Part shown: positions 1 through 64,000 of the stretch, one piece after another
How positions within the stretch are numbered: position 1 is the first letter of the stretch
How the letters are laid out: every line of letters starts with the position of its first letter
From: a plasmid
Sequence record: CP132319.1
DNA length: 64,000 bases
Reading direction: 5' to 3' (one strand)
Translations under genes and position numbers: made by a program
Notes under the pieces: model-generated
Seen by the model: the letters and a program-made list of their open reading frames with translations, nothing else
Told to the model about the DNA's origin: nothing
The model's database searches: none

Positions 1-585
1 TCCATCGTCGTTCCGCTCACGCTCGCTCTAATTTTCCTTCTTCTCTACCTCAACTTCAGAGCGCTGACCGAAACGCTGATTGTCATGCTCTCGCTACCGT
101 TCGCGCTCGTCGGGGGTATCTGGCTGATGTGGTGGCTCGGCTTCAATGCTTCCGTTGCGGTCGCCGTTGGGTTCATCGCTCTGGCTGGCGTTGCTGCAGA
201 AACCGGGGTGATCATGCTGATCTACCTCGACCATGCTCTTCGTGAGAAACAGGAGGCCTGTCAGGTGCAGCGGCGTGCCTTGACCAAAGCGGATTTGCGG
301 GACGCCATCATGGTCGGTGCGGTTGAGCGAGTGCGACCCAAGATGATGACCGTCGTCGCCATCATGGCTGGTCTGATCCCGATCCTTTGGAGCACCGGGG
401 CTGGCTCAGAAATCATGCAACGCATCGCCGTTCCGATGATCGGCGGGATGGTGTCGTCGACCATCCTGACGCTGGTGGTCATTCCTGCCGTCTATGCGCT
501 CGTGAAGGGATGGCAACTGCCTGCCTCGCCCGTCGAGCAAATCGAACAATCCAATCAAAATCTAGCCGAAGGAGTTCTCACATGA
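1..585 (+). CDS. cusA: CusA/CzcA-family heavy-metal RND efflux pump, C-terminal ~195 aa; the 5' end lies outside the window
   Basis: The frame is open from base 1. The translation ends with typical CusA C-terminal TM helices (LSLPFALVGGIWLMW...VIPAVYALV) and is about 85% identical to the cusA fragment at 15856-17880. Confidence 0.85.
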   Translation, partial: SIVVPLTLALIFLLLYLNFRALTETLIVMLSLPFALVGGIWLMWWLGFNASVAVAVGFIALAGVAAETGVIMLIYLDHALREKQEACQVQRRALTKADLRDAIMVGAVERVRPKMMTVVAIMAGLIPILWSTGAGSEIMQRIAVPMIGGMVSSTILTLVVIPAVYALVKGWQLPASPVEQIEQSNQNLAEGVLT

Positions 586-1043
586 ACAGGAGACAATTCG
601 TCTGCACGGCAATGGCATCTGTAGTCGTTGCCAGCGCTCGCCCAGTAGGGGCGTCACAAACACGAATGACGGTATACAAGGACCCGAGCTGTGGCTGCTG
701 TGGTGCCTGGGCGACCGCGATGGGCAATGCCGGTTTCCAAGTCGATCTGCGTGAGGTTGATGATCTCGACTCGATTAAAAGGAAGTACCGCGTACCCCAG
801 ACTGCAGAGGGTTGCCACACAGCTGTCCTCGGGCCGTATTTTATCGAAGGACATGTACCCCTCGATGCCGTTAAAAGGCTGCGGAACGAGGTTCCCGACA
901 TCCTTGGCATTGCAGTTCCAGCTATGCCGCTCGGCTCCCTTGGGATGGGTGATGATCCCTCAGTTGCCTCCTACGACGTTTTGAGCGTGAGCCGGAGTGG
1001 AGAAACCGCTGTCTACATGAGCGTTCGGCCGAAGAAAGTTTGA
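583..1043 (+). CDS. DUF411 (CopG-like) periplasmic metal-binding protein
   Basis: Signal-like N-terminus, then YKDPSCGCCGAW...GCH...FIEGHVP motifs typical of DUF411. Its ATG overlaps the cusA stop (ATGA). Confidence 0.7.
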
Positions 1044-1133
1044 CCTCGTTCATGGTCTCCAAAAGATGCTCGTCCCTTGCCGTGGGCGCTCGGCCCACGG
1101 TACTTCCGGCATAGCTTTTTGTGGGGACTGGGC

Positions 1134-1840
1134 ATGGACAACACCGTTATCGTCGCAATCGCAATCGGTGTCGTCTCCGTCATTTACTCGGCAGCCGGTC
1201 AGGCCGGTGGAACTGCGTTCCTGGCGGTCATGGGACTGGCCGCATTTCCTTCTCTGGAAATGCGGCCGACAGCGCTCTTTCTAAATATTGTCGCGGCAGG
1301 ATACGCCACCTGGCGACTGAATCGGCACGATCTAATCGACTGGCGCTTTCTGGCCAATCTCGCGGTTTCTTCCGTTGTGTTCTCGTTCATCGGTGGACTG
1401 ATCGCGTTTGGGCAGGAGGCCTATTCAATGATTACGGGCTTGCTTCTTGTTGTGGCGGCAGTTCTCATGATCCGCCAACGCGTCGAGACCAGGGACGAAC
1501 AGCGGCATCGATCCCAATGGGCAACTATCGGAGTGGGTGCGGTGACGGGCATTCTATCGGGGGTCTCAGGGATTGGGGGTGGTGTATTCCTCGTACCTCT
1601 TCTCATCACGTTGGGATGGTGCACGCCCAGGAAAGCCGCGATCTTGTCTCCACCATTTATTCTGATCAACTCGGCTTCTGGTCTGGCAGGCGCACTGTCG
1701 ACCGGACAAGTGCTCGGAGCGAATGCCTTTTTTTCGCAGTCGCCGCGCTTGCCGGAGCGGCCATTGGGACTACGGTCGGTCTAAAATTCATGTCTGATGG
1801 CATGACGCGTTACCTACTCGCGGCCATACTGATGGCTTCA
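1134..1840 (+). pseudogene. TSUP (TauE/SafE) family membrane protein, frame-shifted in a T7 homopolymer
   Basis: The MDNTVIVAIAIG... start and the GxGGG TSUP motif (VSGIGGGVF) are in one frame. The conserved C-terminal helix (FFAVAALAGAAIGTTVGLKF) continues in the +1 frame after the T-run at 1738-1744. Confidence 0.55.
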
Positions 1841-2016
1841 TCCCCCATGCCCTCGTTGACGAGATGGCGGAGCGTTTCAACGTCCTGGTCGGTGAGCAGC
1901 TCGGCGAGCGCATCGCGCCGGTCGATCGGCAGGACGGCGGCGATCGTGTCGAGTTCCCCGGCGCGCCGTTCTATCGCCGAAGGTGTCGCCGGCTCACGAG
2001 ACCTCGGCGCGGTCAT
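1810..2016 (-). CDS. hypothetical small protein (68 aa), second gene of a two-gene operon
   Basis: ATGA overlap with the upstream gene at 2013-2016. No motif recognised. Confidence 0.4.
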   Translation of the reverse strand: MTAPRSREPATPSAIERRAGELDTIAAVLPIDRRDALAELLTDQDVETLRHLVNEGMGDEAISMAASR

Positions 2017-2300
2017 GCCGGTTCCGCCTGTGGCCGCCAGCGCGCAATGATCGCTTCGATCTCGCGGCGGTAATCATAGGGATAAACGACATCCTCTTCG
2101 CGGGCGAGGAACGTAAGAATCGTCGCCATGTCCTCGCCGAGGTGCGGATCGACATTGGCGAGATCGGTGAGATCGAAGCCGCCATGGACCTCGGCATTCC
2201 ACCAGGCCAGCAGACAGGTGGCGACCCGCCGGCCCTGGCCGCTATCCTCATGCGCAACGTTGAGCAGCTTTTCGAGGGCGAACCTAACGCGGTCGTCCAT
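2013..2300 (-). CDS. hypothetical protein (95 aa), first gene of a two-gene operon
   Basis: ORF with plausible codon usage, translationally coupled to 1810-2016. No motif recognised. Confidence 0.45.
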   Translation of the reverse strand: MDDRVRFALEKLLNVAHEDSGQGRRVATCLLAWWNAEVHGGFDLTDLANVDPHLGEDMATILTFLAREEDVVYPYDYRREIEAIIARWRPQAEPA

Positions 2301-2311
2301 GTTTGCCTCCC

Positions 2312-2713
2312 CTATTGCGACGACGACGGATGCAGTTTCACGTCCGTCCGTCCAAAATCCTGGCCTTTGAACAGCAGCGGGGCCTTGGCAATCGCGGCCA
2401 CCGCATAGGAAAAACAGTCACCCATATTGAGACCGGCCGGATGGCGGCCCCGGCCAAAACGTTCGAACGCATCTTCGGCTGCGCGATAATGCTTCCCGTC
2501 GAAAGCGACGGTCGTGACATTCGGCGTTTCGGAAAGCCGCTCGATCATCCTTGCTGCACTGGCAAATCCCTTGCCGGTCAGGACCATCCGTGTTTCCAGC
2601 AGGGTCGGCCAGCCGATGATGACGTGCTCACGACCGATCAGCGGCCGGAAGACTTCGGCCTCCGGCTCATCGGCGGCGATTGCGATGATGACCGACGTAT
2701 CGACGGCGATCAT
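2312..2713 (-). CDS. vapC: PIN-domain toxin VapC (type II TA)
   Basis: N-terminal MIAVDTSVII acidic PIN signature, 133 aa, and a 4-bp overlap with the upstream antitoxin gene. Confidence 0.8.
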   Translation of the reverse strand: MIAVDTSVIIAIAADEPEAEVFRPLIGREHVIIGWPTLLETRMVLTGKGFASAARMIERLSETPNVTTVAFDGKHYRAAEDAFERFGRGRHPAGLNMGDCFSYAVAAIAKAPLLFKGQDFGRTDVKLHPSSSQ

Positions 2714-2967
2714 ATGGGCAGGCCGTTCTCGTCGTAGAATTCGTCGTGGTTGGACGTGGTGCCGGGTGCGATATGGCGTCGATCTTCGGCCGCCAGATCC
2801 CAGACGGCGTCCATCGGATAGCGGATCTTGCCGTCACGCAGCGCCTGATCGTACCGTTCCAGCGCCAGCTCGACGAGCCGGTTGATCGGTTGGCCAGTGC
2901 GACGGGACAGGGAATGGGCCAGATCGCGGGCCTTGCTGCTGCGAATGGAAAGCTGCGGTTCGGACAT
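2710..2967 (-). CDS. vapB: VapB-family antitoxin
   Basis: Small protein (start taken at MSEPQLSIRS) immediately upstream of vapC and overlapping it (ATGA). Confidence 0.6.
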   Translation of the reverse strand: MSEPQLSIRSSKARDLAHSLSRRTGQPINRLVELALERYDQALRDGKIRYPMDAVWDLAAEDRRHIAPGTTSNHDEFYDENGLPI

Positions 2968-3305
2968 GGCGTGCCTCATCGGGATCGAGGTCACAATATA
3001 GGGAAAAGCGCCCAGGATGGCAAGAATTTGGGGTCAGATGGCTAGTTTCCGATAAGGGTTACTTATCGGGGGTTAGACAACGGGGCACTTTTATGGCAGG
3101 TGTAGAACCCTAGTTGCCGTATAGCTTTCGCGTAGCAAATCGTTTACGATAAAAACAATGGCTTACGATCTCGCGAAATTGCCCATCTCCACCCTGCTGA
3201 AACCCGTTGCCGACGCCAGCTGTGGCTTTTAGCTCCCGATTTCAATTGAAGCGCCAAGCTAAAAAAGCGAGGGCCTGATTTTACCTAAGCTGTTCACGAA
3301 GGCCG

Positions 3306-3809
3306 TCAATTTGTAGGGAGCGATGAGGCACTTGGAGGGAGGTCGGCAGCATTGTCAGCAAGCGGATGCGCTTCGAGATCTGCGATCAGCGACTTCATTT
3401 CACCGATCTCCCGGACCTGAGCTTCGATGATCCCGTCAGCCAGCTTGCGCACCCGCGGATCTCTGATGTGCGCGCGTTCGCTGGTCATGATGGCGATGGA
3501 ATGATGGGGGATCATCGCCTTCATGTAGCTGACATCGTAGACGGTCTCCTGGCTGCGCACGAGCCAAAGGGACCCGGCAAAGACCAAAACGCTGACCGCG
3601 ACAATGACGGCATTGGCAGTCTTGTTCTTATACATTGACCACATGAAGCCGATCATGATGATCGCCATGACCGCGCCCATCAGTAGCGCCATCCACGTCC
3701 TGGTCTGGCTGTAGGTAACGTGATCGAGGGCATACGTATTCAGGTACATTAGACCAAACATGATCACCGTCGAGGTGACGATCATCGTGGCAAAGCGTCC
3801 ATAGGACAT
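3306..3809 (-). CDS. DUF305 family protein (metal-stress associated)
   Basis: N-terminal TM segments and a MIPHHSIAIMTSE-type HH motif. Last gene of the rcnR-like operon. Confidence 0.7.
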   Translation of the reverse strand: MSYGRFATMIVTSTVIMFGLMYLNTYALDHVTYSQTRTWMALLMGAVMAIIMIGFMWSMYKNKTANAVIVAVSVLVFAGSLWLVRSQETVYDVSYMKAMIPHHSIAIMTSERAHIRDPRVRKLADGIIEAQVREIGEMKSLIADLEAHPLADNAADLPPSASSLPTN

Positions 3810-3824
3810 GGGAATCTCCTTCCT

Positions 3825-4565
3825 CTACTTGATAAGCATCCAGACCGCCATCGCGACCATCATCAGGTTTTCAGTTAATGAGATGAAGCCTAAGGGGACA
3901 TTGCTGTCGCCGCCGACGCAGGCGCATTTCAGTTCACGGCGCTCAATGTAGACGGCCTTCAACACCGAAACGGCACCGATAGTCCCGATCACCAACGCGA
4001 CCGGGATAGCCAGCCACAACAGAAAGCCGGCGATCATCAGGATCCCGGCAAGCGCTTCCCCGAATGGATAGAGGTAGGCATAGCGGACCCAGCGCTGGGC
4101 CAGCAGGTCGTAGCCGAGGAACATGTTGGAGAAGCTCTCGACGTCCCGAAGCTTCAGGATCGCAAGTATACACATGGAAATCGCGATAAACCATTCTAAG
4201 GCACGAGCGGTTAGAACGTCGCTAAACGCCGCCCAACTGGCTGCGAGGGCCATCAGCGCGGCCATGGCAAACACCGCGATCACCGGCTGATAGGTGACAG
4301 CCTTTGGATCGCGAACGGTTTTGCCGAAATGACGAAGCAGATCGTCGTAGCCGCCGACCCGCTGCCCATCGATGAATGTCTGGGGTGTTGTCTCAACCTC
4401 GTGCTCGGCCTTGAAGGAATCGGTCTCTTCGCGGGTTTTCAGCCAGTTGTCGTCAACAGAGAAACCCTCGCGTTTCAGCAGATCGAGGGACTTCAAGCCA
4501 AACGGACAGATGTGGTCGGGCATGACCATCCGATAGATCGTCGCTCTGCGCGAATGAGCATTCAT
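3825..4565 (-). CDS. glutaredoxin-domain protein fused to a MauE/DoxX-like membrane domain
   Basis: N-terminal CPFG glutaredoxin active site (MPDHICPFGLKSLDLLKREG), C-terminal 4-5 TM helices with a KCACVGG motif. Start taken at MNAHS, which has a GAGGTGA RBS. Confidence 0.65.
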   Translation of the reverse strand: MNAHSRRATIYRMVMPDHICPFGLKSLDLLKREGFSVDDNWLKTREETDSFKAEHEVETTPQTFIDGQRVGGYDDLLRHFGKTVRDPKAVTYQPVIAVFAMAALMALAASWAAFSDVLTARALEWFIAISMCILAILKLRDVESFSNMFLGYDLLAQRWVRYAYLYPFGEALAGILMIAGFLLWLAIPVALVIGTIGAVSVLKAVYIERRELKCACVGGDSNVPLGFISLTENLMMVAMAVWMLIK

Positions 4566-4584
4566 CCGATCACCTCTAATATCT

Positions 4585-4860
4585 CTAGCGCCTTGCGCGA
4601 TCGAACAGCTCGACGAGTTCGTCCAATTTCTGCTGTTGCTCACTCGCATCGCCGGACTTGATTGCATCCGCGACGCAGTGAGCCGCGTGATCACGAAGAA
4701 TCTCGCTCTCAGCTCGGCCGAGGGCTGCTTTCACTGCCTGGATCTGATGCAGGATGTCGATGCAATAGCGATCGTCAGACACCATTCGCGCCAAACCCTG
4801 GACCTGACCGGCAATCCGGTTTAACCGAACGATCTTGGCCCGCTTTCTGTCGCCGCACAT
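4585..4860 (-). CDS. RcnR/CsoR/FrmR-family metal-sensing transcriptional repressor
   Basis: 91 aa with an LNRIAGQVQGLARMVSDDRYCIDILHQIQAVKAAL signature (DUF156) and a conserved Cys/His. Confidence 0.8.
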   Translation of the reverse strand: MCGDRKRAKIVRLNRIAGQVQGLARMVSDDRYCIDILHQIQAVKAALGRAESEILRDHAAHCVADAIKSGDASEQQQKLDELVELFDRARR

Positions 4861-4870
4861 CGTTACCTCT

Positions 4871-4889
4871 CATACCCTAGGGGAGTATG
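4871..4889 (-). promoter_or_regulatory. putative RcnR/CsoR-type operator (AT-flanked G/C tract)
   Basis: CATACCCTAGGGGAGTATG lies 10 bp upstream of the repressor start. It resembles the TACT-G6-N-AGTA type-1 site architecture. Confidence 0.45.
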
Positions 4890-4992
4890 TTCAACGATCG
4901 CGGTCCGCCATTGTTCCCTTACGACAGCGAAGACTTCGCCCGTACCGGCCCAAAGCGACGCCTAGGTTATGCAGTAAGGGCGAAAAGAGCGT

Positions 4993-6126
4993 TCAAAGCC
5001 CGGAGGCTTTGGTGAGGTTCACGCGGAAGCGATCACGCCGTCGCTGATAGCGTCGCGTCATCTCGGCCGAAGCATGGCCAAGCTGTTTCTGGACATAACG
5101 TTCGTCGACCTCGGCTGAAGAGGCGAGACCGGCGCGGAGGGAGTGACCGGAGAACTTGAAGGCGCGCTCGATCTCGCTGAGATTGCCGCGAACGCCGGCC
5201 GCCAGTGCGGTGCGCTTTACCAGCCGGGCGACCTCCTTGTCGTTCAGCCGCTCCGATCCGACAGCTTTCCCTTGCCCTGTCACGCGGCGAAAAAGGGGAC
5301 CGTGGGCCAGCCTGGCGAACTTGATCCACATCTCGATCGCGGCGACCGGGCAGGTCGCGTCAGACGAGCCGCGACCCACCTCAACCTCCCGCCATCCGGT
5401 TTTTCCGCGCAGGGTAACGAGCATCCCCTTGTCGAGGATTTCGATCCAGCCGCGCCCGTCTTCGGTCTGGTCTGCCTTCAGATCAAGGCCAACGATCTCG
5501 GAGCGGCGAAGACCACCGGCAAAGCCGACCAGCAACATGGCGCGGTCGCGCAGGCCGCGCAGCGAACCGCGGTCGAGCGTCTCGACCATGGCGATGATGT
5601 CTTCAGCCATGACCGCTTCCTTCTGCACCGGTGGCTTGGCATGGCTGTTGCGAATGCCAGCCATCACGGTGGCGATATGCCGGTCCTTGCGATCGAGCGA
5701 GAGGCCGCGCTGGGCATAGTTCCAGGAAAGCGAGGAGAGGCGTCGTTCGATGGTCGAGACGGAGTTCGCTTTCGCGCCCCGTTCAGCCGTGCCGGAAGCG
5801 CAGGCCGTAATATAAAGCCCTACAGTTTGCGGATGTGGGGGGAGGGGAGTGAGATTCGAGCGCCGGCACCAGGCTGAAAAATGCTTCCAATCGGCGGCAT
5901 AGGCTTTGCGCGTGTTGGCGGAACTGGCGGCTTCAACATAACCCCGGGCGCGATCAGCAAGGCTTGCAAGATGGGCGGGCGTCTGGTCCTGAATGGCGAG
6001 AGAGGGGAGGGGGCTATCGCCCGACACCCCCGGCGTGGAAACATCACGCTTCGGCGCCGTGCTGAGAGACGGCGCAGAGATCTCCTCGAAGTGATTTTCG
6101 GTTTTTTGCTCGATCATTTGGGCCAT
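4993..6126 (-). CDS. tyrosine site-specific recombinase / integrase
   Basis: 377 aa with the C-terminal catalytic region (HSLRAGLASS...LGHASAEMTRRY) typical of the phage integrase family. Confidence 0.9.
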   Translation of the reverse strand: MAQMIEQKTENHFEEISAPSLSTAPKRDVSTPGVSGDSPLPSLAIQDQTPAHLASLADRARGYVEAASSANTRKAYAADWKHFSAWCRRSNLTPLPPHPQTVGLYITACASGTAERGAKANSVSTIERRLSSLSWNYAQRGLSLDRKDRHIATVMAGIRNSHAKPPVQKEAVMAEDIIAMVETLDRGSLRGLRDRAMLLVGFAGGLRRSEIVGLDLKADQTEDGRGWIEILDKGMLVTLRGKTGWREVEVGRGSSDATCPVAAIEMWIKFARLAHGPLFRRVTGQGKAVGSERLNDKEVARLVKRTALAAGVRGNLSEIERAFKFSGHSLRAGLASSAEVDERYVQKQLGHASAEMTRRYQRRRDRFRVNLTKASGL

Positions 6127-6233
6127 TTCTCTATTATGAGAAAAACATCCGATAATGCAAGATTATCGTTCGTTTTTATCTGTCGACGGGCGCGGCGGTT
6201 TATGCGCCAGATACTGGCTCAAAGCGCCGTCTT

Positions 6234-7202
6234 GTGGTACTGCTCAGCATGGTCTCACGCGCACGAATCATCCCCGATCCCCCGCCCATCTTCCCACTCC
6301 CGCCAGATTGGGCGCGGGCCGCCGGCGAGCGGCAAGGCGCTGGCGATGCGGAGCTTTTCGCCGGCGCGGCGCTCGCGGCTATCCACCCGATCGCCCGCAG
6401 CGAGCATCCGCTGGGACAGCTCTGGCGGCAGCGCCTGGCGCTGTCGGCCGCAGAGGCCGTCGTCCGCTGGCAGGGGCGCACGGAAGACGCCGCGACGCTG
6501 CGCGATCATCTCTATCTGACCCGCCCCGGGGACGATCCGGGGCCGGCTGGCCGGCTGCTGCAGGCCTGGAGGGCGCTGGGCAGAAAATCCTCGCTAGGGC
6601 CGGCATCGCTGAATGGCGAATGGCCGGTGATCTTCGCCGAGTTTTTGTCGGTCATGATCGACGAGCCGGCGCAGGAGGCGATCAACGCCGCACTGACGGC
6701 GAGCGTCGGAACCAGGAACCCGATCGAGGCGGCGAGCACGACGGCCGCGGCCAGCCTACACCTGCGGCCTGATAGCCGGCCGTTGGCACTCTGGCTCGCG
6801 GACGCGGTGCTTGCCCGGCGTCTGAACTGGCCGGTCCCGGTGCCACTCTTCGCGGCGCATCTGAAGGGGGACGACCTGCGCCTCGCCGCCGGTCCGCGTG
6901 CCGATCCGCAGCGGTGGCGGACCGCATGTGCCTTCGCGTATGGGCGAGGAGCAACAGCGGCGTTCGATCTTTACGCCGATCTGGCGCGGCGAACGGCACA
7001 GCTGCTGGCCGTGGCGCCCCAATTGCGCGGCAAGGACGCTGACGTCGTGGTGGCCACGCTGATCAGCGAAGATGCTCAGGCCGCGCGGCCGGTCTGGACG
7101 GCCAGCGACCGCTCCAGCCGTCGGCTGTTCGAGCGGTTGGTGGCGCTCGGCGGTGCGCGCGAGCTGACCGGACGGCCGACGTTCCGGCTTTACGGATTGT
7201 AG
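6234..7202 (+). CDS. DUF1403 family protein
   Basis: About 320 aa Ala/Arg-rich protein immediately upstream of an ScpB-like gene (4-bp spacing), the arrangement seen for DUF1403 in alphaproteobacteria. Confidence 0.55.
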   Translation: MVLLSMVSRARIIPDPPPIFPLPPDWARAAGERQGAGDAELFAGAALAAIHPIARSEHPLGQLWRQRLALSAAEAVVRWQGRTEDAATLRDHLYLTRPGDDPGPAGRLLQAWRALGRKSSLGPASLNGEWPVIFAEFLSVMIDEPAQEAINAALTASVGTRNPIEAASTTAAASLHLRPDSRPLALWLADAVLARRLNWPVPVPLFAAHLKGDDLRLAAGPRADPQRWRTACAFAYGRGATAAFDLYADLARRTAQLLAVAPQLRGKDADVVVATLISEDAQAARPVWTASDRSSRRLFERLVALGGARELTGRPTFRLYGL

Positions 7203-7205
7203 CCG

Positions 7206-8033
7206 ATGGGACGGCGGCCACAATCGACCGAGGGGCTGGACACTGAACTGGCGGATCTGCCGCCGGAGTTGCGCTGGCGCGAATGGATGGGCCGGGTCGA
7301 GGCGGTGATTTTCGCGTCGTCCGAGCCGGTGAACCGCGAGACGCTGACGCAGTTGGTCGGGCGCGACTGCAGCATCGACCTGCTGATCGACGACATCCGC
7401 GACGAGCTGCGTGACCGGCCTTATGAGCTCGTCTCCGTGGCCGGCGGCTGGCAGCATCGGACCCGCATCCGGTTTGCTGATGCGATCCGCCGTGTCACCG
7501 GTGTCGAGCAGGAAGGACGCTCATTGTCGCAAACCGATCTGCTGGTGTTAGCAATAGTCGCCTATCACCAGCCGATCACCCGACACGAGATTTCCAAGAT
7601 CATCGGAAAGGAAGTCAGCCGTGATAGAGTTGCTCACATTCGCTCTTTGGGTTTTCTTTCCTCGGGTCCGCGCAGTCCGCAGCCGGGCGCTCCTTACACG
7701 CTGGTCACGACACGGACCTTCCTGTCACGCTTCGGGTTAGGGACTTTGCGCGACCTGCCGAACCTCGAATTGCTCGAAGATGCCGGCCTGCTGAGCAGGG
7801 ACAGGAGGTTCGATGGCGACATGCCGATCGCATCGGACGAACAGGACGAACAAGCCGACTTCGAGGACGACAAGCAGCGAGGACTACCAGGCTTCGGATC
7901 GCTGACCATTCACAGGCTTTGCCCGGATCCGGGAAAGGGGATTCAGGTTGAGAATCTAGATCTACGGGTATTGACCCTGCAGTGGCTACAGGCCGTAGCA
8001 CCCTTTCTTCATGCGAATCAGGGCTCGGACTAA
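7206..8033 (+). CDS. scpB: ScpB-like segregation and condensation protein B homologue
   Basis: The winged-helix motifs EAVIFASSEPV, SQTDLLVLAIVAYHQPITRHEISKI and PYTLVTTRTFLSRFGL. Confidence 0.75.
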   Translation: MGRRPQSTEGLDTELADLPPELRWREWMGRVEAVIFASSEPVNRETLTQLVGRDCSIDLLIDDIRDELRDRPYELVSVAGGWQHRTRIRFADAIRRVTGVEQEGRSLSQTDLLVLAIVAYHQPITRHEISKIIGKEVSRDRVAHIRSLGFLSSGPRSPQPGAPYTLVTTRTFLSRFGLGTLRDLPNLELLEDAGLLSRDRRFDGDMPIASDEQDEQADFEDDKQRGLPGFGSLTIHRLCPDPGKGIQVENLDLRVLTLQWLQAVAPFLHANQGSD

Positions 8034-8034
8034 A

Positions 8035-9096
8035 ATGATCGAGGCAATACTCCACCGGCTCGGGCCGCTCGTCTTGTTTGTGCTGCTTGTCGCCGGACTT
8101 AACGGCTGTACCACCATGAGCCTCGACGATATCGGCGATCCGTCGCCGAAAATTCCGGTCAAACTCGTCGGAGAGATGGCAAAGAAAGGGATGACGCCGG
8201 AGAGCCCAGTGCTGATACGGATCTTCAAACAAGAAAGCGAGCTCGAGATTTGGAAGCAGGATCGGACCGGTCGCTACGCACTTTTGAAGGTGTATCCGAT
8301 GTGCCGATGGTCAGGAAAACTCGGCCCGAAAACCCGGACCGGCGATCGGCAGGCGCCCGAAGGATTTTATCATGTCTCCACAGGCATGCTGAATCCCAAG
8401 TCGCAATTTTATCTATCGTTCAACCTTGGCTATCCGAACCGCCTCGAGGCGGCACTGAATTACACCGGCGAAGCTCTGATGGTCCACGGCGCTTGTTCTT
8501 CGTCGGGATGCTACGCGATGACCGACCAAGGTGTCGGCGAAATCTACGCCCTCGTGCACAGCGCACTCGCCGGTGGCCAAGACAAGTTTCAGGTGCAGGC
8601 ATATCCGTTTCGCATGACCGTGGAGAATATGGTGGCCAATCGCAGCGATCCGAACTTCGCGTTCTGGAAAAACCTGAAAGAAGGTTACGACGCCTTCGAA
8701 TTTTCCAAGCGGCAGCCAAAAGTCGCGGCGTGCAATCGTCGATATGTTTTCAACGCCGATTTCGACAGGGACCCTACCAACCCCCTTGCTGCCTGTCCCC
8801 CTCTTAAACAGGCTATAGATCCGACCCTTTCCGCCAAAGTTCAACAAGAGGATCAGAAACTGACCGCGCTGCTCGACAAGGATTCTCCTGCGACCGTGAC
8901 CGCCTATGCTGACGGTGGGATGCACTCCAGCTTCCGCGAACTGCTGAAGCAAAACGGCGCCGACAAGCTTGCCCAGAAAATCTCGACCATTAAGTACCCG
9001 ATCAGCCGTCCAGACGCGGCCTTGGCGGACCCTTACCAGGGCGAGCCTTGGAAACCGGCGCTTAGCCGTTCCGAAAAGGACAGAGACGCCGATTGA
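8035..9096 (+). CDS. L,D-transpeptidase family lipoprotein (YafK-like)
   Basis: Lipobox LVAGLNGC, then a catalytic-type motif MVHGACSSSGCYAMTD. Confidence 0.6.
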   Translation: MIEAILHRLGPLVLFVLLVAGLNGCTTMSLDDIGDPSPKIPVKLVGEMAKKGMTPESPVLIRIFKQESELEIWKQDRTGRYALLKVYPMCRWSGKLGPKTRTGDRQAPEGFYHVSTGMLNPKSQFYLSFNLGYPNRLEAALNYTGEALMVHGACSSSGCYAMTDQGVGEIYALVHSALAGGQDKFQVQAYPFRMTVENMVANRSDPNFAFWKNLKEGYDAFEFSKRQPKVAACNRRYVFNADFDRDPTNPLAACPPLKQAIDPTLSAKVQQEDQKLTALLDKDSPATVTAYADGGMHSSFRELLKQNGADKLAQKISTIKYPISRPDAALADPYQGEPWKPALSRSEKDRDAD

Positions 9097-9341
9097 TGGG
9101 GCAGTTCTTCACCTGAAGTTCAATTTGCGCGAGCATGGAACGCGCTCAACGAGGGAACGATTGTCTTTTATCTCGGCTACGCTGGCTCTTCACGTTTGTG
9201 GCGCGGTTTCGTCTAGGCGTATTTTCTTGCCCAGGTGATATCCATCAGGTCCTCGACCGGGACGGGGAAGTTCTTCAAGGCTGAATGTAAACGCTCCACA
9301 TCGCCAGCATGTTCTTTAGTCACGCTTCGGCAAATTGGCGA

Positions 9342-9370
9342 TTGACCCTGTAGCCGCTACAGGCTGTAGA
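9342..9370 (+). promoter_or_regulatory. MerR-family type promoter/operator (copy a)
   Basis: TTGACC followed by the dyad CCTGTAG-CCG-CTACAGG and a 19-bp -35/-10 spacing. Same half-sites as copies at 11394 and 14480. Confidence 0.5.
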
Positions 9371-9586
9371 CCTAAGCTCGAACGAATCTGACGAAGGAAG
9401 CCTATCCAAGAGATGCGGCGGGGTCCCATTTCGCGGCATTCAGTCCGTCGAGCAATCTTTGTTTGGCGCCAGCCGAGAAGCGGGACTAACTGCAGCGACG
9501 GCGCGGGGCGACATCGGCGCGCGGTGTGGGCGCCTCGCGCTCGACTTCCACTAACGATCAGGCCCAGCCAATGAGGGGAAATCATA

Positions 9587-10108
9587 TTGCCGACTAGTTC
9601 CGTTAGACATCGAACCGTCTGGATTGCGATCGCTTTTGTCCTCGCGCTTCTTTTCGACATCGCGACAAAGTGGCTGATCGTTAACGTCGTCATGGTCCCG
9701 CCGCGGACGATTAAGCTTGTGAGCTACTTCAACCTGACACTGGGTTTCAATACCGGCGTCAGTTTCGGAATGTTCAGCGATATCTTCTTTGAGCGTCCGT
9801 TATTGCTGGCCACCATAAAGACCGTCATAACCATCGGGCTGATCGTCTGGGCAATGCGAGCGGATCGGACGTTGGAAGCGACTGCGCTCGGTTTGATTGC
9901 CGGTGGGGCGGCCGGAAATATTCTTGATCGCGTGTGGCATGGCGCCGTCACCGACTTTCTCGATTTTCATATCGGGACTTGGCATTGGCCCGCTTTCAAC
10001 ATGGCAGATGTCGCGATCACCATCGGGGCAGCGCTGCTTATCGCAGGCTCGATCTTTTCTTTTGAGCCCGCACGCACACCCGGACCGTCCAGTACCGAGA
10101 AGCGCTGA
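9587..10108 (+). CDS. lspA: lipoprotein signal peptidase II
   Basis: Four TM segments with the GNILDR...DFLDF...PAFNMAD motifs. Confidence 0.85.
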   Translation: MPTSSVRHRTVWIAIAFVLALLFDIATKWLIVNVVMVPPRTIKLVSYFNLTLGFNTGVSFGMFSDIFFERPLLLATIKTVITIGLIVWAMRADRTLEATALGLIAGGAAGNILDRVWHGAVTDFLDFHIGTWHWPAFNMADVAITIGAALLIAGSIFSFEPARTPGPSSTEKR

Positions 10109-10193
10109 ATGAAGACGTTGTCGGGTTTCAGCCGCACGCGACGCTGGACCAGTGCATCGGCTTTCTATGTGCAGAAATAATGGGAAAACTTGA

Positions 10194-10799
10194 ATGAGCG
10201 AGAAACACCGCGAGGACGAAATACGGCTCGACGCGAGAAATGCCTCCGAGCGAACGACGCTTGTCTGGGTCCTTGCCATCAATCTGTTGCAAGTGATCGT
10301 CGCCGGCGTCGTTGGCGTCTTCGCTGACTCGACCGGTCTTCTGGGAGCAGCCCTCGATAATATGGGCGACGCTGGCGTTTATGCCATCAGCCTTTACGCC
10401 GTCGGTCGGACGGTAGTGGCAAAGGTGCGTGTTGCGCGCCTGTCCGGAATCCTGCTGATCGCCCTGGGTCTGGCACTTTTCGTCGAGGTAGGGCGTCGGT
10501 TTTTCGTAGGCGCCGAGCCGATTGGCTTGGCCATGATCATTACCGCCTTCATCAATGCCGCGCTGAATGTCATTTGCCTGAAGCTTCTTCGATCGCATCG
10601 CGATCAGGGCGTTCATCTGAAGGCGTCGTGGATTTTCACGACGAACGATATGATCGCCAATGCCGGCATTGTCGTTTCGGGCGCAGCGGTTATGTTCTTC
10701 GCTTCTCCTTATCCGGATCTGGTTATCGGGGTGTTGGTTGCAGGCATCGTCCTGCGGGGTGGCTGGGAAATCCTGGAAGAGGCGAAGGACGCATCTTAG
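10194..10799 (+). CDS. cation diffusion facilitator-type divalent metal exporter (short form)
   Basis: Six TM segments. Co-oriented with lspA downstream of the MerR-type operator. Confidence 0.7.
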   Translation: MSEKHREDEIRLDARNASERTTLVWVLAINLLQVIVAGVVGVFADSTGLLGAALDNMGDAGVYAISLYAVGRTVVAKVRVARLSGILLIALGLALFVEVGRRFFVGAEPIGLAMIITAFINAALNVICLKLLRSHRDQGVHLKASWIFTTNDMIANAGIVVSGAAVMFFASPYPDLVIGVLVAGIVLRGGWEILEEAKDAS

Positions 10800-10982
10800 C
10801 GGCCTGCAATGTAGGAGATCGGCGTTCATTGCAGTTCACGACGCTGGTCGGCAATTCGCCTGCCGCCACAGACGCATTGGAACGAGGGCCTCAAACAGTC
10901 GAATGCGCTCTCTGCCTGCGCCGGCCACCCACTTCCCAGCCGCCGCTTTACATCAAAGCGGCTTTTGAATCTGTGTTGGCCC

Positions 10983-11390
10983 CTAATGCTTCGGCGAAAG
11001 AGAATCGATGATGCGGCAGTCGGCGACCGTTCCACAACTACACTGGTCGATAATACTGTCTAGTTCCGCCTTCAACGCCTGCAGGTCGCGGATCTTGCGC
11101 TCGACCTCGGCGCGATGCTCGTTGGCAATTTCGTCGACCGCCATGCATGACTGGTCACGGTCGTCACTCAGCCTCAGAAGACCGCGTACCTGATCGAGGG
11201 AAAATCCAAGGTCGCGCGCGCGACGGATGAAGCTCAGTCGATTCAGGTGCGCATGGTCATAGGCGCGGTAGTTGCCCTCGGTGCGGCCCGGTTCGGGCAG
11301 CAAACCGTTCTTTTCATAAAAGCGGATCGTTTCAACCTTGGTGCCGGTTTTCTTGGCAAGATACCCGATTGTCAGAATGTTTGGCGACAT
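10983..11390 (-). CDS. MerR-family heavy-metal-responsive regulator (CadR/ZntR/PbrR-like)
   Basis: N-terminal HTH (TIGYLAKKTGTKVETIRFYEKNGLL), a dimerisation helix and a C-terminal Cys cluster CSCGTVADC. Divergent from the ATPase gene. Confidence 0.85.
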   Translation of the reverse strand: MSPNILTIGYLAKKTGTKVETIRFYEKNGLLPEPGRTEGNYRAYDHAHLNRLSFIRRARDLGFSLDQVRGLLRLSDDRDQSCMAVDEIANEHRAEVERKIRDLQALKAELDSIIDQCSCGTVADCRIIDSLSPKH

Positions 11391-11393
11391 GGC

Positions 11394-11425
11394 TTGACCC
11401 TGTAGTTGCTACAGGCCTCATGTAA
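11394..11425 (+). promoter_or_regulatory. MerR-family type promoter/operator (copy b)
   Basis: TTGACC plus the dyad CCTGTAG-TTG-CTACAGG in the divergent regulator/ATPase intergenic region. Confidence 0.6.
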
Positions 11426-11456
11426 GGCGCCAGTTCGTAATTGTCGAGGTGACGTC

Positions 11457-13592
11457 ATGGCTTCCAGCGCGTTGAAATTGAAGATCAAGGGCATGGATTG
11501 CGCTGCCTGCGCAATGAAGATTGAAAACGCGATGAAGCGCTTGCCAGGCGTCAGCGACATCAATGTCAATTACAGTCAGGAAAGCATGGTCATCATGCTG
11601 GATAAGGACAGGACCTCGCCGCAGACTGTCGAGGACAAGATCAAAGGGCTCGGCTTCACCCCAATTTCAGCGGGCGCGGACAATCAAGCTGGTGCCAGCC
11701 AGCTCCCGGACTACCACGACCAGGCATGGTGGAAGGGTAAGAAGGGGCGTCTCGTCATCTTCACTGGCGCGATGTTTGCAGTTGCCTGGAGCATCGCCCA
11801 CGTATCTCCGGACTGGGGTCAGATCGCTTACTCGGTAGCGGCGCTGATCGCCATCGTTCCGTTCGCAAGACGTGCCTTCGTCGGTGCTGTCTCCGGAACG
11901 CCGTTTAGCATCGAAACGCTGATGACGGTTGCCGCGCTCGGGGCGTTGCTGATTGGGGCCGCCGAGGAGTCGGCGGTCGTAATCCTGCTGTTTGCCGTTG
12001 GCGAGCTTCTCGAAACCATCGCGGCCGGCCGCGCCCGGGCTGGTATCAAGGCATTGATCGATCTTGTCCCAAGGACTGCCTTTCGCGAGCGCGATGGCGT
12101 GGTCGAGAAGGTTGCAGTAGAGGAACTGGCGATCGACGACATAGTCGTCGTGCGGCCCGGCGATCGTGTTCCCTCCGATGGCAAAGTCACGCAGGGCTTT
12201 TCCGAACTCAACGAGGCTCCGGTGACAGGTGAGTCCGTTCCGGTCGCCAAGAACGTCGGCGACAAGGTCTATGCCGGCAGCATCAACACCAATGGCGAGC
12301 TTCGGGTGGCGATCAGTCATGTCGCGGCCGACAATACAATCTCGCGCATCATTCATATGGTCGAGGAAGCGCAGTCGTCGAAGGCACCAATGGCACGGCT
12401 GATCGATCGCTTCAGCGCCTGGTATACGCCGGCGGCTATGGTGGTGGCGGCGCTGGTCATCGTCGTGCCGCCGATCTTCTTCGGCGGCGAGTGGGCGACG
12501 TGGATCTACCGTGGCCTCTCCACGCTCCTGATCGCCTGCCCCTGTGCGCTGGTCATCTCCACGCCGGCGGCCATAGCGTCCGGACTTGCGGCCGGCGCTC
12601 GCAAGGGTCTGCTTATCAAGGGCGGCGCGGCACTTGAGACGCTCGGAAAGGTCAAGACCGTCGCCTTCGACAAGACAGGAACGCTGACCCGCGGCCGACC
12701 GCAGGTCACGGATGTGTTGGCAATTGTCGGGACAGAGGCCGATGTGCTGGCCCGCGCGGCCGCCGTCGAACGGAACAGCAGCCATCCGCTAGGCGTCGCG
12801 ATTGGTGAAGCGGCGGTCGCAAAAGGCTTATCTGTGCCGGCAAGCTTCGGCGGTGCCAAGGCAACGCCCGGAAAAGCGGTTACTGCGCGGTTGAAGAACG
12901 GCTTCGTCTCCGTCGGGTCTCCCCGATTTGCCGCCGAGCAGGCCGTACTCGATGACGAATTTGCCCGGCGGATCACCTACCTTGAGGAAGAAGGAAAGAC
13001 GGTCGTCGTTCTGATGATGAACGGCAAGATTGAGGGCCTGATCGCGCTCAGGGACGAGCCGCGGGACGACGCCGCAACTGCCATCCGGCATCTGCAGGAT
13101 ATCGGCGTCAAAACTATCATGCTCACCGGCGACAATCAGCGCACGGCAATAGCGATAGGATCGGCGCTCGGACTGGACGTGAAGGCGGAACTACTTCCGG
13201 ACGCCAAGCTTGCCGAGATCTCGCGCCTCAAGACGCAAGCGCCCATCGCCATGATCGGCGACGGTATCAATGACGCTCCGGCGCTCGCCACCGCTTCGGT
13301 CGGGGTGGCAATGGGCGGAGGAACCGATGTCGCGCTGGAAACCGCCGACGCCGCGCTGCTTCGCGACAAGGTTATGGGAGTGGCCGATCTCATTGCCCTC
13401 TCAAAGGCGACGCTTGGCAACATCTGGCAAAATATCGGGCTCGCTCTTGGTCTCAAGGTCATTTTCCTCGGCACGACGCTTTTCGGTGTTACCACGCTTT
13501 GGATGGCGATTCTGGCTGATACGGGGGCGACGGTCCTGGTAACAGCCAATGCACTTCGCCTTCTTCGCCATCGCCGCCGTGATATCGAGTAG
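11457..13592 (+). CDS. P1B-2 type heavy-metal translocating ATPase (ZntA/CadA-like, Zn/Cd/Pb)
   Basis: N-terminal HMA domain (GMDCAACA), CPC transport motif (ACPCALVIS), and the DKTGT, GDGINDAP and HP motifs. Confidence 0.9.
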   Translation: MASSALKLKIKGMDCAACAMKIENAMKRLPGVSDINVNYSQESMVIMLDKDRTSPQTVEDKIKGLGFTPISAGADNQAGASQLPDYHDQAWWKGKKGRLVIFTGAMFAVAWSIAHVSPDWGQIAYSVAALIAIVPFARRAFVGAVSGTPFSIETLMTVAALGALLIGAAEESAVVILLFAVGELLETIAAGRARAGIKALIDLVPRTAFRERDGVVEKVAVEELAIDDIVVVRPGDRVPSDGKVTQGFSELNEAPVTGESVPVAKNVGDKVYAGSINTNGELRVAISHVAADNTISRIIHMVEEAQSSKAPMARLIDRFSAWYTPAAMVVAALVIVVPPIFFGGEWATWIYRGLSTLLIACPCALVISTPAAIASGLAAGARKGLLIKGGAALETLGKVKTVAFDKTGTLTRGRPQVTDVLAIVGTEADVLARAAAVERNSSHPLGVAIGEAAVAKGLSVPASFGGAKATPGKAVTARLKNGFVSVGSPRFAAEQAVLDDEFARRITYLEEEGKTVVVLMMNGKIEGLIALRDEPRDDAATAIRHLQDIGVKTIMLTGDNQRTAIAIGSALGLDVKAELLPDAKLAEISRLKTQAPIAMIGDGINDAPALATASVGVAMGGGTDVALETADAALLRDKVMGVADLIALSKATLGNIWQNIGLALGLKVIFLGTTLFGVTTLWMAILADTGATVLVTANALRLLRHRRRDIE

Positions 13593-14008
13593 GAGCAACT
13601 GGAAAGGAGGCCGATGCCCTGCTTTCCGGATCTACAGCGCTTTCCGAGAAATTCGAAATTCATCAATCGACCCTCGTTAAGGGGGTCGCCAAAATGCGTC
13701 AGTTCGAAGATGCGATCGAAATAATGCCGGGAGAAACCCTAGCTTTGAGGGCGGGCGCATCGCACATCATGTTTGCGAAGCTTAGGAAGCAACTGGCGGC
13801 AGGGGAGCGCTTCGCCGTCAGTCTCAACTTCAAGAACGCTGGCTCGACAACCGTGGACTTGGCTGTCCAGGGGCTCGGGGTTTCCAAGCCCGCCAAAGCC
13901 CATGACGACGCAGGCCGAAGGCTGACTGACCGTGCTGAAGATTGTCCGCACCGCTGCTTAGTTGCCGGCGCGATTCCTGTCGCGATCTTAATCGGCGCCT
14001 GGCCCTGA
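13593..14008 (+). pseudogene. PCu(A)C copper chaperone homologue, 5'-truncated (no signal peptide, no start codon)
   Basis: The frame opens immediately after the ATPase stop. It carries the H...M...HIMF copper-binding motifs (FEIHQ...MRQFEDAIEIMPGETLALRAGASHIMF) but lacks the N-terminal ~40 aa. Confidence 0.5.
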
Positions 14009-14211
14009 TGCCGCCGCCCGCGGGGCGGGAGCGTGCAACCTGCGATCGCCACAGGTCTCCAGGTGCTCTTATCCTCTCGACGGCCTGTCTGTCAGGTCAG
14101 GAACTCGCAATAGAACCAATTCGTGCTGAGCGAGGTCGAAACCGAGAGACAGCCGCGGTGTCAGGCCGGATGTAGAAGAGGTCGACCGGCCTGACGGAGA
14201 CGTCGGGGCGC

Positions 14212-14421
14212 TCAGTTCGAGACCGTGTATCCGAGGTCCACAACCGTCTCCTGCAGTATGTCGGCGCCGATGATCTCGGGATCGATCTGAACGATCGCCC
14301 TAGTGCTATCGAGTGAAACGTTGACGTCCAGCACGCCGGGAAGCGCGCGTAGGCCCTTCTCGACCTTTGCGACACAGCTCGCGCAGTCCATTCCGACCAC
14401 ATTCATTTCTACAGTTTCCAT
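14212..14421 (-). CDS. copZ: CopZ-like heavy-metal-associated domain metallochaperone
   Basis: 69 aa with the MNVVGMDCASCVAKVEKGL HMA motif. Confidence 0.8.
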   Translation of the reverse strand: METVEMNVVGMDCASCVAKVEKGLRALPGVLDVNVSLDSTRAIVQIDPEIIGADILQETVVDLGYTVSN

Positions 14422-14479
14422 CTGAAATCCTTTCAGGACTAAGCTGACGTGAGTTAAGTTTCCCAACGCGTCAAAACTT

Positions 14480-14506
14480 TGCACCCTGTAGCGGCTGCAG
14501 GGTCAA
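14480..14506 (-). promoter_or_regulatory. MerR-family type promoter/operator (copy c)
   Basis: On the minus strand, TTGACC plus the dyad CCTGCAG-CCG-CTACAGG, 55 bp upstream of copZ. Confidence 0.5.
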
Positions 14507-14791
14507 CCCAAAGGGCTCACGGTTCCTAGAAATTTTTGGGCCCTTCGATCATTTGCCGCCAAGCCAATGTCCGGGAGGCATCCGCAGCCAATGAAGCGCC
14601 GTTGATCCAGTACCACTCTGCATCGTGCTACGTACCGAGTTAAAAACCTAGGAACGCAGATCAGAGCTATAAAGCCCCAGATTGAGGTGTTTAGCAGGGC
14701 CTCTGCCCTGCACGCTTAATCAGATGGTGGTGGAACCGGGTCACGCTTCATACCGGATGCTATGCGATATGTTTGCCGGCGGGCATTGTGA

Positions 14792-15640
14792 TTACTCTGG
14801 TGTGACCGGCAGTGCTCGCTTGTGTGCGGTCGCTGTGTACATGGTGAGGATTCGCTCGCGAGCTGGTTCCGTGATCACCTTACCCTCGAGAAAATCGTCA
14901 ATCTCGTCGTAGGTGACGCCGTAAGCCTCCTCGTCAGGACGCAGCGGCGCATCGCTTTCTAGGTCGGCGGTCGGCACCTTGTCGATCAGTTCCTGTGGCG
15001 CTCCGACGTGCTTTGCAATTGCACGGACGCGGCGCTTGGTAAGACCCGAAAGTGGAAGGATATCCGCAGCGCCGTCTCCGAATTTCGTGAAGAACCCCAT
15101 CAGCGCCTCGGCGGCGTGATCCGTACCGATCACCAAGCCGCCGACGGCGCCCGCCAACGCGTATTGCGCAATCATGCGCTGACGTGCCTTGATATTGCCG
15201 AGGTGGAAATCGACCCTCTCTACCTCAAACAATTCTCCTGCCTGACGACGGATCTCTGCAAGCATGGCATCGGCAGCCGGTTTGATGTCGATGGTGACGG
15301 TTCGATCGGGACGGATCGCCGCTAAGGCTTTCTGCGCATCGGCTTCATCAGCCTGAACGCCATACGGGAGCCGCACTGCGACGAATTCCGCTTTGTGGCC
15401 GTGCTCGCGCAGGCGGTTTGAAGCGGTCTGGGCCAGGATGGCGGCGGTCAGGGAATCCACGCCGCCGCTGATGCCAAGGACAAAGGCCCGTAATGCCCTA
15501 GTGCGAAGGTAATCGGCCAGAAACGCGATCCGACGTTCTGTCTCTGCTGCTGCATCGAAGCTCGGTGCGACGCCGAGTGCGTGGATGATATCGGCCTGTT
15601 GATGCAGCAAGGTCGTTCCTTCGTTTGACGAACGCATCAA
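14792..15640 (-). CDS. nadE: NH3-dependent NAD+ synthetase
   Basis: SGGVDS PP-loop plus conserved NadE blocks (FVAVRLPYG, GTDHAAE). Confidence 0.85.
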   Translation of the reverse strand: MMRSSNEGTTLLHQQADIIHALGVAPSFDAAAETERRIAFLADYLRTRALRAFVLGISGGVDSLTAAILAQTASNRLREHGHKAEFVAVRLPYGVQADEADAQKALAAIRPDRTVTIDIKPAADAMLAEIRRQAGELFEVERVDFHLGNIKARQRMIAQYALAGAVGGLVIGTDHAAEALMGFFTKFGDGAADILPLSGLTKRRVRAIAKHVGAPQELIDKVPTADLESDAPLRPDEEAYGVTYDEIDDFLEGKVITEPARERILTMYTATAHKRALPVTPE

Positions 15641-15855
15641 TAGCTAAGCCCAGGCGCGGTGACGTCAAGGCCTTTCATAGGGGCTGATCAATTCCCTCGA
15701 TGTCGGTCATCTGTTTCGCGTTCGTCAGTTGGGCTGGAAGGCGTCTACCCGGGAAGCGGCAAGCTTACAGCGGAAAGTTGCCTGTTGCAGCGCGTGGTCG
15801 TGGCTTAATTTGTGTGACCAATGGCCGAGGCCGTCGTGAGGATCCGGCCATTAGG

Positions 15856-17880
15856 TCATTCAGCAGCCTGCAGACTGCGCCTCTGGTTCTCGGTTACAGC
15901 ATGATCCGCTTCGGATGCGGCTGGCAGTCGCCATCCCTTGATCAGCCCATAGACGGCCGGAATGACGACCAGCGTCAGCAGCGTCGACGACACCATGCCG
16001 CCGATCATCGGTACGGCGATCCGTTGCATGATCTCCGATCCCGTGCCGGTCCTCCACAGGATCGGCACGAGGCCGGCCATGATGGCGGCGACGGTCATCA
16101 TCTTCGGTCGGACGCGCTCGACCGCGCCGACCATGATCGCCCGATTGAGGTCCGGCTTCGAGAAGGAACGACCCTCCTGTTCGCAGGCTTCGCGTTGCTC
16201 CTTCAGGGCGTGGTCGAGATAGATCAACATGATCACCCCGGTTTCCGCCGCCACGCCTGCAAGGGCAATGAAGCCGACGGCGACCGCCACCGAGGCGTTG
16301 AAGCCCATCCACCACATCAGCCAGATGCCGCCGACCAGCGCGAACGGCAGCGACAGCATTACGATGACAGTCTCCGTCAGCGCCTTGAAGTTCAGGTAGA
16401 GCAGCAGGAAGATCAGGGCCAGGGTCAGGGGAACGACGACGGCCAGTCGTGCTTCGGCCCGTTGGAGATATTCGAACTGACCGCTCCAGGCGACGGAATA
16501 GCCTGGAGGCATCGTCACGCTCCTTGCCACTGCCTGCTGGGCTTCGGCGACATAGCCGCCGAGATCGCGGTTGGCGATGTCGACGTAGATGTAGACGGCG
16601 AGCTGGCCGTTTTCGGTGCGGATGGTTGTCGCTCCGCGCGTCAGCTTGACGTCCGCGACCTCGCCGAGAGGAACCGTCCCGCCGCCCGGCAGGGATATCT
16701 GCACGTCCCTGGCGATCGACTGCGGATCGCTTCGCGAGGCCCGTGGATACCGTATTGCCACGCCATATCGTTCCCGGCCTTCGACCGTCTGGGTAACGAC
16801 CTCGGAGCCCAGCGCCATGCCGACAACGTCCTGGACATCGTTGATGGTCAGCCCGTAACGGCCGAGCGCCGTTCGATCGGGAACGATGTCGAGGTAGTAG
16901 CCGCCGATCACCCGCTCGGCATAGGCGCTCGACGTACCGGGGATTGTCTTCAGCACGCTTTCGATTTGGCGAGCGACTTTTTCCATCTCGCCGAGATCTG
17001 TACCGTAGACTTTAACCCCGACGGGCGTTCTGATCCCGGTCGACAGCATATCGATGCGGGCGCGGATCGGCATGGTCCAGGCATTGGAGACGCCGGGGAA
17101 CTGCAGGGCGGCGTCCATCTCCTGTTTCAGGCTGTCGGTGGTGACCCCCGGCCGCCATTCCGACTTCGGCTTCAGGGTGATGATCGTCTCGAACATCTCC
17201 GTCGGCGCCGGGTCGGTGGCGGTCAGCGCCCGCCCGGCCTTGCCAAAGACGGTTTGGACTTCCGGGAAGGACTTGATGATGCGGTCCTGCGTCTGCATCA
17301 GCTCGGCCGCCTTGGTGACCGATATGCCGGGCAAGGTGGTCGGCATGTACATCAGCGTGCCCTCGTCGAGATTGGGCATGAACTCGCTACCGATATGCTG
17401 GACGGGCCAGGCAGTGACCCCGAGGATGACGAGCGCCGCCAGAATCGTCAATGTCTTGACCCGCAACACCCCAGCAATGACGGGGCGGTAGATCCAGATC
17501 AGGAACCGATTGAGAGGGTTCTTGTGCTCGGGAACGATATAGCCCCGAACGAAGAGGATCATCAGTGCAGGCACAAGCGTCACCGATAGCAGGGCGGCAG
17601 CAGCCATCGAGAAAGTCTTGGTGAAGGCGAGCGGCCCGAACAGCCGGCCTTCCTGCGATTCCAGTGTAAAGATCGGCAGGAACGACACGGTGATGATCAG
17701 CAGGCTGAAGAACAGCGCCGGCCCGACCTCGCTCGCCGCCTCTATGAGGATTTCCACCCGTGGCTTGTCAGGCGGCGCACGCTCGAGATGCTTATGGGCA
17801 TTCTCGATCATGACGATCGCCGCGTCGATCATCGCGCCGATGGCGATAGCGATGCCGCCGAGGCTCATGATGTTTGCACC
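15856..17880 (-). pseudogene. cusA: cusA/czcA RND pump gene lacking its 5' third (homology starts near CusA residue ~390)
   Basis: The translation aligns with CusA from SLGGIAIAIGAMIDAAIVMIEN to the C-terminus. Upstream in-frame residues are unrelated and overlap an opposite-strand gene remnant. Confidence 0.8.
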
Positions 17881-17899
17881 GATCCCGGTTCGGGCAGAG

Positions 17900-18100
17900 G
17901 TCGCGGACCTGTCCATGCTGTCGGCGCACGCCGACGCAAACGAGCTGATGCGCTGGCTGTCCGGCTTCCGTCGGCCGCCGTCCCGCGTGTTCATCGTGCA
18001 TGGTGAAGACGATGCCTCCGAAGCGCTGCGCGTGCGGATCGACCGCGAGCTTGGATGGAACGCAGTCGTCTCACGCCAGAATCAGGCTTTCGACCTATGA
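17900..18100 (+). pseudogene. C-terminal remnant (~65 aa) of an MBL-fold / beta-CASP hydrolase
   Basis: SAHADANELMRWL...RVFIVHGEDDA motif-C region. Upstream residues of the ORF are antisense to cusA, which marks a deletion junction. Confidence 0.5.
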
Positions 18101-19629
18101 CGATCAACAACGTCGAACCCGAGGTTCCTTCTCAGCCGACGCTACGCGTGCGGCGCCTGCGGCTGCACACTCAGCACCAGGCCGTGGTGGTGATGCGCAC
18201 CGATTGCCATGTCTGCCGCTCGGAGGGTCTGTCCGCGCGCACCCAGGTCCTCGTCTCGATCGGCGCGAGACAGGTACAGGCAACGCTCTTTCAGGTCGAA
18301 GGAGATGCATTGCTCGCTCAGGATGAAGTCGGTCTTTCTGAAACAGCCTGGCAGATCCTCGGCGTTAGCGAGAATGACAATGTGACGGTGACCCATCCTC
18401 CGGCCGTGGAGTCTCTGACGAGCGTGCGCCGTCGCATATATGGCAATCGCCTCGACGCGCACGCCTTTGCCGAAATCGTGAGCGACGTGGTCGCAGGCCG
18501 CTATACCGAGGTCCATCTCGCCGCCTTTCTGACCGCCAGTGCCGCGCTTCCTCTCGACGAGAGCGAGACTGTTGACCTCACGCGCGCCATGGTCGATGTC
18601 GGCGACCGGATGAGCTGGAATGCTCCGATCGTTGTGGACAAGCACTGTGTCGGCGGGTTGCCGGGCAATCGAACCACGCCGATCGTCGTCGCGATCGTGG
18701 CCGCCAATGGCCTTGTCATGCCGAAGACGTCTTCGCGCGCGATTACCTCGCCAGCCGGCACCGCCGACACAATGGAAACGCTTGCCCCTGTCGACCTCAG
18801 CATCGAAACCCTTCGACGCGTCGTGGAAGCAGAAGGCGGATGCATCGCCTGGGGCGGGGCGGTGCATCTCAGCCCCGCCGACGACATTTTCGTCCGGATC
18901 GAACGCGAACTCGACGTGGATACCGAGGGACAGCTTGTCGCTTCCGTCCTTTCAAAAAAAATCGCCGCTGGCTCGACGCATGTGGTTATCGACATCCCGG
19001 TTGGGGCAACCGCCAAGGTGCGCAGCGAAGCGGCCGCCGATCAGCTCGCCAGTCGCCTCAGCGCCGTCGCTGCCCGTTTCGATCTGGCCCTGACCTGCGT
19101 CCAGACCGACGGTTCGCAACCCGTCGGGCGCGGCATCGGCCCAGGTCTAGAAGCCTTCGACGTCCTGGCGGTTCTTCAAAACGCGCCGGATGCGCCGGAC
19201 GATCTGCGACGCCGCGCGATCCTGTTGGCGGGCGCCGCGCTTGAGATCGGTGGAAAGGCCGCAAAGGGGAAAGGTGAAGCGCTTGCGTTGGCGACCTTGG
19301 TCGACGGTCGTGCCTGGTCGAAGTTCATGGCGATCTGCGAGGCGCAAGGCGGACTTCGTGAGCCACCGAAGGCCGCACAGGTTCATCCGTTGATCGCGTC
19401 GCGCGCCGGCCGCGTCGTCCATATCAACAATCGCAAAATCGCCCGACTCGCCAAGCTCGCCGGAGCGCCGGAGTCGAAGGCGGCAGGCGTCCAAATGGCC
19501 GTCCGCCTCGGCGACGAGATCGCCAGCGGCCAGCCGCTTTTGCACGTTCACGCCGAGACGGCTGGTGAACTTGGCTACGCACTGGACTATGCCGCGCATG
19601 CAGGCGACCTTTTCGAGGTCGAAAGTTGA
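18097..19629 (+). CDS. thymidine phosphorylase family protein (long N-terminal-extension type)
   Basis: CVGGLPGNRTT, SRAITSPAGTADT and glycosyltransferase-family-3 blocks. ATGA overlap with the MBL remnant. Confidence 0.8.
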   Translation: MTINNVEPEVPSQPTLRVRRLRLHTQHQAVVVMRTDCHVCRSEGLSARTQVLVSIGARQVQATLFQVEGDALLAQDEVGLSETAWQILGVSENDNVTVTHPPAVESLTSVRRRIYGNRLDAHAFAEIVSDVVAGRYTEVHLAAFLTASAALPLDESETVDLTRAMVDVGDRMSWNAPIVVDKHCVGGLPGNRTTPIVVAIVAANGLVMPKTSSRAITSPAGTADTMETLAPVDLSIETLRRVVEAEGGCIAWGGAVHLSPADDIFVRIERELDVDTEGQLVASVLSKKIAAGSTHVVIDIPVGATAKVRSEAAADQLASRLSAVAARFDLALTCVQTDGSQPVGRGIGPGLEAFDVLAVLQNAPDAPDDLRRRAILLAGAALEIGGKAAKGKGEALALATLVDGRAWSKFMAICEAQGGLREPPKAAQVHPLIASRAGRVVHINNRKIARLAKLAGAPESKAAGVQMAVRLGDEIASGQPLLHVHAETAGELGYALDYAAHAGDLFEVES

Positions 19630-20150
19630 CGTGGCGGCTGTCCATTTGGATACGCCGGCACCGTCCGGCCGGCGCATTCTCGATCTACCAGCGCTTGATG
19701 CACTGGATGGTCCTTATCCTGTGTATCATCCAGGTCCCCACGGCCTGGGCGATCCAACGCACGCACATGGCGCACCTTTTCTTGAAACCTAAACCCTTCG
19801 ACCTTTTCCTGCATCAGGTTCACGCCTGGAGCGGATGGCTGATTATGGCGCTGGCGCTCAGTCAACTTATTCTGCGCTTCACATATGGCCGACCACCTCC
19901 GATCCAGGGCATGTCGGTGCTTGAGCGCATGATCGCAGGGGTCACTCATGCGGTGCTCTACGGCCTATTGCTCGCACTGCCGATCACAGGCACGATCGCT
20001 ATGTACGTGACGTTCCGCATCGCTTCCCTGCACAGCCTGCTGAGCTGGATGCTTCTGGTCGTTGCGACCACTCACGCCCTCGCTGCTCTGTGGCATCACT
20101 TCTGGCGTCGCGACGACGTGCTGCGGCGAATGATCAGGAACACGAAATAG
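19626..20150 (+). CDS. cytochrome b561 / Ni-Fe hydrogenase b-type cytochrome family membrane protein
   Basis: Four TM helices with conserved His. Translationally coupled to the upstream gene. Confidence 0.65.
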   Translation: MTWRLSIWIRRHRPAGAFSIYQRLMHWMVLILCIIQVPTAWAIQRTHMAHLFLKPKPFDLFLHQVHAWSGWLIMALALSQLILRFTYGRPPPIQGMSVLERMIAGVTHAVLYGLLLALPITGTIAMYVTFRIASLHSLLSWMLLVVATTHALAALWHHFWRRDDVLRRMIRNTK

Positions 20151-20390
20151 CGCGCCGGACAGTCAGCCCACGGGTAAATTCTATCTAGTCGAGCGCGCTT
20201 CTCCGCGCGAGCAGCACACTCATTTGCGGAGATTGGCGCGCAGGTCGTTTCGGTGAGCGGCCTCGCAAGCATTGATCCCTACGTGTTTGATGCAGCGCAA
20301 AGTGATCATTCTGGATCTGCGCTAGATTTGCCCCCAGTTTCTACATTCAAGCAAACCGAAGGATGAGCCGTGGTGGCCGCCGGCGTGACA

Positions 20391-20801
20391 ATGGTCAAGG
20401 CGTTCAGAAGGTCGCATAATTGGGCGACCGCCTTGCGGCGCGGGTTTATCCTTTTCTTCGCCATCGCGTTCGGGCTTACGGCGTTTCTCACAGATGGCGG
20501 GCATCAAGCGCGTGCTGCTTCAAGGGAGGGCATCCCGGCGCTCATGACTCAAGCTGGGGATTGTGCCGACCTCCTCGTGCGCATGCCCTGCGACAACGAT
20601 ACCCAACGCGGCGCCGAGCACCCGTGCGACAGCGGTCACTGCCTGTCGAGCCTCGGGTGCTTCCTCTGCGCTCCGCTGAACACGGCCTGGAGCTGGCGCA
20701 CGTTGAACGCCGAGACAGTCTCGCCGGCTGCATCGCCCGTGCCCTCATCCGCGGAGTTGCGTCGTCAGAAGCGACCTCCGCGATCCATCTTGGTCATCTG
20801 A
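20391..20801 (+). CDS. hypothetical secreted Cys/His-rich protein (C-x4-C-x5-C-x2-C)
   Basis: RRGFILFFAIAFGLTAF signal and an HPCDSGHCLSSLGCFLC motif. Paralogous pattern to 22382-22732. Confidence 0.35.
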   Translation: MVKAFRRSHNWATALRRGFILFFAIAFGLTAFLTDGGHQARAASREGIPALMTQAGDCADLLVRMPCDNDTQRGAEHPCDSGHCLSSLGCFLCAPLNTAWSWRTLNAETVSPAASPVPSSAELRRQKRPPRSILVI

Positions 20802-21120
20802 GCACCTTCGGCCTGTTCTGTCCGTGTGCTCCAGCCGACCCGAGGACTGGCACAATGCCTTAGTCTTCCGACCGTGCGCGTCCCAGGCCGCCCAACGATA
20901 CGGCCGAGGAGACGAGCCGTTCTGCGTGACGCCGACGTGACATAGCCTCCAATCGTCGGCTGCCGGCGAGCCAGAAAGGGCCATGCACGGACCTTGCCGA
21001 AATCGGTAGGCAGCGGCACGCGAGGAAGTCTTCGGTATCCGCACGCCGGGCCACTTTTCAAACTCACCTCAAGATGTGCTCGAGCAGCCCGCAAGGCTGC
21101 GAGCCGAGGAGCTGAATACC

Positions 21121-22260
21121 ATGTTAAAGACCCACTCGACCCGTTCGATTTCCATCACCGCGGCAGTCCTGACAGCAACCGCGATTCGCAGACGTGCGGC
21201 CATGCTGGCCTTCGCGACGGCATCGGCCCTGGTGCTTGCTATTCCGTTCGCCGCCACCGTCCGAGCGGAGCCTGCTGCAACCGGCTTCGTCTATACGGCC
21301 GATGAATTTGGCAACACCGTTAGCCGCATCGACCTTGCCACGGAAAAGATCGACATCGTTCCGGTCCCGATCACGCCCCACAACGTGCAGTTCGTATCGG
21401 GAAAAGATTTGGTGCTGGCGGTGGGCCTGCCGGTCGCCGGCAAAGCTGAAGACGCTCATGCGTCCAATGGGGCTGGCCATGGCGGCGACGGACATGGTGA
21501 TGCCGCTGTCGCAGGCCAATTGATCGTCCTCGACGCGGCCGATATTTCCTCCGGCGTGAAGGCGTCGATCCCCGTGGGTGGGCATCCTGCGCATGTGATC
21601 GCAGACGCGCAAGGCAATCGCGCCTACGTCTCGAATTCCGAAGACGACAGCTTGTCGGTCGTTGATCTTGCCAAGGGCGAGGTCGTCGCCACGGTCGGCA
21701 CCGGCGACTACCCCCACGGCCTGCGGATGAGCCCGGATGGAAGCGCCATCTATGTCGCGAATGTCCAGGACGGTACTGTTTCGGTTATCGACACAACGGC
21801 GCTTTCGGAAGTTGCCAGGATCAAGGTAGGCGTTGCGCCCGTCCAGGTCGGCTTCACACCTGACGGAAAGCGGGTCTATGTCTCGCTGCGCGATGAAAAC
21901 AAGGTCGCCGTTATCGACACGCAGTCGCGCGAGGTGATCGCACGCATCAATGTCGGCCGTTCGCCCATCCAGGTTTACGCCACGCCTGATGGCCGGCTGG
22001 TTTACGTCGCGAACCAGGGAACCGAAACGGAGCCGGATGAGACGGTCTCGGTTATCGATGTCGTAGGCGGGAATGTCGTGAAGACCATCCAGACGGACAA
22101 GGGCGCTCACGGCGTGACGGTCGTTGCCGACGGAGCCTTTGTCTTCGTCACCAACATCGTGGCCGGGACCGTTTCCCAGATCGACGTCGGCAGCCAGTCC
22201 GTGGTCAAGACATATGCTGTCGGCAAGGGACCGAACGGCGTCACCTATCAGGCGCAGTGA
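21121..22260 (+). CDS. YVTN-family beta-propeller repeat protein (periplasmic)
   Basis: Signal peptide, then repeated ~40-aa units (AYVSNSEDDSLSVVD, IYVANVQDGTVSVID, VYVSLRDENKVAVID...). Confidence 0.75.
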   Translation: MLKTHSTRSISITAAVLTATAIRRRAAMLAFATASALVLAIPFAATVRAEPAATGFVYTADEFGNTVSRIDLATEKIDIVPVPITPHNVQFVSGKDLVLAVGLPVAGKAEDAHASNGAGHGGDGHGDAAVAGQLIVLDAADISSGVKASIPVGGHPAHVIADAQGNRAYVSNSEDDSLSVVDLAKGEVVATVGTGDYPHGLRMSPDGSAIYVANVQDGTVSVIDTTALSEVARIKVGVAPVQVGFTPDGKRVYVSLRDENKVAVIDTQSREVIARINVGRSPIQVYATPDGRLVYVANQGTETEPDETVSVIDVVGGNVVKTIQTDKGAHGVTVVADGAFVFVTNIVAGTVSQIDVGSQSVVKTYAVGKGPNGVTYQAQ

Positions 22261-22381
22261 TGCAACGTCGGGGCGGCGCTTCGCCGCCCCGCACGACCTA
22301 AGCCTCAAACCTATGAGCAGGACGGCCGGCATGCAGGCTTCATCAATGGACAAAGGGTCGGCGAGGCTCTATTCTTTGCCC

Positions 22382-22732
22382 ATGCTTCGCGCGTTGCTTA
22401 TCATTGTTACAACCATCTCGCTTGCCGCTGCTTCTTTTGCCGTTCAAGCACACGAGACCCGCATGTCCGGGATGTTGGAACGCGCCGCGCTGACGCAGCA
22501 CATGGAGCAAGCCTCTTCTTCGATGGCCGCTTGCAGCGAAGGGAAATCCTGCAAAGCAGATGCCGGATTGTGCACCTTCGCCTGCGCCGGAATATCGGCC
22601 TGGCTTCCGGTTGTGCGTACTTCGGCAAAGCAAATCAGCTCGCGGCAAAAATATCCCTTCCCGCCGGATGCCGTCTTCGTTGCGGCAGCTCCCGGCCGGA
22701 ATGATCGCCCTCCTATATCGCGCCTCCTCTGA
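22382..22732 (+). CDS. hypothetical secreted Cys-rich protein (C-x5-C-x6-C-x3-C)
   Basis: Signal peptide MLRALLIIVTTISLAAASFA and a CSEGKSCKADAGLCTFAC motif. Confidence 0.35.
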   Translation: MLRALLIIVTTISLAAASFAVQAHETRMSGMLERAALTQHMEQASSSMAACSEGKSCKADAGLCTFACAGISAWLPVVRTSAKQISSRQKYPFPPDAVFVAAAPGRNDRPPISRLL

Positions 22733-22807
22733 GCCTGCGGCGGGGCTGATCCCGCTGCGATCCATTTGGACCTTTCAGGCGGGACAGATCGTCCCGAGGT
22801 GACGAAT

Positions 22808-24292
22808 ATGACGACCTTTTCACGACGCGGCTTCCTCGCCGCCAGCGCAGCCATGCTTGCTGCATCCCATTTCCCCATCAGGGCCTACGGCCAGGACGCG
22901 GCTGCGATCCGCCTGGCCGCCACCAGCCGCACGCTCGATATAGACAATCGACCGGCCACCGTTTTCGGACTTGCTGGTCCCAACGGGCAGGGGCTGCTCC
23001 TCGATCCGGGCGAGCGATTTCGGGTGGATCTGACCAACGATCTCGCCGAGTCCACGATCATTCATTGGCACGGCCAGATTCCCCCGAACGCTCAGGACGG
23101 CGTCCCGGATATGCCGCAGCCGCTTCTTCAGCCCAGTGAAACGCGCAGCTTCGATTTCGCGCCCCAGCCCGGAACGCACTGGATGCACAGCCATGTGCCG
23201 ATCCAGGAAATGCGATTGCTCGCCGCGCCGCTGATCGTCCGGAGGGCAGAAGACCTATCCGCCGATCGGCAGGAAGTCGTCCTGTTCCTGCACGACTTCG
23301 CGTTCAAGACACCGGAAGAAGTGCTGGAAGAGATCACCAGCGCAAGCGCTGATGGACATGGCGCTGCCGGCATGTCACGCGCGATGCAAGGCATGAACCA
23401 TGGCGGCATGCCTGGAATGAACCAGGGCGAGGCCGGGGGAATGGGCTCGATGGCCATGGATATGGGTAACATGGCGATGGATCTCAACGACTACGACTGG
23501 GATGCCTATCTCGCCAATGACCGAACCCTGTCCGATCCCGATGTCGTTCAGGTCGAACGCGGCGGCCGGGTTCGCCTCCGTGTCATCAACGCAGCCGCAG
23601 CCACCGTTTTCTGGATCGACACGGGCGAAGCACAAGCCCGGCTCGTCGCCGTCGACGGGCATGAGGTCCAGCCGGTCGCGGGTTCGCGGTTCGGGCTGGC
23701 CATGGGGCAGCGTCTCGACCTGGAGATCGACCTTCCAAATGAGACCCGCGCATGGCCGATTCTGGCGCTCAGGGAGGGCGAACGTGAAAGGACCGGCATT
23801 ATTCTCGCCCCCGCGGGCGCCACGATCGACAGGATCGATTCCCTTTCAGCGAATGACGCCCCGGCCTTCGACACGGACTTGTCTCAGGAGTCACGGCTGG
23901 TCGCTGTCGACACGCTTGCCGCCCGTCCGGTGGATCGAAGCCACATGATCATGCTCGGCGGCTCGATGCAGCCCTATGTCTGGACTATCGACGGAGCACC
24001 ATGGGGCAAGCATCGGCCGGTTGCCGCAACGAGCGGCGATCGGGTGGAACTGATGTTCCACAATATGTCGATGATGGGGCACCCGATGCATCTGCATGGG
24101 CATGCATTCCAGGTTGTTGGCATCAACAGGCGACGCTTCGAAGGTGCGCGCCGCGATACCGTGTACATACCGCCGATGTCGATGGTCACTGTTGCCCTTG
24201 ATGCCGGCGAGGCCGCGAGCTGGATGTTGCATTGCCATCATATGCCGCATCTGGCCACCGGGATGATGACCGAGTTCAGGATCGCTGCATGA
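22808..24292 (+). CDS. copA: multicopper oxidase CopA/PcoA-like (Tat-exported)
   Basis: Tat signal SRRGFLAAS, copper ligand motifs HWHG, HSH, HLHGH and HCHHMPH, and a Met-rich loop (MQGMNHGGMPGMNQGEAGGMGSMAMDMGNMAM). Confidence 0.9.
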   Translation: MTTFSRRGFLAASAAMLAASHFPIRAYGQDAAAIRLAATSRTLDIDNRPATVFGLAGPNGQGLLLDPGERFRVDLTNDLAESTIIHWHGQIPPNAQDGVPDMPQPLLQPSETRSFDFAPQPGTHWMHSHVPIQEMRLLAAPLIVRRAEDLSADRQEVVLFLHDFAFKTPEEVLEEITSASADGHGAAGMSRAMQGMNHGGMPGMNQGEAGGMGSMAMDMGNMAMDLNDYDWDAYLANDRTLSDPDVVQVERGGRVRLRVINAAAATVFWIDTGEAQARLVAVDGHEVQPVAGSRFGLAMGQRLDLEIDLPNETRAWPILALREGERERTGIILAPAGATIDRIDSLSANDAPAFDTDLSQESRLVAVDTLAARPVDRSHMIMLGGSMQPYVWTIDGAPWGKHRPVAATSGDRVELMFHNMSMMGHPMHLHGHAFQVVGINRRRFEGARRDTVYIPPMSMVTVALDAGEAASWMLHCHHMPHLATGMMTEFRIAA

Positions 24293-24723
24293 AACCGCTC
24301 TGGATCGCGGTCGCCGCAACTCTCCTGGCGGCGGCCGGTGCGATCTTGGTCGGAAAGGGACGGTCCGGTCAGGAGGCGAGCGATCGCATCGCCCTTGGCC
24401 GGGCAGTCTATCTAGCGAACTGTGCGAGCTGTCACGGCACGAAACTCGAAGGCCAGCCCGACTGGCGCAGCCCGGGCACGAGCGGCCGCCTTCCGGCGCC
24501 GCCGCATGACAAGACCGGTCACACCTGGCATCATTCGGACAGGCAGCTCCTCGCAATCATCACCGATGGGACCGCCGCGGTGGTTGGCGGTGGCTACGAG
24601 AGTGACATGCCCAGCTTTCGGGAGGCTCTGACCTCCGCCGAGATCGAGGCTGTCCTCGACTACATCAAGAGTACCTGGCCGCAACGAGAGGCAGACTACC
24701 AACGCCGCATCTCGAACGGCTGA
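24289..24723 (+). CDS. c-type cytochrome (single CxxCH)
   Basis: Signal/TM then CASCHG. ATGA overlap with the copA stop. Confidence 0.75.
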   Translation: MKPLWIAVAATLLAAAGAILVGKGRSGQEASDRIALGRAVYLANCASCHGTKLEGQPDWRSPGTSGRLPAPPHDKTGHTWHHSDRQLLAIITDGTAAVVGGGYESDMPSFREALTSAEIEAVLDYIKSTWPQREADYQRRISNG

Positions 24724-24864
24724 CACGCCGGAGGCCACGAAAACAATTTCGTGGCCCCACATCGCCATCGCGCGCCGCCCCACCACCACATTCATGCCGA
24801 CGGGTTCGGCAGTTGATGGCGGCAGAGAGGGTGTTCGGCGGCCTAAAGACATAAGGATTCACAA

Positions 24865-25296
24865 ATGAACAAGAGAAACGTCTTCGCTCTGCTCGTCGCC
24901 GCGGCAGCGGTTGCGGGCTTTGCGCTTTGGAATCGAACCGGATCGGAAGACGAAGCCAGAAGAGGAGTATCGGGCCAGGGGACGGCATTGTCGGTTGTCG
25001 TGCCTTCGTCATTGTCCGACACCGCAAAGATGGGAGAACGAGCTTTCAACGCCGTCTGTGCAGCGTGCCACGGCAAGAACGCGGCCGGAACCGATGCCGG
25101 CCCGCCGCTCATCCATCGGATATACGAACCTTCTCACCACGGAGACTACGCCTTTGAAATGGCCGTCGCCAACGGCGTGCGCGCGCATCACTGGAAATTC
25201 GGAAACATGCCTCCTCAGCCGGGTCTGACGAGGGCCGACGTCGCTACGATCGTGGCCTATGTGCGCGAGCTTCAGCGGGCGAACGGCATCAATTGA
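24865..25296 (+). CDS. c-type cytochrome (single CxxCH)
   Basis: Signal peptide, CAACHG and a distal Met. Confidence 0.75.
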   Translation: MNKRNVFALLVAAAAVAGFALWNRTGSEDEARRGVSGQGTALSVVVPSSLSDTAKMGERAFNAVCAACHGKNAAGTDAGPPLIHRIYEPSHHGDYAFEMAVANGVRAHHWKFGNMPPQPGLTRADVATIVAYVRELQRANGIN

Positions 25297-25421
25297 GGAG
25301 CATTGGCGGCGAGATACCCTGCCAGACCTGTCGAGGCGGGTTTGAGGAAATCGGGCGGCTGCGAGTGGAGTTGTGGTGTGATAGGATGAGGCGGCCAAGT
25401 CGCCTATGGGAGGGGTGTGCA

Positions 25422-25790
25422 ATGCGAACTGGCATAACATGCGCATTTGTCGTTCTGGCTTTGCTGGTGTCGGCGTCAAATGCCCAAGAGGATCAGCCGT
25501 TTCATACGTCTTATTTCGCGGATGAAACGACCATCAGCCTGTCCGTGACCGTCGCGGCAACCTCTCTTGACCCGGAATATAATTTCGATGTGCAAGTCGC
25601 GCTCACGGAGCGCGGACCCGAGGGTCAGATCAGATTCATCGACCACAGCGCCCACCTTGCAAAGGTACGATGCGCCGCGCCGAAGGCCGTCATGATCGGC
25701 CAATCAGAGTTTATGCTGTCGGATTCGCCCGAGCCGGGGGATTGGAAGCAGGATCTCTGGCGCACCTTCTGCCTCCTGCCGGTCTCATGA
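25422..25790 (+). CDS. hypothetical exported protein
   Basis: Signal peptide MRTGITCAFVVLALLVSASNAQ. No motif recognised. Confidence 0.4.
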   Translation: MRTGITCAFVVLALLVSASNAQEDQPFHTSYFADETTISLSVTVAATSLDPEYNFDVQVALTERGPEGQIRFIDHSAHLAKVRCAAPKAVMIGQSEFMLSDSPEPGDWKQDLWRTFCLLPVS

Positions 25791-25828
25791 GGAACGGGGC
25801 CGCGCTGCATCCAGCGCGGCCCTGTGCT

Positions 25829-26113
25829 TCACTTGACCTGGGTGACAGTCAGCTTTCCGTTGACGCGCTCGGCAACGAACTGGACCTTTGCGCCGACCTT
25901 GAGCTTTTCCAGCATCGCGTCATCAGCGACCTGGAATACCATCGTCATGGCCGGCATCTCGAGGTTCTTCAGCTCTTCATGGATGAGCGTGACCTTCTTC
26001 GCCTTCTCGTCCAGCTTCTTGACCGTGCCGCTGGTGAATTCCTGCGCGAAGGCGGCGGTGCCGAAGGCGAAGGCGACGGCGCCGGCGAGTGTGATTCTTG
26101 TGATAGCTTTCAT
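25829..26113 (-). CDS. cusF: CusF-like periplasmic Cu(I)-binding protein
   Basis: Signal peptide. HEELKNLEMPAMTMVFQV contains the H...M-x-M site of CusF. Confidence 0.75.
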   Translation of the reverse strand: MKAITRITLAGAVAFAFGTAAFAQEFTSGTVKKLDEKAKKVTLIHEELKNLEMPAMTMVFQVADDAMLEKLKVGAKVQFVAERVNGKLTVTQVK

Positions 26114-26131
26114 CGTCATTTCTGTTGCTCC

Positions 26132-26608
26132 TTATTTCTTCGCGACCGTGACGTCGCCGTGCATGCCGGAATCGTAGTGACCGGGAACGAGGCAGGCGAT
26201 CTTGAACACGCCGTCGTTGGTGAACTTCCAGACGATCTCGCCGGATTTTCCGGGCGCGAGGCGAATGGCGTTCGGATCCTCGTGTTCCATTTCCGGGAAT
26301 TTCTCCATCACGGCTTTGTGCTCCATGATCTTGTCTTCCTGGTCGAGCACGAATTCATGATCGACCTCGCCCGCATTCTTGATCGCGAAGCGAACGGTCT
26401 GGCCCTGGCGGACCTTGAAGGTGCTTGGTGTGAAGATCATCTTGCCGTCATCCGTTTCCTTCATCGTGACACGGATGGTCTGGGACGCCTTGGCCTTTTC
26501 ACCGGGTTCGCCAACGGCCATTTCGCCATGACCGCCCTCATGCGAACCGGATGCAAAAGCAGCGGTGGCAAACGTTGAGAGTAGCAGACCAACTAGAATG
26601 CGTTTCAT
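26132..26608 (-). CDS. cupredoxin (plastocyanin/azurin-like blue copper protein, CopI-like)
   Basis: Signal peptide. The type-1 copper ligands sit in H...C...PGHY...GMHG. Confidence 0.75.
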   Translation of the reverse strand: MKRILVGLLLSTFATAAFASGSHEGGHGEMAVGEPGEKAKASQTIRVTMKETDDGKMIFTPSTFKVRQGQTVRFAIKNAGEVDHEFVLDQEDKIMEHKAVMEKFPEMEHEDPNAIRLAPGKSGEIVWKFTNDGVFKIACLVPGHYDSGMHGDVTVAKK

Positions 26609-26639
26609 AATCGTTTCCTTTATCGTTTCTGGGAGGAAG

Positions 26640-27962
26640 TTAACCGTGATTGGAATGGCCAGACGGAAGTTGTGTCTTGGCATCTTTCGCTTTGACAGGC
26701 TCGGGCAAGCTCCCGGTCCATTCCCACGCCTGCGTGCCGGGAGGGTTCTCGTACCAACCCGGATCGCTGTAGTCGTCCGCTGAGATACCCTCGCGGACCT
26801 TCACCACGGAGAACATGCCGCCCATTTCGATCGGGCCGTGGGGACCCCACCCGGTCATCATGGGGACGGTGTTCTCCGGTATTTCCATCGACATTTCGCC
26901 CATATCCGCCATGCCGGCCGTCCCCATGGGCATGTATTCGGGACGGATCTGCCTGATCTTTTTTGCAACCTCCTTCTTGTCGACCCCGATGAATGTCGGG
27001 ATCTCGTGACCCATGGCATTCATGGTGTGATGCGACTTGTGGCAATGGATCGCCCAGTCGCCGACGTACTTCGCGTCGAACTCGTAGGCGCGCATCGCAC
27101 CGACAGGGATGTCGATGCTGACCTCGGGCCAGCGCGCCTCCGGCCTGACCCAGCCGCCATCGGTGCAGGTCACCTCGAAATCGTAGCCGTGCATGTGGAT
27201 TGGATGGTTCGTCATCGTCAGGTTACCGACGCGAACACGAACCCTGTCGTTCTTGGAAACGACGAGCGGATCGATCCCTGGAAAGACGCGCGTGTTGAAC
27301 GTCCAGAGGTTGAAGTCGGTCATTTCCATGATCCGGGGCACGTATGTTCCCGGATCGATGTCATAGGCGCTGAGCAGGAAGACGAAATCCCGATCCACCG
27401 GCATGAACTTCGGGTCCCGGGGATGGATGACGAAGAAGCCCATCATCCCCATCGCCATCTGTACCATCTCGTCCGAGTGCGGGTGGTACATGAAGGTGCC
27501 GGATTTCACGAGATCGAACTCGTAAACGAAGGTCTTGCCAGAGGGGATGTGAGGCTGCGACAGCCCGCCAAGACCATCCATCCCCGACGGCAGGATCATA
27601 CCGTGCCAATGAATGGTCGTGTGCTCCGGCAGCTTGTTGGTCACGAAAATGCGAACCCGGTCGCCTTCGACTGCTTCGATGGTCGGACCCGGTGACTGGC
27701 CGTTGTACCCCCAAAGATATGCGGTCATGCCTTCGGCCATCTCCCGCTCCACCGGCTCGGCAACGAGGTGGAATTCCTTCACCCCGTTGTTCATTCGGAA
27801 CGGCAAGGTCCAACCGTTGAGGGTGACGACCGGATTGTAATCTGGGCCGACCGTCGGCTTTACCGGGGTTTGCGTGGCCGCCGAGTCCATGAGAGCGGCT
27901 TCCGGCAAGCCCATGTTGGACGTTTGCGCCCAGGTCTTACGATAACGCTGCAATGGTGGCAA
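26640..27962 (-). CDS. second multicopper oxidase, no recognisable signal peptide (possibly 5'-truncated)
   Basis: HWHG, HPHSD, HMHG and HCHKSHH copper sites and a Met-rich C-terminal tail. The frame is closed by a stop immediately upstream of the first TTG. Confidence 0.8.
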   Translation of the reverse strand: MPPLQRYRKTWAQTSNMGLPEAALMDSAATQTPVKPTVGPDYNPVVTLNGWTLPFRMNNGVKEFHLVAEPVEREMAEGMTAYLWGYNGQSPGPTIEAVEGDRVRIFVTNKLPEHTTIHWHGMILPSGMDGLGGLSQPHIPSGKTFVYEFDLVKSGTFMYHPHSDEMVQMAMGMMGFFVIHPRDPKFMPVDRDFVFLLSAYDIDPGTYVPRIMEMTDFNLWTFNTRVFPGIDPLVVSKNDRVRVRVGNLTMTNHPIHMHGYDFEVTCTDGGWVRPEARWPEVSIDIPVGAMRAYEFDAKYVGDWAIHCHKSHHTMNAMGHEIPTFIGVDKKEVAKKIRQIRPEYMPMGTAGMADMGEMSMEIPENTVPMMTGWGPHGPIEMGGMFSVVKVREGISADDYSDPGWYENPPGTQAWEWTGSLPEPVKAKDAKTQLPSGHSNHG

Positions 27963-27968
27963 CTAAAC

Positions 27969-27988
27969 CACATATGTGCTAATGTGGG
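27969..27988 (+). promoter_or_regulatory. palindromic operator-like site upstream of parD
   Basis: CCACATATGTG is a perfect palindrome, repeated in part as TGTGG, 25 bp upstream of the parD start. Confidence 0.35.
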
Positions 27989-28012
27989 TCCGTCACTTCG
28001 GGAGTATGTGAA

Positions 28013-28264
28013 ATGAGCCGCTTGACGATCGACATAACGGACAAACAACATCAAAGCCTCAAAGCGCTAGCCGCTCTGCAGGGCAAGACAATCAAGCAGT
28101 ACGCACTTGAGCGCCTGTTTCCTGGCGACGTCGAGGGAGAACTGGCCTGGGAAGAGTTAAAGACGTTGATGAATACGCGCATCAGTGAGGGGCTCGCCGG
28201 AAAACTGTCGACCAAAACCGTAGGTGAGATCCTCGACGAGGAGATCGCCGAAGGTCGCGCTTGA
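28013..28264 (+). CDS. parD: ParD/CopG-type ribbon-helix-helix antitoxin
   Basis: 83 aa, MSRLTIDITDKQHQSLKALAALQGKTIKQYALERLF. 4-bp overlap with the toxin gene. Confidence 0.7.
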   Translation: MSRLTIDITDKQHQSLKALAALQGKTIKQYALERLFPGDVEGELAWEELKTLMNTRISEGLAGKLSTKTVGEILDEEIAEGRA

Positions 28265-28563
28265 CGGCTTACATCCTGACCGCAGAGGCAGAATCCGATC
28301 TTCGCTCGGTAATCCGTTACACACGGACACAATGGAGTGCCGCCCAGGTACGTCACTACGTCTCGGCTTTGGAGCGAGGAATGGAGGACATTGCCGCGGG
28401 CAAAGTTCCCTTCAAGGATCTGAGCGCACTCTATCCGGCGCTGCGGATGGCGCGATGCCAGCACCACTACTTCTTCTGTCTGCCTCGAGAACATGCGCCC
28501 GCTCTCATCGTAGCGATTCTTCACGAACGAATGGATCTCATGAGGCGTTGGCTGACCGTCTAA
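28261..28563 (+). CDS. parE: ParE/RelE-family toxin
   Basis: 100 aa with RelE/ParE-like features (LTAEAESDLRSVIRYT...VAILHERMDL). Confidence 0.75.
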   Translation: MTAYILTAEAESDLRSVIRYTRTQWSAAQVRHYVSALERGMEDIAAGKVPFKDLSALYPALRMARCQHHYFFCLPREHAPALIVAILHERMDLMRRWLTV

Positions 28564-28713
28564 ACGAGTGATGTTTTCACGACGGGAGGAACTCCTGCGC
28601 GCGTGCTAGATAAGCCCTTGTCTTCGAGCGATCAAAAAGGTGTCGTCGGTTCGGATCCCTTCAAGAGCAGCGAATCTGACGCTTCGAGTGGCGTGATGAG
28701 ATTTTTTAAGAGA

Positions 28714-29973
28714 TTACCCGATGGCAAATGGCTCGAAACGCAAGGGCATGCCCCGTTCTAGGGTTACGAGCTCCGGTGGCAGGATTGCCAGACCGTCGGC
28801 ATGGGCCATGGGCAACAGGCTTCCCGACGATCCGCGGCCCAGCATTGCAAGCAGGGGAGTGCCAGAAGCGTCGCGACTCTGAAGGCGGACGGCGACGAAT
28901 TCCGTTCGGCCCTCCTTCTTGCGCAACCCAAAGTCGGAGATCGCCGGCATCCAGACGGGATCCAAACGCTCGATCCCGGCCACAGCCCTGATCGCCGGCA
29001 GCGCAATCTTGTCAAGTGTCACGGCGGCGGCCATGGGATTCCCAGGAAGCCCGATAAAGAGCGCCGACCCCAGCGTGCCGAAGGAAACCGGCTTACCCGG
29101 CCGCATGGCGACATCAAGCACGCCGAGCGACCCGCCGCTGCGTGTTAGCGCGTCCCGCACATGATCCTCGCCACCCTTGGACATCCCGCCTGACGTCACG
29201 ACGATATCGTGCTCCGTAGCAGCGCTGTGAATGATATCGGTGGTCGCCTCAATCGTGTCCGGCGTCGCCCCGAGATCGCGGACTTCAAGCCAGGGATGCG
29301 ACAGCATGGAGGCGAGAAGGTAGCGGTTGGAATTGTAGATCTGGCCAGCTGCCAGGTGCTCACCCGGCTCTTTCAGTTCAGAGCCTGTTGTGATGAACCC
29401 GAGTCGGATCTTTCAAACGATGGAAATCCGAGACAAGCCTGCGGCCGCGAGCAGCGCAATCCGGTGTGCTGTCAGAACCGTCCCGGCCTTGAACAGCAGA
29501 GAGTTTTGGTCGACGTCTTCGCCCGCCCTGCGGATGTTCTCGCCTGGGCGGGGCCGGTAGGCGGTGGTGAACTCGCGATCGTGCCGCGAGCATTTTTCAC
29601 GGATGATCACGGCGTCGAAACCGGCCGGGATCATCGCGCCGGTGAAGATTTCCACGGCCTCAGCACTTTCGAAACTGCGGCTGCTGGCCTGATCTCCGGC
29701 TGCCACTCTGTCTGCGACCAGAAAGGTCCAGGGACCACTGCCGGAAAAATCTGCCGAGCGGACCGCAAACCCATCCATCGCCGAATGATCAAAGCGCGGC
29801 AAGGCACAGGGCGAGCGGATGTCGGCGGCCACAACTCTTCCCGCAGCAGAGAACAGTTCTAGATTTTCGCTGGCGGTCACGGGCCGACAGAGGCTGATGG
29901 CGCGGCTCACCGCATCGGCAACCGACAGCATGGGGCGAGCAGCGTAGGCTGGCCCGCAGTCGAGAGAGTCCAA
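28714..29973 (-). pseudogene. moeA: molybdopterin molybdenumtransferase MoeA interrupted by an in-frame TGA
   Basis: The N-terminal half (FDHSAMDGFAVRS) and C-terminal half (VVTSGGMSKGGEDHV) are in the same frame, separated only by a TGA at 29413-29415. The flanking residues (RISIV*KIRLGFITTGSELKEPGEHLAAGQIYNSNRY) align with MoeA. Confidence 0.7.
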
Positions 29974-29974
29974 C

Positions 29975-30154
29975 TGGACCGAGGTAGAGCGTGACGAGGA
30001 TGAAGCCCCACTTCATCACGGCCGGTTCTGGATTGTTCCTGAATTGATCCCAGGCAACATATGCCGTGCTCAAGCCTGAAAGGACGAACCAGATGAAAAG
30101 CAGGTAGTCGATGGGCTGAATAAACACAGTGCACTCCATGTCCGTGAGAATCAT
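29975..30154 (-). pseudogene. fragment of a small membrane protein gene
   Basis: About 60 aa of hydrophobic protein-like sequence (MECTVFIQPIDYLLFIWFVLSGL...MKWGFILVTLYLGPVGL), then GC-biased nonsense overlapping moeA. Confidence 0.3.
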
Positions 30155-30308
30155 GACATGGAGCGCACCGTACCGATTCCTAGTGTTGGAAGGTCAAGGG
30201 CGGCGCCCCTATTTTGGACCCTCCATTTCTTGGACATCCCAACCCCGTCAAGCCAAAAGGAACCATAGGTACGCCGGTGGAGCGGGGGCAATAGCTTACC
30301 GAGGGCTA

Positions 30309-31310
30309 TCAAAATGACAGAAACCGCTTCAAGCTCAAACCCGCCGACAGAATGTAAGGCGGCATAGCGAGTGAATAGTGACCACAGTTCAATTGCAAAA
30401 TACTTGGTCTAGCGCCTGCGCAGGTCAGCCTCTGTATTAACCTCTCCGACAGCTCTGGCAACACCACTTTATCTCTCTTCGCCAGCACAACGTGAAGAAT
30501 GAGATCCGGTCGTGCCAAACGATCCGCGTAATTCTCGATGTTAAGTGGCGCCCAGGCTCTCCTGAGATCAGTAAGCTCAATATCCGGTTCAAGGCTCTCT
30601 CGAATTGATCGCGTGGCACGGCCGGTCCAAACCATATCCGCGAGGCTTCCTGCCGCCAGAAACAGCGAGGCCTTAGAAACGGTCGCGTCGTGCGCCGCGA
30701 TGAGGCCTGCGACCCAGGAGCCCAGGCTCATACCGAGAACAGAAATCTCTCTGTAGCCTTCACTCTTTAACCAACGAATGAGTTTGCGCCCATCCCATAC
30801 CCCCTGCCTTATCGATTGGATCGTTCGACCGAGATTCGCGCTAAGCATGTAGTCGGCGTGCGTGGACCCCGGACGGCTGCGCTCGAGGTGATACGGCATA
30901 GCAATTTCCACAACCGTTATGCCTCGCTTGGAAAAGAACCTAGCAAGCTGATTATTCCGCGCACTTGCATTCCAATGGTGAAAAACCACCATCGCTCGGT
31001 CGAGCGATCCACTCTCGGTGATCCTCGCCCAAACGACATTATTCTCGTCGATGTCGGTCAGGGTGTCCGATGGAAACTTGAGCCATCCATCTCGCCGTTT
31101 AAAACCTTGATCGCTCCTAGTCGGCTCATCGAAGAAAGTCTGATCAGCCACGGCTTGGTCGGCGAGAAGACAAAACTCCTCGATACTCCCGATCTTCGCA
31201 GCGCCTGAAAAGGCCCGTTCCGCGTCGAGCGCGAAAACCGTTGCTTTCTTGCCTTCCTCACCGCGCTTTGCCCGCCGCTCATCCCAACGATCAAGCCAAT
31301 TATGAAACAT
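30309..31310 (-). CDS. alpha/beta-fold hydrolase (Ser-Asp-His)
   Basis: GMSLGS nucleophile elbow, with downstream Asp (AKRDKVV) and His (NCGHYS). 11-bp overlap with the upstream membrane-protein gene. Confidence 0.7.
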   Translation of the reverse strand: MFHNWLDRWDERRAKRGEEGKKATVFALDAERAFSGAAKIGSIEEFCLLADQAVADQTFFDEPTRSDQGFKRRDGWLKFPSDTLTDIDENNVVWARITESGSLDRAMVVFHHWNASARNNQLARFFSKRGITVVEIAMPYHLERSRPGSTHADYMLSANLGRTIQSIRQGVWDGRKLIRWLKSEGYREISVLGMSLGSWVAGLIAAHDATVSKASLFLAAGSLADMVWTGRATRSIRESLEPDIELTDLRRAWAPLNIENYADRLARPDLILHVVLAKRDKVVLPELSERLIQRLTCAGARPSILQLNCGHYSLAMPPYILSAGLSLKRFLSF

Positions 31311-33012
31311 TCAGATTGGTCCCTACTTCACTCGCCCGCCAACGGCCGAACGCCGGATCAAACAGGCCGTAAAGCGCAAGAAGCACTCCAAGGCCCAAAA
31401 GGATCGAAAAACCAGAAAAAGCACCGATCAACAAGTAGCCTGCAACGAGCAACGCTACGACCGTCGACATCTTCCACAAAGGTACACGAAACCGGTTTCC
31501 GGTACCCAAACCGATGGCGCCAAACAAAAAAACGATGCAGGTGGAAATAACGACAAGAAGGCTGCTGTAGTGCGTCGGCATTCTATAGCCGATCGTGCCG
31601 CTCAGATTGTCGAGCCCAAAAATAGCCGCTGACATATCTCTGATCAACCAAGCCGCAATATTCTCGCCGGCCGACGTCAGGTACGAGCTTTGGCCCTTCA
31701 TGCATATGGCGACCAAAATCCCCAAAACAGTACACCTGAAAATTCCCCGGATCAGGGTCAGTCCGACTTCGTTGAGCTGGGATCGGCAATCCACCTCAGG
31801 TCGCGTTTCCAGTTTCTTTCTGATTTTGCAAAAATCATAAGCGATCGTGTAAAGCAAAATGAGGCCTGCAAAGAAAATATAGAAAGAGATCGCCATGTAC
31901 AAATATGCAATCCCTGTGAATAGCATCGCCTCCGGCACTGATATGACATCAGGGCGCACGATCGCTAATTTTCCCCAGTCCATGGCATATTCGCCGCCGC
32001 CTTTCATTAGCGGGATCAAACACACTTCGATCCACTGAACAATCCCAGCGAATACAAAGCAAACCAGAAAAACCGCCCAATAGGTAGAGGAAGAGCTTTC
32101 TACGTTGCGCGCCCAAGCATCGTGGGAGTCCGTCCCGTCGGCCTGCGCGACAAGCTTCAGACGCCCCTCGAATTTCCAGAAGGCCAGAAGCTCTATCACG
32201 AACACGAAGAATAGTGGCAGGAACACCATGAAGACGAATGTCCAATTTGGCGCCCAGAGAAACCCGACCTGCTTAACGACCCCGTCCATTCGGTCGTAAC
32301 TCGCGCTGTGAACCCCCGTAACATAGGACAAAAACCCAAGAGCGGTGGCGCCCGCAAACACCGCCGCTGGCAAATTCAAGGGAGAGCCGGAGCTAAAAAG
32401 CGCCTCTGATCTCATCGCCAAACCCAAACGCCGAACTGGCGTCTTGGCGTCCGCATCCCCTGCCAACCCTACCGAGGGCATCGTCTCATCAGGGGCGGTC
32501 GCATTTTGTGCTATATCTGGGGCTTCCGGTGCAACGCTGCTTCCGGCTTTCCTCCCGTCTCGCCTCTTGGCCGTTAATCGAGATTGGGCCTCACTCAACT
32601 CCATCTGCCATTCGCTGGTTGCGACCGGATCATCGCACCCAAAAATCCTTGCCAGCCAACGAATGTTGGCGGTGCTGATTCCCTTGTCGTTCTCTTGAAA
32701 CCAAAGTTGCACCGTGCGCAGGTCGATCCCAATCCGGTTGGCATTAATCTGTGAAATCGCCTCTGCAAGTAGCTCCGGCGTCCATGGTCCTGCTGGAAAT
32801 CCATCGCTGCCAAGCGGCCGTCCCGCTCCGGCCGCGGCCGTTCGTTTGAATAGTTCTTTGAAATCACTCCCGTCCTTCGGCGGAGGGAGAAAAAACTTTC
32901 CGTTGTTCAACAAAGACTTAGTGGCTCGCGTTTCGTTTCGTTTCGCTAGATTTCGTATCTTGTCGTGCCTTCGTTCCCAAATAGAGGCCTGTTCCCCCCG
33001 CAACAGACCCAC
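31300..33012 (-). CDS. XRE-type HTH domain fused to a large polytopic membrane domain (570 aa)
   Basis: N-terminal ~170 aa cytoplasmic part with an HTH (LLAEAISQINANRIGIDLRTVQLWFQENDKGISTANIRWLARIFG), followed by about 9 predicted TM helices. No family recognised. Confidence 0.6.
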   Translation of the reverse strand: MGLLRGEQASIWERRHDKIRNLAKRNETRATKSLLNNGKFFLPPPKDGSDFKELFKRTAAAGAGRPLGSDGFPAGPWTPELLAEAISQINANRIGIDLRTVQLWFQENDKGISTANIRWLARIFGCDDPVATSEWQMELSEAQSRLTAKRRDGRKAGSSVAPEAPDIAQNATAPDETMPSVGLAGDADAKTPVRRLGLAMRSEALFSSGSPLNLPAAVFAGATALGFLSYVTGVHSASYDRMDGVVKQVGFLWAPNWTFVFMVFLPLFFVFVIELLAFWKFEGRLKLVAQADGTDSHDAWARNVESSSSTYWAVFLVCFVFAGIVQWIEVCLIPLMKGGGEYAMDWGKLAIVRPDVISVPEAMLFTGIAYLYMAISFYIFFAGLILLYTIAYDFCKIRKKLETRPEVDCRSQLNEVGLTLIRGIFRCTVLGILVAICMKGQSSYLTSAGENIAAWLIRDMSAAIFGLDNLSGTIGYRMPTHYSSLLVVISTCIVFLFGAIGLGTGNRFRVPLWKMSTVVALLVAGYLLIGAFSGFSILLGLGVLLALYGLFDPAFGRWRASEVGTNLNVS

Positions 33013-33158
33013 GATTACGCAGGCTGTTTTCGGTCGACGGTCATTTGTTTCGATGAACCCCCCTCAACCGATCATGCGGCGCGCCGCGGTACTTGGCAGC
33101 CGATTGTGTTTTCTCGTGGTCCAACGCGTGTGTGGAAATTCGAGACGGTGTCATTATT

Positions 33159-33929
33159 ATGGAACGAAATATGGGCAAGCCTTTGCGTGGTCAGACAGTC
33201 CTGGTCACCGGCGCGTCGGGCGGCATAGGGGCGGCAATCGTGGAGCGCCTCGCCTCGGAGGGTGCGCGGCCAATCATCCACTATTGCCAGGACGAGGATG
33301 CGGCGGAGACACTATTGGCCCGTATTGGTGGCGACGGCTTGATGGTGCAAGCCGATCTTTCGACTTCGGAGGGGCCATGCACATTGTGGCGGAAAGCGGT
33401 TGCTTTCGCGGGACGTATTCACGGTGTCATTAACAATGCGGGTATCCGTACCGAAATTCCGATAGAGAATTCAGCCGCGGCCTGGAAGGCCGCATGGCAA
33501 ATGGAGTTTCAACTCAATCTCTTTGCTGCGGCCGATCTCTGTAGGGAGGCGATCAGGCATTTTCGAACCGAGGGTGGTGGGCGCATCATTAACATGGCAG
33601 GCCAAGCCGGTCAGCGTGGCTCCGCCGCCGACATACTGCCTCATGGCGCGACCAAGGCCGCGCTCATCAATCTCACCAAATCCATCGCCTCAAGCTTCGC
33701 TCGTGAGGGGGTGATAGCGGTGTCTATCGCACCTGGCCTCGTCCGAACGGAGATGGCAGAGAAATACATCGCCGCCCATGACAAGGGAGAAGCTGTAGGG
33801 GACATTCCAATAGGGGATATGGCCGAAGCATCCGAAATAGCTGAACTTGTCGCGTTTTTGTTGCGTCACTCTCAGGAGTCGCTCAACGGTGCCACCCTCG
33901 ATGTCAATGGCGGCAGCTATATTCGCTAA
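33159..33929 (+). CDS. SDR-family oxidoreductase
   Basis: TGASGGIG cofactor motif, NNAG, and the catalytic Y-x3-K region. Confidence 0.85.
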   Translation: MERNMGKPLRGQTVLVTGASGGIGAAIVERLASEGARPIIHYCQDEDAAETLLARIGGDGLMVQADLSTSEGPCTLWRKAVAFAGRIHGVINNAGIRTEIPIENSAAAWKAAWQMEFQLNLFAAADLCREAIRHFRTEGGGRIINMAGQAGQRGSAADILPHGATKAALINLTKSIASSFAREGVIAVSIAPGLVRTEMAEKYIAAHDKGEAVGDIPIGDMAEASEIAELVAFLLRHSQESLNGATLDVNGGSYIR

Positions 33930-33979
33930 CCCGGGATAGCAACCAGAAGCAGTTTCAGCAAATCCGCGTGAAGCCGAAA

Positions 33980-36103
33980 TCATTCATCGGCAAGCGCGAG
34001 CGTGACCTCTTTCCGGACCTTTTTCGCCGCCCGCTTCTTCGCGGGAGAGCTTTTGAATATGGTCAAGATCTTCTCGATAGATTGGTCTGCCCCGGCCTTT
34101 CGTAGAGCGCTTGCGTCCAACGCCGATTTAAAGTCTGGAGCTGGACTTGTGCAGGACGGGTCGCTGTTCTGGCCGGGGCGCGGGGTCTCATTGGCACCCT
34201 CGGGCAGTTCATGAAATTGCTCGGGTTGCAATTGACTCGGCGGCTTCCTGAGAACCGCCGAGCTATTCGCAGCAAATTTTGCTCCGGGTATCGATATGAT
34301 CTGCGAAGCGCTGACAGGAGACGGCCCAGCCTCTGGTACTTCGAACTCGAAATTGCCAACGCCTTCAACCGACGTTTCCTTTGATGGCGCTCGCATCTGC
34401 AGCCATGCGCGCTTCGTAAGCTCCTTATCAGCATAATAGAAATTCCGTACGCCCAATATCGGCTGCTGATTTCGGAGCTTGATGATGCATCGTGTCTCGT
34501 TCATCGAACCCAATTCATCGGGGCGCATCAGGGGCCGCATCGCAGTCTTGTGGGACATCGTGGCACCCTTGCGATCGAACAGAGTCACGCCGGTCGAAAC
34601 GGCCTTATCGACCGTAACTTCCTTCCGCTCGCCGAGCAGCTGGGACACGTAGCGCTGATCCTCCGGGTCTTGCGCGCCGAGGAAGATCTGAGCGCGCGCC
34701 GAATTGACGAGGGCCTGCCGTCCCTCGCGGGTATAGACGTTGTCGATCGACCGCAGGGACTGGACGAAGAACCAGCAGGGAATGCCATAGCCACCGAGAA
34801 CGGTAGCAACAGTGAGGGCATTTTCCAGCTTGCCCAGGTTTTGGAATTCATCGAGCAGGACCAGCACGCGCCGCTCGCCGCGCTTCATCATGTTGCGCGA
34901 CATGTAGTCCATGAACTGGACCATGAGCACATTAAAGATCGGCCCGATCGAGGCGATCTGCTGGATGCGGAAATCCAGATAGAGGCTCATATTCTCGCGG
35001 CGCATCGCGCGGATGTCGAAGGTCGACCGCGCCGTCGCGCGCAGGATGCGATTGTTCTTGAACGGCCGCACCGCTGCGGCCAGCGACCCGTAGATACCAT
35101 CGAACTGCTTGCTGGCCATGACGGCGAAGCGGGCGAGGGTGGTATAGGTGAAGGAACTGATCCAAGTTTCGCGAAGCTCCGGATTGGCGACTTCCTCAAG
35201 CCATTCGCGGAGTGGCTGATCGCCACCCTCCACGACATTGAGGACCGTGCCGAGATTCTTGTCCTTGTCGAGAATATCGGGGTTTTCCAATACCCAGGAC
35301 GTGACGCCGGCGAACAGCGCACGGGCGTCGGAGATCCAATAGGCATCGCCCTTGGGCGTCGGCAACAGCGCCATCGCGATCGAGTTGATGTCGATATCGC
35401 GTTGATCAGGATCGATGGCGACGAAGTCGAGCGGATTATAGCATTCGGTATCGCCATTCTCGTCGGCTGGCGAGAAACGCAGGACGCGGGAGAATTTCGA
35501 GCGGAAGCCGGCCGTCGCCTCATAGGTCTCGCCGCGCATGTCGAGCACGACGATGCTGTCCGGCCATAGCAGGCAATTCGGCACGATGAGCGACGCGCCC
35601 TTGCCTGACCGGGGCGGGCCGATGACGAAGCCGCCTACGTCGTCGCCGTCGATCCAGAGCTTCTTGCCGCCGAACAGCATCGGTTTCAAGAACCGTCGCC
35701 GGCCAGAGCCGCGCTGGGTGAAGCCGCCCGGCACCTTGATCAGGCTGCCGCCGATCCGGCCGACGAACACACCGCCGGTGCGCGTCAGGCCGAGGGCGCG
35801 GGCTTCCAGCGGGCCGAGGAACCGGGCATCCGTCGATTTCTTCTTGCCGGTCATCGCGGTGACGAGCATGGCGCCGCCGGCGAGGAGGCCTGCCGCCGTC
35901 GCTATCGCCGGCCGATGCCAGTCGCCGGCGGCGATATCGAGCCGCGCGGCCCGATAGGACGCCAGCATATCGTCCTGCAGCGCCTGGAACATCCATGTCG
36001 AATCGTCGAAGGCATAGCAGAGGCCGGCATAGGCGAGCGAGGCAACGAACGCCGCCGCCGCTGCGGCGATGATCAGCCCGAACAGCAGGATCGCTGGGTT
36101 CAT
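33980..36103 (-). CDS. virD4: type IV coupling protein VirD4/TraG
   Basis: N-terminal TM helices, Walker A PPRSGKGAS, Walker B VLVLLDEF, 707 aa. Confidence 0.9.
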   Translation of the reverse strand: MNPAILLFGLIIAAAAAAFVASLAYAGLCYAFDDSTWMFQALQDDMLASYRAARLDIAAGDWHRPAIATAAGLLAGGAMLVTAMTGKKKSTDARFLGPLEARALGLTRTGGVFVGRIGGSLIKVPGGFTQRGSGRRRFLKPMLFGGKKLWIDGDDVGGFVIGPPRSGKGASLIVPNCLLWPDSIVVLDMRGETYEATAGFRSKFSRVLRFSPADENGDTECYNPLDFVAIDPDQRDIDINSIAMALLPTPKGDAYWISDARALFAGVTSWVLENPDILDKDKNLGTVLNVVEGGDQPLREWLEEVANPELRETWISSFTYTTLARFAVMASKQFDGIYGSLAAAVRPFKNNRILRATARSTFDIRAMRRENMSLYLDFRIQQIASIGPIFNVLMVQFMDYMSRNMMKRGERRVLVLLDEFQNLGKLENALTVATVLGGYGIPCWFFVQSLRSIDNVYTREGRQALVNSARAQIFLGAQDPEDQRYVSQLLGERKEVTVDKAVSTGVTLFDRKGATMSHKTAMRPLMRPDELGSMNETRCIIKLRNQQPILGVRNFYYADKELTKRAWLQMRAPSKETSVEGVGNFEFEVPEAGPSPVSASQIISIPGAKFAANSSAVLRKPPSQLQPEQFHELPEGANETPRPGQNSDPSCTSPAPDFKSALDASALRKAGADQSIEKILTIFKSSPAKKRAAKKVRKEVTLALADE

Positions 36104-37098
36104 AACGTGTCCGCCTTGGTGAAGACGATTTCCGAGACGACGCGGCGACCGTCCGTTAGTCGCTCGAGCTGAACGACAATGGGAATGACTTCTTTCAGGT
36201 AGTCGATGATCTCCTGCTTTCTTAGCGTGACGCCGCTCTGTAGCACCATCAGCGCCAGGCGGTCGTATGCATCTCGCGCGCTGTTTGCGTGGACCGTCGT
36301 GAGGGAACCGGGATGACCTGTATTGATCGCCTGCAGGAAGGAGAATGCCTCTTCACCCCGAAGCTCTCCCAACATTACGCGGTCCGGACGCATGCGCAAC
36401 GAAGCTTCCAGCAACTCCTGCGGCGTGACTTTGGCGCGCCCCTGATCGCCCTTTGACGCAATCAGGGCAACCGTGTTCGGGGTGATCGGCCTGAGCTCTC
36501 GTGTATCTTCTATCGTCACGATGCGTTCCTCCTCCGGCACTTCTTTCAGCAGTGCATTGAGGAATGTGGATTTGCCCGTTGAGGTGCCACCGGACACCGC
36601 GATCGAAACGCGCGAGCGCACGGCCGTCCGAAGAAACTGCAGGACGTCGACATCCCCCTTCATCATGGCAGCAAGCTGTTCCTCTGCTGCTGAGAGCGTG
36701 AGTTGCCGACCGACCTTAGTGTCATCGAAGGCACCACGGCTCTTATAGATATCCAGGCCGATATCGTGGATCACCTGCTTGCGGATCGAGATCGCGCCTC
36801 CATCGGGCGCGGCCGGCGGCAGCACGCACTGGAAGCGTTCGCCTGTCGGCAGGGACGCAGACAACATGGGCCGTTCATCGTTTACGACCTGATTGGTGGA
36901 GCCGGCGACGCGTTCGCTCAGCGTCCGTATCCATTCGGCAGAGAACTGCGTGTCGACGACACGCTCCATGCCAGCGACGCCAAGGCGTTCGACGAACAGT
37001 TCGCCGGGGCGGTTCACCGAGATTTCCGAGACGCGCTCATCCGAAAGAAACGGCTTCAGCCGCTCCAGTGCTTTGTCGAGGAACGGAAACTGCTTCAT
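36100..37098 (-). CDS. virB11: VirB11/TrbB-family T4SS ATPase
   Basis: Walker A GGTSTGKST, and the RVMLGELRG and HPGSLTTVHANSA blocks. Confidence 0.9.
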   Translation of the reverse strand: MKQFPFLDKALERLKPFLSDERVSEISVNRPGELFVERLGVAGMERVVDTQFSAEWIRTLSERVAGSTNQVVNDERPMLSASLPTGERFQCVLPPAAPDGGAISIRKQVIHDIGLDIYKSRGAFDDTKVGRQLTLSAAEEQLAAMMKGDVDVLQFLRTAVRSRVSIAVSGGTSTGKSTFLNALLKEVPEEERIVTIEDTRELRPITPNTVALIASKGDQGRAKVTPQELLEASLRMRPDRVMLGELRGEEAFSFLQAINTGHPGSLTTVHANSARDAYDRLALMVLQSGVTLRKQEIIDYLKEVIPIVVQLERLTDGRRVVSEIVFTKADTL

Positions 37099-38516
37099 TT
37101 GTAGACCGGCGCGACTGGATAGTAGGGCGTCGGATCGACGTTGCGCCGGATTTGTCCACCGCGCTTCAGCCGCATCATCTCCTGCCGGACCGGATCAGCG
37201 TAGAAGGCGGAGAAATCGAGATCGCGTCGCAGATAGACGATGATCGACTCGCCCTGGGCGACATAGATCGTCGGCGGGATTTTCGAACTTTCCTTGAACG
37301 CCTCGTTGGCGATGTCCTGCAGGATGGCCGATGATTTCTCGGCGGCAATCGAACGGGCTTCGGCGGCGGTGCGGCTCGGCTCGGTGGTGATCGTCGTCAC
37401 CACGCCGGTGATCGGATCGACGGTCGAGATCGAGCGGGCGCTTTCCGTGGCGGTGTCGCCGAGCGCCGAGACATATTCCGCCGCGCCGCCTATCACCGAC
37501 AGCATGATCGCGGAACCGAAGCGCTCCCAGAAATGCGTGTCGATCTCGCCGGTCAGCCCGGCGCGGCCGAGACGGTCGGCGCCGGGCGAGGCGATCTCGG
37601 CGGAAAGGCCGTCGGAGCGAATGACACGCGACCAGACGACGAAGATGCGCTTCTGCCCCCGCGCCGGGCCGGACTTGTATTCCCCTATCAGGCGGGAGCC
37701 CTTCGGAATGAGGATGCGAGCGCCATCGAGCGAACGGACGTCCTCGCGCACGACGGCGCGCACCATGCCCGGCAGGTCCGTGTTGATCGCTGTCTCCAGG
37801 AACCCTCGAATCATCGTGCCCTGGGCGACGAGCGCGTCGGTCCGGTCGAAGCGTGTTGCCTTGACGATGCCGGCGGTCTGCTTTTCCGACTGCGCGAGGA
37901 ACGCCTTGTTGGCGTCGCTCTCCGCGCCGGGAACCGCGACAAGCTGACCCTCATCGGCGATCGTCACCGACTGGTCTCCGGCCGACAGGCTTTCGCGGCC
38001 GGAACCGTCGACGATGATCTGTTCAGAGCGCAGCCGTTCCCAGCGCGCCTTCTCTTCATCTTCCAGGCGTTTGGCCTCCAGCGCGGCAAGCCTCGCATCC
38101 TCTTCGGCACGCCGGCGCGCTTCTTCCGCCCGAAGCCGCTCCTCCTCGGCGCGACGACGCGCCTCTTCGATCTGGTGCAACTTTTCGAGATCGTCACCCT
38201 GATTGACGGTGACGTCGACAGTAGCGGAGTCCACCGGCTTCTTCTCTTCGACCGGAATCTGCACCAGGTTCGGATCGGCCGCCTGTTTCACCGGCTCGTC
38301 GGGGAAATCGCGGATGCTGGAGTTCGACGTCTCGAAGGTCTCGCCGGTGCCCTCAGTCAGATTGGAGGTCTGCGGGCCGGTCGGCCAGTTAACATAGGCG
38401 AGGATGCCGGCGCCGACGACAAGCAGGAGAGGGAGGGCGAGCTTGCCCAAGCGACCGTTGCGGTCGCTCGCCACGCTGCTTTGCCCGTCGAGGTGGTCGA
38501 AATCGATCTTGCTCAT
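37095..38516 (-). CDS. virB10: VirB10/TrbI
   Basis: N-terminal TM, a Pro- and coiled-coil-rich linker ([16 protein letters not shown]), and a C-terminal beta-barrel domain ([24 protein letters not shown]). Confidence 0.85.
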
Positions 38517-39295
38517 CGCTGGCGCTCCTCTTTGCTGCCGAGGCGCTTCGGCCCGTAGGCGTCTTCGATGAGATCGAAGGATTGGCGATTGGCCTGCCGA
38601 TTATAGAGGCACAGCCACTTGTCGCCGGCGCGCAGCGTGAACTGCGCCGCGATCTTGTCGACCACCACGTATTTGCCCTGGGTGCGCAGGTTGACGAGCG
38701 ATTCCTGACGCTTGCCCTCGACGACGAAAATGGCGGGGATTTCGTCGGGGAATTCCAGATACATATGCGTGCCGTCGTCGAAAGCGACACGCGGCTTCAG
38801 GCTGGTATCGCCCTTGAACACATAGTCGTAGTTCAGACGGCCTGGATCGAGATCCTTGAGCAGCGGATCCTTGGCGCTTTCCTGTGCGGCGGCCAGCAGC
38901 CGCGCGTTGACGTCCTCGTCCGGATATTTGAACCGCACCTGGAATGCCGCGCGCAGGTCGGCCGCCGCCGAGCCTTTCAGCAGCAAGGCATAAACGCGCT
39001 GGTTGGTGACGATGTTGACGTTCGTTTCGGCATTCTCGCGCAACGGCTTCACGAACAGGATGCCGGAGCCCTTCTTGGGGACGATCGACCAGCTGGCCGT
39101 GTCGCCGGCCGAGATCGTCTCGATCACCTCGGAGCTGCCGAGCTGGATCATCGTCGAGACGCCAAGCCCCGCCGGCACGGTCACGACGGAATTATTGTTG
39201 AAGGTGATGTAGCGGATGCGAGGATCGGCCGCCGTGGATGTGATCGCTGTGACGAGCAGCGCGAGCGTTGCGAGAGCAAGGAAGGATTTCCGCAT
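38513..39295 (-). CDS. virB9: VirB9/TrbG
   Basis: Signal peptide [14 protein letters not shown] and the conserved VirB9 beta-domain. Start set at the internal Met of the listed ORF. Confidence 0.85.
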
Positions 39296-40029
39296 CAGCG
39301 TGCCGCCTTGTCCGCCGGCAGGACTTCGGGCAGCGATTCCTGGTCGCGCCTGTATTCGACGACCTGAAAGCCGAGAGGATTGTCGAAGCGATATTCGTTC
39401 TTCAGCGGCGCCGTCGTATAGCGGAAGCGGACCACCGAGACCCAGTGCTCGCGGCGAAGGGTGTTGTCGCGCCGCGTCTCCGTCGAAAAGCGCACGGTCG
39501 CCGTGGAGGCGTTGAGGAACGAGACCGACTTGATGGTGACAGCGATGCGCGTGTCGCGGCCGAGCACCTTGTCCTTCGACTGCGGGTTCGACGGCTCGAA
39601 CTCGTGTCGCAAGTCCGCCGAGGCCTGACCCGTCGAATAGAGTTGGGCGAGATCGTAATTGTCCTTCAGTGCCCGAGGATCGTAGGTCTCGCGCGCGCGG
39701 ATGTAGCGCACGATGTTCGCCGTCTTGATCGCGTCGTTTTCGGAAAGCTTGCTCTCGTTCAGGGACCGGGCGACCTCGACGAAGCCGGTGGTCTTGTCGG
39801 CGATCACCACCACGGCCTCGAATTGCTTCAGAGGAACGAGAAGGTTGAGGGCCGAGAGGCTGAGCATCGTGGAGATGCCGGCGACTGTCGCAACCGTCCA
39901 GGCAATTTTCCGTGAGCGGCGCTCCTTGCGATAAAGCTCCGCCTCCCAAGAGGCGCCGGCTTTCCAGTAGGCGGTCAGGTCGATCGGCGGAGTTTCGGGT
40001 GTGTGTTCGGTTGGATCTGCGTTGCTCAT
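39295..40029 (-). CDS. virB8: VirB8/TrbF
   Basis: Single N-terminal TM plus a periplasmic NTF2-like domain. Confidence 0.8.
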
Positions 40030-40060
40030 TTGGGCTTCCGATAAACCGCCAAGTACGACG

Positions 40061-40080
40061 GAATTAAATATAGTTTATTC
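40061..40080. repeat. AT-rich TATA-centred box, copy 1 of 4 (GAATTAAATATAGTTTATTC)
   Basis: Intergenic, just upstream of virB8. Shares the AyTATArTTA core with copies at 40827, 47611 and 49211. Confidence 0.35.
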
Positions 40081-40187
40081 GTCAGGCCGAGCGATCACCT
40101 CTACCGGCCAAATCGGTGCTGAGGTGAGGGCTGGTTTGCCTGGATTACTGGAGCGCGTTCAGCTCCGTGGCGCAGTCGTCCGAAGAG

Positions 40188-40559
40188 CTAGCTGCACCAC
40201 TTCATCAGCGTTTTCTTCGACGCCGTATTGGAGAAGTAGAAAGAGCGATCATCCTTCACCTCGATGCGGACCGTGTCGGGGTCACCGTCTGATTCATCAG
40301 AGCCAGCCTCGACCCATAGGACATCGAGAACATAGGAATTTCCCTCGTTTTTGACGGATAGAACCTTCCCGGCGGTCTTGTTGGCGCCAATCCCCTTGTC
40401 CTCGATATAGATAAACGCGGCGGCCGCGGCTTCGCAGCCACCTTCGACCGGTGCATATGCGCCGGTCAGCACAGGCAGGATCGAGCTTGGCGATTGGGAC
40501 CATGCCGTTCCGGGGAGCAGCAGGCCGACCGCAGTCATGGTCGAGGCGATTTTCTTCAT
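40188..40559 (-). CDS. small exported protein in the virB6-virB8 gap (not a lipoprotein)
   Basis: SPase I-type signal (LLLPGTAWS-QS), 123 aa. Confidence 0.5.
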   Translation of the reverse strand: MKKIASTMTAVGLLLPGTAWSQSPSSILPVLTGAYAPVEGGCEAAAAAFIYIEDKGIGANKTAGKVLSVKNEGNSYVLDVLWVEAGSDESDGDPDTVRIEVKDDRSFYFSNTASKKTLMKWCS

Positions 40560-40574
40560 GGAGAAGTTTCCCGC

Positions 40575-40811
40575 TCAGAATCCGAACATGCTGCCGACGC
40601 TTTGTGCATATCCGGCCAGCGTGTTGTAGAGGTCGATGCAATATTCGGCGAACGGTTTGAAGAAGATGACGGCGCCGATGAAAAGCAGGACGCCGAGACC
40701 TCCGCCCTTCTTGGCCTCGGCGCGATCGTTGTCTGCCATCTCTTCGTTGAGACGGTTTTGCGCGTCCATGGCGGCGAAGCGCCGACGGTCATCTTGCCAA
40801 GGGTGATCCAC
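40575..40811 (-). CDS. small single-TM protein in the virB6-virB8 gap
   Basis: Charged N-terminus, then the TM segment GGLGVLLFIGAVIFF. Confidence 0.4.
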   Translation of the reverse strand: MDHPWQDDRRRFAAMDAQNRLNEEMADNDRAEAKKGGGLGVLLFIGAVIFFKPFAEYCIDLYNTLAGYAQSVGSMFGF

Positions 40812-40826
40812 GGCTATTCTCCTTCG

Positions 40827-40844
40827 GATAAATTATAGTTACCA
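40827..40844. repeat. AT-rich TATA-centred box, copy 2 of 4 (GGATAAATTATAGTTACC)
   Basis: Intergenic between virB6 and the small ORFs. Confidence 0.35.
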
Positions 40845-40866
40845 AGAATGCGCATAAGAGACTACC

Positions 40867-41886
40867 CTAAAGTTGCCCATTCTTTTCGGTTTCTCGCTGG
40901 ATTGCGCGGGCTCGAGCTGCCTGAACATCCGTCGATGTGCGGCGACGACCAAGGCCGGCACGCAGGAGCCGAGCGCGTCCGCTGACCTGGCGTTCAGCAT
41001 AGGCGACCGAACGCCGGCCGCCGATAAAGGCGGAATCGCCTTGCCCCAAAACACTGCCTCCAACGATGGATGCGGCGAAGGAGGGGATGAAGCGAAAAAC
41101 GACGATCCCGAGCAGGCAGACGATCACGAACGGAGCGACATAGGAGAGCTTGCTTTCCGTAGCGGTATTGTTGGCCGTGTTGATCGCCAGTTCGATGAGT
41201 TGGTAGAGGAAGGCGAGGAACGCCATCATCAAGGTCTGCGTCACCATCAGGTTGACCATCAACAAGAGCCAGCCGTCGGTAAAGCGGAAGGTCCAGCGGT
41301 AGAGCGCCAGGATGATGAACACCGGCGCCAGTGCCAGGGTGATGAACAGCATCAGCTTGGCGGCGAGAATCGCGGCCGCTGCGACGGCGATGAAGATCAT
41401 CGCGACGACAAAGACGATCGCACCGATCAGAGCGCCGACATATTCGAAGGTGCCGGTCGCCACCTGCTCGTAAATCTTACCTGCGGTCTCAAAGACGGCG
41501 TCTAGGATCTTCACCACGCCCGTCGTGTCGCCCGTGCCGCCATCGAGCGCCCCACCCGAGCCAGCGATCGACTCGATGATCGTGTCGGAAATCAGATTGG
41601 GGACCTCCTGGACGAGCTTGTAGAGCGTGGCGGAAAATGCCCCCCAGTTCGTCGCCATATAGTAGATGAAGAATGCGCGGCCGAGCCGCCAGGCCGCCTC
41701 CGGCACGGAGAAACCGTCGCGGCCGGCGAGGATCATATAGCCCCACCAGAGAACGTAAAGCGTCAGCATCGACCCGAACAGGACATTCACCTGTAGCGCG
41801 AGACCGTCATAGGCGTTCTTGATAAACGTCTCGCCGATGGCGTCGAGCTTGGAAAAAATGTCCGAGATGATCGTGGTCGCCGCCAT
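40867..41886 (-). CDS. virB6: VirB6/TrbL
   Basis: Polytopic membrane protein, 339 aa. Confidence 0.8.
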   Translation of the reverse strand: MAATTIISDIFSKLDAIGETFIKNAYDGLALQVNVLFGSMLTLYVLWWGYMILAGRDGFSVPEAAWRLGRAFFIYYMATNWGAFSATLYKLVQEVPNLISDTIIESIAGSGGALDGGTGDTTGVVKILDAVFETAGKIYEQVATGTFEYVGALIGAIVFVVAMIFIAVAAAAILAAKLMLFITLALAPVFIILALYRWTFRFTDGWLLLMVNLMVTQTLMMAFLAFLYQLIELAINTANNTATESKLSYVAPFVIVCLLGIVVFRFIPSFAASIVGGSVLGQGDSAFIGGRRSVAYAERQVSGRARLLRAGLGRRRTSTDVQAARARAIQRETEKNGQL

Positions 41887-41890
41887 TCGC

Positions 41891-42064
41891 CTATTCCTTC
41901 AGGACGGGGGCGAAGACGTCGTTGACCGGCATGGCCGGACCGCACAGGTCATCGGCCTCGGCATATCCCGAGATCGGCGGGCAGGGGGCCTTCTTCTCAC
42001 CTTTCGTCTGGCAACCGACGAGCAGGGCGAGACCGGAAAGCATGATGGCAACGGGCATTCTCAT
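41891..42064 (-). CDS. unlisted 57-aa lipoprotein ORF, entry-exclusion (Eex)-like position between virB5 and virB6
   Basis: My translation: MRMPVAIMLSGLALLVGCQTKGEKKAPCPPISGYAEADDLCGPAMPVNDVFAPVLKE, lipobox LLVGC. It occupies the same slot as eex in pKM101-type operons. Confidence 0.45.
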   Translation of the reverse strand: MRMPVAIMLSGLALLVGCQTKGEKKAPCPPISGYAEADDLCGPAMPVNDVFAPVLKE

Positions 42065-42070
42065 GCGGCC

Positions 42071-42787
42071 TCACTTGAACGGGTTGACGTCTTTGTATTG
42101 CAGCATCTTGGCTGTCTCCGACTGCTGGGTCAGCCGCATCTGCATTTCGGTGTTCAGAGCCGAGACCGCGCCGTTCGAGACGCCGATCAACTCGTTGATG
42201 GTGCGCGCCGTCTCCAGCTGCATGCGGGTGTTGGCGTCGACCGAACCCTTCACATCTTCGGCCGAGCCGATCTGGCCGGTGGCCGACTGCAACGACTGCT
42301 CGCGCTGCGACACGCCTTTGGTTGCCTGCTGCGTCAGCGCCGAGAGCAGCGCCACCGTATTGACGGCGCCGGAAAAGGCATTGTTCATCGCCCCGGCATC
42401 CTCGCCTTCGACGATCGCCTTGACCTGTTTCACCAGCTGCAGGCCGTTGATCAGCGTCGCCGCGATATTCTGCGCGCCTGAGCCAAGTCCACCGAACGAC
42501 AGCGTGCCGCCGTTCATAATCGAGCTGAATGACGGTGCGGCCGAGACCGACATGTTGCCGCCGAGGCCGGTCGAGGAAATCCCCATCGAGCCGTCGCGAC
42601 TACCGGAGAGCGCGCCGAGGATCTCCTTGGTCTTTTCGAGGATGTTGGTGTTGGTCTTCATGATCTCGCCGGTGTTTTCCGCGTTCTTCCTGGCGATCGC
42701 GAGATTGGTGTTATCGATCACCGGTATGTCGGCGAGCGCCGGCGTCGAGAAGGCGAGGGCGGCGGAGACGATGAGCAGCTTGTTCAT
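42071..42787 (-). CDS. virB5: VirB5/TrbJ-family minor pilus protein
   Basis: Signal peptide ending ALADIPVID, alpha-helical, with a C-terminal YKDVNPFK. Confidence 0.7.
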   Translation of the reverse strand: MNKLLIVSAALAFSTPALADIPVIDNTNLAIARKNAENTGEIMKTNTNILEKTKEILGALSGSRDGSMGISSTGLGGNMSVSAAPSFSSIMNGGTLSFGGLGSGAQNIAATLINGLQLVKQVKAIVEGEDAGAMNNAFSGAVNTVALLSALTQQATKGVSQREQSLQSATGQIGSAEDVKGSVDANTRMQLETARTINELIGVSNGAVSALNTEMQMRLTQQSETAKMLQYKDVNPFK

Positions 42788-42797
42788 GGGAACCCCC

Positions 42798-43961
42798 TTA
42801 ATCGGCCGCGTTGGCGGCGTTCTGGATGGATAGAAGATTGTTGCCGATCGAGCGGTCCGTACCGCCGGACGAGAGAATTTCTGTATCGGCGTCGGCGGCC
42901 GCGACCACCGCGCAGCGCGGCCAGTCCTCGCGCGGCACCTTCATCTCTTCGAGGATGACCCGGTCGCAGCTGTAGGGATTGACCTTGGCGTCGGATTTGA
43001 GGGTCTTGGCCGTCTCGGACGTTTTCGACAGATTCATCTGCATGCGCGCCTGCAGCAGTTCGTTGAACAGGTTGCGGGCGGTGATCAAGTTGTTGAGCAG
43101 CTCGGCATTGACGGCGCGAGCCTGCGTGTTGTCGTCCCAGGCATCCTGGTAGATCTCCGACGCGCCGACCGAGGCCGACAGCGCATCGATGCGACGGCCC
43201 GCCTCCTGGACGCGTGCGGTGCTTGCGTCGATCCCCGAAACGGCACGGTCGACCGCGCCGGCCGCCGCTCTGTTGGAACTGCGGGTCGCTCCGGAACCGT
43301 AATCGACATAGGATTTATAGGACGGCGAGGAGATGTCCTCGATGTTCGAGCCGCCGGCGAATGAATTAAACCAGCCATGGTTCCGGCCGACCTTGCCGGC
43401 CCAATTCTTCTGCTCCGCCGCCGTCGAGCCGTTATACCAGGACGCGAGGCAGGCATAGTCGGTGCTGCCGCACTTGTTGACGCCCATGCCGAGGTATTTG
43501 ACGCCGCCCTCGATATTCTCCTCGTTGATGTCTCGGTCGAAGCCCATGCCTTTGCCGGTCCGCTTCGTCAGCTGCATCACGCCCTTCACGCCGGTCGGCG
43601 AGCCCGAGCAGGTCGAGATGCCGGATTCCGCATGCGCAACGGCCAAAGCAAGGCCAACCGGAACATTGTACTTTTCCGCATAATGCTTGATCAATTCAAC
43701 GTTCTTGGCATCCTCCTTCACCGCCTGCGCCGGCGAACGGTAGAGACGGCGGTTCTTTTCCTTCTGGGAGATGTTGCAGTTCGTCACCGTTTGCTCTTCG
43801 AGCTGGTCGGATTGTGTTTCGGTGTCCTGCTTGGAATGTCCTTCATCCTCCGCCCGCTTTTCCTTCACATCGTCGTCGATGACCGGAATGTCGGCGAATG
43901 CCGCTGGCGCCGGTGCGGTGACGAGCGCGGCAGAAAGCAGGAGCAGGATCGTTCTACGCAT
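42798..43961 (-). CDS. chimeric protein: VirB5-like N-terminus and C-terminus with an inserted lytic transglycosylase (SLT) domain
   Basis: Signal peptide ending AFADIPVID (as in VirB5), an SLT catalytic motif (LALAVAHAESG...GVMQL), and a C-terminus (NLSKTSETAKTLKSDAKVNPYS) paralogous to the VirB5 C-terminus. Confidence 0.65.
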   Translation of the reverse strand: MRRTILLLLSAALVTAPAPAAFADIPVIDDDVKEKRAEDEGHSKQDTETQSDQLEEQTVTNCNISQKEKNRRLYRSPAQAVKEDAKNVELIKHYAEKYNVPVGLALAVAHAESGISTCSGSPTGVKGVMQLTKRTGKGMGFDRDINEENIEGGVKYLGMGVNKCGSTDYACLASWYNGSTAAEQKNWAGKVGRNHGWFNSFAGGSNIEDISSPSYKSYVDYGSGATRSSNRAAAGAVDRAVSGIDASTARVQEAGRRIDALSASVGASEIYQDAWDDNTQARAVNAELLNNLITARNLFNELLQARMQMNLSKTSETAKTLKSDAKVNPYSCDRVILEEMKVPREDWPRCAVVAAADADTEILSSGGTDRSIGNNLLSIQNAANAAD

Positions 43962-46365
43962 CGGCCGCCTCCGGAATGGTCCAGCCACAGAAATGAGGGA
44001 GCCACGCGGCCGGCTCGTCGCCATAGGTCTCGCGCAGCGTCTGGCACTCGCGCACCGTCTCCGGCCGCCCGGACAAGACCTTCACCAGGTCGGGCATCGC
44101 CGATAGATCGAGCCGCGCGATCACCGAGTCCTGGGCGTGCTTGATGAGGAAGGTGCGGCTCGTCTTGTCTGCCTGCTTCACGAAGCGGAATTCCTTTTCC
44201 GACAGGCCGAACGCCTTGCGGTAGCTCTCCTCGTCGGCCGACGCATTCGGGAAGAAGATGTTGGTCATCGTCTGTTCGATGATCGTGTTGCGCAGGTCGG
44301 AACGCACCACGTCGGCGGCCGACTGTGTGCCGAAGCCGACTATGCCGTTCATCTTGCGGATCGTCTTCAGCCAATCCTTGATGAAGCCGGAGAAGACCTC
44401 GTCATCGAGCAGGCGCCAGCCTTCGTCGAGGAAGATCATCGAGGGGCGGCCGTCGAGGATCTCCTGAATACGATGGAACATATAGAGGAGCGCCGCCGAG
44501 CGCGTGCGCTTGTCGGACAGGATCTCAGTCATGTCGAAGCCGATCACCGAGCCGGCAAAATCCAGCCTGTCGGTCGGGTTGTTGAACAGCCAGCCCTTGT
44601 CGCCCGTCGTCCATTCCTTCAGCCGGTCGGCGAGATCGCCAATGCCGGATCGCATCCTGCCGCGAAGCGCTTCCGCCAGCATGTCGAGACGCCGCTGTGG
44701 TCGTTCGAAATCGGTGTAGATGCTGTCGACCGCATCGGAGATGACCGCCATCTCCTCGGCATTCAGCACCCGGTCCGACGGTGTGACAAGATAAGAGACC
44801 AGCGTCTTGCCGAAGCTGCGGTTGGCGGGCGTGTCTTCAAGCTGCAGCGGCGCAAAGCCGGTCGGCTCGCCCGGCGAAAGTCGCTCATAACGCCCGCCCA
44901 TAGCGCGCACGAAGATCTCGCCACCGCGATCCTTGTCGATGAAGACGCAGCGCGGCCGCGGGTTAACGCGCATGCCCTGGGCGAGAAGGAAGGAAAGCGC
45001 CACCGTCTTGCCCGAGCCGGTCGGGCCGATGACGGTGAAGTTGCCGACATCTGCCTCATGGAAATTGAAGAAATAGGCGGTCTGGCTGGTAGTCTCCAGC
45101 AGCGAGATCGGCAGGCCCCAATGGACCTTTTGCGTCTGCCCGGACGGAAAATTGTGCGCGGAGAAGAGGCCGGCGAAGTTGACCGACGAGATTAACCCCT
45201 GCCGGGCAATGTAGGAAAAGTTGGTCGGCAGTTGCGCCCACCAGGCCGCTTCCTGATTGAGGTCTTCGCGCACGGCGACCACACCCATGCGCGCCAGCTC
45301 CGCCGTGACGTCTGCGACGGCGCGGTTGAGCCGCGGCAGGTCGCGCTCAAGCACCGCCACCGTCATGTGATGTTTGCCGAACACCACTTCGCCCGAGGCC
45401 AGCCGGTCGCGCGCCGTTTCGATATCGTCTTCGACCGCCGTGCCGCCATCGTCGGAATTCGAAATTTGCCGGCTGATGGTGGCGATCGCCTCCGTGACCG
45501 TCGTCCGGTCCTCCGGGGCGAAGGAATGGGTGACGATGAACTCGTAGGGCAGGCGCAGCAGCCCATCGAGCTGGCCGGGCGTCGTCATCGGCGGATATTC
45601 CTTGATCGACACCATGGCGGCGACCTTGGAGGTCGCGCCATCCGCCGACCAGATTTCCGTGGCCTTGCGACCAAACATGATCCGGCCGGTCCCGACATAA
45701 TCGGCGAGCGACATGCGGGGCAGGGGCATCGTCCGCTCGTCGCCGGCGGCGAGGATCTTGGCGAAGAACTCGGCCGGCTCGGAATAGAGGCCGCCATCGC
45801 GGCTGACGCAGGAAAGGATTTCCGGGCGGTAGGAGCGGAAATCGCCGACAATGCCCGAGACCATGTCCTTCAGGTCGCGCAGCGCCTCGCCGCGGGCTTC
45901 GACCTCGTTGTCGGCCATGCGGAAGACATCGAACATCCGGTCGACCTTGCCGGCGCGGCCAGTCATCGGCCGGCGGATGACCGTCAGGTATAGTTCGTTG
46001 ACGAACATCGTCCGGTGCTGCAGCCCATCCATGTAGCGGGCGTTCAGCTCATCTGCGAAGGGATTGTCGAATTCACCGTCAATTGCCGGCTTGATCTGCC
46101 GGCGGATGATCGTGGCATAGAGCGCAAAGCGTGACGATCCGAGGGAGCGGACCGTCATGTTGCGGTTGGCGAGGCGAGCATTGATCTCCGCCTGATCCAT
46201 CGTTTGATAGGGCAGGCCAGAGAGACGGATGACCTGTAGCAGCAGGCCGGACTTGGTGACGATCGTCTCCTCGTCGACATGGCGCAGATAGGGGACGTGC
46301 GTGCCGATCCCCAGGTCGCGAGCGCGTTCCCGGCCGAACTTCAGGTCGTGATTGACGATGTTCAT
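43954..46365 (-). CDS. virB4: VirB4/TrbE T4SS ATPase
   Basis: Walker A GPTGSGKT, Walker B MIFLDEGW, about 800 aa. Confidence 0.9.
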   Translation of the reverse strand: MNIVNHDLKFGRERARDLGIGTHVPYLRHVDEETIVTKSGLLLQVIRLSGLPYQTMDQAEINARLANRNMTVRSLGSSRFALYATIIRRQIKPAIDGEFDNPFADELNARYMDGLQHRTMFVNELYLTVIRRPMTGRAGKVDRMFDVFRMADNEVEARGEALRDLKDMVSGIVGDFRSYRPEILSCVSRDGGLYSEPAEFFAKILAAGDERTMPLPRMSLADYVGTGRIMFGRKATEIWSADGATSKVAAMVSIKEYPPMTTPGQLDGLLRLPYEFIVTHSFAPEDRTTVTEAIATISRQISNSDDGGTAVEDDIETARDRLASGEVVFGKHHMTVAVLERDLPRLNRAVADVTAELARMGVVAVREDLNQEAAWWAQLPTNFSYIARQGLISSVNFAGLFSAHNFPSGQTQKVHWGLPISLLETTSQTAYFFNFHEADVGNFTVIGPTGSGKTVALSFLLAQGMRVNPRPRCVFIDKDRGGEIFVRAMGGRYERLSPGEPTGFAPLQLEDTPANRSFGKTLVSYLVTPSDRVLNAEEMAVISDAVDSIYTDFERPQRRLDMLAEALRGRMRSGIGDLADRLKEWTTGDKGWLFNNPTDRLDFAGSVIGFDMTEILSDKRTRSAALLYMFHRIQEILDGRPSMIFLDEGWRLLDDEVFSGFIKDWLKTIRKMNGIVGFGTQSAADVVRSDLRNTIIEQTMTNIFFPNASADEESYRKAFGLSEKEFRFVKQADKTSRTFLIKHAQDSVIARLDLSAMPDLVKVLSGRPETVRECQTLRETYGDEPAAWLPHFCGWTIPEAADA

Positions 46366-46661
46366 GGGGCGTAGCTCCCCGCTTTCCAGAAGCGCCGGTT
46401 GCGGATCGCCCGCCGCATCGACAGGAACACCTGCGCCACGCGGACGATGTGGATGTCCCGCTGGCACAGGTACAGGGCGATGAAATGGACGGGCAGGACG
46501 ATCAGCGGCGCCAGGAAATTCGACGACGCGATGAAGACGACGATCCCGAAAATGCCGTTCACCACGAACACGATGATGTCGACCCCGAAATACATCGGCG
46601 GCTTGGTCAGCGGCTGGATGAGAGGTTCGACATCGGGAGCGTCGTCACGCATGTCAGACAC
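46362..46661 (-). CDS. virB3: VirB3/TrbD
   Basis: 99 aa with a TM hairpin, overlapping the virB4 start. Confidence 0.75.
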   Translation of the reverse strand: MSDMRDDAPDVEPLIQPLTKPPMYFGVDIIVFVVNGIFGIVVFIASSNFLAPLIVLPVHFIALYLCQRDIHIVRVAQVFLSMRRAIRNRRFWKAGSYAP

Positions 46662-46977
46662 CCCCGGCCGCCTTCATGGCGTCGACCAGTTCGGCGGCGC
46701 CGAAGATGATCGCGATGCCGATGACGATGGAGATCGCGCCCTGCCAGGCCATGCGTCCGGTCAGGAACAGGAAGCCGAGGAAGCAGACGGCGATGATCGC
46801 GAGCGACCGGGCGACGCTGCCCTGCAGGACGCCGGTGAACCATTCGAGGATGCCTTCGACCGGCGCGGCCGATTGCGCATAGGCCAATTCCGGGACCAGC
46901 GCGATGGAAGTCGCAAGGACCGCCAGCGACAGGAGGGCCTTGCCGGGGAGGCGCGGCGTCATCGTGGAAATGCTCAT
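46654..46977 (-). CDS. virB2: VirB2/TrbC pilin
   Basis: Long signal peptide, then two hydrophobic helices. Confidence 0.75.
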   Translation of the reverse strand: MSISTMTPRLPGKALLSLAVLATSIALVPELAYAQSAAPVEGILEWFTGVLQGSVARSLAIIAVCFLGFLFLTGRMAWQGAISIVIGIAIIFGAAELVDAMKAAGGV

Positions 46978-47025
46978 TCGAAAGTCCTTCTGATCTTGGG
47001 AGGTTGAGGTTGGAGGGAACCAGCG

Positions 47026-47586
47026 CTAGTCGGCGGTCCAGACGTGTTGGTCGCGCCAGGGGGAGGGCGCGAGCGCAACCGTCTCCGTGCGGGCGTCGTT
47101 ATTCCCGCGGCGCTTTTCCTCGGCCGCCGACGCCTTGGCGTTCAGCGTCCAGCGGTTCATCACCTTGACGATGTACTGGGCTGTCTCGTTGAACTCAGGG
47201 ATGCCGCCCTTCTGGTAGACGCGCTCCGGTCCGGCGTTGTAGGCGGCCAGCATCAGCAGGGGATCGTCGAACTCGCCGTAGAGCTTCTTGAGGTAGCGAA
47301 CGCCGGCGCGGATGTTCGATTCCGGATCGCAGCGGTCGGTCACGCCATAGTCGGAGGCGGTCTCGGGCATCAGCTGCATGATGCCGATGGCGCCGGCATC
47401 GGAGACCTGGTGCCTGCCGCCGGCGCTCTCGACATCAACCACCGCGAGCGCCAGATCGGGGTCCAGTTCTTCCTCGGTGGCGATGGTCCGAACCAGTTCC
47501 ATTACGCGCTCGCTATCGACAGATTCGCACGCTTGCGCGGTCATAGCCGACGTCGAGAGGAGGAGAAAAATCAGGGTGGTTTTCAA
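47026..47586 (-). CDS. virB1: VirB1-like lytic transglycosylase
   Basis: Signal peptide and an SLT motif (LALAVVDVESAGG...GIMQLMP...AYNAG). Confidence 0.8.
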   Translation of the reverse strand: MKTTLIFLLLSTSAMTAQACESVDSERVMELVRTIATEEELDPDLALAVVDVESAGGRHQVSDAGAIGIMQLMPETASDYGVTDRCDPESNIRAGVRYLKKLYGEFDDPLLMLAAYNAGPERVYQKGGIPEFNETAQYIVKVMNRWTLNAKASAAEEKRRGNNDARTETVALAPSPWRDQHVWTAD

Positions 47587-47610
47587 ATCGTTTATCCGGG
47601 TTGTCGCATC

Positions 47611-47634
47611 GAGTAATAAACTATAGTTAATTCC
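47611..47634. repeat. AT-rich TATA-centred box, copy 3 of 4 (GAGTAATAAACTATAGTTAATTCC)
   Basis: Immediately upstream of virB1. Contains the palindrome AACTATAGTT. Confidence 0.4.
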
Positions 47635-47665
47635 TATGGGATTCCCCTGTCAATTCGGAAATGGC

Positions 47666-48295
47666 ATGGCTGCTATGCGACAACAACTCAAAGTAATCGG
47701 GTTCGCCCTCATATCCCTGGCGGGAGACGCCACCGCAGTCACCATGGCGCAGGGCGAAAATCCCTACGGCGAGCCGCCTCCGGGATACCTCCGCCAATTT
47801 GTGGAGCAGGGGGCGAAGGCATTCGTGCTGGAGCGTTTCGACGCCGAGGGAAACCTGGTGGCCAGGTCGGTTGAGAAGCTGAATGAGAGCGTCGAGATCG
47901 ACGGCCCGGTCGAGCGAAGTATCGCGGGGCAAAGAATCAGTTTGCGTGGGCTGACCGCCTGCCCAACCGAAAACGTCGTTTATAATCGCGTACAGACATG
48001 GCGTTGCACCGACGCGGCGCGCGACTACGCCGAGACGGTCTATAACAGGCGTGCCAAGGTCATTCTCTGCAAGACCCTGGTGCTGACCCCGGCTGAAAAC
48101 GAGGCGATCCCTGCGTCATGCTTCGTCCTCGTTGGTGGCGACGGGGAGCCCTTCAAGACGGTCAATGACGACGACAGCATGGTGTTTCTCGGACTGGCGT
48201 CCATTGGACGAACACAGGATGGGCGCAGCCGTAGGCCTGACCTCGAAGCGTCGCAATCTCTCTCACGATCGATGGGGTTCCAGAATGCGGACTGA
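47666..48295 (+). CDS. exported 4-Cys protein, paralogue of the downstream SNase-like gene
   Basis: Signal peptide, and a Cys spacing similar to 48285-48794. Confidence 0.4.
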   Translation: MAAMRQQLKVIGFALISLAGDATAVTMAQGENPYGEPPPGYLRQFVEQGAKAFVLERFDAEGNLVARSVEKLNESVEIDGPVERSIAGQRISLRGLTACPTENVVYNRVQTWRCTDAARDYAETVYNRRAKVILCKTLVLTPAENEAIPASCFVLVGGDGEPFKTVNDDDSMVFLGLASIGRTQDGRSRRPDLEASQSLSRSMGFQNAD

Positions 48296-48794
48296 GTTTT
48301 CGATGGCCATCGCCATGCTGGTCGCGTTCGCAGCCGTTGCGCAGGACAAGACCATCTCATTTCCGTCTAACGTAAGCTTTGAGACGGGCGATACCTGGGC
48401 TTACGAAGGCCGGAAATACAGGGTTTTCGGGGTTCAGTCATGTCTGCGCGGCACGACTTTTCGTTCCTCTGATGGTGACGAGGTCGACTGCGGGATGCGT
48501 TCGATCGCATCGATAGCAGCGCTGTTCTCGACGGGTTCGATCGGTTGTCAGCCTGTCGGCAACGCCAAGGATGGCGCCACGTTCGTCGTCTGCGCAGCCG
48601 AGATCGATGAGATGACGGTCGATGTCGGAACGGCGCTCATATCGTCGGGCGGGGCATTTGCGGCCGTGTTCCCTTCTGGCGCGCCGGTATCGGCATCCTA
48701 CGCGATCGCGGAGAAAGCCGCCAAAGACAGCCGCGCCGGCCTATGGGCGGGGCGCTTCGTTCATCCCGTCTCCCTGCTTCTGGGCGAGCAATGA
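48285..48794 (+). CDS. exported thermonuclease (SNase)-like protein
   Basis: Signal peptide, a GDTWAYEGRKYRVFGV SNase-like core and a C-terminal AEKAAKDSRAGLWAG. A nuc-like gene is common on conjugative plasmids. Confidence 0.5.
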   Translation: MRTEFSMAIAMLVAFAAVAQDKTISFPSNVSFETGDTWAYEGRKYRVFGVQSCLRGTTFRSSDGDEVDCGMRSIASIAALFSTGSIGCQPVGNAKDGATFVVCAAEIDEMTVDVGTALISSGGAFAAVFPSGAPVSASYAIAEKAAKDSRAGLWAGRFVHPVSLLLGEQ

Positions 48795-49001
48795 CCAGAC
48801 CTCCGAAAGATCGATGTGAAGGCATTCCGTAATCATGGCGACTTCCCGCAGGGTCATGAGCTGCCATGCGCCTTCCTGCAGAAGCTCCAATCGCTCTTCA
48901 GCAATGCCGGTCAGTTCGGCAAATTCATGAGGTTTGGTGTCGCGGCGCCTTAATTCGTCTGCGAGGAATTGCACAAGCTCTACAGCACTTTCACTGGCCA
49001 T
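48741..49001 (-). CDS. small XRE-like HTH regulator (86 aa)
   Basis: The HTH segment EFAELTGIAEERLELLQEGAWQLMTLREVAMITECL. Confidence 0.55.
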   Translation of the reverse strand: MASESAVELVQFLADELRRRDTKPHEFAELTGIAEERLELLQEGAWQLMTLREVAMITECLHIDLSEVWSLLAQKQGDGMNEAPRP

Positions 49002-49210
49002 TTGCGGTCATCCTTTCCGGTCACCGGCACGACGGTTTCGCGTCGTTGTGGTGCGGGTTTGCTTTGCCTGCATGCGCGCTCGCCAGTGCGAAGTCGGGCA
49101 AGGCGATGTCGGAACGGACGGGTGTGATTCCCCCGGCCGAATGTCTCGCTCAACCTTTCCACGAGTGAAAAGCGGCGTTTTCGCGGCAGCCGCTGATTAT
49201 GTTTGTCCGG

Positions 49211-49233
49211 CGAGTAAATTATAATTAACTTGG
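49211..49233. repeat. AT-rich TATA-centred box, copy 4 of 4 (GAGTAAATTATAATTAACTTGG)
   Basis: Contains the perfect palindrome AATTATAATT. Upstream of the HTH regulator gene. Confidence 0.35.
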
Positions 49234-49280
49234 TGACTCGCCTTGTGGGCGAATGAGCCAGGGAGGTTTCATGCCGTAGA

Positions 49281-49311
49281 CAAAATAAAACCCGCCTCGG
49301 AGAGACGGGTT
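49281..49311 (-). terminator. putative intrinsic terminator, minus-strand orientation
   Basis: 10-bp stem (AACCCGCCTC/GAGACGGGTT, one mismatch) with a 3-nt loop, followed on the minus strand by TTTTATTTTG. Confidence 0.35.
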
Positions 49312-49456
49312 CAGTGACACACGGAGATGTGCGCAAAAGTCTTATAGCCAATGATTTTTTCGCACATTGATGAGGCCGCTGCAAGTTAATTCTTGCCACG
49401 AATACGTGCGTCCTGCGTCCTGGATTTCTCTCCGCTGACCACAACGAGGAGAGAAA

Positions 49457-50263
49457 ATGCTTGTTGCATCACCAGCGGCCTACGGGCCGAACCTATTGTC
49501 GCGCCTACTCGCCGCGCGCACCCTCCAGCAGATTGACGACTGCGCGAAATCCGCCTGGATACTGAATGGGGAGGGGCTCGTAGACGACCGCGAGATGGCA
49601 TATCTAGCCCCGGTCATCGAGCATCAGCGGCGCGCGATCCGCGCGCAACCTTGGCGTCTGGGCGATCCGATTGGTCATCTAAGACCGACGACGGCCAAGC
49701 CGGTTCACCGACGCCCGTCAATTCCCGCAGACAGGCGAGCTGCATCCTGGGTGCGCCGCCGCTCGCTCGCCAAAAACTGCATCATCCCGACTTGCATCGC
49801 CGGAAGGTTGACAATCAGCAAGCTTGCCGTGCTTTCGGTCATTGCCCGAGCGGTGATGGACCGTGGAAGATCGAATATGTCTCTCCCTGAGATCGCCGCA
49901 CGCGCTGGCGTCGGATGCACAACAGCGCGGTATGCCATTCGGGATGCCTTGCGAATGGGGCTGATCAGCGTGTCCGAGAACCGGATCAACGGATTTTGGA
50001 GCCGCCCCAACACGATCAGGATCGTCTGTGGTCGTTGGCTTCGATGGCTGAAGGAGCATGCAGGGTTTTCGCCACGGAGAAAATCGGACGACGGAATTGC
50101 TGTCGATTGCGTCGGCACCCCCCTCAGAAATCTGATCCCCACGATTGAAATTATTTCATTCTCGCTGCGAGGCGCGGTTCATCATCGATGGGGAGCGCGT
50201 GCAAATGTGCCTTACTGGCGCGGGGATACATGCCTTGATAGGGGAGTGAGGGCTTTGGAATAG
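49457..50263 (+). CDS. hypothetical protein with a winged-helix-like segment
   Basis: 268 aa. LAVLSVIARAVMDRGRSNMSLPEIAARAGVGCTTARYAIRDALRMGLIS resembles a wHTH. Confidence 0.4.
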   Translation: MLVASPAAYGPNLLSRLLAARTLQQIDDCAKSAWILNGEGLVDDREMAYLAPVIEHQRRAIRAQPWRLGDPIGHLRPTTAKPVHRRPSIPADRRAASWVRRRSLAKNCIIPTCIAGRLTISKLAVLSVIARAVMDRGRSNMSLPEIAARAGVGCTTARYAIRDALRMGLISVSENRINGFWSRPNTIRIVCGRWLRWLKEHAGFSPRRKSDDGIAVDCVGTPLRNLIPTIEIISFSLRGAVHHRWGARANVPYWRGDTCLDRGVRALE

Positions 50264-50629
50264 CATTGCGCTGGTTTCACGGAACCTCTGGTCATCGAAC
50301 TTCCGGCTAGTGGAAGTGGAGCACCGCTCGCAATACATGATGCTGAAGCCCACCTTGCCGAAGCCGTCCGCGATGATCATTCCGTTCCGTCATGTCGAGA
50401 CTCCATTCGAGTTCAGCTGGGAAGAATGGTCCTCGGTGTAGTGCTCGTTGAGGCGAAACGCCGGCTTGATCAGTTCCAGCCCGTCGGCTTTACGATCGGA
50501 TGGAATGTCGGAGCCACCGGCGGCCAGCACATCTTCCATGCCCATATGCATGTGGTGTGTCGCTACGAAAGAGACGCCAAGGCTGGTCTCGGCATCCGCG
50601 ACTTTCTGCGATCCTAGAAGGCGCGACCG

Positions 50630-51148
50630 TCAGGCGCAGCACTTTGAGCCGCCCGTTGCCGGCGCGCAGCAAGAGTTCGTTGCGGTCGCCTGCTCCGCCA
50701 GCCATCGGTCGCGCGGCTTGCAGCTCGACGGCCGCGCCGCCAGCGCCACCTCTAACCTGCCGTCTGCCAAGCGCGGCGACGATGCGCAATAGAGCGCCAT
50801 CGGCCGCTTCCCATCGCTGACCTCAAAGGTGAGCTTGGCCGCCGGATCGAGCCGAACGTGATCAGAAACCTTGCGGATGATCGCGGAGAACTTTCCTGCA
50901 GGCATGTGGCTCCTGCCGTCCTCGTAGATATCCCAGAGCTGGACGAACATCTCCGACCAGGCTTCCGGATTGGCACCGCAGTCGAGCGCCGAGAATGCAC
51001 CCGCCTTGACCTCGGTGACATGATAGCCTGCCTTCACCGGCTGACCATCGTAGAGAAACACCAGCGACGCCTCGGGCGCAGCCGCAAGGCCGTCAAGAAG
51101 CTGGCCAAGCGTGATATCGGACGAAACAGCCTTGTCGATCGCATTCAT
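50630..51148 (-). CDS. hypothetical protein with a vicinal-Cys C-terminal tail, divergent from arsR
   Basis: 172 aa ending ...NSCCAPATGGSKCCA. Confidence 0.5.
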   Translation of the reverse strand: MNAIDKAVSSDITLGQLLDGLAAAPEASLVFLYDGQPVKAGYHVTEVKAGAFSALDCGANPEAWSEMFVQLWDIYEDGRSHMPAGKFSAIIRKVSDHVRLDPAAKLTFEVSDGKRPMALYCASSPRLADGRLEVALAARPSSCKPRDRWLAEQATATNSCCAPATGGSKCCA

Positions 51149-51191
51149 GTGCGATACTCCTATTGTTCAATGATTCAAGGATTATTGAAAT

Positions 51192-51560
51192 ATGAATGAG
51201 TGTCAAGCCCTCACATCATTCGCGGCCCTGTCGCAGGAAACCCGCCTCGCCATCGTCCGCACGCTGGTCGTCGCCGGACCGGATGGGTTGGCCGCCGGGC
51301 TGATCGCCGAGCGCATGGGCGTCTCGCCCTCAAATGTGTCGTTCCATCTGAAAGAGCTGGAGCGATCGGGCCTTATCGCGCAGCGGCGAGAATCTCGCTC
51401 GATCGTCTATAGCGCCAGCTACGATGCGCTGGCCGATCTCGTAAAATTCCTGATGGAGGACTGCTGCGCTGGCCATCCGATGGTCCGAGAGGGTGTCGAG
51501 CGATCCGATGGCTGCTGCAAGACGGATGTTGCCCGGAGCGAGGGCGACGTCATTGCGTGA
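51192..51560 (+). CDS. arsR: ArsR/SmtB-family metalloregulator
   Basis: HTH (RLAIVRTLV...ELAAGLIAERMGVSPSNVSFHLKELERSGLI) and Cys pairs (CCAGH, GCC). Confidence 0.85.
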   Translation: MNECQALTSFAALSQETRLAIVRTLVVAGPDGLAAGLIAERMGVSPSNVSFHLKELERSGLIAQRRESRSIVYSASYDALADLVKFLMEDCCAGHPMVREGVERSDGCCKTDVARSEGDVIA

Positions 51561-52770
51561 TCGGAAGGTACCTGTCGGCATTGTTGCCGCACTCGGCCTG
51601 ACCCAGATCATCGGCTACGGCACCCTCTACTACAGCTTCAGCATCCTGGCGCCTGGCATGGCCGCGGATCTCGGCATCACCGTCGCGCAGGTTTTTGCGG
51701 TCTTCTCGACCTCGCTGTTCGTTGGCGGCCTGTCAGCGCCCTATATCGGCCGGCAGATGGATCGCATCGGCGCCGCGACGGTCATGGCGATCGGCTCGGC
51801 ATTGTCCGCACTGACCTTGATCTTGTGCGCCTGGTCGCCATCGGTGGCAGTCTTCGCGCTGGCCATCGTCCTGTTGGAGATATCGTCCGGCATGGTCCAG
51901 TACCAAGCCGCTTTCGCGGCACTGGTCGAGGCCGATCCCCGGTCAGCGTCACGCAGCATCACTTATCTCACCCTGATCGCGGGATTTGCCTCGACGATCT
52001 TCTGGCCGATTGCCACGGCGCTGCTCGGCTATCTCTCGTGGCGGGAAATCTACCTCGTCTATGCCGTGCTCAATCTTGCTGTCTGTATGCCGTTCCATGT
52101 CTGGATCATGCGGAAGGGAAAGGTAGCGGCAGCCGGCGGGCAAAGACCTATGCGCGAGCCTGTCGTCGGAGCTGTTCCGCGCGAGCGTCGGCGCGGTACG
52201 GTGGTCGTCGTGTCGGCTGCATTCGCGCTGCTGAGCTTCACCCTTGGCGCGATGCTGGCGCATATGGTGCCGATGCTCGGGTCGCTTGGCTTCGGAAGTG
52301 CCGCCGTCGGCATCGGCTCCCTGTTCGGTCCGGCGCAGGTTCTTAGCCGCCTGATCAACATGATCTTTGGAACGCGCCTCGCGCCGCCGGGCCTCGCGGT
52401 TCTCTCCGCAGTCTTCATGGTGCTGAGCGTCGTTATTCTGGCGCTGTCCGGCAACTGGCTCCCCGGCGCGGTCGCCTTCTCGATCTGCCTCGGCCTCGGA
52501 TCGGGCATCAACAGCATCGCGCAGGGAAGCTTACCGCTCTACCTGTTCGGCTCGGATGGCTATGGTGCGCTCACCGGCAAGATGGCCGCCTCGCGGCTGG
52601 CTGCCGGCGCAGCAGCGCCGTTTGCCTTCGCGGCGACGATGGAGCAGTTCGGCATAGGCGCATCGCTCGTCCTGAGCGCCGCGCTTGGCTCGATCGGTAT
52701 TGCGGCGTTTGTCGCGGTAGCGATGGCGACGAAGCGGAGCCTCGTCACCTCGCCAAGCCCGTCAAATTGA
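51493..52770 (+). CDS. MFS transporter (ArsK-like candidate metalloid efflux permease)
   Basis: 12 TM segments, downstream of arsR. The exact start is uncertain. Confidence 0.65.
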
Positions 52771-53505
52771 CCGCAGCGATACCCGCTTCTCAAGCTCGGC
52801 CGCCTGTTCCTTGCGCTCGCTGTAGCGGTCGGTGAGATAGGCCGAAGCATCGCGCGTGAGAATGGTGAACTTCACCAGTTCTTCGCAGACGTCCACGACC
52901 CGGTCGTAATAGGACGAGGGCTTCATCCGGCCGTCGGCGTCGAATTCCTGATAGGCCTTGGCGACGGAGGACTGGTTGGGGATGGTGATCATCCGCATCC
53001 AGCGGCCGAGAATGCGCATCTGGTTCACTGCATTGAAGGACTGGCTACCGCCCGACACCTCCATAACGGCAAGCGTTTTGCCCTGCGTCGGCCGGACCGA
53101 TCCGACCGAGAGCGGAATCCAGTCGATCTGGGACTTCATTATCCCGGTCATCGCGCCGTGGCGTTCCGGGCTCACCCAGACCTGCCCTTCCGACCATTGC
53201 GAAAGATCGCGCAATTCTTGCACCTTCGGATGGCTCGCCGGCGCTTCGTCAGGGAGCGGCAGGCCCTTCGGGTCAAAGATACGAACCTCGCATCCAAGGC
53301 GTTCGAGCAGCCGGCGGACCTCGAATGCGAGCAGGCGGCTATACGACACCTCACGCAGCGAGCCGTAGAGGATCAGGATGCGCGGCTTATGCGTTGAGAA
53401 CGCCGGACGCAGGGCATCGAGATCTGTCGAATATAGGTGATCGCCCTGCAGTGCTGGGAAAGTGTCAGGCAATGCGCTTTCCTTCCTGGTCGAGGATCTG
53501 TTCAC
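52762..53505 (-). CDS. arsH: ArsH, NADPH-dependent FMN reductase
   Basis: [19 protein letters not shown] flavodoxin-like fold and conserved ArsH blocks. Confidence 0.85.
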
Positions 53506-53887
53506 CGTCCTCCTTGAAGAACGGTCCCCTGAAGGTGTCGGGCAGGATGTCGAGCACCGCCTCGGACGGACGGGCGAGCCGGGTGCCGAGCGGTGTCACG
53601 ACGAAGGGGCGATTGATCAGGATCGGCGTTGCGATCATCGCGTCGAGCAACTGCTCGTCAGTCAGGTCTGGGTTGTCCAGACCGAGTTCGGCATAAGGCG
53701 TGCCTTTCTCGCGAATGGCTTCCCGAACGTTCAAGCCAGCGTCCGCGATCATCGTCGCAAGCTGCTCGCGCGTCGGCGGGTGCTGCAAATACTCGATGAC
53801 AACAGGTTTGATCCCGGCAGCGCGGATCAGCGCCAGCGTGTTGCGGGACGTCCCGCAGGCGGGGTTGTGATAGATGGTCGCGTCCAT
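53465..53887 (-). CDS. arsC: arsenate reductase, glutaredoxin-coupled ArsC family
   Basis: [18 protein letters not shown]-terminal catalytic Cys motif, 141 aa. Confidence 0.85.
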
Positions 53888-53889
53888 GG

Positions 53890-54948
53890 TCAGTGCCTTT
53901 CGGTGGCGGTGGTTCTGGAAACAGCGGGGGCGGCCTCGTACCAATCTTTCGAGCGGTTCACGATCCACACGACCGAGAGCATGACCGGAACCTCGATGAG
54001 AACGCCAACGACGGTGGCGAGTGCTGCGCCGGACTGGAAGCCGAACAGGCTGATGGCTGCGGCAACTGCAAGCTCGAAGAAATTGCTGGCGCCGATCAGG
54101 GCTGACGGGCCGGCAATGCAATGCCGCTCACCGGTCATCCGGTTGAGTAGATAAGCCAGCCCGGAGTTCAGATAGACTTGGATCAGGATCGGCACGGCGA
54201 GCAAGCCGATGACGGCTGGCTGGGCGATGATCTGTTCACCCTGAAAGGCGAAGAGCAGAACCAGCGTCGCAAGTAGCGCCACCAGTGAGATCGGCTGCAA
54301 CCTTGCCAGCACGCCATCCAGTGCCCGGGCCTTACCGCCAACCGTGAGGCGGCGGCGGATGACCTGCGCGATAATGACGGGCACGACGATATAGAGGGCG
54401 ACGGAAAGAACGAGCGTATCCCAAGGCACGGTGATCGCGGAGAGGCCGAGCAGCAAGCCAACGATCGGAGCAAATGCGACGACCATGATGGCATCGTTCA
54501 ACGCGACCTGAGACAGCGTGAACAATGGCTCCCCGCGCGTCAGGTTGCTCCAGACGAACACCATAGCGGTGCAGGGAGCCGCGGCGAGAATGATCAGTCC
54601 GGCGATATAGGAGTCGATCTGGTCGGCAGGCAGGTATGGGCGGAACAGCCAACCGATGAACAGCCAACCGAGGACGGCCATGGAGAACGGCTTGACGGCC
54701 CAGTTGATGAACAAGGTCACGCCGATACCGCGCCAGTAGGTGCCGACCTGCGCCAGAGACCGGAAATCGATCTTAAGCAGCATCGGAATGATCATCAGCC
54801 AGATCAGGATCGCGACGGGAATGTTCACCTTGGCGACCTCGGCCGCGCCGATGATCTGAAAGAGACCGGGCATGAGATGGCCGAGGGCGACACCGGCGAT
54901 GATGCACAGGAACACCCAGATGGTCAGATAACGCTCGAACGTGGACAT
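53890..54948 (-). CDS. acr3: ACR3-family arsenite efflux permease
   Basis: 10 TM segments, with an N-terminus (FERYLTIWVFLCI) and motifs typical of Acr3. Confidence 0.9.
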   Translation of the reverse strand: MSTFERYLTIWVFLCIIAGVALGHLMPGLFQIIGAAEVAKVNIPVAILIWLMIIPMLLKIDFRSLAQVGTYWRGIGVTLFINWAVKPFSMAVLGWLFIGWLFRPYLPADQIDSYIAGLIILAAAPCTAMVFVWSNLTRGEPLFTLSQVALNDAIMVVAFAPIVGLLLGLSAITVPWDTLVLSVALYIVVPVIIAQVIRRRLTVGGKARALDGVLARLQPISLVALLATLVLLFAFQGEQIIAQPAVIGLLAVPILIQVYLNSGLAYLLNRMTGERHCIAGPSALIGASNFFELAVAAAISLFGFQSGAALATVVGVLIEVPVMLSVVWIVNRSKDWYEAAPAVSRTTATERH

Positions 54949-55475
54949 CAGGCGGACTTTCCTTGCGGCGACGTCGAACCTTCCATCGCACCGATCTGGC
55001 GAAGCTTGGTCTCAAGCGCCATGTGATCGAAGGATGCCAGCGGCAGGCTGACGAACGCCGCGATCCGGTTCTTGAGGAAACGCGCGGCCTGAGCGAAGGC
55101 GCGCTGGATCTCGATGTCCGAGCCAGCGACGGCGGCGGGGTCTTCGACACCCCAATGGGCGGTCATCGGATGGCCGATCCAGACCGGGCAGGCTTCGCCG
55201 GCGGCGCTGTCGCAGACGGTGAAGATGAAATCCATCTGCGGCGCGCCGGGCTCCGCGAACACATCCCAGCTCTTCGACGAGAAGCCCGTCGATGGATAGC
55301 CCAGCGCTTCCAGCTCCTTCAGGGCATGCGGATTGACTTCGCCCTTCGGCTGGCTGCCGGCGGAGAAGGCTTTGAATCGTCCGCCGCCCTCCTTGTTGAG
55401 AATGGATTCGGCGAGAATAGAACGAGCGGAATTGCCCGTGCAGAGGAACAGCACGTTGTAGGTCTTGTCGGTCAT
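54948..55475 (-). CDS. arsC: arsenate reductase, LMW-PTP / thioredoxin-coupled type
   Basis: VLFLCTGNSARS P-loop. Confidence 0.85.
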   Translation of the reverse strand: MTDKTYNVLFLCTGNSARSILAESILNKEGGGRFKAFSAGSQPKGEVNPHALKELEALGYPSTGFSSKSWDVFAEPGAPQMDFIFTVCDSAAGEACPVWIGHPMTAHWGVEDPAAVAGSDIEIQRAFAQAARFLKNRIAAFVSLPLASFDHMALETKLRQIGAMEGSTSPQGKSA

Positions 55476-55490
55476 GGTCGTGGTCCGTGG

Positions 55491-55931
55491 TTAGGCCGGC
55501 GGCCGGGTGAGCCTCATGATGGTCGCCGACGATGGGCAGATGGAGGAAAGCTGACGGGTCGCCAACACGGCTGCGGGAACGCTGTCCCGCTGGAATTCAG
55601 AAAATCCGATGCGCGTGAAGAACGGCGCTGCACTCGTCGTGGCAAGGAAGACGTCGCCGGCCTGATCGAGACCCGCCACCGCCCGCTCGACCAAAACGCT
55701 TCCCAGTCCTTGCCCCCGATGATCGGGAAGCACGACGACCGAACGGAGGAGAAAATCGTCGCCGCAGCGCTCAACACCGATGAAACCGACAGCCCTGCCG
55801 TCCGATGACTGCGCCCTGAAGAAGGTGCGACCATGATCCTCGATGTCGTCGGTGGGCAGATGCGCTTCCGTCAAGGCTGCCTTGAGGCCAGCGTCGTTGC
55901 CCTCAATCTGCTCCAACCTGATCGCGCTCAT
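55491..55931 (-). CDS. arsN: GNAT N-acetyltransferase (ArsN-like)
   Basis: The acetyl-CoA site motif RGQGLGSVLVERAV, located within the ars operon. Confidence 0.6.
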   Translation of the reverse strand: MSAIRLEQIEGNDAGLKAALTEAHLPTDDIEDHGRTFFRAQSSDGRAVGFIGVERCGDDFLLRSVVVLPDHRGQGLGSVLVERAVAGLDQAGDVFLATTSAAPFFTRIGFSEFQRDSVPAAVLATRQLSSICPSSATIMRLTRPPA

Positions 55932-56281
55932 AACACCTTCGCCTCCGGGGCGCAGCACGGCGTCAACTCGGCGATGAGCGGAGCGCAAAGCTCCGTCGAT
56001 CCGCCGCAGCAGTCTTTGAGGAGGAACAGCGTCAGCTCGCGCAAGCCATTGAGGTCGGCCCGGTAGATGATCGATCTGCTCTGCCGCTCGCTCGTCACCA
56101 AGCCTGCCCGCGAAAGCGTTGCGAGATGCGCCGACATGGTGTTTTGCGGTACATCGATAAGGCGGGCGAGTTCGCCGGCCGGGATGCCATCGGGTTCGTG
56201 CCGCACCAGAAGCCGGAAGGTCTCCAGTCGCGTGGTCTGTGCCAAGGCGCCGAGCGCTGCGATTGCTGTGATATTATCCAT
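55928..56281 (-). CDS. arsR: ArsR-family arsenic repressor
   Basis: HTH (ELARLIDVPQNTMSAHLATLSRAGLV) and C-terminal Cys (CCGG, CC). Confidence 0.85.
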   Translation of the reverse strand: MDNITAIAALGALAQTTRLETFRLLVRHEPDGIPAGELARLIDVPQNTMSAHLATLSRAGLVTSERQSRSIIYRADLNGLRELTLFLLKDCCGGSTELCAPLIAELTPCCAPEAKVL

Positions 56282-56460
56282 ATATCCAGAATATCGGATA
56301 TGTTTTCGATGTCAAGACGAATCCGGGCCTCGACGTCCGGCGGATAAAGGTCGAGAACGGCTGCTACGAGGTCTATGCGATCGATGCCAAGGGCGCCAAG
56401 GTCGAGACGATCTTCAATCCGCAGACCGGTGAACCGGTCGGCTCGGAAGGAGCGGAATGA
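56270..56460 (+). pseudogene. C-terminal remnant of a PepSY-domain gene (no start codon)
   Basis: 63-codon open frame after a TGA, reading ...IKVENGCYEVYAIDAKGAKVETIFNPQTGEPVG. It overlaps the arsR start region and ends in ATGA coupling to the cytochrome b561 gene. Confidence 0.4.
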
Positions 56461-57011
56461 TGGCGCCACTCTCCCGAACCAGCGGGGCGGGGGAAAGCGT
56501 CAAGGTGTGGGACCCGCTCGTGCGGGTCTTTCACTGGTCGCTTGTCTGCCTCTTCGTTTTTTCCTTCGTTACCGGCGACGAATGGAAGAAGGCTCATATC
56601 CTCTCCGGCTATGCCATCGCAGGGCTGATCGCCCTGCGCCTGGTCTGGGGGCTGCTCGGGCCGCATCACGCCCGCTTCGCCAACTTCCTCTATTCTCCTC
56701 CGACGATCCTAGCGTTCCTCCGTGACAGCCTCGCCTTCCGCGCCAAGCGGTATCTCGGCCACAATCCGGCGGGGGGCGCGATGGTCGTCCTGCTGCTCGT
56801 TGCGGTGTCCGGTATCGTGACCACCGGCTACATGATGACCACGGATGCCTATTGGGGTGTCGGCTGCGTGGAGGATACGCATAAGCTCCTGGTCTATTCG
56901 ACCATCGGGCTGATTGCCCTGCACATCGCCGGCGTCGTCTTCGCCAGCGTCGAGCACCGGGAAAACCTCGTGCGCGCCATGGTGACGGGAAGGAAGCGCC
57001 GCGAAGGTTGA
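56457..57011 (+). CDS. cytochrome b561 family membrane protein
   Basis: Four TM helices with conserved His (HWSLV, HILSGY). The usual partner of the upstream PepSY protein. Confidence 0.7.
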   Translation: MMAPLSRTSGAGESVKVWDPLVRVFHWSLVCLFVFSFVTGDEWKKAHILSGYAIAGLIALRLVWGLLGPHHARFANFLYSPPTILAFLRDSLAFRAKRYLGHNPAGGAMVVLLLVAVSGIVTTGYMMTTDAYWGVGCVEDTHKLLVYSTIGLIALHIAGVVFASVEHRENLVRAMVTGRKRREG

Positions 57012-57029
57012 TGTGCGGCTGTCTATATG

Positions 57030-57058
57030 GCATGTATTTAGAATTATTCTAAATACAT
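57030..57058 (+). promoter_or_regulatory. Irr-type iron control element (ICE box), perfect 29-bp palindrome
   Basis: CATGTATTTAGAAT-T-ATTCTAAATACATG. Its core TTTAGAA-N3-TTCTAAA equals the Rhizobiales ICE consensus. It lies 50 bp upstream of the VIT gene. Confidence 0.6.
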
Positions 57059-57108
57059 GCCTGACGTCATAATGCAACCACAGTAGATCTGCTGAAATCG
57101 GAGATGTT

Positions 57109-57804
57109 ATGCGCGCCGTTCACAAGGAAAGCCACCTCATCGAACGTATCGGCTGGCTCCGCGCGGCGGTGCTGGGCGCCAATGACGGGCTGATCTCGAC
57201 GTCGAGCCTCATCGTCGGTGTCGCGGCGGCGACCGCGGCATCGCAGGAAATCCTCGTCGCCGGTGTCGCCGGTTTGGTGGCCGGCGCGATGTCGATGGCG
57301 GCGGGGGAATATGTCTCCGTCAGCTCGCAAGCCGATACGGAACAGGCCGACATGGCGCGCGAGCGCCACGAGCTGGCCACCCAGCCGGAGGCGGAGCTGG
57401 CCGAGCTTACCGCGATCTACGAGCAGCGTGGCGTCTCACCGGATCTTGCCCGCCAGGTTGCCGAACAAATGATGGTGAAGGACGCCTTCGAAGCCCATGC
57501 ACGGGACGAACTCGGCCTGTCGAGCCACGTAATGGCGCGGCCTGTCCAGGCGGCGCTGACATCGGCGGTGACCTTCGCGACGGGCGCGGCCCTGCCGCTG
57601 GCGGTCGCCCTGCTGGCGCCGTCGGGAACGGTCGTCTGGGCTGTGTCCGTTGCCTGTCTCATCGGGCTTGCCGTCCTCGGCGCGATCGGCGCGCGTGCCG
57701 GTGGTGCTGGCATCTGGAAGCCGACCGTCCGGGTCGTCTTCTGGGGCGCGGTCGCCATGGCGTCGACCGCAGCCATCGGCGCGCTTGTCGGCCGGGCGGT
57801 CTGA
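57109..57804 (+). CDS. VIT1/CCC1-family Fe/Mn transporter (MbfA-like membrane domain without an erythrin domain)
   Basis: LGANDGLISTSSLIVGV, MAAGEYVSVSSQ and the C-terminal TM bundle. Confidence 0.8.
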   Translation: MRAVHKESHLIERIGWLRAAVLGANDGLISTSSLIVGVAAATAASQEILVAGVAGLVAGAMSMAAGEYVSVSSQADTEQADMARERHELATQPEAELAELTAIYEQRGVSPDLARQVAEQMMVKDAFEAHARDELGLSSHVMARPVQAALTSAVTFATGAALPLAVALLAPSGTVVWAVSVACLIGLAVLGAIGARAGGAGIWKPTVRVVFWGAVAMASTAAIGALVGRAV

Positions 57805-57806
57805 TC

Positions 57807-59786
57807 ATGAAACGCCTGTCGTTCGATACGCCCACGGTGATGTCGCTGCTGACGGTGCTGGGCATGGTCCTCGCCACGGCTGGAACCTGGCCGCCGGCCG
57901 AGGGGCTTGCCGTCCTGCGCTGGCCGGGGCTGGCGCTCGTCTATCTCGCCGGCGGACTGCCGGCGACGGGGAGCGCGCTTCTGGCCCTGTGGCGGCAGCA
58001 TGTCCTCGATATCGACCTCCTGATGGTGGTTGCCGCGGTTGCCGCGGCCGTCGTCGGAGCGCCGTTCGAAGGTGCGGTGCTACTGACGCTGTTCAGCGTG
58101 TCGAAAACGCTCGAGCATCAGGCGCTCGGCCGCGCGCGCCGCGCCGTCGAGGCGCTAATGGCGCTTCGTCCCGAAACGGCGTTCCGCAGGCAGGCCGATG
58201 GCTCGGTGCTGGAGGTTCCCGCAGCGGAGCTTGCCGTCGGGGATGTCGTGATCCTGCGGCCCGGCGCCCGCGTGCCGGCCGATGGCGTCATCCTGCTGGG
58301 ACGTGGTGGCATCGACGAGGCCAATATCACCGGCGAATCCATGCCCGTTTCCAAGGAGCCGGGCCAGCAGGTGTTCGAGGCCACCGTCAATCTGGACGGC
58401 ATTCTGGAGGTGGAGGTCGCAAGAACGATCGGCGATAGCACGATCGCCCGCATGATCCGGCTGGTCACGGAGGCCCAGGAGGCCAAGGCCCCCTCCGAGC
58501 GTTTCAGCGCCTGGTTCGGACAGCGTTATACCGTCGCGGTTCTCCTCGGCGCCGCTCTCGCCTTCGCCGTTTTCTATGGGGTCGGGCGCGATTGGGAGCA
58601 GGCGCTTTATCGGGCCGCGACGCTGCTGGTCGCCGCCAGCCCCTGCGCGATCGTCATATCGGTACCGGCGGCGATCCTGTCGGCGCTTTCGGCGGCCGCG
58701 CGCGGCGGCGTTCTGTTCAAGGGCGGCGGCGCGCTCGAAACGCTGGCCGCCGTCAATATCTTCGCCTTCGACAAGACCGGCACCCTCACCAACGGCCGGG
58801 CGGCCGTGACGCGGATCGTCGCGCTGGACGCGGACGAATGCGGCTTCCTGTCGTTGCTCGCCGGGCTCGAAGCCCATTCCGAGCATCATGTCGCGGCGGC
58901 CATCCGCCGGGAGGCGGCTGCACGTGGCATCGCGCCGGCGCATGTCGTGGATGTCAGCGCGCGCCCAAGCGCAGGGATCGTCGGGTCGGATGCGCTTGGT
59001 GTCCTCTGGGCCGGCAATCTTCATCTCGTTCGGGACATGGGGGCGTCGGTTGATCACGCCCGGCTTCGGGAACTGACCGACAGCGCCGAGACCGTCGTCT
59101 ATCTGGGACGAGGACCGGCTGTCCTCGGCGCCGTCGGAGTGGCGGACGAGGCGAGGGCGAGCTCGGCCCCGGCGCTCGCCGCGCTGCGGGCCGGCGGCGT
59201 GCGCCGCATCGTCATGATGACCGGAGACCGCCGGCCGGTGGCCCTGCGGATTGGCGGGCAGCTCGGCCTTGCTCCCGACGAGATCCACGCCGAAATGCTG
59301 CCGCAAGACAAGGTGCGCCATGTGGGGGACCTGGCGAGCGGCGGCACGGTGGCCTTCGTCGGCGACGGCGTCAATGACGCGGCCGCTCTTGCCCGCGCCG
59401 ATGTCGGCATCGCCATGGGCGCGGCCGGCTCGGATGTCGCCCTTCAGGCCGCCGATGTCGCCCTATTGTCGGAAGACATGAAGAAGCTGGCCGATGCGCA
59501 GCGTCTGGCACGACGGACCGCCGCGATCATCCGGCAGAACCTCGTCGTCGCGATCGGCGCCATGCTGGTGCTGGTAACGGGCGGGTTGTTCTTCGATCTG
59601 CCGCTGCCGCTGGCGGTGGTCGGACATGAAGGCGGGACCGTGCTCGTGGTCCTCAACGGCTTGCGGCTGTTGTCGGATCCGATCCGGCGGCCAGTGGACA
59701 GGGCCGCATCCGTCCGTGCGCTGGAGGACGGGTTGGCGACGTCGCCACCGGTTGCGGCCACGTCGCCGGCCGACACGCCGGTATAG
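57807..59786 (+). CDS. P1B-4 type heavy-metal ATPase (SPC motif, no N-terminal HMA domain; Co/Fe/Zn-type)
   Basis: SPCAIV, DKTGTLT, GDGVNDAAAL and HEGGT motifs. The N-terminus is short, as in CzcP/PfeT/CtpD-type pumps. Confidence 0.85.
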   Translation: MKRLSFDTPTVMSLLTVLGMVLATAGTWPPAEGLAVLRWPGLALVYLAGGLPATGSALLALWRQHVLDIDLLMVVAAVAAAVVGAPFEGAVLLTLFSVSKTLEHQALGRARRAVEALMALRPETAFRRQADGSVLEVPAAELAVGDVVILRPGARVPADGVILLGRGGIDEANITGESMPVSKEPGQQVFEATVNLDGILEVEVARTIGDSTIARMIRLVTEAQEAKAPSERFSAWFGQRYTVAVLLGAALAFAVFYGVGRDWEQALYRAATLLVAASPCAIVISVPAAILSALSAAARGGVLFKGGGALETLAAVNIFAFDKTGTLTNGRAAVTRIVALDADECGFLSLLAGLEAHSEHHVAAAIRREAAARGIAPAHVVDVSARPSAGIVGSDALGVLWAGNLHLVRDMGASVDHARLRELTDSAETVVYLGRGPAVLGAVGVADEARASSAPALAALRAGGVRRIVMMTGDRRPVALRIGGQLGLAPDEIHAEMLPQDKVRHVGDLASGGTVAFVGDGVNDAAALARADVGIAMGAAGSDVALQAADVALLSEDMKKLADAQRLARRTAAIIRQNLVVAIGAMLVLVTGGLFFDLPLPLAVVGHEGGTVLVVLNGLRLLSDPIRRPVDRAASVRALEDGLATSPPVAATSPADTPV

Positions 59787-59807
59787 GCGCCGGCCGCGTT
59801 CTGCGGA

Positions 59808-60533
59808 TCAACAGGACAGGAAGCGGGTGCGCGTGTTCTCTTCGAGAAGCAGACCCGTGATTCCGCCGAACACCCATTCCCGCAGGCGGCTGTGACCATA
59901 GGCGCCGGTGACGACGATATCGGCGTCGCTTTCGTCGACGAATTGCAGAAAGCCGATCGTTTCGTCGGCGCTTTTGATCATCTGCGGCCTGGCTTTTACA
60001 TTGTGCCGGGCGAGATAGGAAACGATATCGGCGAGGCTCTGCCTCTCGGCCGGTGCGGGCTCCGGGGAAACGGAAACGACGGCGACGTCATAGGCGACCG
60101 ATAGCAGGGGAATTGCATCGGCAATCGCGCGGCGGGCCTCACGGGTGTCCTTCCAGCCGATGACGATCTTTCTTGTCGCAATCGCGTCCCGGTCCCTCCC
60201 GACCACCAGCAGCGGCCGGCCGGCGCGCAGGACGATGGCCGCCGGGTCCGCGCGCTCTTCGGCCGCCATCAATACGAGATCGGCGATACGGGCGGCGGCC
60301 ACGACCGCCTCGGTCGGCGCCATTGTTTCGCCGCGCCATTCCGCCTCGATCCTGTTTGCCGCCAGATGGAGGAACGCGGCGCGGGCCTCCTCCATGCGCT
60401 CTGCGAGCGTTTCGGCGGCGCAAAGCCCGACGAGCCGCGCGCCCGAGCGGGATGCCAAATCGATGGCGGCCTCCGTTATCGGCTCGAACGGCCGGTCGAT
60501 ATCGAGATTGACGAGAATGGATCGATAAACCAC
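59808..60533 (-). CDS. tandem universal stress protein (UspA) domain protein
   Basis: Two USP units, ending in VVTGAYGHSRLREWVFGGIT. Confidence 0.75.
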   Translation of the reverse strand: MVYRSILVNLDIDRPFEPITEAAIDLASRSGARLVGLCAAETLAERMEEARAAFLHLAANRIEAEWRGETMAPTEAVVAAARIADLVLMAAEERADPAAIVLRAGRPLLVVGRDRDAIATRKIVIGWKDTREARRAIADAIPLLSVAYDVAVVSVSPEPAPAERQSLADIVSYLARHNVKARPQMIKSADETIGFLQFVDESDADIVVTGAYGHSRLREWVFGGITGLLLEENTRTRFLSC

Positions 60534-61149
60534 GCGTAGATTCCTTCCGGTCCAGGTAAGCGGTCGGAAGCATAGCGCCGATAGCGCGGTAGATATTGAT
60601 CCTGGTCAAGTATCGCGTAGGGCCTGCCAAAGGGCCGGGTCAGCCGCCCCGTTCCGCCTCCGGAGGCCTTACCTTGGATTGCGAGCATGCGCTCCACGTT
60701 CGCCGAGAGGATCGGGGGCAGGAACGGCCGCAGAAGTTCCAGCCGGGCGACGATTGCACCGTGAGCGGGTCCAGCAATTTCCCCGACGCCCCGGTGAAGA
60801 CGGACACGTTTTAACGGGCCATTGCAAAGATTTTGGGCGCTCCTATCTCTTGCTAGAGATCGTTGGAGACACCCGCGATGAAGACCATCCCTATCGAAAC
60901 TCTCATTTCCGACGCGGCTGAAATTATGTTGCCGCGGCGGTGCGCCAAGGCAACCCGACCGGCTGTGGCCTGTATCTGCTGCGGAAACGCTGATCGGGCA
61001 ATGGACGACGACGGGTGCGGCATCTGCGATGCTTGCCTCGATGCGCCGCTGCAGGCGATTTGTAATCTGGAAGGATTTGATTTGCCGGAAGTCTTTCCTC
61101 ATTTATCGCGGCGACGGTAGCCGTCGCGCGTTCGCAACCATACGGTTCG

Positions 61150-61183
61150 GAAGGGCGCTCTCCGAATGGGTCGAGCGCCCTTC
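61150..61183. repeat. perfect 11-bp stem hairpin (GAAGGGCGCTC ...12 nt... GAGCGCCCTTC)
   Basis: Seen directly in the sequence. No adjacent T-run on either strand. Confidence 0.4.
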
Positions 61184-61781
61184 GGCATTACTGGAAGGTG
61201 CGCCCGGCGGATCATGCGGGTCGCCGCGAGCGTTCCATCTGATTACCTCTCGCCTATCATTTCGATACCGCCGCGAAGCTCCACCACGAATATGTCCGGC
61301 GGCTCGGTGTCTTCGACGCGGACCTCGCGGGCGGGATAGGCATGGCTAAGCGGGAAGGACAGGCACATCAGCCGACGTGCTGCACGGACAGGGCACGGGC
61401 GGAAGCGGCCTGATCAGCGATTTTGCGGAGACGGAAGGGTCGAGCCAGTCCGCCCAGGTGTTTCGCTCAAGGATCACGATTTGCCGATCGTGGTAGGGAG
61501 CGATATCGGGGCCGGGCGGCATGGTGAAGGCCTCACCGACCTAATCGGTGGCCCGCCAGATGCCGACAATAGCAAAGATCAGCTCCGCGATCTTGCGAAA
61601 TAGCCACTAATCCTTGCGTTTTTTTTGCCTTTCTCGGCCGGTTCGGTGAACTCAGTTATGCGGACCCCCTTTGTTTTTCCCGCGGCGTTTTTGGCGAGGT
61701 CCGCCTTGCGAAGCCTTCAATTCTACCTCAGCGCGGCGGACCTCGATAGCAAACCATCGCAATTTTGGCGCCCGCGAGCCA

Positions 61782-62540
61782 CTAATGCCGCCACACCTTC
61801 ACTGCGGAGATCAGCAAGATGATCGCTAGGGCTGGCAGCAGTACCGCGTTCGGAACGATCCCGAGAAGCAAGCCGCCGACAAAGGTGCCGACAATCGAAC
61901 CGGCAGCCATGATCAAGAGAAAGGCCTTGTTGCGGCTGATAACAGAGAAGCTCCGATCACGGCTATAGCGAGTGAACCCGACCAGCATGGTTGGCAGGCT
62001 TATGGCAAGCGAAAGGCTGCCACCGAGCTTGATGTCCGCTCCAAAGAGGAGAACCAGTGTCGGGATCAGTAGTTCGCCGCCCGCTACTCCCAGCAGTGAT
62101 GCGACGATGCCTATGATGAAGCCGGCGAAAACACCCGCGATGAGCTGGCTGACGCCGGTCAACATCGGTTGGCCGGCTGTCGCGTCGTGCCCGAACACCA
62201 GGACGATCGCGATTGCCACGAGCATGATGGCGATAACCTTGTAGAGCGTCTCCGACCGCAGCTTTGTCGCCCAGCCTGCGCCGAACCAGGCGCCGATCAG
62301 GCTTCCGGCGAGAAGATTGAGGACGATCGGCCAATTGTCGGCGACGGCGCTGAACGGAACGGTTCCTGCCCGAAAAGGAAGCGCGGTCGCAACGACCACG
62401 AGGCTCATCGCTTTGTTGAGGATGACAGCCTCAAGCGCTGCAAAGTTGAAGAGCCCGATCAGGATTGGGAGGCGGAACTCCGCGCCGCCGAGCCCGATGA
62501 GTCCTCCAAGAGCGCCAATAATCGCGCCAATTGTGAATTA
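61782..62540 (-). pseudogene. TSUP (TauE/SafE) family gene lacking its first ~10 codons and start codon
   Basis: The conserved N-terminus (...FTIGAIIGALGGLIGLGGAEFRLPILIGLF...) is in frame with the listed ORF but begins directly after a TAA. The only ATG is internal. Confidence 0.55.
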
Positions 62541-62734
62541 GCCCCGAAAGGCTCTCGTGTCGCCCCCCAATTTGAACGGACAGTTGGCATAAGCAGAAAG
62601 GCATAGCGTCTGAACGCTGCAACCTGCGTATGTCGGAGCGTTGGACCCAAGGTAGCACCTTGTCTGTAGCGCCCATTATTCCCGGCGTCGTGAGTGGAAC
62701 GCCACGCACAGAGGCACCGTGGCGGACATTGTGA

Positions 62735-63529
62735 TCAAGCCATCGTCGGCCCCCAGCTTCGGTAGAAGATGTAGCCAGCGACGACGAAGATGAGCGCCGC
62801 GAACAGACGGTTGAGTGTGTTCTTGTAGCCACTCAGTCGAGTTGCCAGCCTCATTCCGAGGATGCCGCCTGCGATGCCTCCACCGATGAACTCCGTTGCA
62901 AGCCACCAGTCCACCAGCCCGGATGCCGCATAGTTCAGCGCGGTCGCCAGTCCGAAGGCGCCGACGGACAGAAGCGACGTGCCGATCGCATTGATCATCG
63001 GCATGCCGGTTGCCAGCATCAGACCTGGCACAATCAGGAACCCCCCGCCGATCCCGAAGAAGCCTGACGCCGCTCCGGCGGCCAGCGCCACGGCTGCTGT
63101 GACAAAGCACATCTTAAGGTCGATCGGCCGGCTTTCGACCGACGGCGGCTTCCTGGGCTTAAGCATCAGGGCGCCGACGACGACCATCAGAATGCCGAAC
63201 AGGAGAATCAGTCGGTCTCCGTCCATCGCCTTTCCGAGGCTGGAGCCTGCTAGCGCGCCGAGGACGCCGAGCGCTGCAAACACCGCGGCGCACCGCCACC
63301 AGACGTGTCCCTTGATTGCGTGGCTCGTAAAGTTCGCGAAAGCGTTGACCGAAACTGCAAGCGCACCGGTTCCAATCGCGACATGAGGCTGCGCGACTCC
63401 GACGACGTAGAGGAGGAGCGGGGTCGCCAGGATCGAGCCGCCGCCGCCGAGAAGGCCGAGCATGAAGCCGACGATCCCGCCGGAGCCGACAGCCGCTAGA
63501 ACGGAACCAATCATGTTCTTCTGCTCCAC
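62735..63529 (-). CDS. TSUP (TauE/SafE) family sulfite/anion exporter
   Basis: Two 4-TM repeats with GxGGG motifs (GLLGGGGS, GFFGIGGGF). Confidence 0.75.
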   Translation of the reverse strand: MEQKNMIGSVLAAVGSGGIVGFMLGLLGGGGSILATPLLLYVVGVAQPHVAIGTGALAVSVNAFANFTSHAIKGHVWWRCAAVFAALGVLGALAGSSLGKAMDGDRLILLFGILMVVVGALMLKPRKPPSVESRPIDLKMCFVTAAVALAAGAASGFFGIGGGFLIVPGLMLATGMPMINAIGTSLLSVGAFGLATALNYAASGLVDWWLATEFIGGGIAGGILGMRLATRLSGYKNTLNRLFAALIFVVAGYIFYRSWGPTMA

Positions 63530-63942
63530 GCTCTGTCGTAGACTGCCATACCGATTAACATGGCGGCGACGAACAACACCGTTTGTGGGATGCCAACCGA
63601 TAGGGAGGCGACTGCAGGGCCGGGACAGAAGCCGCCGATCCCCCAGCCAATTCCGAACAAGGCCGATCCGATGAGCAGCGGCGCGTCGATCTTCCGGGTC
63701 GTGGGCACATGGAAACTGTCGTCGAAGGTGGGATGGCGCATCTTCTTCATCACCTGAACGCCGATGAAGGCGACAGCGACGGCGCCGCCGAGGACGAAGG
63801 CAAGACTTGGATCCCAGTTGCCGAAGACGTCAAGGAAGCCTCGGACGCGAACCGGATTGAGCATGCCCGAAAGCGACAGGCCGAAGCCGAAGACGATGCC
63901 GGATAAGAGGGCGGCGCCGAACTGATAGATGGTCCTGTTCAT
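63511..63942 (-). CDS. YeeE/YedE-family (thiosulfate/sulfur transporter-like) membrane protein half
   Basis: 143 aa with 4 TM segments, the GFCPGP motif and a conserved Cys. Confidence 0.65.
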   Translation of the reverse strand: MNRTIYQFGAALLSGIVFGFGLSLSGMLNPVRVRGFLDVFGNWDPSLAFVLGGAVAVAFIGVQVMKKMRHPTFDDSFHVPTTRKIDAPLLIGSALFGIGWGIGGFCPGPAVASLSVGIPQTVLFVAAMLIGMAVYDRAWSRRT

Positions 63943-64000
63943 AGTCCGAAACCTCGTAGAATGGCGACCGCGACCACGCCCGCGGACAGGAATGTGGCAA
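63940..64000 (-). CDS. 3' end of a further YeeE/YedE-like gene (continues beyond the window)
   Basis: The minus-strand frame ...ATFLSAGVVAVAILRGFGL ends in TGA overlapping the downstream ATG (ATGA). Confidence 0.4.

Follow-up and report, generated by a model that had tools for sequence, protein, structure and literature searches.

The plasmid DNA analysed here (sequence record CP132319.1; 64,000 nt, hereafter the window) was found to carry, between positions 7971 and 14506, a single MerR-family regulator gene surrounded by predicted metal transport and cell envelope genes and by four copies of one short promoter-like element. The following features were assigned.

7971..8001, plus strand: operator/promoter A, TTGACC-CTGCAGTGGCTACAGGCCG-TAGCAC
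8035-9096, plus strand: DpaA/YafK-like predicted lipoprotein with a YkuD (L,D-transpeptidase) fold, 353 aa (profiles, motif)
9342..9372, plus strand: operator/promoter B, TTGACC-CTGTAGCCGCTACAGGCTG-TAGACC
9587..10108, plus strand: lspA, lipoprotein signal peptidase II, 173 aa, TTG start (Pfam, TIGR00077)
10194..10799, plus strand: predicted short transporter of the CDF family, 201 aa (Pfam Cation_efflux at 48.2 bits; cut-off, 26.6)
10942..10962, plus strand: possible terminator-like hairpin, weakly supported, where the CDF and regulator genes converge
10983-11390, minus strand: MerR-family metal sensor of CadR/PbrR type, 135 aa (Pfam, NCBIfam, structure matches)
11394..11424, plus strand: operator/promoter C, TTGACC-CTGTAGTTGCTACAGGCCT-CATGTA, divergent from the regulator gene
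11457..13592, plus strand: P1B-2 (Zn/Cd/Pb-type) P-type ATPase, 711 aa (motifs, TIGR01512, TIGR01525)
13619..14008, plus strand: truncated remnant of a PCuAC gene (PCu(A)C copper chaperone family; Pfam, alignment to neighbours)
14212..14421, minus strand: stand-alone HMA-domain metal-binding protein, 69 aa (Pfam HMA, E 3.9e-15)
14476..14506, minus strand: operator/promoter D, TTGACC-CTGCAGCCGCTACAGGGTG-CAAAGT

Four copies of a CadR-type operator

The element, TTGACC with the dyad CCTGYAG-N3-CTRCAGG, occurs in the 64 kb at 7971 (+), 9342 (+), 11394 (+) and 14506 (-), against a chance expectation from 100 dinucleotide-preserving shuffles of 0.01 matches for the dyad alone and 0.00 for the dyad with TTGACC. 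No fifth good copy was found in the 64 kb, the other matches with two mismatches (11069 and 42960) having no TTGACC. All four copies aim at a start codon from 30–250 nt upstream. The sequence-only reading had recognised three operators; those at 9342 and 11394 were recovered, the third lies on the minus strand at 14506-14485 with one mismatch to the dyad as then written, and the copy at 7971, which would drive the lipoprotein gene at 8035-9096, had been overlooked. As the sequence shared by the four copies ends after about 25–29 bp, they are not parts of larger duplicated segments, and a recent segmental duplication around the operators was ruled out.

Site A (core TTGACCCTGCAGTGGCTACAGG, 7971-7992, plus strand) is the weakest palindrome, with 6 of 9 pairs; it lies 64 nt ahead of the start codon at 8035, and its presumed -10 hexamer ends 33 nt before that codon. 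Site B (core TTGACCCTGTAGCCGCTACAGG, 9342-9363, plus strand) is 245 nt from lspA, with a leader of about 214 nt between them. The presumed -10 hexamer of site C (core TTGACCCTGTAGTTGCTACAGG, 11394-11415, plus strand) ends 32 nt before the ATPase ATG and is ambiguous, with a spacing of 19, 20 or 21 bp; CATGTA is found at equal spacing in a Methylobacterium ATPase-lspA-LDT locus (L104, TTGACC-CTATAGTGACTACAGGGTG-CATGTA). Site D (core TTGACCCTGCAGCCGCTACAGG, 14506-14485, minus strand) is inverted relative to the other three; eight of its nine positions pair, both outer arms fit the published CadR consensus (ACCCT..AG and CT..AGGGT), and the HMA ATG follows 54 nt after the end of the presumed -10. 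Sites A, B and C depart from the consensus at the outer end of the right arm, where GGCC or GGCT replaces GGGT.

The published CadR signal is ACCCTATAG-(3)-CTACAGGGT with TTGACc-(19)- (PMC1526738 supplement), and the window operators match it as ACCCTATAG-N3-CTACAGGGT with TTGACC-N19, the 9-3-9 dyad ACCCTRTAG-N3-CTAYAGGGT being placed in a 19-bp spacer that opens with TTGACC. This sequence match supports a reading of the repeated element as a CadR/PbrR-type operator/promoter of the MerR family. The 19-bp geometry proposed earlier is borne out by a perfect -35 hexamer, TTGACC, but 19 bp further downstream the hexamers are poor (TAGCAC, TAGACC, CATGTA and CAAAGT), three of the four lacking T at position 6. 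A canonical sigma-70 promoter with a spacer of 16–18 bp was not found before any of these genes.

The regulator

The product of 10983-11390 scored above the cut-offs of Pfam PF00376 (MerR), PF13411 (MerR_1) and PF09278 (MerR-DNA-bind), which gives it the N-terminal MerR HTH and the dimerisation helix of this branch. Its best NCBIfam model is CadR-PbrR (TIGR02047, 131.2 bits, below the cut-off of 151.45), followed by CueR (128.8) and MerR (120.9), and the protein, like its relatives in L004 and L104, falls under the curated cut-offs of all NCBIfam equivalogs; as the CueR and MerR scores are also near, its metal specificity is uncertain. The closest solved structures found with phmmer are Pseudomonas putida CadR (6JGV, 1.4e-30) and Cupriavidus PbrR691 (5GPE, 3.1e-30). 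The regulator has cysteines at positions 82, 117, 119 and 125, and Cys82, Cys117 and Cys125 align with the ligands C77, C112 and C119 of CadR and C78, C113 and C122 of PbrR691.

The gene is divergent from that of the P1B-2 ATPase, a layout seen in the CadR/PbrR branch, and its ATG (11390) and the -35 hexamer of promoter C (11394) are 3 nt apart. It is probably autoregulated, promoter C overlapping the start of the gene; a search for a promoter of its own gave no convincing candidate. The earlier statement that it is the only MerR-family gene holds for the 64-kb window, where tblastn found no second one with E < 0.1. A weak tblastn match near 40.7 kb was at chance level, and the ORFs there are not MerR-like. 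The product of this neighbouring gene is the evident candidate for binding every operator copy.

Genes downstream of the operators

The gene behind site A encodes a protein with a predicted signal peptide ending in LNGC (lipoprotein Cys25) and the catalytic motif HGACSSSGCYAM, which includes HGACSSSGC159-Y-A. The NCBIfam model LdtF_DpaA_YafK (NF040599) matched residues 64-250 only (E 5e-63; 212.4 bits, below the cut-off of 365), Pfam YkuD gave 23.3 bits against a cut-off of 23.4, and the YkuD-domain protein in PDB 8IKR aligned at E 1.4e-52 with the catalytic motif matched. DpaA-like proteins have Ala or Asn, not Arg, two residues after the catalytic Cys (PMC8263019), and Ala occupies this position after Cys159. 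Escherichia coli DpaA (YafK/LdtF) shares the YkuD fold, the catalytic Cys in GCYAM and this Ala, which is a DpaA-like and not a transpeptidase signature; unlike it, the window protein, a predicted lipoprotein of 353 aa, has about 100 additional residues at its C-terminus. No metal regulation of E. coli dpaA is described in PMC8263019, only inhibition of the enzyme by copper.

The closest orthologues of this LDT-like gene outside the island (84% identity, loci L107 and L108) have the identical operator type, TTGACC-CTGTAGCGGCTACAGGTTG-TATGAA, 63 bp before their start. Further homologues are behind MerR-type promoters or beside MerR genes in L094, L095, L096, L098, L100 and L104, and the same association was seen in 20 of the 63 metagenome loci with sufficient flank. 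From these sequence contexts, LDT-like homologues appear repeatedly behind MerR-type promoters in other Hyphomicrobiales. Literature searches returned no relevant published link of LDT/YafK proteins to MerR, Cd or Zn, and an LDT-like gene with a MerR-type metal promoter is the only part of the system that was not found described.

The lspA product, behind site B, matched Pfam Peptidase_A8 (E 1.4e-34) and TIGR00077 (121.1 bits, above the cut-off of 73.95), and RefSeq carries the same CDS in a 99.94%-identical island. A riboswitch or structured leader before lspA was rejected: Rfam gave no match at E up to 1 across 7000-16000, the leader (9378-9600) folded no better than shuffles (z = 0.38), and tblastx and blastn of the intergenic regions, this leader included, found no similarity to other loci. 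The CDF gene follows after an 85-nt gap and is probably co-transcribed with lspA. As its match to TIGR01297 (48.9 bits, below the cut-off of 82.35) covers profile positions 3-194 of 285, the CDF protein lacks the C-terminal cytoplasmic domain that goes with the six-TM Cation_efflux domain in this family, and consists of the membrane domain only. Terminator-like matches in the region, among them the hairpin after this gene, were in total not above shuffle expectation.

The ATPase behind site C has the N-terminal HMA motif GMDCAAC (GMDCxxC, residue 12), CPC (361), DKTGT (405), HP (443), GDGIND and, in the C-terminal helix, ADTG (687). With 522 bits for TIGR01512 (ATPase-IB2_Cd, cut-off 313.5) and 589 bits, also above cut-off, for TIGR01525, its assignment to the P1B-2 Zn/Cd/Pb type stands as first read; it scored 835 bits against the NF008262 cut-off of 1005, and the ZntA equivalog cut-offs were not reached. 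The PCuAC remnant that follows matches only positions 57-109 of the 109-position Pfam profile and lacks about 66 N-terminal residues, signal peptide included; its alignment to the full-length neighbours in L094 and L099 begins 66 codons into their CDS, and the L004 homologue, at full length, is 191 aa long.

The small HMA protein behind site D had been labelled copZ. Its motif is GMDCASC, with Asp-Cys-x-x-Cys as at the ATPase N-terminus (ZntA-type GMDCxxC), the copper site expected of a CopZ being MxCxxC, and all NCBIfam CopZ models scored below cut-off (best 53.6 against 95), which leaves only the generic HMA domain confirmed. On this motif and these scores, the protein is more likely a divalent-metal partner of the ATPase than a Cu(I) CopZ. 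In L006, L010 and L011, an HMA gene and a second ATPase gene stand in that order behind a similar dyad.

Related loci and the spread of the island

The comparison set comprised 36 alphaproteobacterial loci with a regulator 60–80% identical to that of the window. The same operator is directly upstream of the ATPase gene in 34 of these, and in about 21 (L002-L005, L007-L009, L011-L024) the ATPase gene is followed, on one strand, by those for CDF, PCuAC and lspA; L004, whose cluster was read in its entirety, contains SCO and CcdA genes as well. Three operator copies, one of them before dsbB-dsbA-like genes, are present in L002-L007 and L009-L015, and DsbB/DsbA, CcdA, SCO and PCuAC are placed in these relatives under the same operators. 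This merR <-> ATPase-CDF-PCuAC-SCO-CcdA-lspA cluster (L002-L024; Martelella, Nitratireductor, Aminobacter and Paracoccus, for example) has the operator of the window, a regulator 73–80% identical, an ATPase 72–73% identical, a short CDF gene directly after the ATPase gene (56–61% identical) and an LspA about 50% identical. It uses one operator for the whole string, or three where the dsbB-dsbA pair and merR are added, whereas the window distributes the genes over four units, lacks SCO and CcdA, has a truncated PCuAC and has recruited the LDT-like and stand-alone HMA genes. The recognition helix of the regulators co-varies with the operator, VETIR going with CTRTAG/CTACAG and VPTIR with CTCAAG, CTAGAG or CTTGAG.

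Integrase, resolvase, Tn3-family and TniB genes flank the island, which travels as one piece, this very regulator included; an identical regulator appears in 159 indexed blocks of the assembly collection, wastewater metagenomes among them. As the copies of the island are nearly identical, they give no independent evidence of selection conserving the sites. The versions of this island in L082, L085 and L088 include a mer operon with the same dyad in its operator (TTGACC-CTGTAGTCGCTACAGGCAC-TAGGGT) and a MerR that is 43% identical to the window regulator, with the helix IETIR (VETIR-type). Another regulator, also 43% identical, is found in L107, with the same dyad before the LDT orthologue. The Shinella plasmid NZ_CP132308.1 matches the window, at 99.94%, only from window position 6150 onward and is therefore a different replicon. 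The wider dyad search proposed earlier, which gave the four sites in the 64 kb, found no further site in the rest of this plasmid. A cueR gene is present on NZ_CP132308.1; its presence in the window's own replicon cannot be assumed.

Comparison with known systems

P. putida CadR/PcadA (6JGV, 6JGX) shares with the window the operator ACCCTRTAG-N3-CTACAGGGT, the TTGACC -35 hexamer, the 19-bp spacer, the divergon with a P1B-2 ATPase gene and the three aligned Cd-binding cysteines. The window regulator lacks the C-terminal extension that CadR has past the aligned part, and falls below the TIGR02047 cut-off, and the P. putida CadR regulon listed in the PMC1526738 supplement is one cadR/cadA divergon, while the window has four promoters and envelope genes. 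E. coli ZntR/PzntA likewise has a MerR-family activator of a Zn/Cd/Pb P1B-2 ATPase with N-terminal GMDCxxC, but with a 20-bp spacer and the dyad ACTCTGGAGTCGACTCCAGAGT, and the ZntR NCBIfam models score the window regulator lower than CadR-PbrR.

The sequence-only reading took an lspA gene under a metal-responsive MerR promoter to be unusual, for which several precedents exist. In the pbrTRABCD system of Cupriavidus metallidurans pMOL30, PbrC is a prolipoprotein signal peptidase encoded in the PbrR-controlled pbrABCD operon, and PbrR2 (Rmet_2303) is thought to control cadA plus a pbrC homologue (PMC3431237). The pWW0 orf1/lspA divergon, of cadR type, is listed among CadR sites (PMC1526738 supplement). 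In the Zn/Cd-induced cadA cluster of Mesorhizobium metallidurans STM 2683 and STM 4661, members of the Rhizobiales, Zn induces cadA, ccdA and a nearby signal peptidase II gene (RNA-seq, qPCR), the last, near cadA, more than 3-fold in both strains; this cluster is likened to the window from its description, which defines no operator and mentions no LDT-like gene (PMC3668242). The pbr system also shares the MerR-type 19-bp promoter and a P1B ATPase (PMC3431237) but has the dyad ACTCTATAGT-N1-ACTAGAGGGT, unlike that of the window, and PbrB (C55-PP phosphatase), PbrD and PbrT, none of which is in the window; lspA is within the pbr ATPase operon, while in the window it has its own operator and is paired with the CDF gene.

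Proposed mechanism and alternatives

As the operators match the CadR type and the regulator is CadR/PbrR-like with the ligand cysteines, the earlier reading of a regulon under one regulator is supported by sequence and by comparison, lspA and CDF genes being behind the same operator in relatives, although its membership was incomplete, the LDT-like gene having been omitted. It seems likely that one CadR/PbrR-type sensor runs four promoters, and that the region 7971-14506 forms the core of a Zn/Cd/Pb resistance island that has spread horizontally. By analogy with MerR, PbrR, ZntR and CadR, a regulator dimer would sit on the 9-3-9 dyad ACCCTGYAG-N3-CTRCAGG(G/C)N inside the over-long 19-bp spacer, and Cd(II), Zn(II) or Pb(II) held by Cys82, Cys117 and Cys125 would cause the dimer to untwist the DNA, so that RNA polymerase could use the misaligned -35 and -10 hexamers, activating rather than repressing transcription. 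For PbrR, footprints and mutants of the spacer have established this 19-bp long-spacer mechanism (PMC3431237). The four promoters would fire together: A for the DpaA/YafK-like lipoprotein, B for lspA and the short CDF exporter, C for the P1B-2 ATPase and the dead PCuAC remnant, and D for the GMDCxxC HMA protein, which would probably hand metal to the ATPase. The function would be efflux together with reinforcement of thiol-dependent periplasmic processes poisoned by the exported thiophilic metal, namely lipoprotein maturation and Cys-dependent LDT-fold enzymes. For copper, such poisoning is documented in E. coli, where it hits lipoprotein maturation, LDTs, DpaA and disulfide formation (PMC6593411; PMC8263019), and the thiol-protection rationale would extrapolate from this to Cd, Zn and Pb in an alphaproteobacterium.

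An alternative is that only site C, perhaps with D, works, A and B having decayed or serving repression only, with transcription of the LDT-like gene and lspA-CDF coming from read-through or from unrecognised promoters. The weak palindrome of site A, the TAGCAC and TAGACC hexamers without T at position 6, the distance of site B from lspA and the CadR-type palindromes without a proper promoter in Brucella (PMC1526738) speak for it; yet a better version of the promoter stands equally far from the orthologous LDT gene of L107/L108, a TAG-type -10 at 19 bp recurs as TAGGGT in the alphaproteobacterial mer promoter of L082, the search for an alternative sigma-70 promoter was negative, and relatives keep lspA and the CDF gene behind the same operator. 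We therefore consider it unlikely. Sharing of the four sites with other MerR paralogues of the host, or their control mainly by these, an alphaproteobacterial Hg-MerR for example, is made conceivable by the dyad and IETIR helix of the mer operons, by the L107 regulator and by the window being only 64 kb of the genome. It is nevertheless quite improbable, given the single MerR-family gene of the window, the island travelling with exactly this regulator and the low cross-regulation reported among C. metallidurans PbrR paralogues (PMC3431237). That the repeats are mobile-element ends or recombination sites (inverted repeats, res-like) instead of operators is hardly credible: the island is mobile, with the flanks described, and copy D is inverted relative to the others, but each copy points at a start codon, the sequence is that of the published CadR promoter including -35 hexamer and 19-bp geometry, and the repeats are not where the island ends in its various hosts.

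Implications

Control of the four promoters by one sensor would be an ordinary kind of metal resistance, in which only the cell-wall enzyme is poorly documented. As first stated, the finding matters little, describing a CadR/PbrR-type determinant on a widely disseminated island. A broader proposal, advanced tentatively and with slightly less than even confidence, is that DpaA/YafK-like lipoproteins, often with a dedicated LspA, are members of metal-induced MerR-type (CadR/ZntR-like) regulons across Hyphomicrobiales. If so, stress from Cd, Zn or Pb would be tied both to lipoprotein maturation and to the remodelling or repair of outer membrane-peptidoglycan links, as an envelope arm of metal resistance for which the literature that could be searched gave no description. 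The window would then be an example of it, one sensor controlling both efflux and envelope genes through four promoters. Such wiring of a DpaA-like enzyme and LspA to metal sensors suggests periplasmic Cys-dependent envelope processes as targets of physiological relevance for Cd, Zn and Pb, as already shown for copper in E. coli, and four promoters with one sensor offer a compact system in which this idea could be tested. The assignments may also be of use in annotating metal and co-selection islands of Rhizobiaceae from clinical or environmental sources.

Operator copies in the window

The entire 64-kb window was searched for CCTGTAG-N3-CTACAGG with no more than two mismatches, which disclosed four dyads, at 7976, 9347, 11399 and 14485, versus an expectation of 0.01 from dinucleotide-preserving shuffles. 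With TTGACC included, four elements (sites A to D) were found for an expectation of 0.00 and were read back in the sequence. Both the search and the reading placed the three operators of the earlier sequence-only reading exactly where it had put them; it had overlooked the copy at 7971-7992. When the 64-kb window was rescanned at lower stringency, no further credible copy of the dyad appeared. The ~19-bp −35/−10 geometry proposed there stands for the −35 TTGACC, perfect in all four sites, but the hexamers at the 19-bp spacing are all weak as −10 elements.

Promoter elements (TTGACC plus dyad; coordinate, strand, site, −10 hexamer, distance from its end to the start codon)
7971, +, site A, TAGCAC, 33 nt to 8035
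9342, +, site B, TAGACC, 214 nt to 9587
11394, +, site C, CATGTA, 32 nt to 11457
14506, −, site D, CAAAGT, 54 nt to 14421

The sequence common to the copies spans only ~25-29 bp. Site A is the weakest palindrome among the four, and over 29 nt it shares 86% identity with site B. In both sites A and B an inverted third half-site follows the right half-site (7985-7999, CTACAGG-CC-GTAG; 9356-9369, CTACAGG-C-TGTAG) and makes a second small palindrome overlapping the presumed −10 hexamer. No canonical sigma-70 promoters were found in front of the genes that these sites face, and the ~214-nt lspA leader had no Rfam match, no homologues in the other loci and, on folding, a stability that was not unusual.

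Genes of the region

Genes assigned by Pfam and NCBIfam profiles (coordinates, strand, product)
7206-8033, +, ScpB
8035-9096, +, YkuD-fold protein (best model DpaA/YafK, E 5e-63, below cut-off)
9587-10108, +, LspA (above cut-off)
10194-10799, +, CDF, 201 aa, membrane domain only
10983-11390, −, MerR-family regulator
11457-13592, +, P1B-2 ATPase
13619-14008, +, PCuAC fragment
14212-14421, −, HMA protein, 69 aa
14792-15640, −, NadE
15856-17994, −, cusA fragment

The ATPase carries CPC, DKTGT, HP and ADTG motifs, with GMDCAAC at its N-terminus, and the 69-aa HMA protein carries GMDCASC; an Asp-Cys-x-x-Cys motif is characteristic of ZntA-type divalent-metal sites. The HMA protein, named copZ in the earlier reading, scores below all NCBIfam CopZ thresholds. 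The CDF is devoid of the cytoplasmic C-terminal domain, and its putative transport-site motifs, DNMGD (TM2) and NDMIAN (TM5), do not resemble the HxxxD or DxxxD/HxxxD typical of Zn-CDFs. PCuAC has lost its N-terminal third (~66 residues) and CusA is a C-terminal fragment only (profile positions 389-1039 of 1051), whereas L090, one of the comparison loci (L numbers) from other genomes, plasmids and metagenomes, has a complete cusA of 1057 aa preceded by cusB; the island in the window is thus a decayed copy. In the Shinella plasmid and other copies (compare L081:7308-8006) ScpB has 232 aa; the window differs from them by a 1-bp indel near 7873, a true frameshift or an error of sequencing, which lengthens the scpB frame to 275 aa, across operator A.

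The regulator and its probable operator

No second MerR paralogue was found in the window by tblastn, in keeping with the earlier count of one. The regulator scored best against the CadR-PbrR model of NCBIfam (131 bits versus a cut-off of 151; CueR 129, MerR 121), and its closest solved structures are P. putida CadR (6JGV, 1.4e-30) and PbrR691 (5GPE, 3.1e-30), its Cys82, Cys117 and Cys125 aligning with C77, C112 and C119 of CadR. The experimentally anchored CadR signal is ACCCTATAG-(3)-CTACAGGGT, within the promoter TTGACc-(19)-TtcAcT of P. putida and P. syringae cadA (Permina et al., supplement, PMC1526738), and the window element is this same signal. The PbrR footprint spans the −35, dyad and −10, and a shortened 19-bp spacer renders the promoter constitutive (PMC3431237); by analogy, a long-spacer mechanism of this type is assumed for the window promoters.

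Recognition helix and operator co-vary in a small but consistent set. Regulators with V/I-E-T-I/V-R (the window regulator, L004, L104, L107, the Hg-responsive MerR of L082 and P. putida CadR) go with CTRTAG/CTACAG operators, and those with V-P-T-I-R (L094, L100, L123, L136, L142) with CTCAAG, CTAGAG or CTTGAG.

Relatives of the cluster

One genome per species was scanned, giving 36 alphaproteobacterial loci with a regulator 60-80% identical to that of the window, and in 34 of them the same operator lies immediately 5' of the ATPase gene. In ~21 loci (L002-L005, L007-L009, L011-L024) the ATPase gene is followed, all on one strand, by CDF, PCuAC and lspA; L004, the ORFs of which were read, has SCO and CcdA between the last two. 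The maps of L016-L024, from nine genera, are indistinguishable in coordinates and identities, which points to horizontal spread. Three operator copies occur in L002-L007 and L009-L015 (e.g. L004:8653, 8753, 9976), one before the ATPase string, one immediately before merR, and one 100 bp off, facing a DsbB-like and DsbA/thioredoxin-like gene pair, so that periplasmic disulfide-forming enzymes appear to be within the same metal regulon. These maps place lspA and the short CDF downstream of the same operator and make multi-operator regulons normal in the clade. Judged by sequence, the window is a rearranged version of this cluster, from which it differs in that lspA-CDF stands behind a separate promoter copy, PCuAC is truncated, and neither SCO nor CcdA is retained.

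In Methylobacterium pMaqPC1 (L104), merR diverges from ATPase-lspA-LDT-like, and the promoter TTGACC-CTATAGTGACTACAGGGTG-CATGTA has the odd −10 hexamer of site C. A. tumefaciens pAtCFBP6624 (L092, 1-4954) has a single string of ATPase, lspA, CcdA, UppP (a PbrB-like undecaprenyl-diphosphatase), short CDF (78% identical to that of the window) and LDT-like gene (72%), a pbr-like set that ties the genes of the window to the PbrB/PbrC theme.

A DpaA-like gene as proposed fourth target

The gene facing site A, LDT-like in its YkuD (L,D-transpeptidase) fold, encodes a protein with a lipoprotein-type signal peptide (…LVAGLNGC) that aligns with PDB 8IKR (1.4e-52). Its motif HGACSSSGCYAM has Ala two positions past the catalytic Cys, a signature of DpaA-like proteins and not of transpeptidases (PMC8263019). 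Homologues (49-72% identity) occur in 162 plasmid records; among 13 such loci inspected, 7 carry lspA at a distance of up to ~4 kb, 6 carry a MerR homologue, and 6 a P1B ATPase. In several of them the LDT-like gene is preceded by a promoter whose long spacer contains a dyad.

Promoters before LDT-like genes on other plasmids
L094, TTGCAG-N19-TAGGAT
L095, TTGTAG-N19-TATATC
L096, TTGAAC-N19-TAAGGC
L098 and L100, TTGCAC-N19-TATGAT

A metagenome scan added 80 LDT-like loci. Of the 63 in which the upstream flank reaches 1.2 kb or more, 20 have a MerR homologue, mostly divergent, inside those 1.2 kb. The closest orthologues outside the island (L107/L108, 84% identity) have TTGACC-CTGTAGCGGCTACAGGTTG-TATGAA 63 bp upstream, just after another MerR-family gene, the product of which shares 43% identity with the window regulator; this is independent support for site A. 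A literature search linking L,D-transpeptidase/YafK with MerR, CadR, cadmium or zntA gave nothing relevant.

In the metagenomic MerR/LDT-like divergons, a 32-nt block, AAGATTAACGAAGTTCTAAGCAATCGCTTGGA, recurs unchanged in 18 loci (L123, L128, L130-L133, L136-L138, L140, L142, L143, L145, L147, L148, L151, L168, L170; e.g. L136:4822-4853), ~100 nt past the MerR-type promoter and ~150-180 nt before the LDT start, with variable GC hairpins on either side. It matched no Rfam family and is not present in the window, and may represent either a conserved leader RNA or the site of a second regulator.

Precedents for metal control of lspA and a possible mechanism

An lspA gene under a metal-responsive MerR promoter, previously regarded as unusual, has three precedents. 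PbrC is a prolipoprotein signal peptidase encoded in pbrABCD, an operon under PbrR, and a cadA with a pbrC homologue is thought to be under PbrR2 (PMC3431237); the orf1/lspA divergon of pWW0 was already placed under CadR sites in a 2006 comparative study (PMC1526738); and in two Mesorhizobium strains Zn induces a signal peptidase II gene near cadA more than 3-fold by RNA-seq and qPCR, alongside ccdA (PMC3668242). The proposal of a one-regulator regulon is partly supported, by sequence and comparison, with four sites in place of three and lspA as an ordinary member; one regulator would act over all four.

Such a regulon would have a cytoplasmic export arm (P1B-2 ATPase, CDF transporter, HMA partner) and an envelope arm dependent on cysteine thiols (LspA, the substrates of which are prolipoproteins with a lipid-modified +1 Cys, and the DpaA-like Cys enzyme, itself a predicted lipoprotein); in the relatives, DsbB/DsbA, CcdA, SCO and PCuAC come in addition behind the same operators. 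Copper has been shown in E. coli to block the acylation of lipoproteins at their +1 Cys, to inhibit LDTs and DpaA (DpaA IC50 ~0.1 mM) and to scramble disulfides (PMC6593411; PMC8263019); Cd, Zn and Pb pumped into the periplasm by the ATPase may act likewise. In kind, the proposed regulon is of the CadR/PbrR type of MerR regulons and sits on a mobile island, which is known biology; what is new, modest in weight, is the multi-promoter layout with a recurrent DpaA-like member.

Origin and spread of the island

The segment 6150-22700 matches Shinella sumterensis plasmid NZ_CP132308.1 at 99.94% identity, and left of ~6150 the match ends, which assigns the window to another replicon carrying the same island. 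In the assembly collection, 159 indexed blocks contain an identical regulator protein. Across the ten contexts examined, the segment from the LDT-like gene through the HMA gene moves as a block, next to integrases, Tn3-family transposases, resolvases and mer operons. All four sites are kept in 10 of 10 contexts, but the copies are nearly identical and thus do not constitute independent evidence for selection on the sites.

In L082 (11731-14699), L085 and L088, the scpB gene beside the same island is interrupted by a mer operon (merR-merT-merP-…-merA). The operator of this operon, TTGACC-CTGTAGTCGCTACAGGCAC-TAGGGT, has the same dyad as the four sites of the window, and its MerR shares 43% identity with the window regulator; in these hosts there may be cross-talk between Hg and Cd.

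Follow-up and report, generated by a model that had tools for sequence, protein, structure and literature searches.

The rcgA-rcgR locus

The list of open reading frames for the 64-kb window (the whole stretch of plasmid DNA that was analysed) holds two real frames on the minus strand, at 31300..33012 and 30309..31310, which share 11 nt (31300-31310), as the sequence-only reading of this DNA had described. The product of the upstream frame matches NCBIfam NF047336 (conj_memb_RcgA) over its full length (E = 4e-278, 923.3 bits; cut-off 325 bits), and that of the downstream frame matches NF047337 (hydrolase_RcgR) at profile positions 1-332 of 332 (6.5e-188, 623.7 bits; cut-off 182 bits). RcgA homologues bear Pfam PF28285, NCBI and UniRef name the homologues RcgA and RcgR, and Castellani et al. 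devoted two experimental papers to the pair, in 2022 (PMC9601222) and 2026 (PMC13055273). The earlier statement that the pair belongs to no described family was therefore wrong. By sequence, the two-gene system is an orthologue of the described rcgA-rcgR (rhizobial conjugative gene) operon and is not new as a pair; it already has a name, models in NCBIfam and Pfam and published genetics, which include complementation tests with a Shinella orthologue. The account given here as a whole, that of an rcgA-rcgR orthologue beside VirB/VirD4 genes on a Shinella plasmid, appears to us likely to be right.

The rcgA gene occupies 31300..32913 (minus strand), with a TTG start at 32913 and the stop codon at 31300-31302; RefSeq WP_306041697.1 has the same coordinates. 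Its product is probably 537 aa long and not 570 aa, the length first given. Positions 3-537 of 537 in NF047336 align with residues 36-570 of the long frame. The 33-codon extension (32914..33012, minus strand) is most likely an untranslated leader rather than coding sequence, because the profile and the homologues begin at the TTG, the frame is broken in two of the loci (L011 and L014), and a conserved leader motif lies inside it. The rcgR gene (30309..31310, minus strand) encodes an α/β-hydrolase of the RcgR family, 333 aa in length.

The stop of rcgA and the start of rcgR overlap in the 11 nt ATGTTTCATAA (31300..31310, minus strand), with a Shine-Dalgarno-like AGGGA stretch at 31320-31324. 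The same junction (RTGTWTCATAR), with a GGA-rich Shine-Dalgarno-like stretch before it, is found at 55 of 61 genome loci and 77 of 78 metagenome loci, and because it is identical in 132/139 loci, the overlap is not due to chance. To judge from these sequences, it is a translational-coupling junction, tying translation of rcgR to that of rcgA. RT-PCR established co-transcription of the two genes in the Rhizobium favelukesii plasmid pLPU83a (PMC9601222). Co-conservation, on which the earlier reading of a two-gene system depended, is very strong; RcgR is directly downstream of RcgA in all 61 complete genome loci (those with an RcgA at least 52% identical to that of the Shinella plasmid) and in 78 of 80 metagenome loci, the remaining two ending at contig ends. 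A metagenome scan aimed at more distant RcgA loci yielded nothing beyond relatives at 56–99% identity, which enlarged the junction and triad statistics.

Upstream of rcgA lies an A-rich leader, GCACGA..ACGAA..(CGAAA)3..TAAG (32925..32975, minus strand), 12–62 nt before the TTG. The motif occurs once within the window, and a leader of the CGAAA type is present in 129/157 loci. The leader has a majority fraction of 0.77 over 66 non-redundant loci; third codon positions reach 0.61 and sequence farther upstream 0.45. The element is probably either an operator or a 5′ leader that is unstructured. A structured RNA was rejected: there was no Rfam match and no RNAalifold consensus structure, and the MFE z-score was −0.06. 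A site for the helix-turn-helix (HTH) of RcgA itself was also discarded; loci with the CGAAA leader and those with the alternative (type 2) leader have one and the same putative recognition helix, LRTVQLWFQEN, with no covariation. Nor is there support for the type 2 leader as a mark of the traR-linked plasmids (group X, below), as the lone traR-linked locus found (L024, of pLPU83a layout) shares the CGAAA leader with the Shinella plasmid, and no divergent traR-sized frame was found at loci with the type 2 leader. Simple searches of the region for promoters, terminators and repeats found none above background.

The host replicon is a 119-kb repABC plasmid of Shinella with copper and arsenic resistance, from a human-associated isolate. 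Divergent from rcgA is a gene for a FabG-like SDR oxidoreductase (33171..33929, plus strand; Pfam adh_short 1.3e-37, with all NCBIfam matches below their cut-offs), which stands where traR stands in pLPU83a-type plasmids. This arrangement recurs in six other plasmids or contigs of Shinella and Rhizobium daejeonense and was seen only there. In Sinorhizobium medicae pMl1, the same type IV secretion system (T4SS) and SDR are retained beside virD4, and rcgAR is absent at that position. The SDR was considered as a member of the system and set aside as context only: it has no specific family, is confined to the Shinella-type arrangement and stays by virD4 without rcgAR. The T4SS coupling protein noticed in the sequence-only reading is indeed present, and a full virB operon adjoins. 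The VirD4/TraG-type coupling protein gene lies at 33980..35854 (minus strand, RefSeq start; NCBIfam VirD4 1.9e-51, under the equivalog cut-off), its longest frame extending to 36103. The virB1-virB11 mating-pair-formation (Mpf) operon (36100..47586, minus strand; RefSeq annotation of a near-identical plasmid), with an SLT domain in its first gene, is upstream of virD4 and rcgAR and co-directional with them. No Pfam match was obtained for a WGR domain beside a thermonuclease upstream of virB1, the pLPU83a-style arrangement. No traR, traI or traM, and no LuxR/TraR, is annotated across the 119 kb, in PLSDB gene tables that are incomplete and from which a small or unannotated regulator could escape.

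[quoted passage not shown] These are the two domains first proposed for the protein, except that the XRE-type HTH is recognisable at the level of fold only. The N-terminal domain (residues 18-124; 32542..32862, minus strand) has a predicted XRE/HigA-like HTH fold and is the most conserved part of RcgA, with W44, R66 and W71 invariant. No HTH family was matched at E ≤ 1 in Pfam or NCBIfam, and a PDB profile search returned only a homeodomain helix (E 0.29). The HTH core is net acidic. The linker (residues 127-157; 32443..32535, minus strand) is predicted to be disordered (pLDDT below 50) and has the lowest conservation in the protein. The membrane domain (residues 165-518; 31360..32421, minus strand) has about 8 hydrophobic helices by hydropathy and in the AF2 model, instead of the 9 or so TM helices counted earlier, and the positive-inside pattern fits an N-in/C-in topology. 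It matches no housekeeping permease family.

In the model, the fold of the membrane domain resembles the insect odorant and gustatory receptor channels (7TMIC), which are ligand-gated tetramers. The likeness is a match of a prediction to OR/GR structures at 3–10% identity, found weakly by Foldseek. The insect channels and the proposed bacterial 7TMICs have 7 helices and are N-in/C-out, whereas RcgA has its 8 hydrophobic helices and an extra N-terminal HTH-like domain. The 7TMIC preprint of Himmel, Moi and Benton (10.1101/2023.08.30.555482) makes no mention of RcgA.

By sequence and predicted fold, RcgR is the Ser-Asp-His hydrolase that it was first taken for. Ser195 of the GxSxG elbow (codon 30726-30728), Asp280 (30471-30473) and His311 (30378-30380; all minus strand), as well as an oxyanion-type HHWN motif (residues 111-114), are invariant across 118 unique sequences, in which only 49 of the 333 positions are invariant overall. 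The fold agrees; Foldseek matches 4z8z at 4.5e-11 and also acetyl-xylan esterases and dienelactone hydrolase. The model is moderately confident (pLDDT 71) and is low near Asp280 and His311. An N-terminal helix outside the hydrolase core is also invariant (W5, L6, D7, W9, D10 and E11). Pfam and NCBIfam profiles detect no DNA-binding domain. The NCBI label for RcgR is ‘putative quorum lactone hydrolase’.

Distribution and published orthologues

RcgA is found on 229 plasmids, all from Rhizobiales or Rhodobacterales, of which 123 are typed as conjugative; their contexts include virB/virD4, relaxase and TraG genes. A census of neighbours in 36 non-redundant loci counted relaxase genes at 7, SDR genes at 4, coupling protein genes at 3 and a TraR-type gene, directly upstream, at just 1. 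Among the two nearest frames on each side in these loci there is no conserved third partner, a soft negative given the crude ORF calling.

Eleven RcgA homologues are more diverged (28–44% identity), and each adjoins a serine hydrolase of about 305–345 aa from a family other than RcgR. Four Rhodobacterales loci had appeared by tblastn to lack RcgR, and the idea of a diverged RcgA without a hydrolase was abandoned when inspection of the frames showed a hydrolase of a different family in place. Ten of the partners are α/β-hydrolases and one has a β-lactamase fold. Nine of the ten are Hydrolase_4/lysophospholipase-L2-like and keep Ser, Asp and His; the tenth (Phaeobacter) is assigned by RefSeq product name only. 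No family-level link of these partners to RcgR was found by hhalign. The pairing of diverged RcgA proteins with other serine hydrolase families argues for catalysis; the invariant triad of RcgR could also be retained for ligand binding without turnover.

The published experiments were carried out mainly on pLPU83a. Deletion of rcgA abolishes plasmid transfer, and deletion of rcgR increases it, with traR up by a log2FC of 7.8 (about 200-fold de-repression) and plasmid stability unaffected (PMC9601222, PMC13055273). No gene is more strongly up-regulated in the rcgR mutant than traR, every tra and trb gene rises with it, and rcgA is transcribed less; the loss of rcgA alters no transcript or protein level (PMC13055273). 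RcgA-GFP is uniformly distributed, in the membrane only, and runs above 180 kDa (PMC9601222, PMC13055273), and RcgR-GFP is partly cytosolic (PMC13055273). Genes from Shinella sp. DD12 and S. meliloti LPU88 complemented the pLPU83a mutants; in cis-background assays in the Shinella sp. DD12 background, the native rcgA failed to rescue the pLPU83a rcgA mutant (PMC9601222). Since deletions in the orthologues change plasmid transfer, the conjugation-control option of the sequence-only reading was the correct one.

The Shinella plasmid and pLPU83a have in common the same two full-length families, the gene order, the overlapping junction and adjacency to conjugation genes. They differ in what surrounds the pair. 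In pLPU83a (group X, rhizobial group I-C), traR is divergent from rcgA and the Mpf is of Trb type; the Shinella plasmid has the SDR in the divergent position, a VirB-type Mpf, VirD4 directly upstream and no annotated traR. It thus lacks the group X context, in which traR is divergent directly upstream and the trb Mpf operon follows. Group Y plasmids (among them S. meliloti pSmeLPU88a and pSymA of RU11/001) are like the Shinella plasmid in having a VirB-type Mpf and virD4 and no traR, and their homologues, together with those of Shinella sp. DD12, are about 68–71% (RcgA) and 78% (RcgR) identical to the proteins described here. The group Y context is further defined by rptA upstream and by virB either downstream of the pair or convergent with it. 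The layout is nevertheless different: in group Y S. meliloti, virB and rcgR are convergent, and the upstream gene is small and hypothetical, whereas in the Shinella plasmid virB-virD4 is upstream and co-directional with the SDR in between. The Shinella locus is a useful natural variant, with rcgAR and VirB/VirD4 on a metal-resistance plasmid that has no annotated traR.

Possible roles of RcgA and RcgR

We infer the roles of the two proteins on the Shinella plasmid from their orthologues, at roughly 57–70% identity. By this analogy, rcgA and rcgR would form one transcript, RcgA would be an inner-membrane protein required for plasmid transfer, and RcgR would reduce transfer frequency. As RcgA leaves the expression of the transfer genes unchanged, it would act at the membrane or at the transfer step. 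With no traR annotated on the Shinella plasmid, damping there must go through something besides the pLPU83a-type repression of traR, and the target of RcgR would be other than the published one. Our preferred reading, which we put forward tentatively, is that RcgR works as an enzyme and clears a small transfer-promoting molecule (an ester, a lactone or something lipid-like), and that RcgA is the membrane part that needs, admits or senses the molecule, or couples DNA processing to the secretion channel. The idea of a membrane sensor plus a hydrolase was already raised by the authors of the 2022 study (PMC9601222). There is a likeness to quorum quenching on the Agrobacterium Ti plasmid (the AHL lactonase AttM/BlcC and the anti-activator TraM), in which a plasmid-linked hydrolase or antagonist holds conjugation off via the signal of an activator. 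The chemistry would differ, however. AttM is a lactonase of the metallo-β-lactamase fold, whereas RcgR is a Ser-Asp-His α/β-hydrolase. In addition, pLPU83a is unresponsive to AHLs, and RcgR acts independently of TraM (PMC13055273). The family-wide additions made here (the invariant triad, the other serine hydrolases that take the place of RcgR in Rhodobacterales, an 11-nt junction that is nearly universal, the CGAAA leader and the 7TMIC-like fold) make the mechanistic question of those authors testable.

The models preferred in the 2026 study are transcriptional interference or inhibition of TraR by RcgR (PMC13055273). In the corresponding reading, RcgR would be a non-catalytic regulator that binds DNA at the shared promoter region or inactivates an activator (an anti-activator, as TraM is on TraR), with the hydrolase fold as a scaffold. 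The order of changes in the pLPU83a rcgR mutant (traR foremost, tra and trb following, rcgA falling) fits control at the level of the promoter, the partly cytosolic location of RcgR-GFP is consistent with it, and the invariant N-terminal helix could be an interaction motif. We nonetheless think this reading unlikely. RcgR has no detectable DNA-binding domain; a pure scaffold would need neither the triad nor HHWN, both invariant in the 118 sequences; the diverged lineages swap in unrelated serine hydrolases with their triads kept; and a TraR-type gene is directly upstream in only that one of 36 loci, with none annotated on the Shinella plasmid. Somewhat unlikely, in our view, is a purely structural arrangement free of small molecules, in which RcgA would be a coupling accessory of the T4SS, its HTH tethering the relaxosome or plasmid DNA near VirD4, and RcgR an envelope-remodelling esterase or lipase. 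[quoted passage not shown] The acidic HTH core is difficult to reconcile with tethering of DNA, S. medicae pMl1 has the same T4SS and SDR with no rcgAR at that position, and well-studied VirB/VirD4 and Trb systems move DNA without RcgA, as its discoverers remark (PMC9601222). An envelope role for RcgR would also leave the 200-fold de-repression of traR unexplained.

The sequence-only reading had also offered an anti-phage defence or abortive-infection module, with a membrane sensor activating a lipase or esterase effector. We regard this as very improbable. Neither protein matches any PADLOC-DB family at E ≤ 1, the pair is confined to conjugative-type plasmids of two alphaproteobacterial orders, and every annotated plasmid context examined contains conjugation modules, with conjugation genes as neighbours and no defence islands. 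Deletion of rcgR raises conjugation, with no toxicity or defence phenotype and no effect on plasmid stability. What the defence reading has to its credit is the architecture itself, a membrane protein plus a hydrolase, and one Roseobacter plasmid in which the pair is beside DEAD-box helicase, phospholipase D and DGQHR (Dnd-like) genes.

A more specific form of the preferred small-molecule reading builds on the predicted fold, and we consider it distinctly unlikely. RcgA would be a channel of the bacterial 7TMIC fold with an XRE-like domain, and the coupled hydrolase would make or destroy a lipophilic ester or lactone ligand. The two would form a small-molecule gate that licenses plasmid transfer by the T4SS without LuxR/TraR, the operon being controlled via the CGAAA leader. 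If true, this would be the first physiological role for a bacterial 7TMIC and would add a new signalling layer to conjugation.

Identity of the operon

The two minus-strand genes belong, with near certainty, to the known rcgA-rcgR family of conjugation-modulating operons. RcgA, the upstream membrane protein, matches NCBIfam NF047336 ("RcgA family putative transporter") over its full length with 923 bits (cut-off 325), and RcgR, the downstream alpha/beta-hydrolase (30309-31310, minus strand, 333 aa), matches NF047337 ("RcgR family putative quorum lactone hydrolase"), also full length, with 624 bits (cut-off 182). Pfam searches gave nothing informative for RcgA and a weak match to Abhydrolase_6 alone for RcgR. 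In a large protein collection, homologues already bear the two names in their NCBI and UniRef labels and carry Pfam PF28285.

The genes have been studied on the Rhizobium favelukesii plasmid pLPU83a, where they are reported to form a single transcript (Castellani et al. 2022, PMC9601222). Deletion of rcgA abolishes conjugative transfer, deletion of rcgR raises both transfer and traR expression, and both mutants are complemented by the genes of Shinella sp. DD12 (PMC9601222). RcgA-GFP is found exclusively in the membrane and runs above 180 kDa (Castellani et al. 2026, PMC13055273); RcgR-GFP is cytosolic and membrane-associated. In the rcgR mutant traR shows the strongest induction of any gene (log2FC 7.8), and all tra and trb genes come next; in the rcgA mutant all conjugation transcripts and proteins are unchanged, and repression by RcgR does not depend on TraM (PMC13055273). 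The sequence-only reading, which had taken the genes for a defence or conjugation-control module of no described family, was thus right about conjugation, as borne out by the published genetics (PMC9601222, PMC13055273), and wrong about novelty; the pair itself is already known from two NCBIfam models, a Pfam family and two dedicated papers. A defence or abortive-infection role finds no support, as the PADLOC models match neither protein. Both genes probably fill the same two roles on the Shinella plasmid as in the orthologues.

RcgA and the leader of its gene

The long upstream ORF (31300-33012, minus strand) encodes 570 aa from a GTG, the length previously assigned to the protein. The RefSeq start is a TTG at 32913, giving 537 aa. 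The NF047336 profile has 537 positions and its alignment begins at residue 36 of the long ORF, the lengths of RcgA homologues cluster at 535-537 aa, and two related loci carry a net 1-nt indel between the two candidate starts that puts the extension out of frame. For these reasons the 33 extra codons are almost certainly an untranslated leader.

The AlphaFold2 model, for which 70 diverse homologues were used, is confident (mean pLDDT 87.6): residues 18-124 form five helices, 127-157 a disordered linker and 165-518 the helical membrane domain. Hydropathy and the model together give about eight hydrophobic helices, as against the nine transmembrane helices first estimated and the six counted by TMHMM in the 2022 paper (PMC9601222), and the placement of basic loops is consistent with N-in/C-in. 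The HTH-like domain of the modelled Shinella RcgA sits at the N terminus, at odds with the 2022 paper, which describes it as C-terminal (PMC9601222). This N-terminal domain is the best-conserved part of the protein (residues 41-110 are 83% conserved) and holds four of the seven invariant columns, G31, W44, R66 and W71, in an alignment spanning 24-80% identity.

The DNA in front of the TTG, itself a near-universal start in the family, is conserved. A leader of the form GCACGA..ACGAA..(CGAAA)2-4..TAAG..TTG (32925-32975, minus strand, and upstream of rcgA in scan loci from L003 to L168) occupies the 60 nt ahead of the rcgA start codon in 129/157 loci, including Paracoccus, Phaeobacter and Tritonibacter loci at only 39-54% protein identity and the single traR-linked locus. 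Among 66 non-redundant loci the majority fraction at positions -62 to -12 is 0.77; the corresponding values are 0.61 for third codon positions and 0.45 for the DNA farther upstream. The window contains a single copy of the motif. No Rfam family matched the leader, alifold found no consensus structure, the MFE z-score is -0.06, and the core contains 24 A and 3 U in 50 nt. The leader would more likely be an operator whose direct repeats bind a protein, or else an unstructured leader for translation from the TTG. Binding by RcgA itself lacks support, since its recognition-type helix is the same whether a locus has the CGAAA leader or the alternative one. We found no mention of the leader in the accessible text of the two RcgA/RcgR papers (PMC9601222, PMC13055273).

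RcgR and the hydrolases that replace it

RcgA loci were collected by scanning one genome per species (73 loci) and metagenomes (80 more). RcgR lies immediately 3′ of rcgA in all 61 complete genome loci whose RcgA shares 52% or more identity with the query and in 78/80 metagenome loci, the other two being truncated by contig ends, so the pair is co-conserved. The RcgA family is small and coherent: clustering at 50% leaves 295 representatives, mostly full length, from 1.84 billion proteins. Among 72,556 plasmids, 229 carry RcgA; every carrier belongs to Rhizobiales or Rhodobacterales, and 123 are typed as conjugative.

The RcgR model is of moderate quality (pLDDT 71), although the predicted fold is clearly that of an alpha/beta-hydrolase, nearest to the uncharacterised 4z8z, CE7 acetyl-xylan esterases and dienelactone-hydrolase-like enzymes. 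The Ser-Asp-His assignment made earlier holds: the GxSxG serine Ser195, Asp280, His311 and the HHWN motif are invariant in 118/118 unique sequences, against a background of 49 invariant positions out of 333. The 11-bp overlap of the two ORFs was also recovered, and its form RTGTWTCATAR, preceded by a GGA-rich stretch, is found in 132/139 loci. Residues 1-21 of RcgR (31248-31310, minus strand) form a helix outside the hydrolase core, modelled with low confidence, in which D7, W9, D10, E11, R13, A14, G17 and K21 are invariant. The helix may serve in interaction or in membrane association, with a bearing on the presence of RcgR-GFP in both cytosol and membrane.

In diverged lineages (28-44% identity; loci L063-L065, L067 and L159-L165) RcgR is replaced. 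Four Rhodobacterales RcgA homologues (39-44% identity) were considered as candidates for lacking a hydrolase; this was ruled out, as each has a 315-344-aa ORF directly downstream. These ORFs encode lysophospholipase-L2/Hydrolase_4-like alpha/beta-hydrolases of a family other than RcgR. Partners of the same type accompany five metagenomic representatives (28-33% identity), with one 8-nt overlap, one 4-nt overlap and one convergent arrangement among their junctions, and at a sixth (L163) the partner is a beta-lactamase-fold serine hydrolase (PF00144, 3e-18). A Phaeobacter plasmid carries, in order, the virB operon, an rcgA-like gene, an alpha/beta-hydrolase (classed by RefSeq product name only), a zeta toxin, VirD4 and a relaxase. 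Ser, Asp and His are kept in 9/9 sequence-classified Hydrolase_4-type partners, and profile-profile comparison gave no family-level link between these and RcgR. Because RcgR is exchanged for other families with an intact predicted triad, the family-wide constant, judged by sequence, is RcgA plus a catalytically intact serine hydrolase rather than RcgR as such. This pattern favours an enzymatic role over models in which RcgR is a non-catalytic repressor.

Gene neighbourhoods and mechanism

Segment by segment, the window shares 97.8-99.9% identity with the Shinella sumterensis plasmid NZ_CP132308.1, a 119-kb repABC replicon with many copper and arsenic resistance genes, a virB1-virB11 operon with a virD4-type coupling gene, and a MobC-plus-relaxase pair at a separate site. 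The rcgAR segment (30001-32000) is poorer in G+C (0.53) than its flanks (about 0.58-0.63), and its GC skew is strongly negative (-0.11). The coupling gene that had been placed next to the pair is upstream, separated from rcgA by a FabG-like SDR oxidoreductase gene (33171-33929, plus strand). In pLPU83a-type plasmids (group X) traR is divergent from rcgA (PMC9601222); in the window virB-virD4 is upstream and co-directional, and the SDR gene occupies the divergent slot of traR. In Sinorhizobium meliloti (group Y) the virB operon converges on rcgR; R. ruizarguesonis has a relaxase-like gene, parA and nuclease genes near the pair. The virB-virD4/SDR/rcgAR layout was found only in Shinella and R. 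daejeonense (L003, L011, L014, L167, L168); S. medicae pMl1 has the same T4SS and the SDR gene beside virD4, with an IS3 element where rcgAR would sit.

No constant third gene was found across 36 non-redundant loci. As a TraR-type gene is directly upstream in only one of these, and traR, traI and traM are absent from the annotated genes of the host plasmid, repression of traR, the sole documented molecular effect of RcgR, cannot be the whole explanation in most family members, the Shinella plasmid included. We propose that the genes would be expressed as one transcript, as in the orthologue, with tight translational coupling at the junction seen in the window. Most likely RcgA works in the inner membrane, at a step later than transcription, where the VirB/VirD4 machine needs it as an accessory or gate; this is shown in the orthologue and carried over here by analogy. 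RcgR as a possible signal hydrolase, with the signal possibly imported by RcgA, was proposed in the 2022 discussion (PMC9601222). From the invariant triad and the partner replacement, we think it plausible, at slightly less than even odds, that RcgR, as a serine hydrolase, holds transfer down by removing a small molecule of ester, lactone or lipid type. The remaining interest lies in this mechanism, the traR-less VirB-linked variant and the family-wide features (triad, partner replacement, junction and leader).

Several further genes were observed. Divergent from virB1 (47026-47586, minus strand) are a hypothetical gene and a thermonuclease-family gene (RefSeq; 47636-48794, plus strand), in which a Pfam search gave no match and no WGR domain; a thermonuclease/WGR pair beside the Dtr region of pLPU83a is reportedly induced in the rcgR mutant, and nuclease and thermonuclease genes are also close to R. 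ruizarguesonis rcgAR. Just 3′ of rcgR, a MoeA/gephyrin-like molybdotransferase gene (28714-29931, minus strand) is a pseudogene, with the nonsense change R173* (CGA to TGA, 29413-29415) relative to the intact 405-aa gene of NZ_CP132308.1. Between it and the copper-resistance genes is a small overlapping antitoxin/toxin-like pair (28013-28563, plus strand; 83 and 100 aa), the first annotated as an antitoxin in RefSeq. On Roseobacter litoralis pROLI83 (L166, 10844-16514), the rcgA-like gene and its hydrolase adjoin DEAD-box helicase, ATP-binding, phospholipase D and DGQHR-domain genes, a defence-island-like set in place of T4SS genes and the sole such context seen.

Follow-up and report, generated by a model that had tools for sequence, protein, structure and literature searches.

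A predicted Irr operator upstream of a plasmid-borne VIT transporter and P1B-4 ATPase gene pair

Described systems closest to the locus

The closest described system is the Irr-ICE control of mbfA in Bradyrhizobium japonicum, Rhizobium leguminosarum, Agrobacterium tumefaciens, and Rhodobacter sphaeroides, which has the same operator consensus, regulator family, and VIT1 (PF01988) membrane domain as the locus described here (PMC1698941, PMC4902296, PMC3413700). The published ICE consensus is TTTAGAA-N3-TTCTAAA (PMC1698941). Irr directly represses mbfA, which encodes a VIT-domain iron exporter, at low iron (PMC1698941, PMC4902296, PMC7762939), and the logic proposed here is the same. In R. sphaeroides, the mbfA transcription start lies within the Irr box (PMC3413700). 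The present locus differs from the mbfA system in that its VIT protein has no N-terminal ferritin-like (erythrin) domain and is of the plant-like VIT1 type with a Glu-rich cytoplasmic domain. It also differs in that the VIT gene is coupled to a P1B-4 ATPase gene, and in that the pair lies on a plasmid and is mobile as one unit, whereas the regulator is chromosomal.

The P1B-4 ATPases are defined by an SPC motif in M4 and a HEGxT motif in M6 (PMC8880997). PfeT (Bacillus subtilis), FrvA (Listeria), CtpD (Mycobacterium), and PmtA (Streptococcus) are Fe(II)/Co(II) exporters of this subclass, with SPC and HEGxT and no classical metal-binding domain, like the ATPase described here, and the role expected of it is theirs, relief of iron intoxication. 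Export of Fe(II) by PfeT, FrvA, and CtpD is described in work cited by PMC7762939. Unlike the pair described here, these pumps are under Fur, PerR, or other regulators and have no VIT gene partner. The pump sCoaT of Sulfitobacter sp. NAS14-1 (PDB 7qbz/7qc0) aligns with the present ATPase at SPC, HEGxT, and the Gly-Gly kink of helix MB, but it was characterised in vitro with Zn/Cd/Co, and no link to Irr or iron is reported for it.

Two further pumps are comparable in part. In Brucella melitensis, also of the Hyphomicrobiales, an Irr box lies upstream of the heavy-metal P-type ATPase gene zntA. Irr binds the zntA promoter, and zntA mRNA is lower in an irr mutant (PMC10374146), which suggests activation; this pump differs in being of the Zn/Cd type and in having no VIT partner. 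Nia (SMa1163) of Sinorhizobium meliloti is likewise a rhizobial P1B pump that is encoded on a plasmid and has been linked to iron export, but it is an Fe(II)/Ni(II) ATPase of another subclass (P1B-5), and its low-O2 regulation does not act through an ICE (bioRxiv 10.1101/2022.09.08.507232).

The palindrome and the two-gene locus

The sequence analysed, referred to here as the window, is a 64-kb stretch of a Shinella plasmid (sequence record CP132319.1). The features of the locus are listed in Table 1.

Table 1. Features of the VIT-ATPase locus and its upstream region (window coordinates).
Feature	Coordinates	Strand	Basis or remark
Cytochrome b561-family gene, directly upstream	56460..57011	+	PF01292, annotation
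Candidate promoter: TTGATG (57008-57013), 17 nt, weak -10-like CATGTA (57031-57036)	57008..57036	+	Inferred, by eye
Perfect 33-bp palindrome (16+1+16)	57029..57061	.	Outer arms past the ICE core not kept in relatives
ICE (Irr box), predicted IrrA operator	57037..57053	.	Exact consensus match and conservation
GGAG ribosome-binding site, 5 nt 5' of the VIT ATG	57100..57103	+	Invariant among window-type relatives
VIT1/CCC1-family transporter, 231 aa, cytoplasmic metal-binding domain, without ferritin-like domain	57109..57804	+	PF01988, EgVIT1 alignment
P1B-4-type heavy-metal P-type ATPase, 659 aa	57807..59786	+	Motifs, Pfam, sCoaT match

The 97-bp intergenic region just 5' of the VIT gene contains a perfect inverted repeat, GGCATGTATTTAGAAT-T-ATTCTAAATACATGCC. 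It is the only perfect palindrome in the 64 kb with arms of at least 10 bp, and 6e-5 palindromes with arms of at least 16 bp are expected by chance at the window composition of 61% GC. A first-pass annotation of this DNA had described it as a perfect palindrome of 29 bp; the perfection stands, but the 29 bp (57031-57059) are nested in the longer repeat. The exact ICE, TTTAGAA-TTA-TTCTAAA, lies inside the palindrome, as that annotation had also stated, and is the sole exact match in the window. When up to three mismatches are allowed, a single further match appears, at position 4210. The end of the ICE is 55 nt from the VIT ATG, close to the 50 bp first estimated, and the end of the palindrome is 47 nt from it. 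No RirA IRO box (TGA-N9-TCA) and no Fur- or Mur-type box was seen by eye in the intergenic region.

The VIT protein matches PF01988 over its full length with an E value of 2e-68 (residues 17-224 against profile positions 1-213 of 214) and aligns end to end with EgVIT1 (6iu3, E 2e-21). It has both the five-helix PF01988 domain and the cytoplasmic metal-binding domain by which membership in the family was judged. Using the EgVIT1 transport and metal-binding residues listed in PMC10794610, D26, M63, E85, E88, E96, E99, and E134 align with Asp43, Met80, Glu102, Glu105, Glu113, Glu116, and Glu153, respectively. EgVIT1 Glu72, a proposed proton/metal relay, is not matched; the VIT protein has Gly55 there and E67 at the position equivalent to Gly84. 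This is variation inside the VIT1/CCC1 family and does not exclude the protein from it. The plant VTL protein MtVTL8 has the same Gly/Glu pattern.

The Pfam search found no ferritin or rubrerythrin domain in the VIT protein. Identity with MbfA was considered and rejected, as the protein is 231 aa long, its VIT domain begins at residue 17, and it has no N-terminal ferritin-like/erythrin domain. Though not MbfA, it may work like MbfA.

The ATPase contains the motifs TGES (residue 175), SPC (278), DKTGT (322), GDGVNDA (519), and HEGGT (607), with a GG kink at residues 49-50. It matches PF00122 and PF00702, and TIGR01525 at 553 bits. The closest solved structure is sCoaT (7qbz, E 2e-105), with SPC and HEGGT aligned to the sCoaT motifs. 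The stretch before the GG-kinked MB helix is only approximately 44 residues long and contains one hydrophobic helix, and Pfam gave no match to an N-terminal HMA domain. The ATPase belongs to an alphaproteobacterial clade for which the next plasmid-borne relatives are down at approximately 44% identity. We know of no sequence rule by which P1B-4 pumps for Fe(II) can be told from those for Co/Zn.

The VIT gene ends in TGA, followed by two nucleotides (TC) and then the ATPase start codon. The two genes probably form a translationally coupled operon. Both protein identities given in the first-pass annotation, which had named a VIT-transporter/P1B-4 ATPase operon, are upheld, and the arrangement is operon-like. 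The cytochrome b561 gene is a conserved neighbour at window-type loci and is the same neighbour at loci L092-L096; transcription may read through from it into the operon. Over the operon region, the sequence has 100% identity with a Shinella sumterensis plasmid, and the plasmid around the operon carries arsenic/copper/cation resistance.

A consensus promoter scan returned no strong sigma-70-like promoter on the + strand and only a candidate on the minus strand. Of the elements picked by hand, TTGATG is unchanged across four window-type sequences and the candidate -10, CATGTA, adjoins the ICE; CTATAT at 57023-57028 is an alternative -10. Because these + strand candidates are weak, any argument from ICE-promoter geometry is inferential.

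Conservation of the ICE among relatives

The ICE, with at most two mismatches and at most 300 bp upstream of VIT, is present at 33 of the 34 loci at which a VIT gene lies directly upstream of an orthologous ATPase gene. The ICE-bearing loci comprise 32 distinct site-plus-flank sequences. No match was found in the 362,923 bp of locus sequence outside those upstream regions, and 732 kb of VIT-homologue loci contain one unrelated match only. The upstream DNA of the window, pShin-05, Ensifer, and Pannonibacter lineages cannot be aligned apart from the block TTAGAAT-N-ATTCTAA. Conservation is limited to the 17-bp core, with invariant ICE half-sites and with flanks that differ in all other loci. Judged from these comparisons, the outer arms of the palindrome are private to the plasmid lineage of the window. 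Conservation at orthologues, on which the first-pass annotation had made its reading depend, is therefore strong and specific to the site.

The ICE is also carried by VIT-only relatives in Shinella and Bosea, and it lies directly 5' of the ATPase gene in three diverged ATPase-only lineages (L136, L143, and L148/L156). Two other ATPase-only loci (L115 and L155) are VIT-deletion derivatives and were left out as independent evidence. The ICE is associated with the VIT gene, which has it also where no ATPase gene is present, no less than with the pair.

ATPase orthologues of Paracoccus, Qingshengfaniella, and Rhizobium sp. Khangiran2 have no ICE. The same is true of the Paenochrobactrum pair and of close VIT homologues of Bradyrhizobium, Afipia, R. 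mesoamericanum, and Mesorhizobium. Irr control would therefore be lineage-specific and not inherent in either protein family. A GTDB genome scan with the VIT protein gave mostly distant homologues (57-89% identity) with neither ICE nor ATPase; this set served as background, and the orthologues came from plasmid and metagenome searches. In Brucella oryzae and Ochrobactrum, an ATPase with a TPCP motif follows the VIT gene, without an ICE.

The VIT-ATPase pair is found repeatedly, on many replicons of Shinella, Agrobacterium, Ensifer, and Pannonibacter as well as on metagenome contigs. The combination had been called not commonly described. It is indeed unreported, in that no prior description of an Irr-controlled VIT/P1B-4 operon was found in the literature searched, but the pairing itself is widespread and not rare.

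No Irr homologue is encoded in the 64-kb window. Shinella sp. PSBB067, of the same genus, has a copy of the ICE-VIT-ATPase arrangement and encodes IrrA (NF045678, 231.6 bits against a cut-off of 150) with the HHH haem motif.

Proposed regulation and alternative readings

The reading that we favour, with a probability of roughly two in three, is that the ICE is an Irr operator, that Irr represses the VIT/P1B-4 operon at low iron and releases it in a haem-dependent manner, and that the products export Fe(II). The palindrome would be the operator for the chromosomally encoded, haem-sensing, Fur-family Irr, of the IrrA type in Rhizobiaceae. At low iron, apo-Irr would occupy the ICE, at or beside the promoter, and block transcription. 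As iron, and hence haem, rises, haem-bound IrrA would lose its affinity for DNA and the operon would be derepressed. The VIT1/CCC1-type divalent-metal/H+ antiporter and the ATP-driven P1B-4 pump would then clear the cytoplasm of surplus Fe(II), and perhaps also of Co(II) or Mn(II). Since P1B-4 pumps often export Co/Zn/Cd (PMC8880997) and the operon has a resistance-plasmid setting, iron is not the sole candidate substrate.

The same two facts also fit a true Irr site that acts positively. Irr would then activate the operon under iron limitation, and the pumps would expel competing Co, Zn, or Mn that mis-metallate iron enzymes. Irr activates or represses according to the position of the ICE (PMC1698941, PMC7762939), and the zntA P-type ATPase promoter of Brucella, where Irr binds and mRNA falls in the irr mutant (PMC10374146), points in this direction. 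Several observations speak for repression instead. VIT1/CCC1 proteins exchange Fe(II) for H+, and MbfA, the one VIT-domain protein known to be under Irr control, is repressed. In matching the consensus perfectly, the ICE is like the high-affinity sites of bfr and mbfA, both of which are repressed (PMC4902296). By eye, the box adjoins or overlaps the best -10/-35 candidates in several lineages, and at loci with two boxes these flank a conserved TTGAC, an arrangement that is repressor-like. Activation is accordingly considered unlikely.

A palindrome with no Irr function, bound instead by another protein or acting as an RNA hairpin to end or stabilise the cytochrome b561 transcript, is less probable still. 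The repeat begins 17 nt past the cytochrome b561 stop codon and as RNA would form a 15-bp hairpin (MFE -23.9 kcal/mol for a 74-nt stretch, z = -4.0). An intrinsic terminator of cytochrome b561 was nevertheless rejected: the hairpin is stable, but no U-run follows it, the terminator scan made no call there, and the outer stem is unconserved even in the closest relatives, in which the ICE half-sites are invariant. A riboswitch or another known RNA in the leader was likewise rejected, as an Rfam scan of 56300-57900 gave sub-threshold hairpin matches only. The same box also occurs where the gene 5' of it is an unrelated one (PepSY, ABC ATPase, histidine kinase, a 126-aa gene, and Blh), and no regulator gene is common to those ICE-bearing loci that were examined with gene annotation. 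A chance match has a negligible probability: the intergenic region is 39% GC against 61% for the window, which raises the local odds of AT-rich motifs, but only 1.9e-5 exact sites are expected per window at its base composition, and the occurrence at 33 of 34 orthologous loci against none in 363 kb refutes this reading in practice.

If repression by Irr is correct, the Irr regulon would gain a second class of iron exporter, a ferritin-less VIT with a P1B-4 ATPase. It would also be a first regulatory hint that an alphaproteobacterial P1B-4 clade handles iron and not cobalt or zinc. A horizontally mobile resistance cassette would be wired to a chromosomal, lineage-restricted regulator, and its proper control would be confined to some hosts. 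No current view is overturned, as Irr repression of iron export at low iron is already established for mbfA. The regulatory logic is known from Irr-mbfA, and the locus is very probably a previously undescribed plasmid-borne module for metal export under iron control. The locus also offers a perfectly palindromic predicted operator of the high-affinity type for Irr binding studies.

A further, rather speculative proposal, to which we attach little weight, is that the VIT protein is a functional partner of the HMBD-less P1B-4 pump, not a redundant second exporter, and that ICE-VIT-ATPase is a self-contained mobile iron-efflux cassette that works only in hosts supplying Irr. For example, Fe(II) might be bound by the Glu-rich cytoplasmic domain of a VIT dimer and then passed to the pump; we know of no chaperone for this pump. 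Alternatively, the two could act as tiers, one low-affinity and proton-driven and the other high-affinity and ATP-driven.

Pumps of this ATPase clade are now annotated as 'cadmium/cation-translocating ATPase', a label on which the present finding bears.

VIT-ATPase operon and its leader

Over the 3.5 kb around the operon, the window matches the 119-kb plasmid unnamed6 of Shinella sumterensis 1760953 at 100% identity. To the left of this region the identity is about 96%, and the window therefore represents unnamed6 or a close relative.

The first gene of the operon encodes a full-length PF01988 protein (E = 2e-68); its residues 17-224 cover profile positions 1-213 of 214. Over its entire length it can be aligned (E = 2e-21) with EgVIT1 (6iu3), a plant Fe(II)/H+ antiporter of known crystal structure. 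The EgVIT1 residues compared are those listed in PMC10794610, and the numbering offset was fixed using Arg35 and Asp43. The pathway residues Asp43 and Met80 are conserved as D26 and M63, and the metal-binding-domain Glu 102, 105, 113, 116, and 153 as E85, E88, E96, E99, and E134. Glu72 is replaced by Gly55, and E67 occupies the position equivalent to Gly84, the same pattern as in the plant VTL protein MtVTL8. The protein was ruled out as MbfA, the membrane-bound ferritin, because it has no ferritin-like domain.

The ATPase gene begins two bases after the VIT TGA, where the first-pass annotation had given 3 bp. Its product contains the motifs TGES (175), SPC (278), DKTGT (322), and HEGGT (607), and no HMA domain was found in it. 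The best solved relative is sCoaT (7qbz, E = 2e-105), with which the SPC, the HEGxT, and the Gly-Gly kink of helix MB align. Subclass P1B-4 is defined by SPC and HEGxT without a classical metal-binding domain (PMC8880997), and by its motifs and domain content the window ATPase is classed as P1B-4.

An inverted-repeat search and a reading of positions 56600-60200 identified the palindrome GGCATGTATTTAGAAT-T-ATTCTAAATACATGCC, with 16-nucleotide arms and one central T. It had been annotated as a perfect palindrome of 29 bp; it is perfect, and its length is 33 bp, four bases more. The sequence TTTAGAA-TTA-TTCTAAA within it agrees at every specified position, as also annotated, with the iron control element (ICE) consensus 5'-TTTAGAA-N3-TTCTAAA-3' of Rodionov et al. 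2006 (PMC1698941), the predicted operator of Irr. The ICE ends 55 nucleotides before the VIT ATG, close to the earlier estimate of about 50 bp. No second exact match exists in the 64-kb window, which has one additional ICE-like site at up to three mismatches and no other perfect palindrome with arms of at least 10 nucleotides. The number of exact ICEs expected per window from its composition (61% GC) is 1.9e-5, and that of perfect palindromes whose arms reach at least 16 nucleotides is 6e-5. No Rfam family was found in the leader.

Features of the window and of comparison loci (L-numbers; coordinates run within each locus)
Feature	Position	Description
Cytochrome b561 gene	56460-57011	
Palindrome	57029-57061	perfect
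ICE	57037-57053	within palindrome
Small palindrome TGACGTCA, leader	57061-57068	kept in Teo12, not in Shinella VIT-only loci
Imperfect palindrome around AGATCT, leader	57081-57094	10-nt overlapping arms, 90% complementary
VIT1/CCC1 ORF, 231 codons	57109-57804 (+)	PF01988
P1B-type ATPase ORF, 659 codons	57807-59786 (+)	PF00122 + PF00702; TIGR01525, 553 bits
Universal-stress-protein gene	59808-60533	convergent
Second, pShin-05-type VIT-ATPase pair of the S. sumterensis strain	NZ_CP132305.1 77572-80150	type also L003, L004 4001-6678
VIT-deletion derivatives	L115 535-615; L155 2365-2500; L157 and L164 2316-2501	
Stretch before ICE box 1, Pannonibacter-type	L098 3084-3236	about 145 nt
Homologous junction and ATPase 5' end	L086 2946-3092	Khangiran2/Paracoccus type
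VIT and TPCP-type ATPase, Brucella oryzae and Ochrobactrum sp.	L018 4001-6650; L022 4001-6651	no ICE
VIT, Bradyrhizobium japonicum in8p8	L005 3352-4696	no ICE, no ATPase
VIT and ATPase, Paracoccus aminophilus pAMI8	L090 1919-5275	no ICE

Distribution of the ICE among related loci

In S. zoogloeoides Teo12, TTTAGAATAGTTCTAAA lies at the same place as the window ICE, and the outer arms are not palindromic. A pShin-05-type VIT-ATPase pair is found on Shinella plasmids, on Agrobacterium pusense plasmids, and, in the S. sumterensis strain, on another plasmid besides unnamed6. It shares about 80% DNA identity with the window pair, and its upstream DNA cannot be aligned. In the upstream DNA that was read (pShin-05 and an A. 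pusense plasmid), GTTAGAATAATTCTAAA is present 98 nucleotides upstream. Ensifer adhaerens NER9 has the box ATTAGAATAATTCTAAA. Shinella VIT genes without the ATPase have the exact box (on contigs encoding close VIT homologues), and Bosea has a VIT gene without the ATPase and with two boxes. Pannonibacter and one Hyphomicrobiales genome have both genes and two boxes 49 bp apart. When upstream regions from four diverged loci were aligned, a single block, TTAGAAT-N-ATTCTAA, was conserved.

A metagenome scan using the ATPase added 66 loci on contigs without taxonomy. Loci were pooled when they had an orthologous ATPase (at least 60% identity) whose N-terminus was included together with 250 bp or more of the DNA upstream, and the ICE was scored as present at up to two mismatches within 300 bp upstream. 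Absence of the element upstream of orthologues had been named as evidence against Irr control; where VIT lies directly upstream of the ATPase, the ICE is present at 33 of 34 loci, the exception being Paenochrobactrum. Among ATPase-only loci it is present at six and absent from 16. Two of these six (L115 and L155) are VIT-deletion derivatives, and the other four represent three diverged lineages (L136, L143, and L148/L156) in which the box adjoins the ATPase gene and is preceded by unrelated genes. Outside the 300-bp upstream stretches, the pooled loci gave no match in 362,923 bp, and one unrelated match occurs in 732 kb around more distant VIT homologues.

The 49 ICE sites comprise 32 distinct sequences when flanks are counted. 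Because the outer arms of the window palindrome recur at none of them, the functional unit is predicted to be the 17-bp ICE core. By this comparison, the 33-bp perfection is private to the window's plasmid lineage.

The ATPase orthologues of Paracoccus, Qingshengfaniella, and Rhizobium sp. Khangiran2 have no ICE, nor do close VIT homologues (85-89% identity) of Bradyrhizobium, Afipia, R. mesoamericanum, and Mesorhizobium. The predicted Irr control is lineage-specific. The VIT protein of B. japonicum in8p8 is 89% identical to that of the window, and upstream of its gene is one for a rubrerythrin/ferritin-like protein with a signal peptide.

Predicted control by Irr

ICE boxes are bound by apo-Irr, whose DNA affinity is reduced in Rhizobiaceae by haem at the HxH motif, and at low iron Irr represses the iron storage and export genes bfr and mbfA (PMC7762939, PMC4902296). 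The R. sphaeroides mbfA start site falls within the box (PMC3413700). Irr affinity at the B. japonicum bfr and mbfA promoters is far above that at other targets, which is why these genes are derepressed at high iron only (PMC4902296). By analogy, the consensus-perfect window box would be a high-affinity Irr operator that keeps the operon silent as long as iron is not in excess. After derepression, Fe(II) would be exported by the VIT antiporter and the ATP-driven pump.

This Irr control is supported by the sequence comparisons, and the operon is predicted, with good support, to be a further member of the Irr regulon. Its nearest known counterpart is Irr-ICE-mbfA, with which it shares the site, the predicted regulator, and the VIT membrane domain; in contrast, the window VIT has no ferritin domain, stands ahead of a P1B-4 pump, and belongs to a plasmid-borne module. 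The P1B-4 Fe(II) exporters of Firmicutes and mycobacteria are under Fur or PerR. No description of an Irr-controlled VIT/P1B-4 operon was found in the full-text literature searched, and Rodionov et al. (PMC1698941) name no ATPase among the Irr regulon members, the word "ATPase" having 0 occurrences in their paper. The operon points to iron as the predicted substrate of this alphaproteobacterial P1B-4 clade.

A B. japonicum Irr sequence, used as a tblastn probe only, matched an ORF of 151 codons on the 4.6-Mb replicon of Shinella sp. PSBB067. With 231.6 bits this ORF exceeds the cut-off of 150 for the NCBIfam IrrA equivalog, and it contains the HHH haem motif; the replicon also has a pShin-05-type pair. 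The 64-kb window contains no Irr homologue. No regulator gene is common to the ICE-bearing loci with gene annotation, as would be expected if a global regulator acts on them in trans.

The best -10-like hexamer lies flush against the left side of the box in several lineages, and two-box loci have a conserved TTGAC immediately after box 1. In the window, TTGATG-N17-CATGTA abuts the box as a weak match, and a consensus scan found no plus-strand promoter. This geometry is suggestive. Transcription may also enter from the cytochrome b561 gene, with Irr as a putative roadblock.

Activation of the operon by Irr at low iron, with expulsion of Co, Zn, or Mn, is plausible because P1B-4 pumps often handle these metals. 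The operon sits on a resistance plasmid. In Brucella, the zntA promoter is bound by Irr, and an irr mutant has less zntA mRNA (PMC10374146). However, the VIT partner and the mbfA precedent speak against activation, which is considered unlikely. As RNA the palindrome forms a stable hairpin. A terminator or a site for another protein is nevertheless very improbable, since the hairpin lacks a U-run, the outer part of its stem shows no conservation, and the box recurs in unrelated contexts. A chance match is excluded by the 33 of 34 VIT-ATPase loci with the ICE against none in the 362,923 bp.

Plasmid setting and mobility of the module

The operon neighbourhood is a resistance island. The cytochrome b561 gene directly adjoins the operon upstream, with ars operons beyond, and the universal-stress-protein gene downstream is followed by sulfite-related genes. 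Other plasmid genes encode copper oxidases, a copper ATPase, a cation-diffusion transporter, and a type IV secretion system (T4SS).

A plasmid labelled Roseateles sp. XES5 (NZ_CP084755.1) is 99.9% identical over the operon region and 96.6% over about 20 kb of T4SS/ars backbone. As this record is assigned to a betaproteobacterium, either the host is mislabelled or the plasmid has been transferred across classes. Betaproteobacteria are not known to encode Irr; if they lack it, the operon would be unregulated in a Roseateles-type host. Identical pShin-05-type proteins adjoin IS6 and IS110 transposases on plasmids of several Shinella strains and A. pusense.

Recurrent neighbours of VIT and VIT-ATPase loci (L092-L096, L098-L100, and L104-L105) are PepSY or PepSY_2 proteins and a PhoQ-like kinase, with an OmpR-type regulator also present in the Shinella loci. 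VIT is preceded by cytochrome b561 in Shinella loci and by a MacB-type ABC exporter in Pannonibacter-type loci. The window retains the cytochrome b561 gene only, the others apparently having been cut off by the ars operon.

In Pannonibacter-type loci (L098), the stretch that separates ICE box 1 from the gene for a 126-aa membrane protein shows homology to the junction and 5' end of the ATPase gene of L086, which has no ICE (local alignment score 96 vs. a shuffle maximum of 27). From this, ICE, VIT, and ATPase seem to have replaced a resident pump as a single unit in these loci. In the VIT-deletion derivatives, the first 25-48 VIT codons are fused to the ATPase region and the ICE is kept; the pump therefore stays under the box after VIT loss. 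The ATPase is full-length in L115 and L155, and its match starts only at residue 88 in L157 and L164.

In B. oryzae and Ochrobactrum sp., VIT (67% identity) is followed by a P1B-5-like ATPase with a TPCP motif and 33% identity to the window pump; VIT and P1B-pump pairing therefore arose more than once. On pAMI8, VIT (57% identity) and the ATPase (66% identity) are divergently transcribed, and a universal-stress-protein gene overlaps the ATPase 3' end in the same direction.
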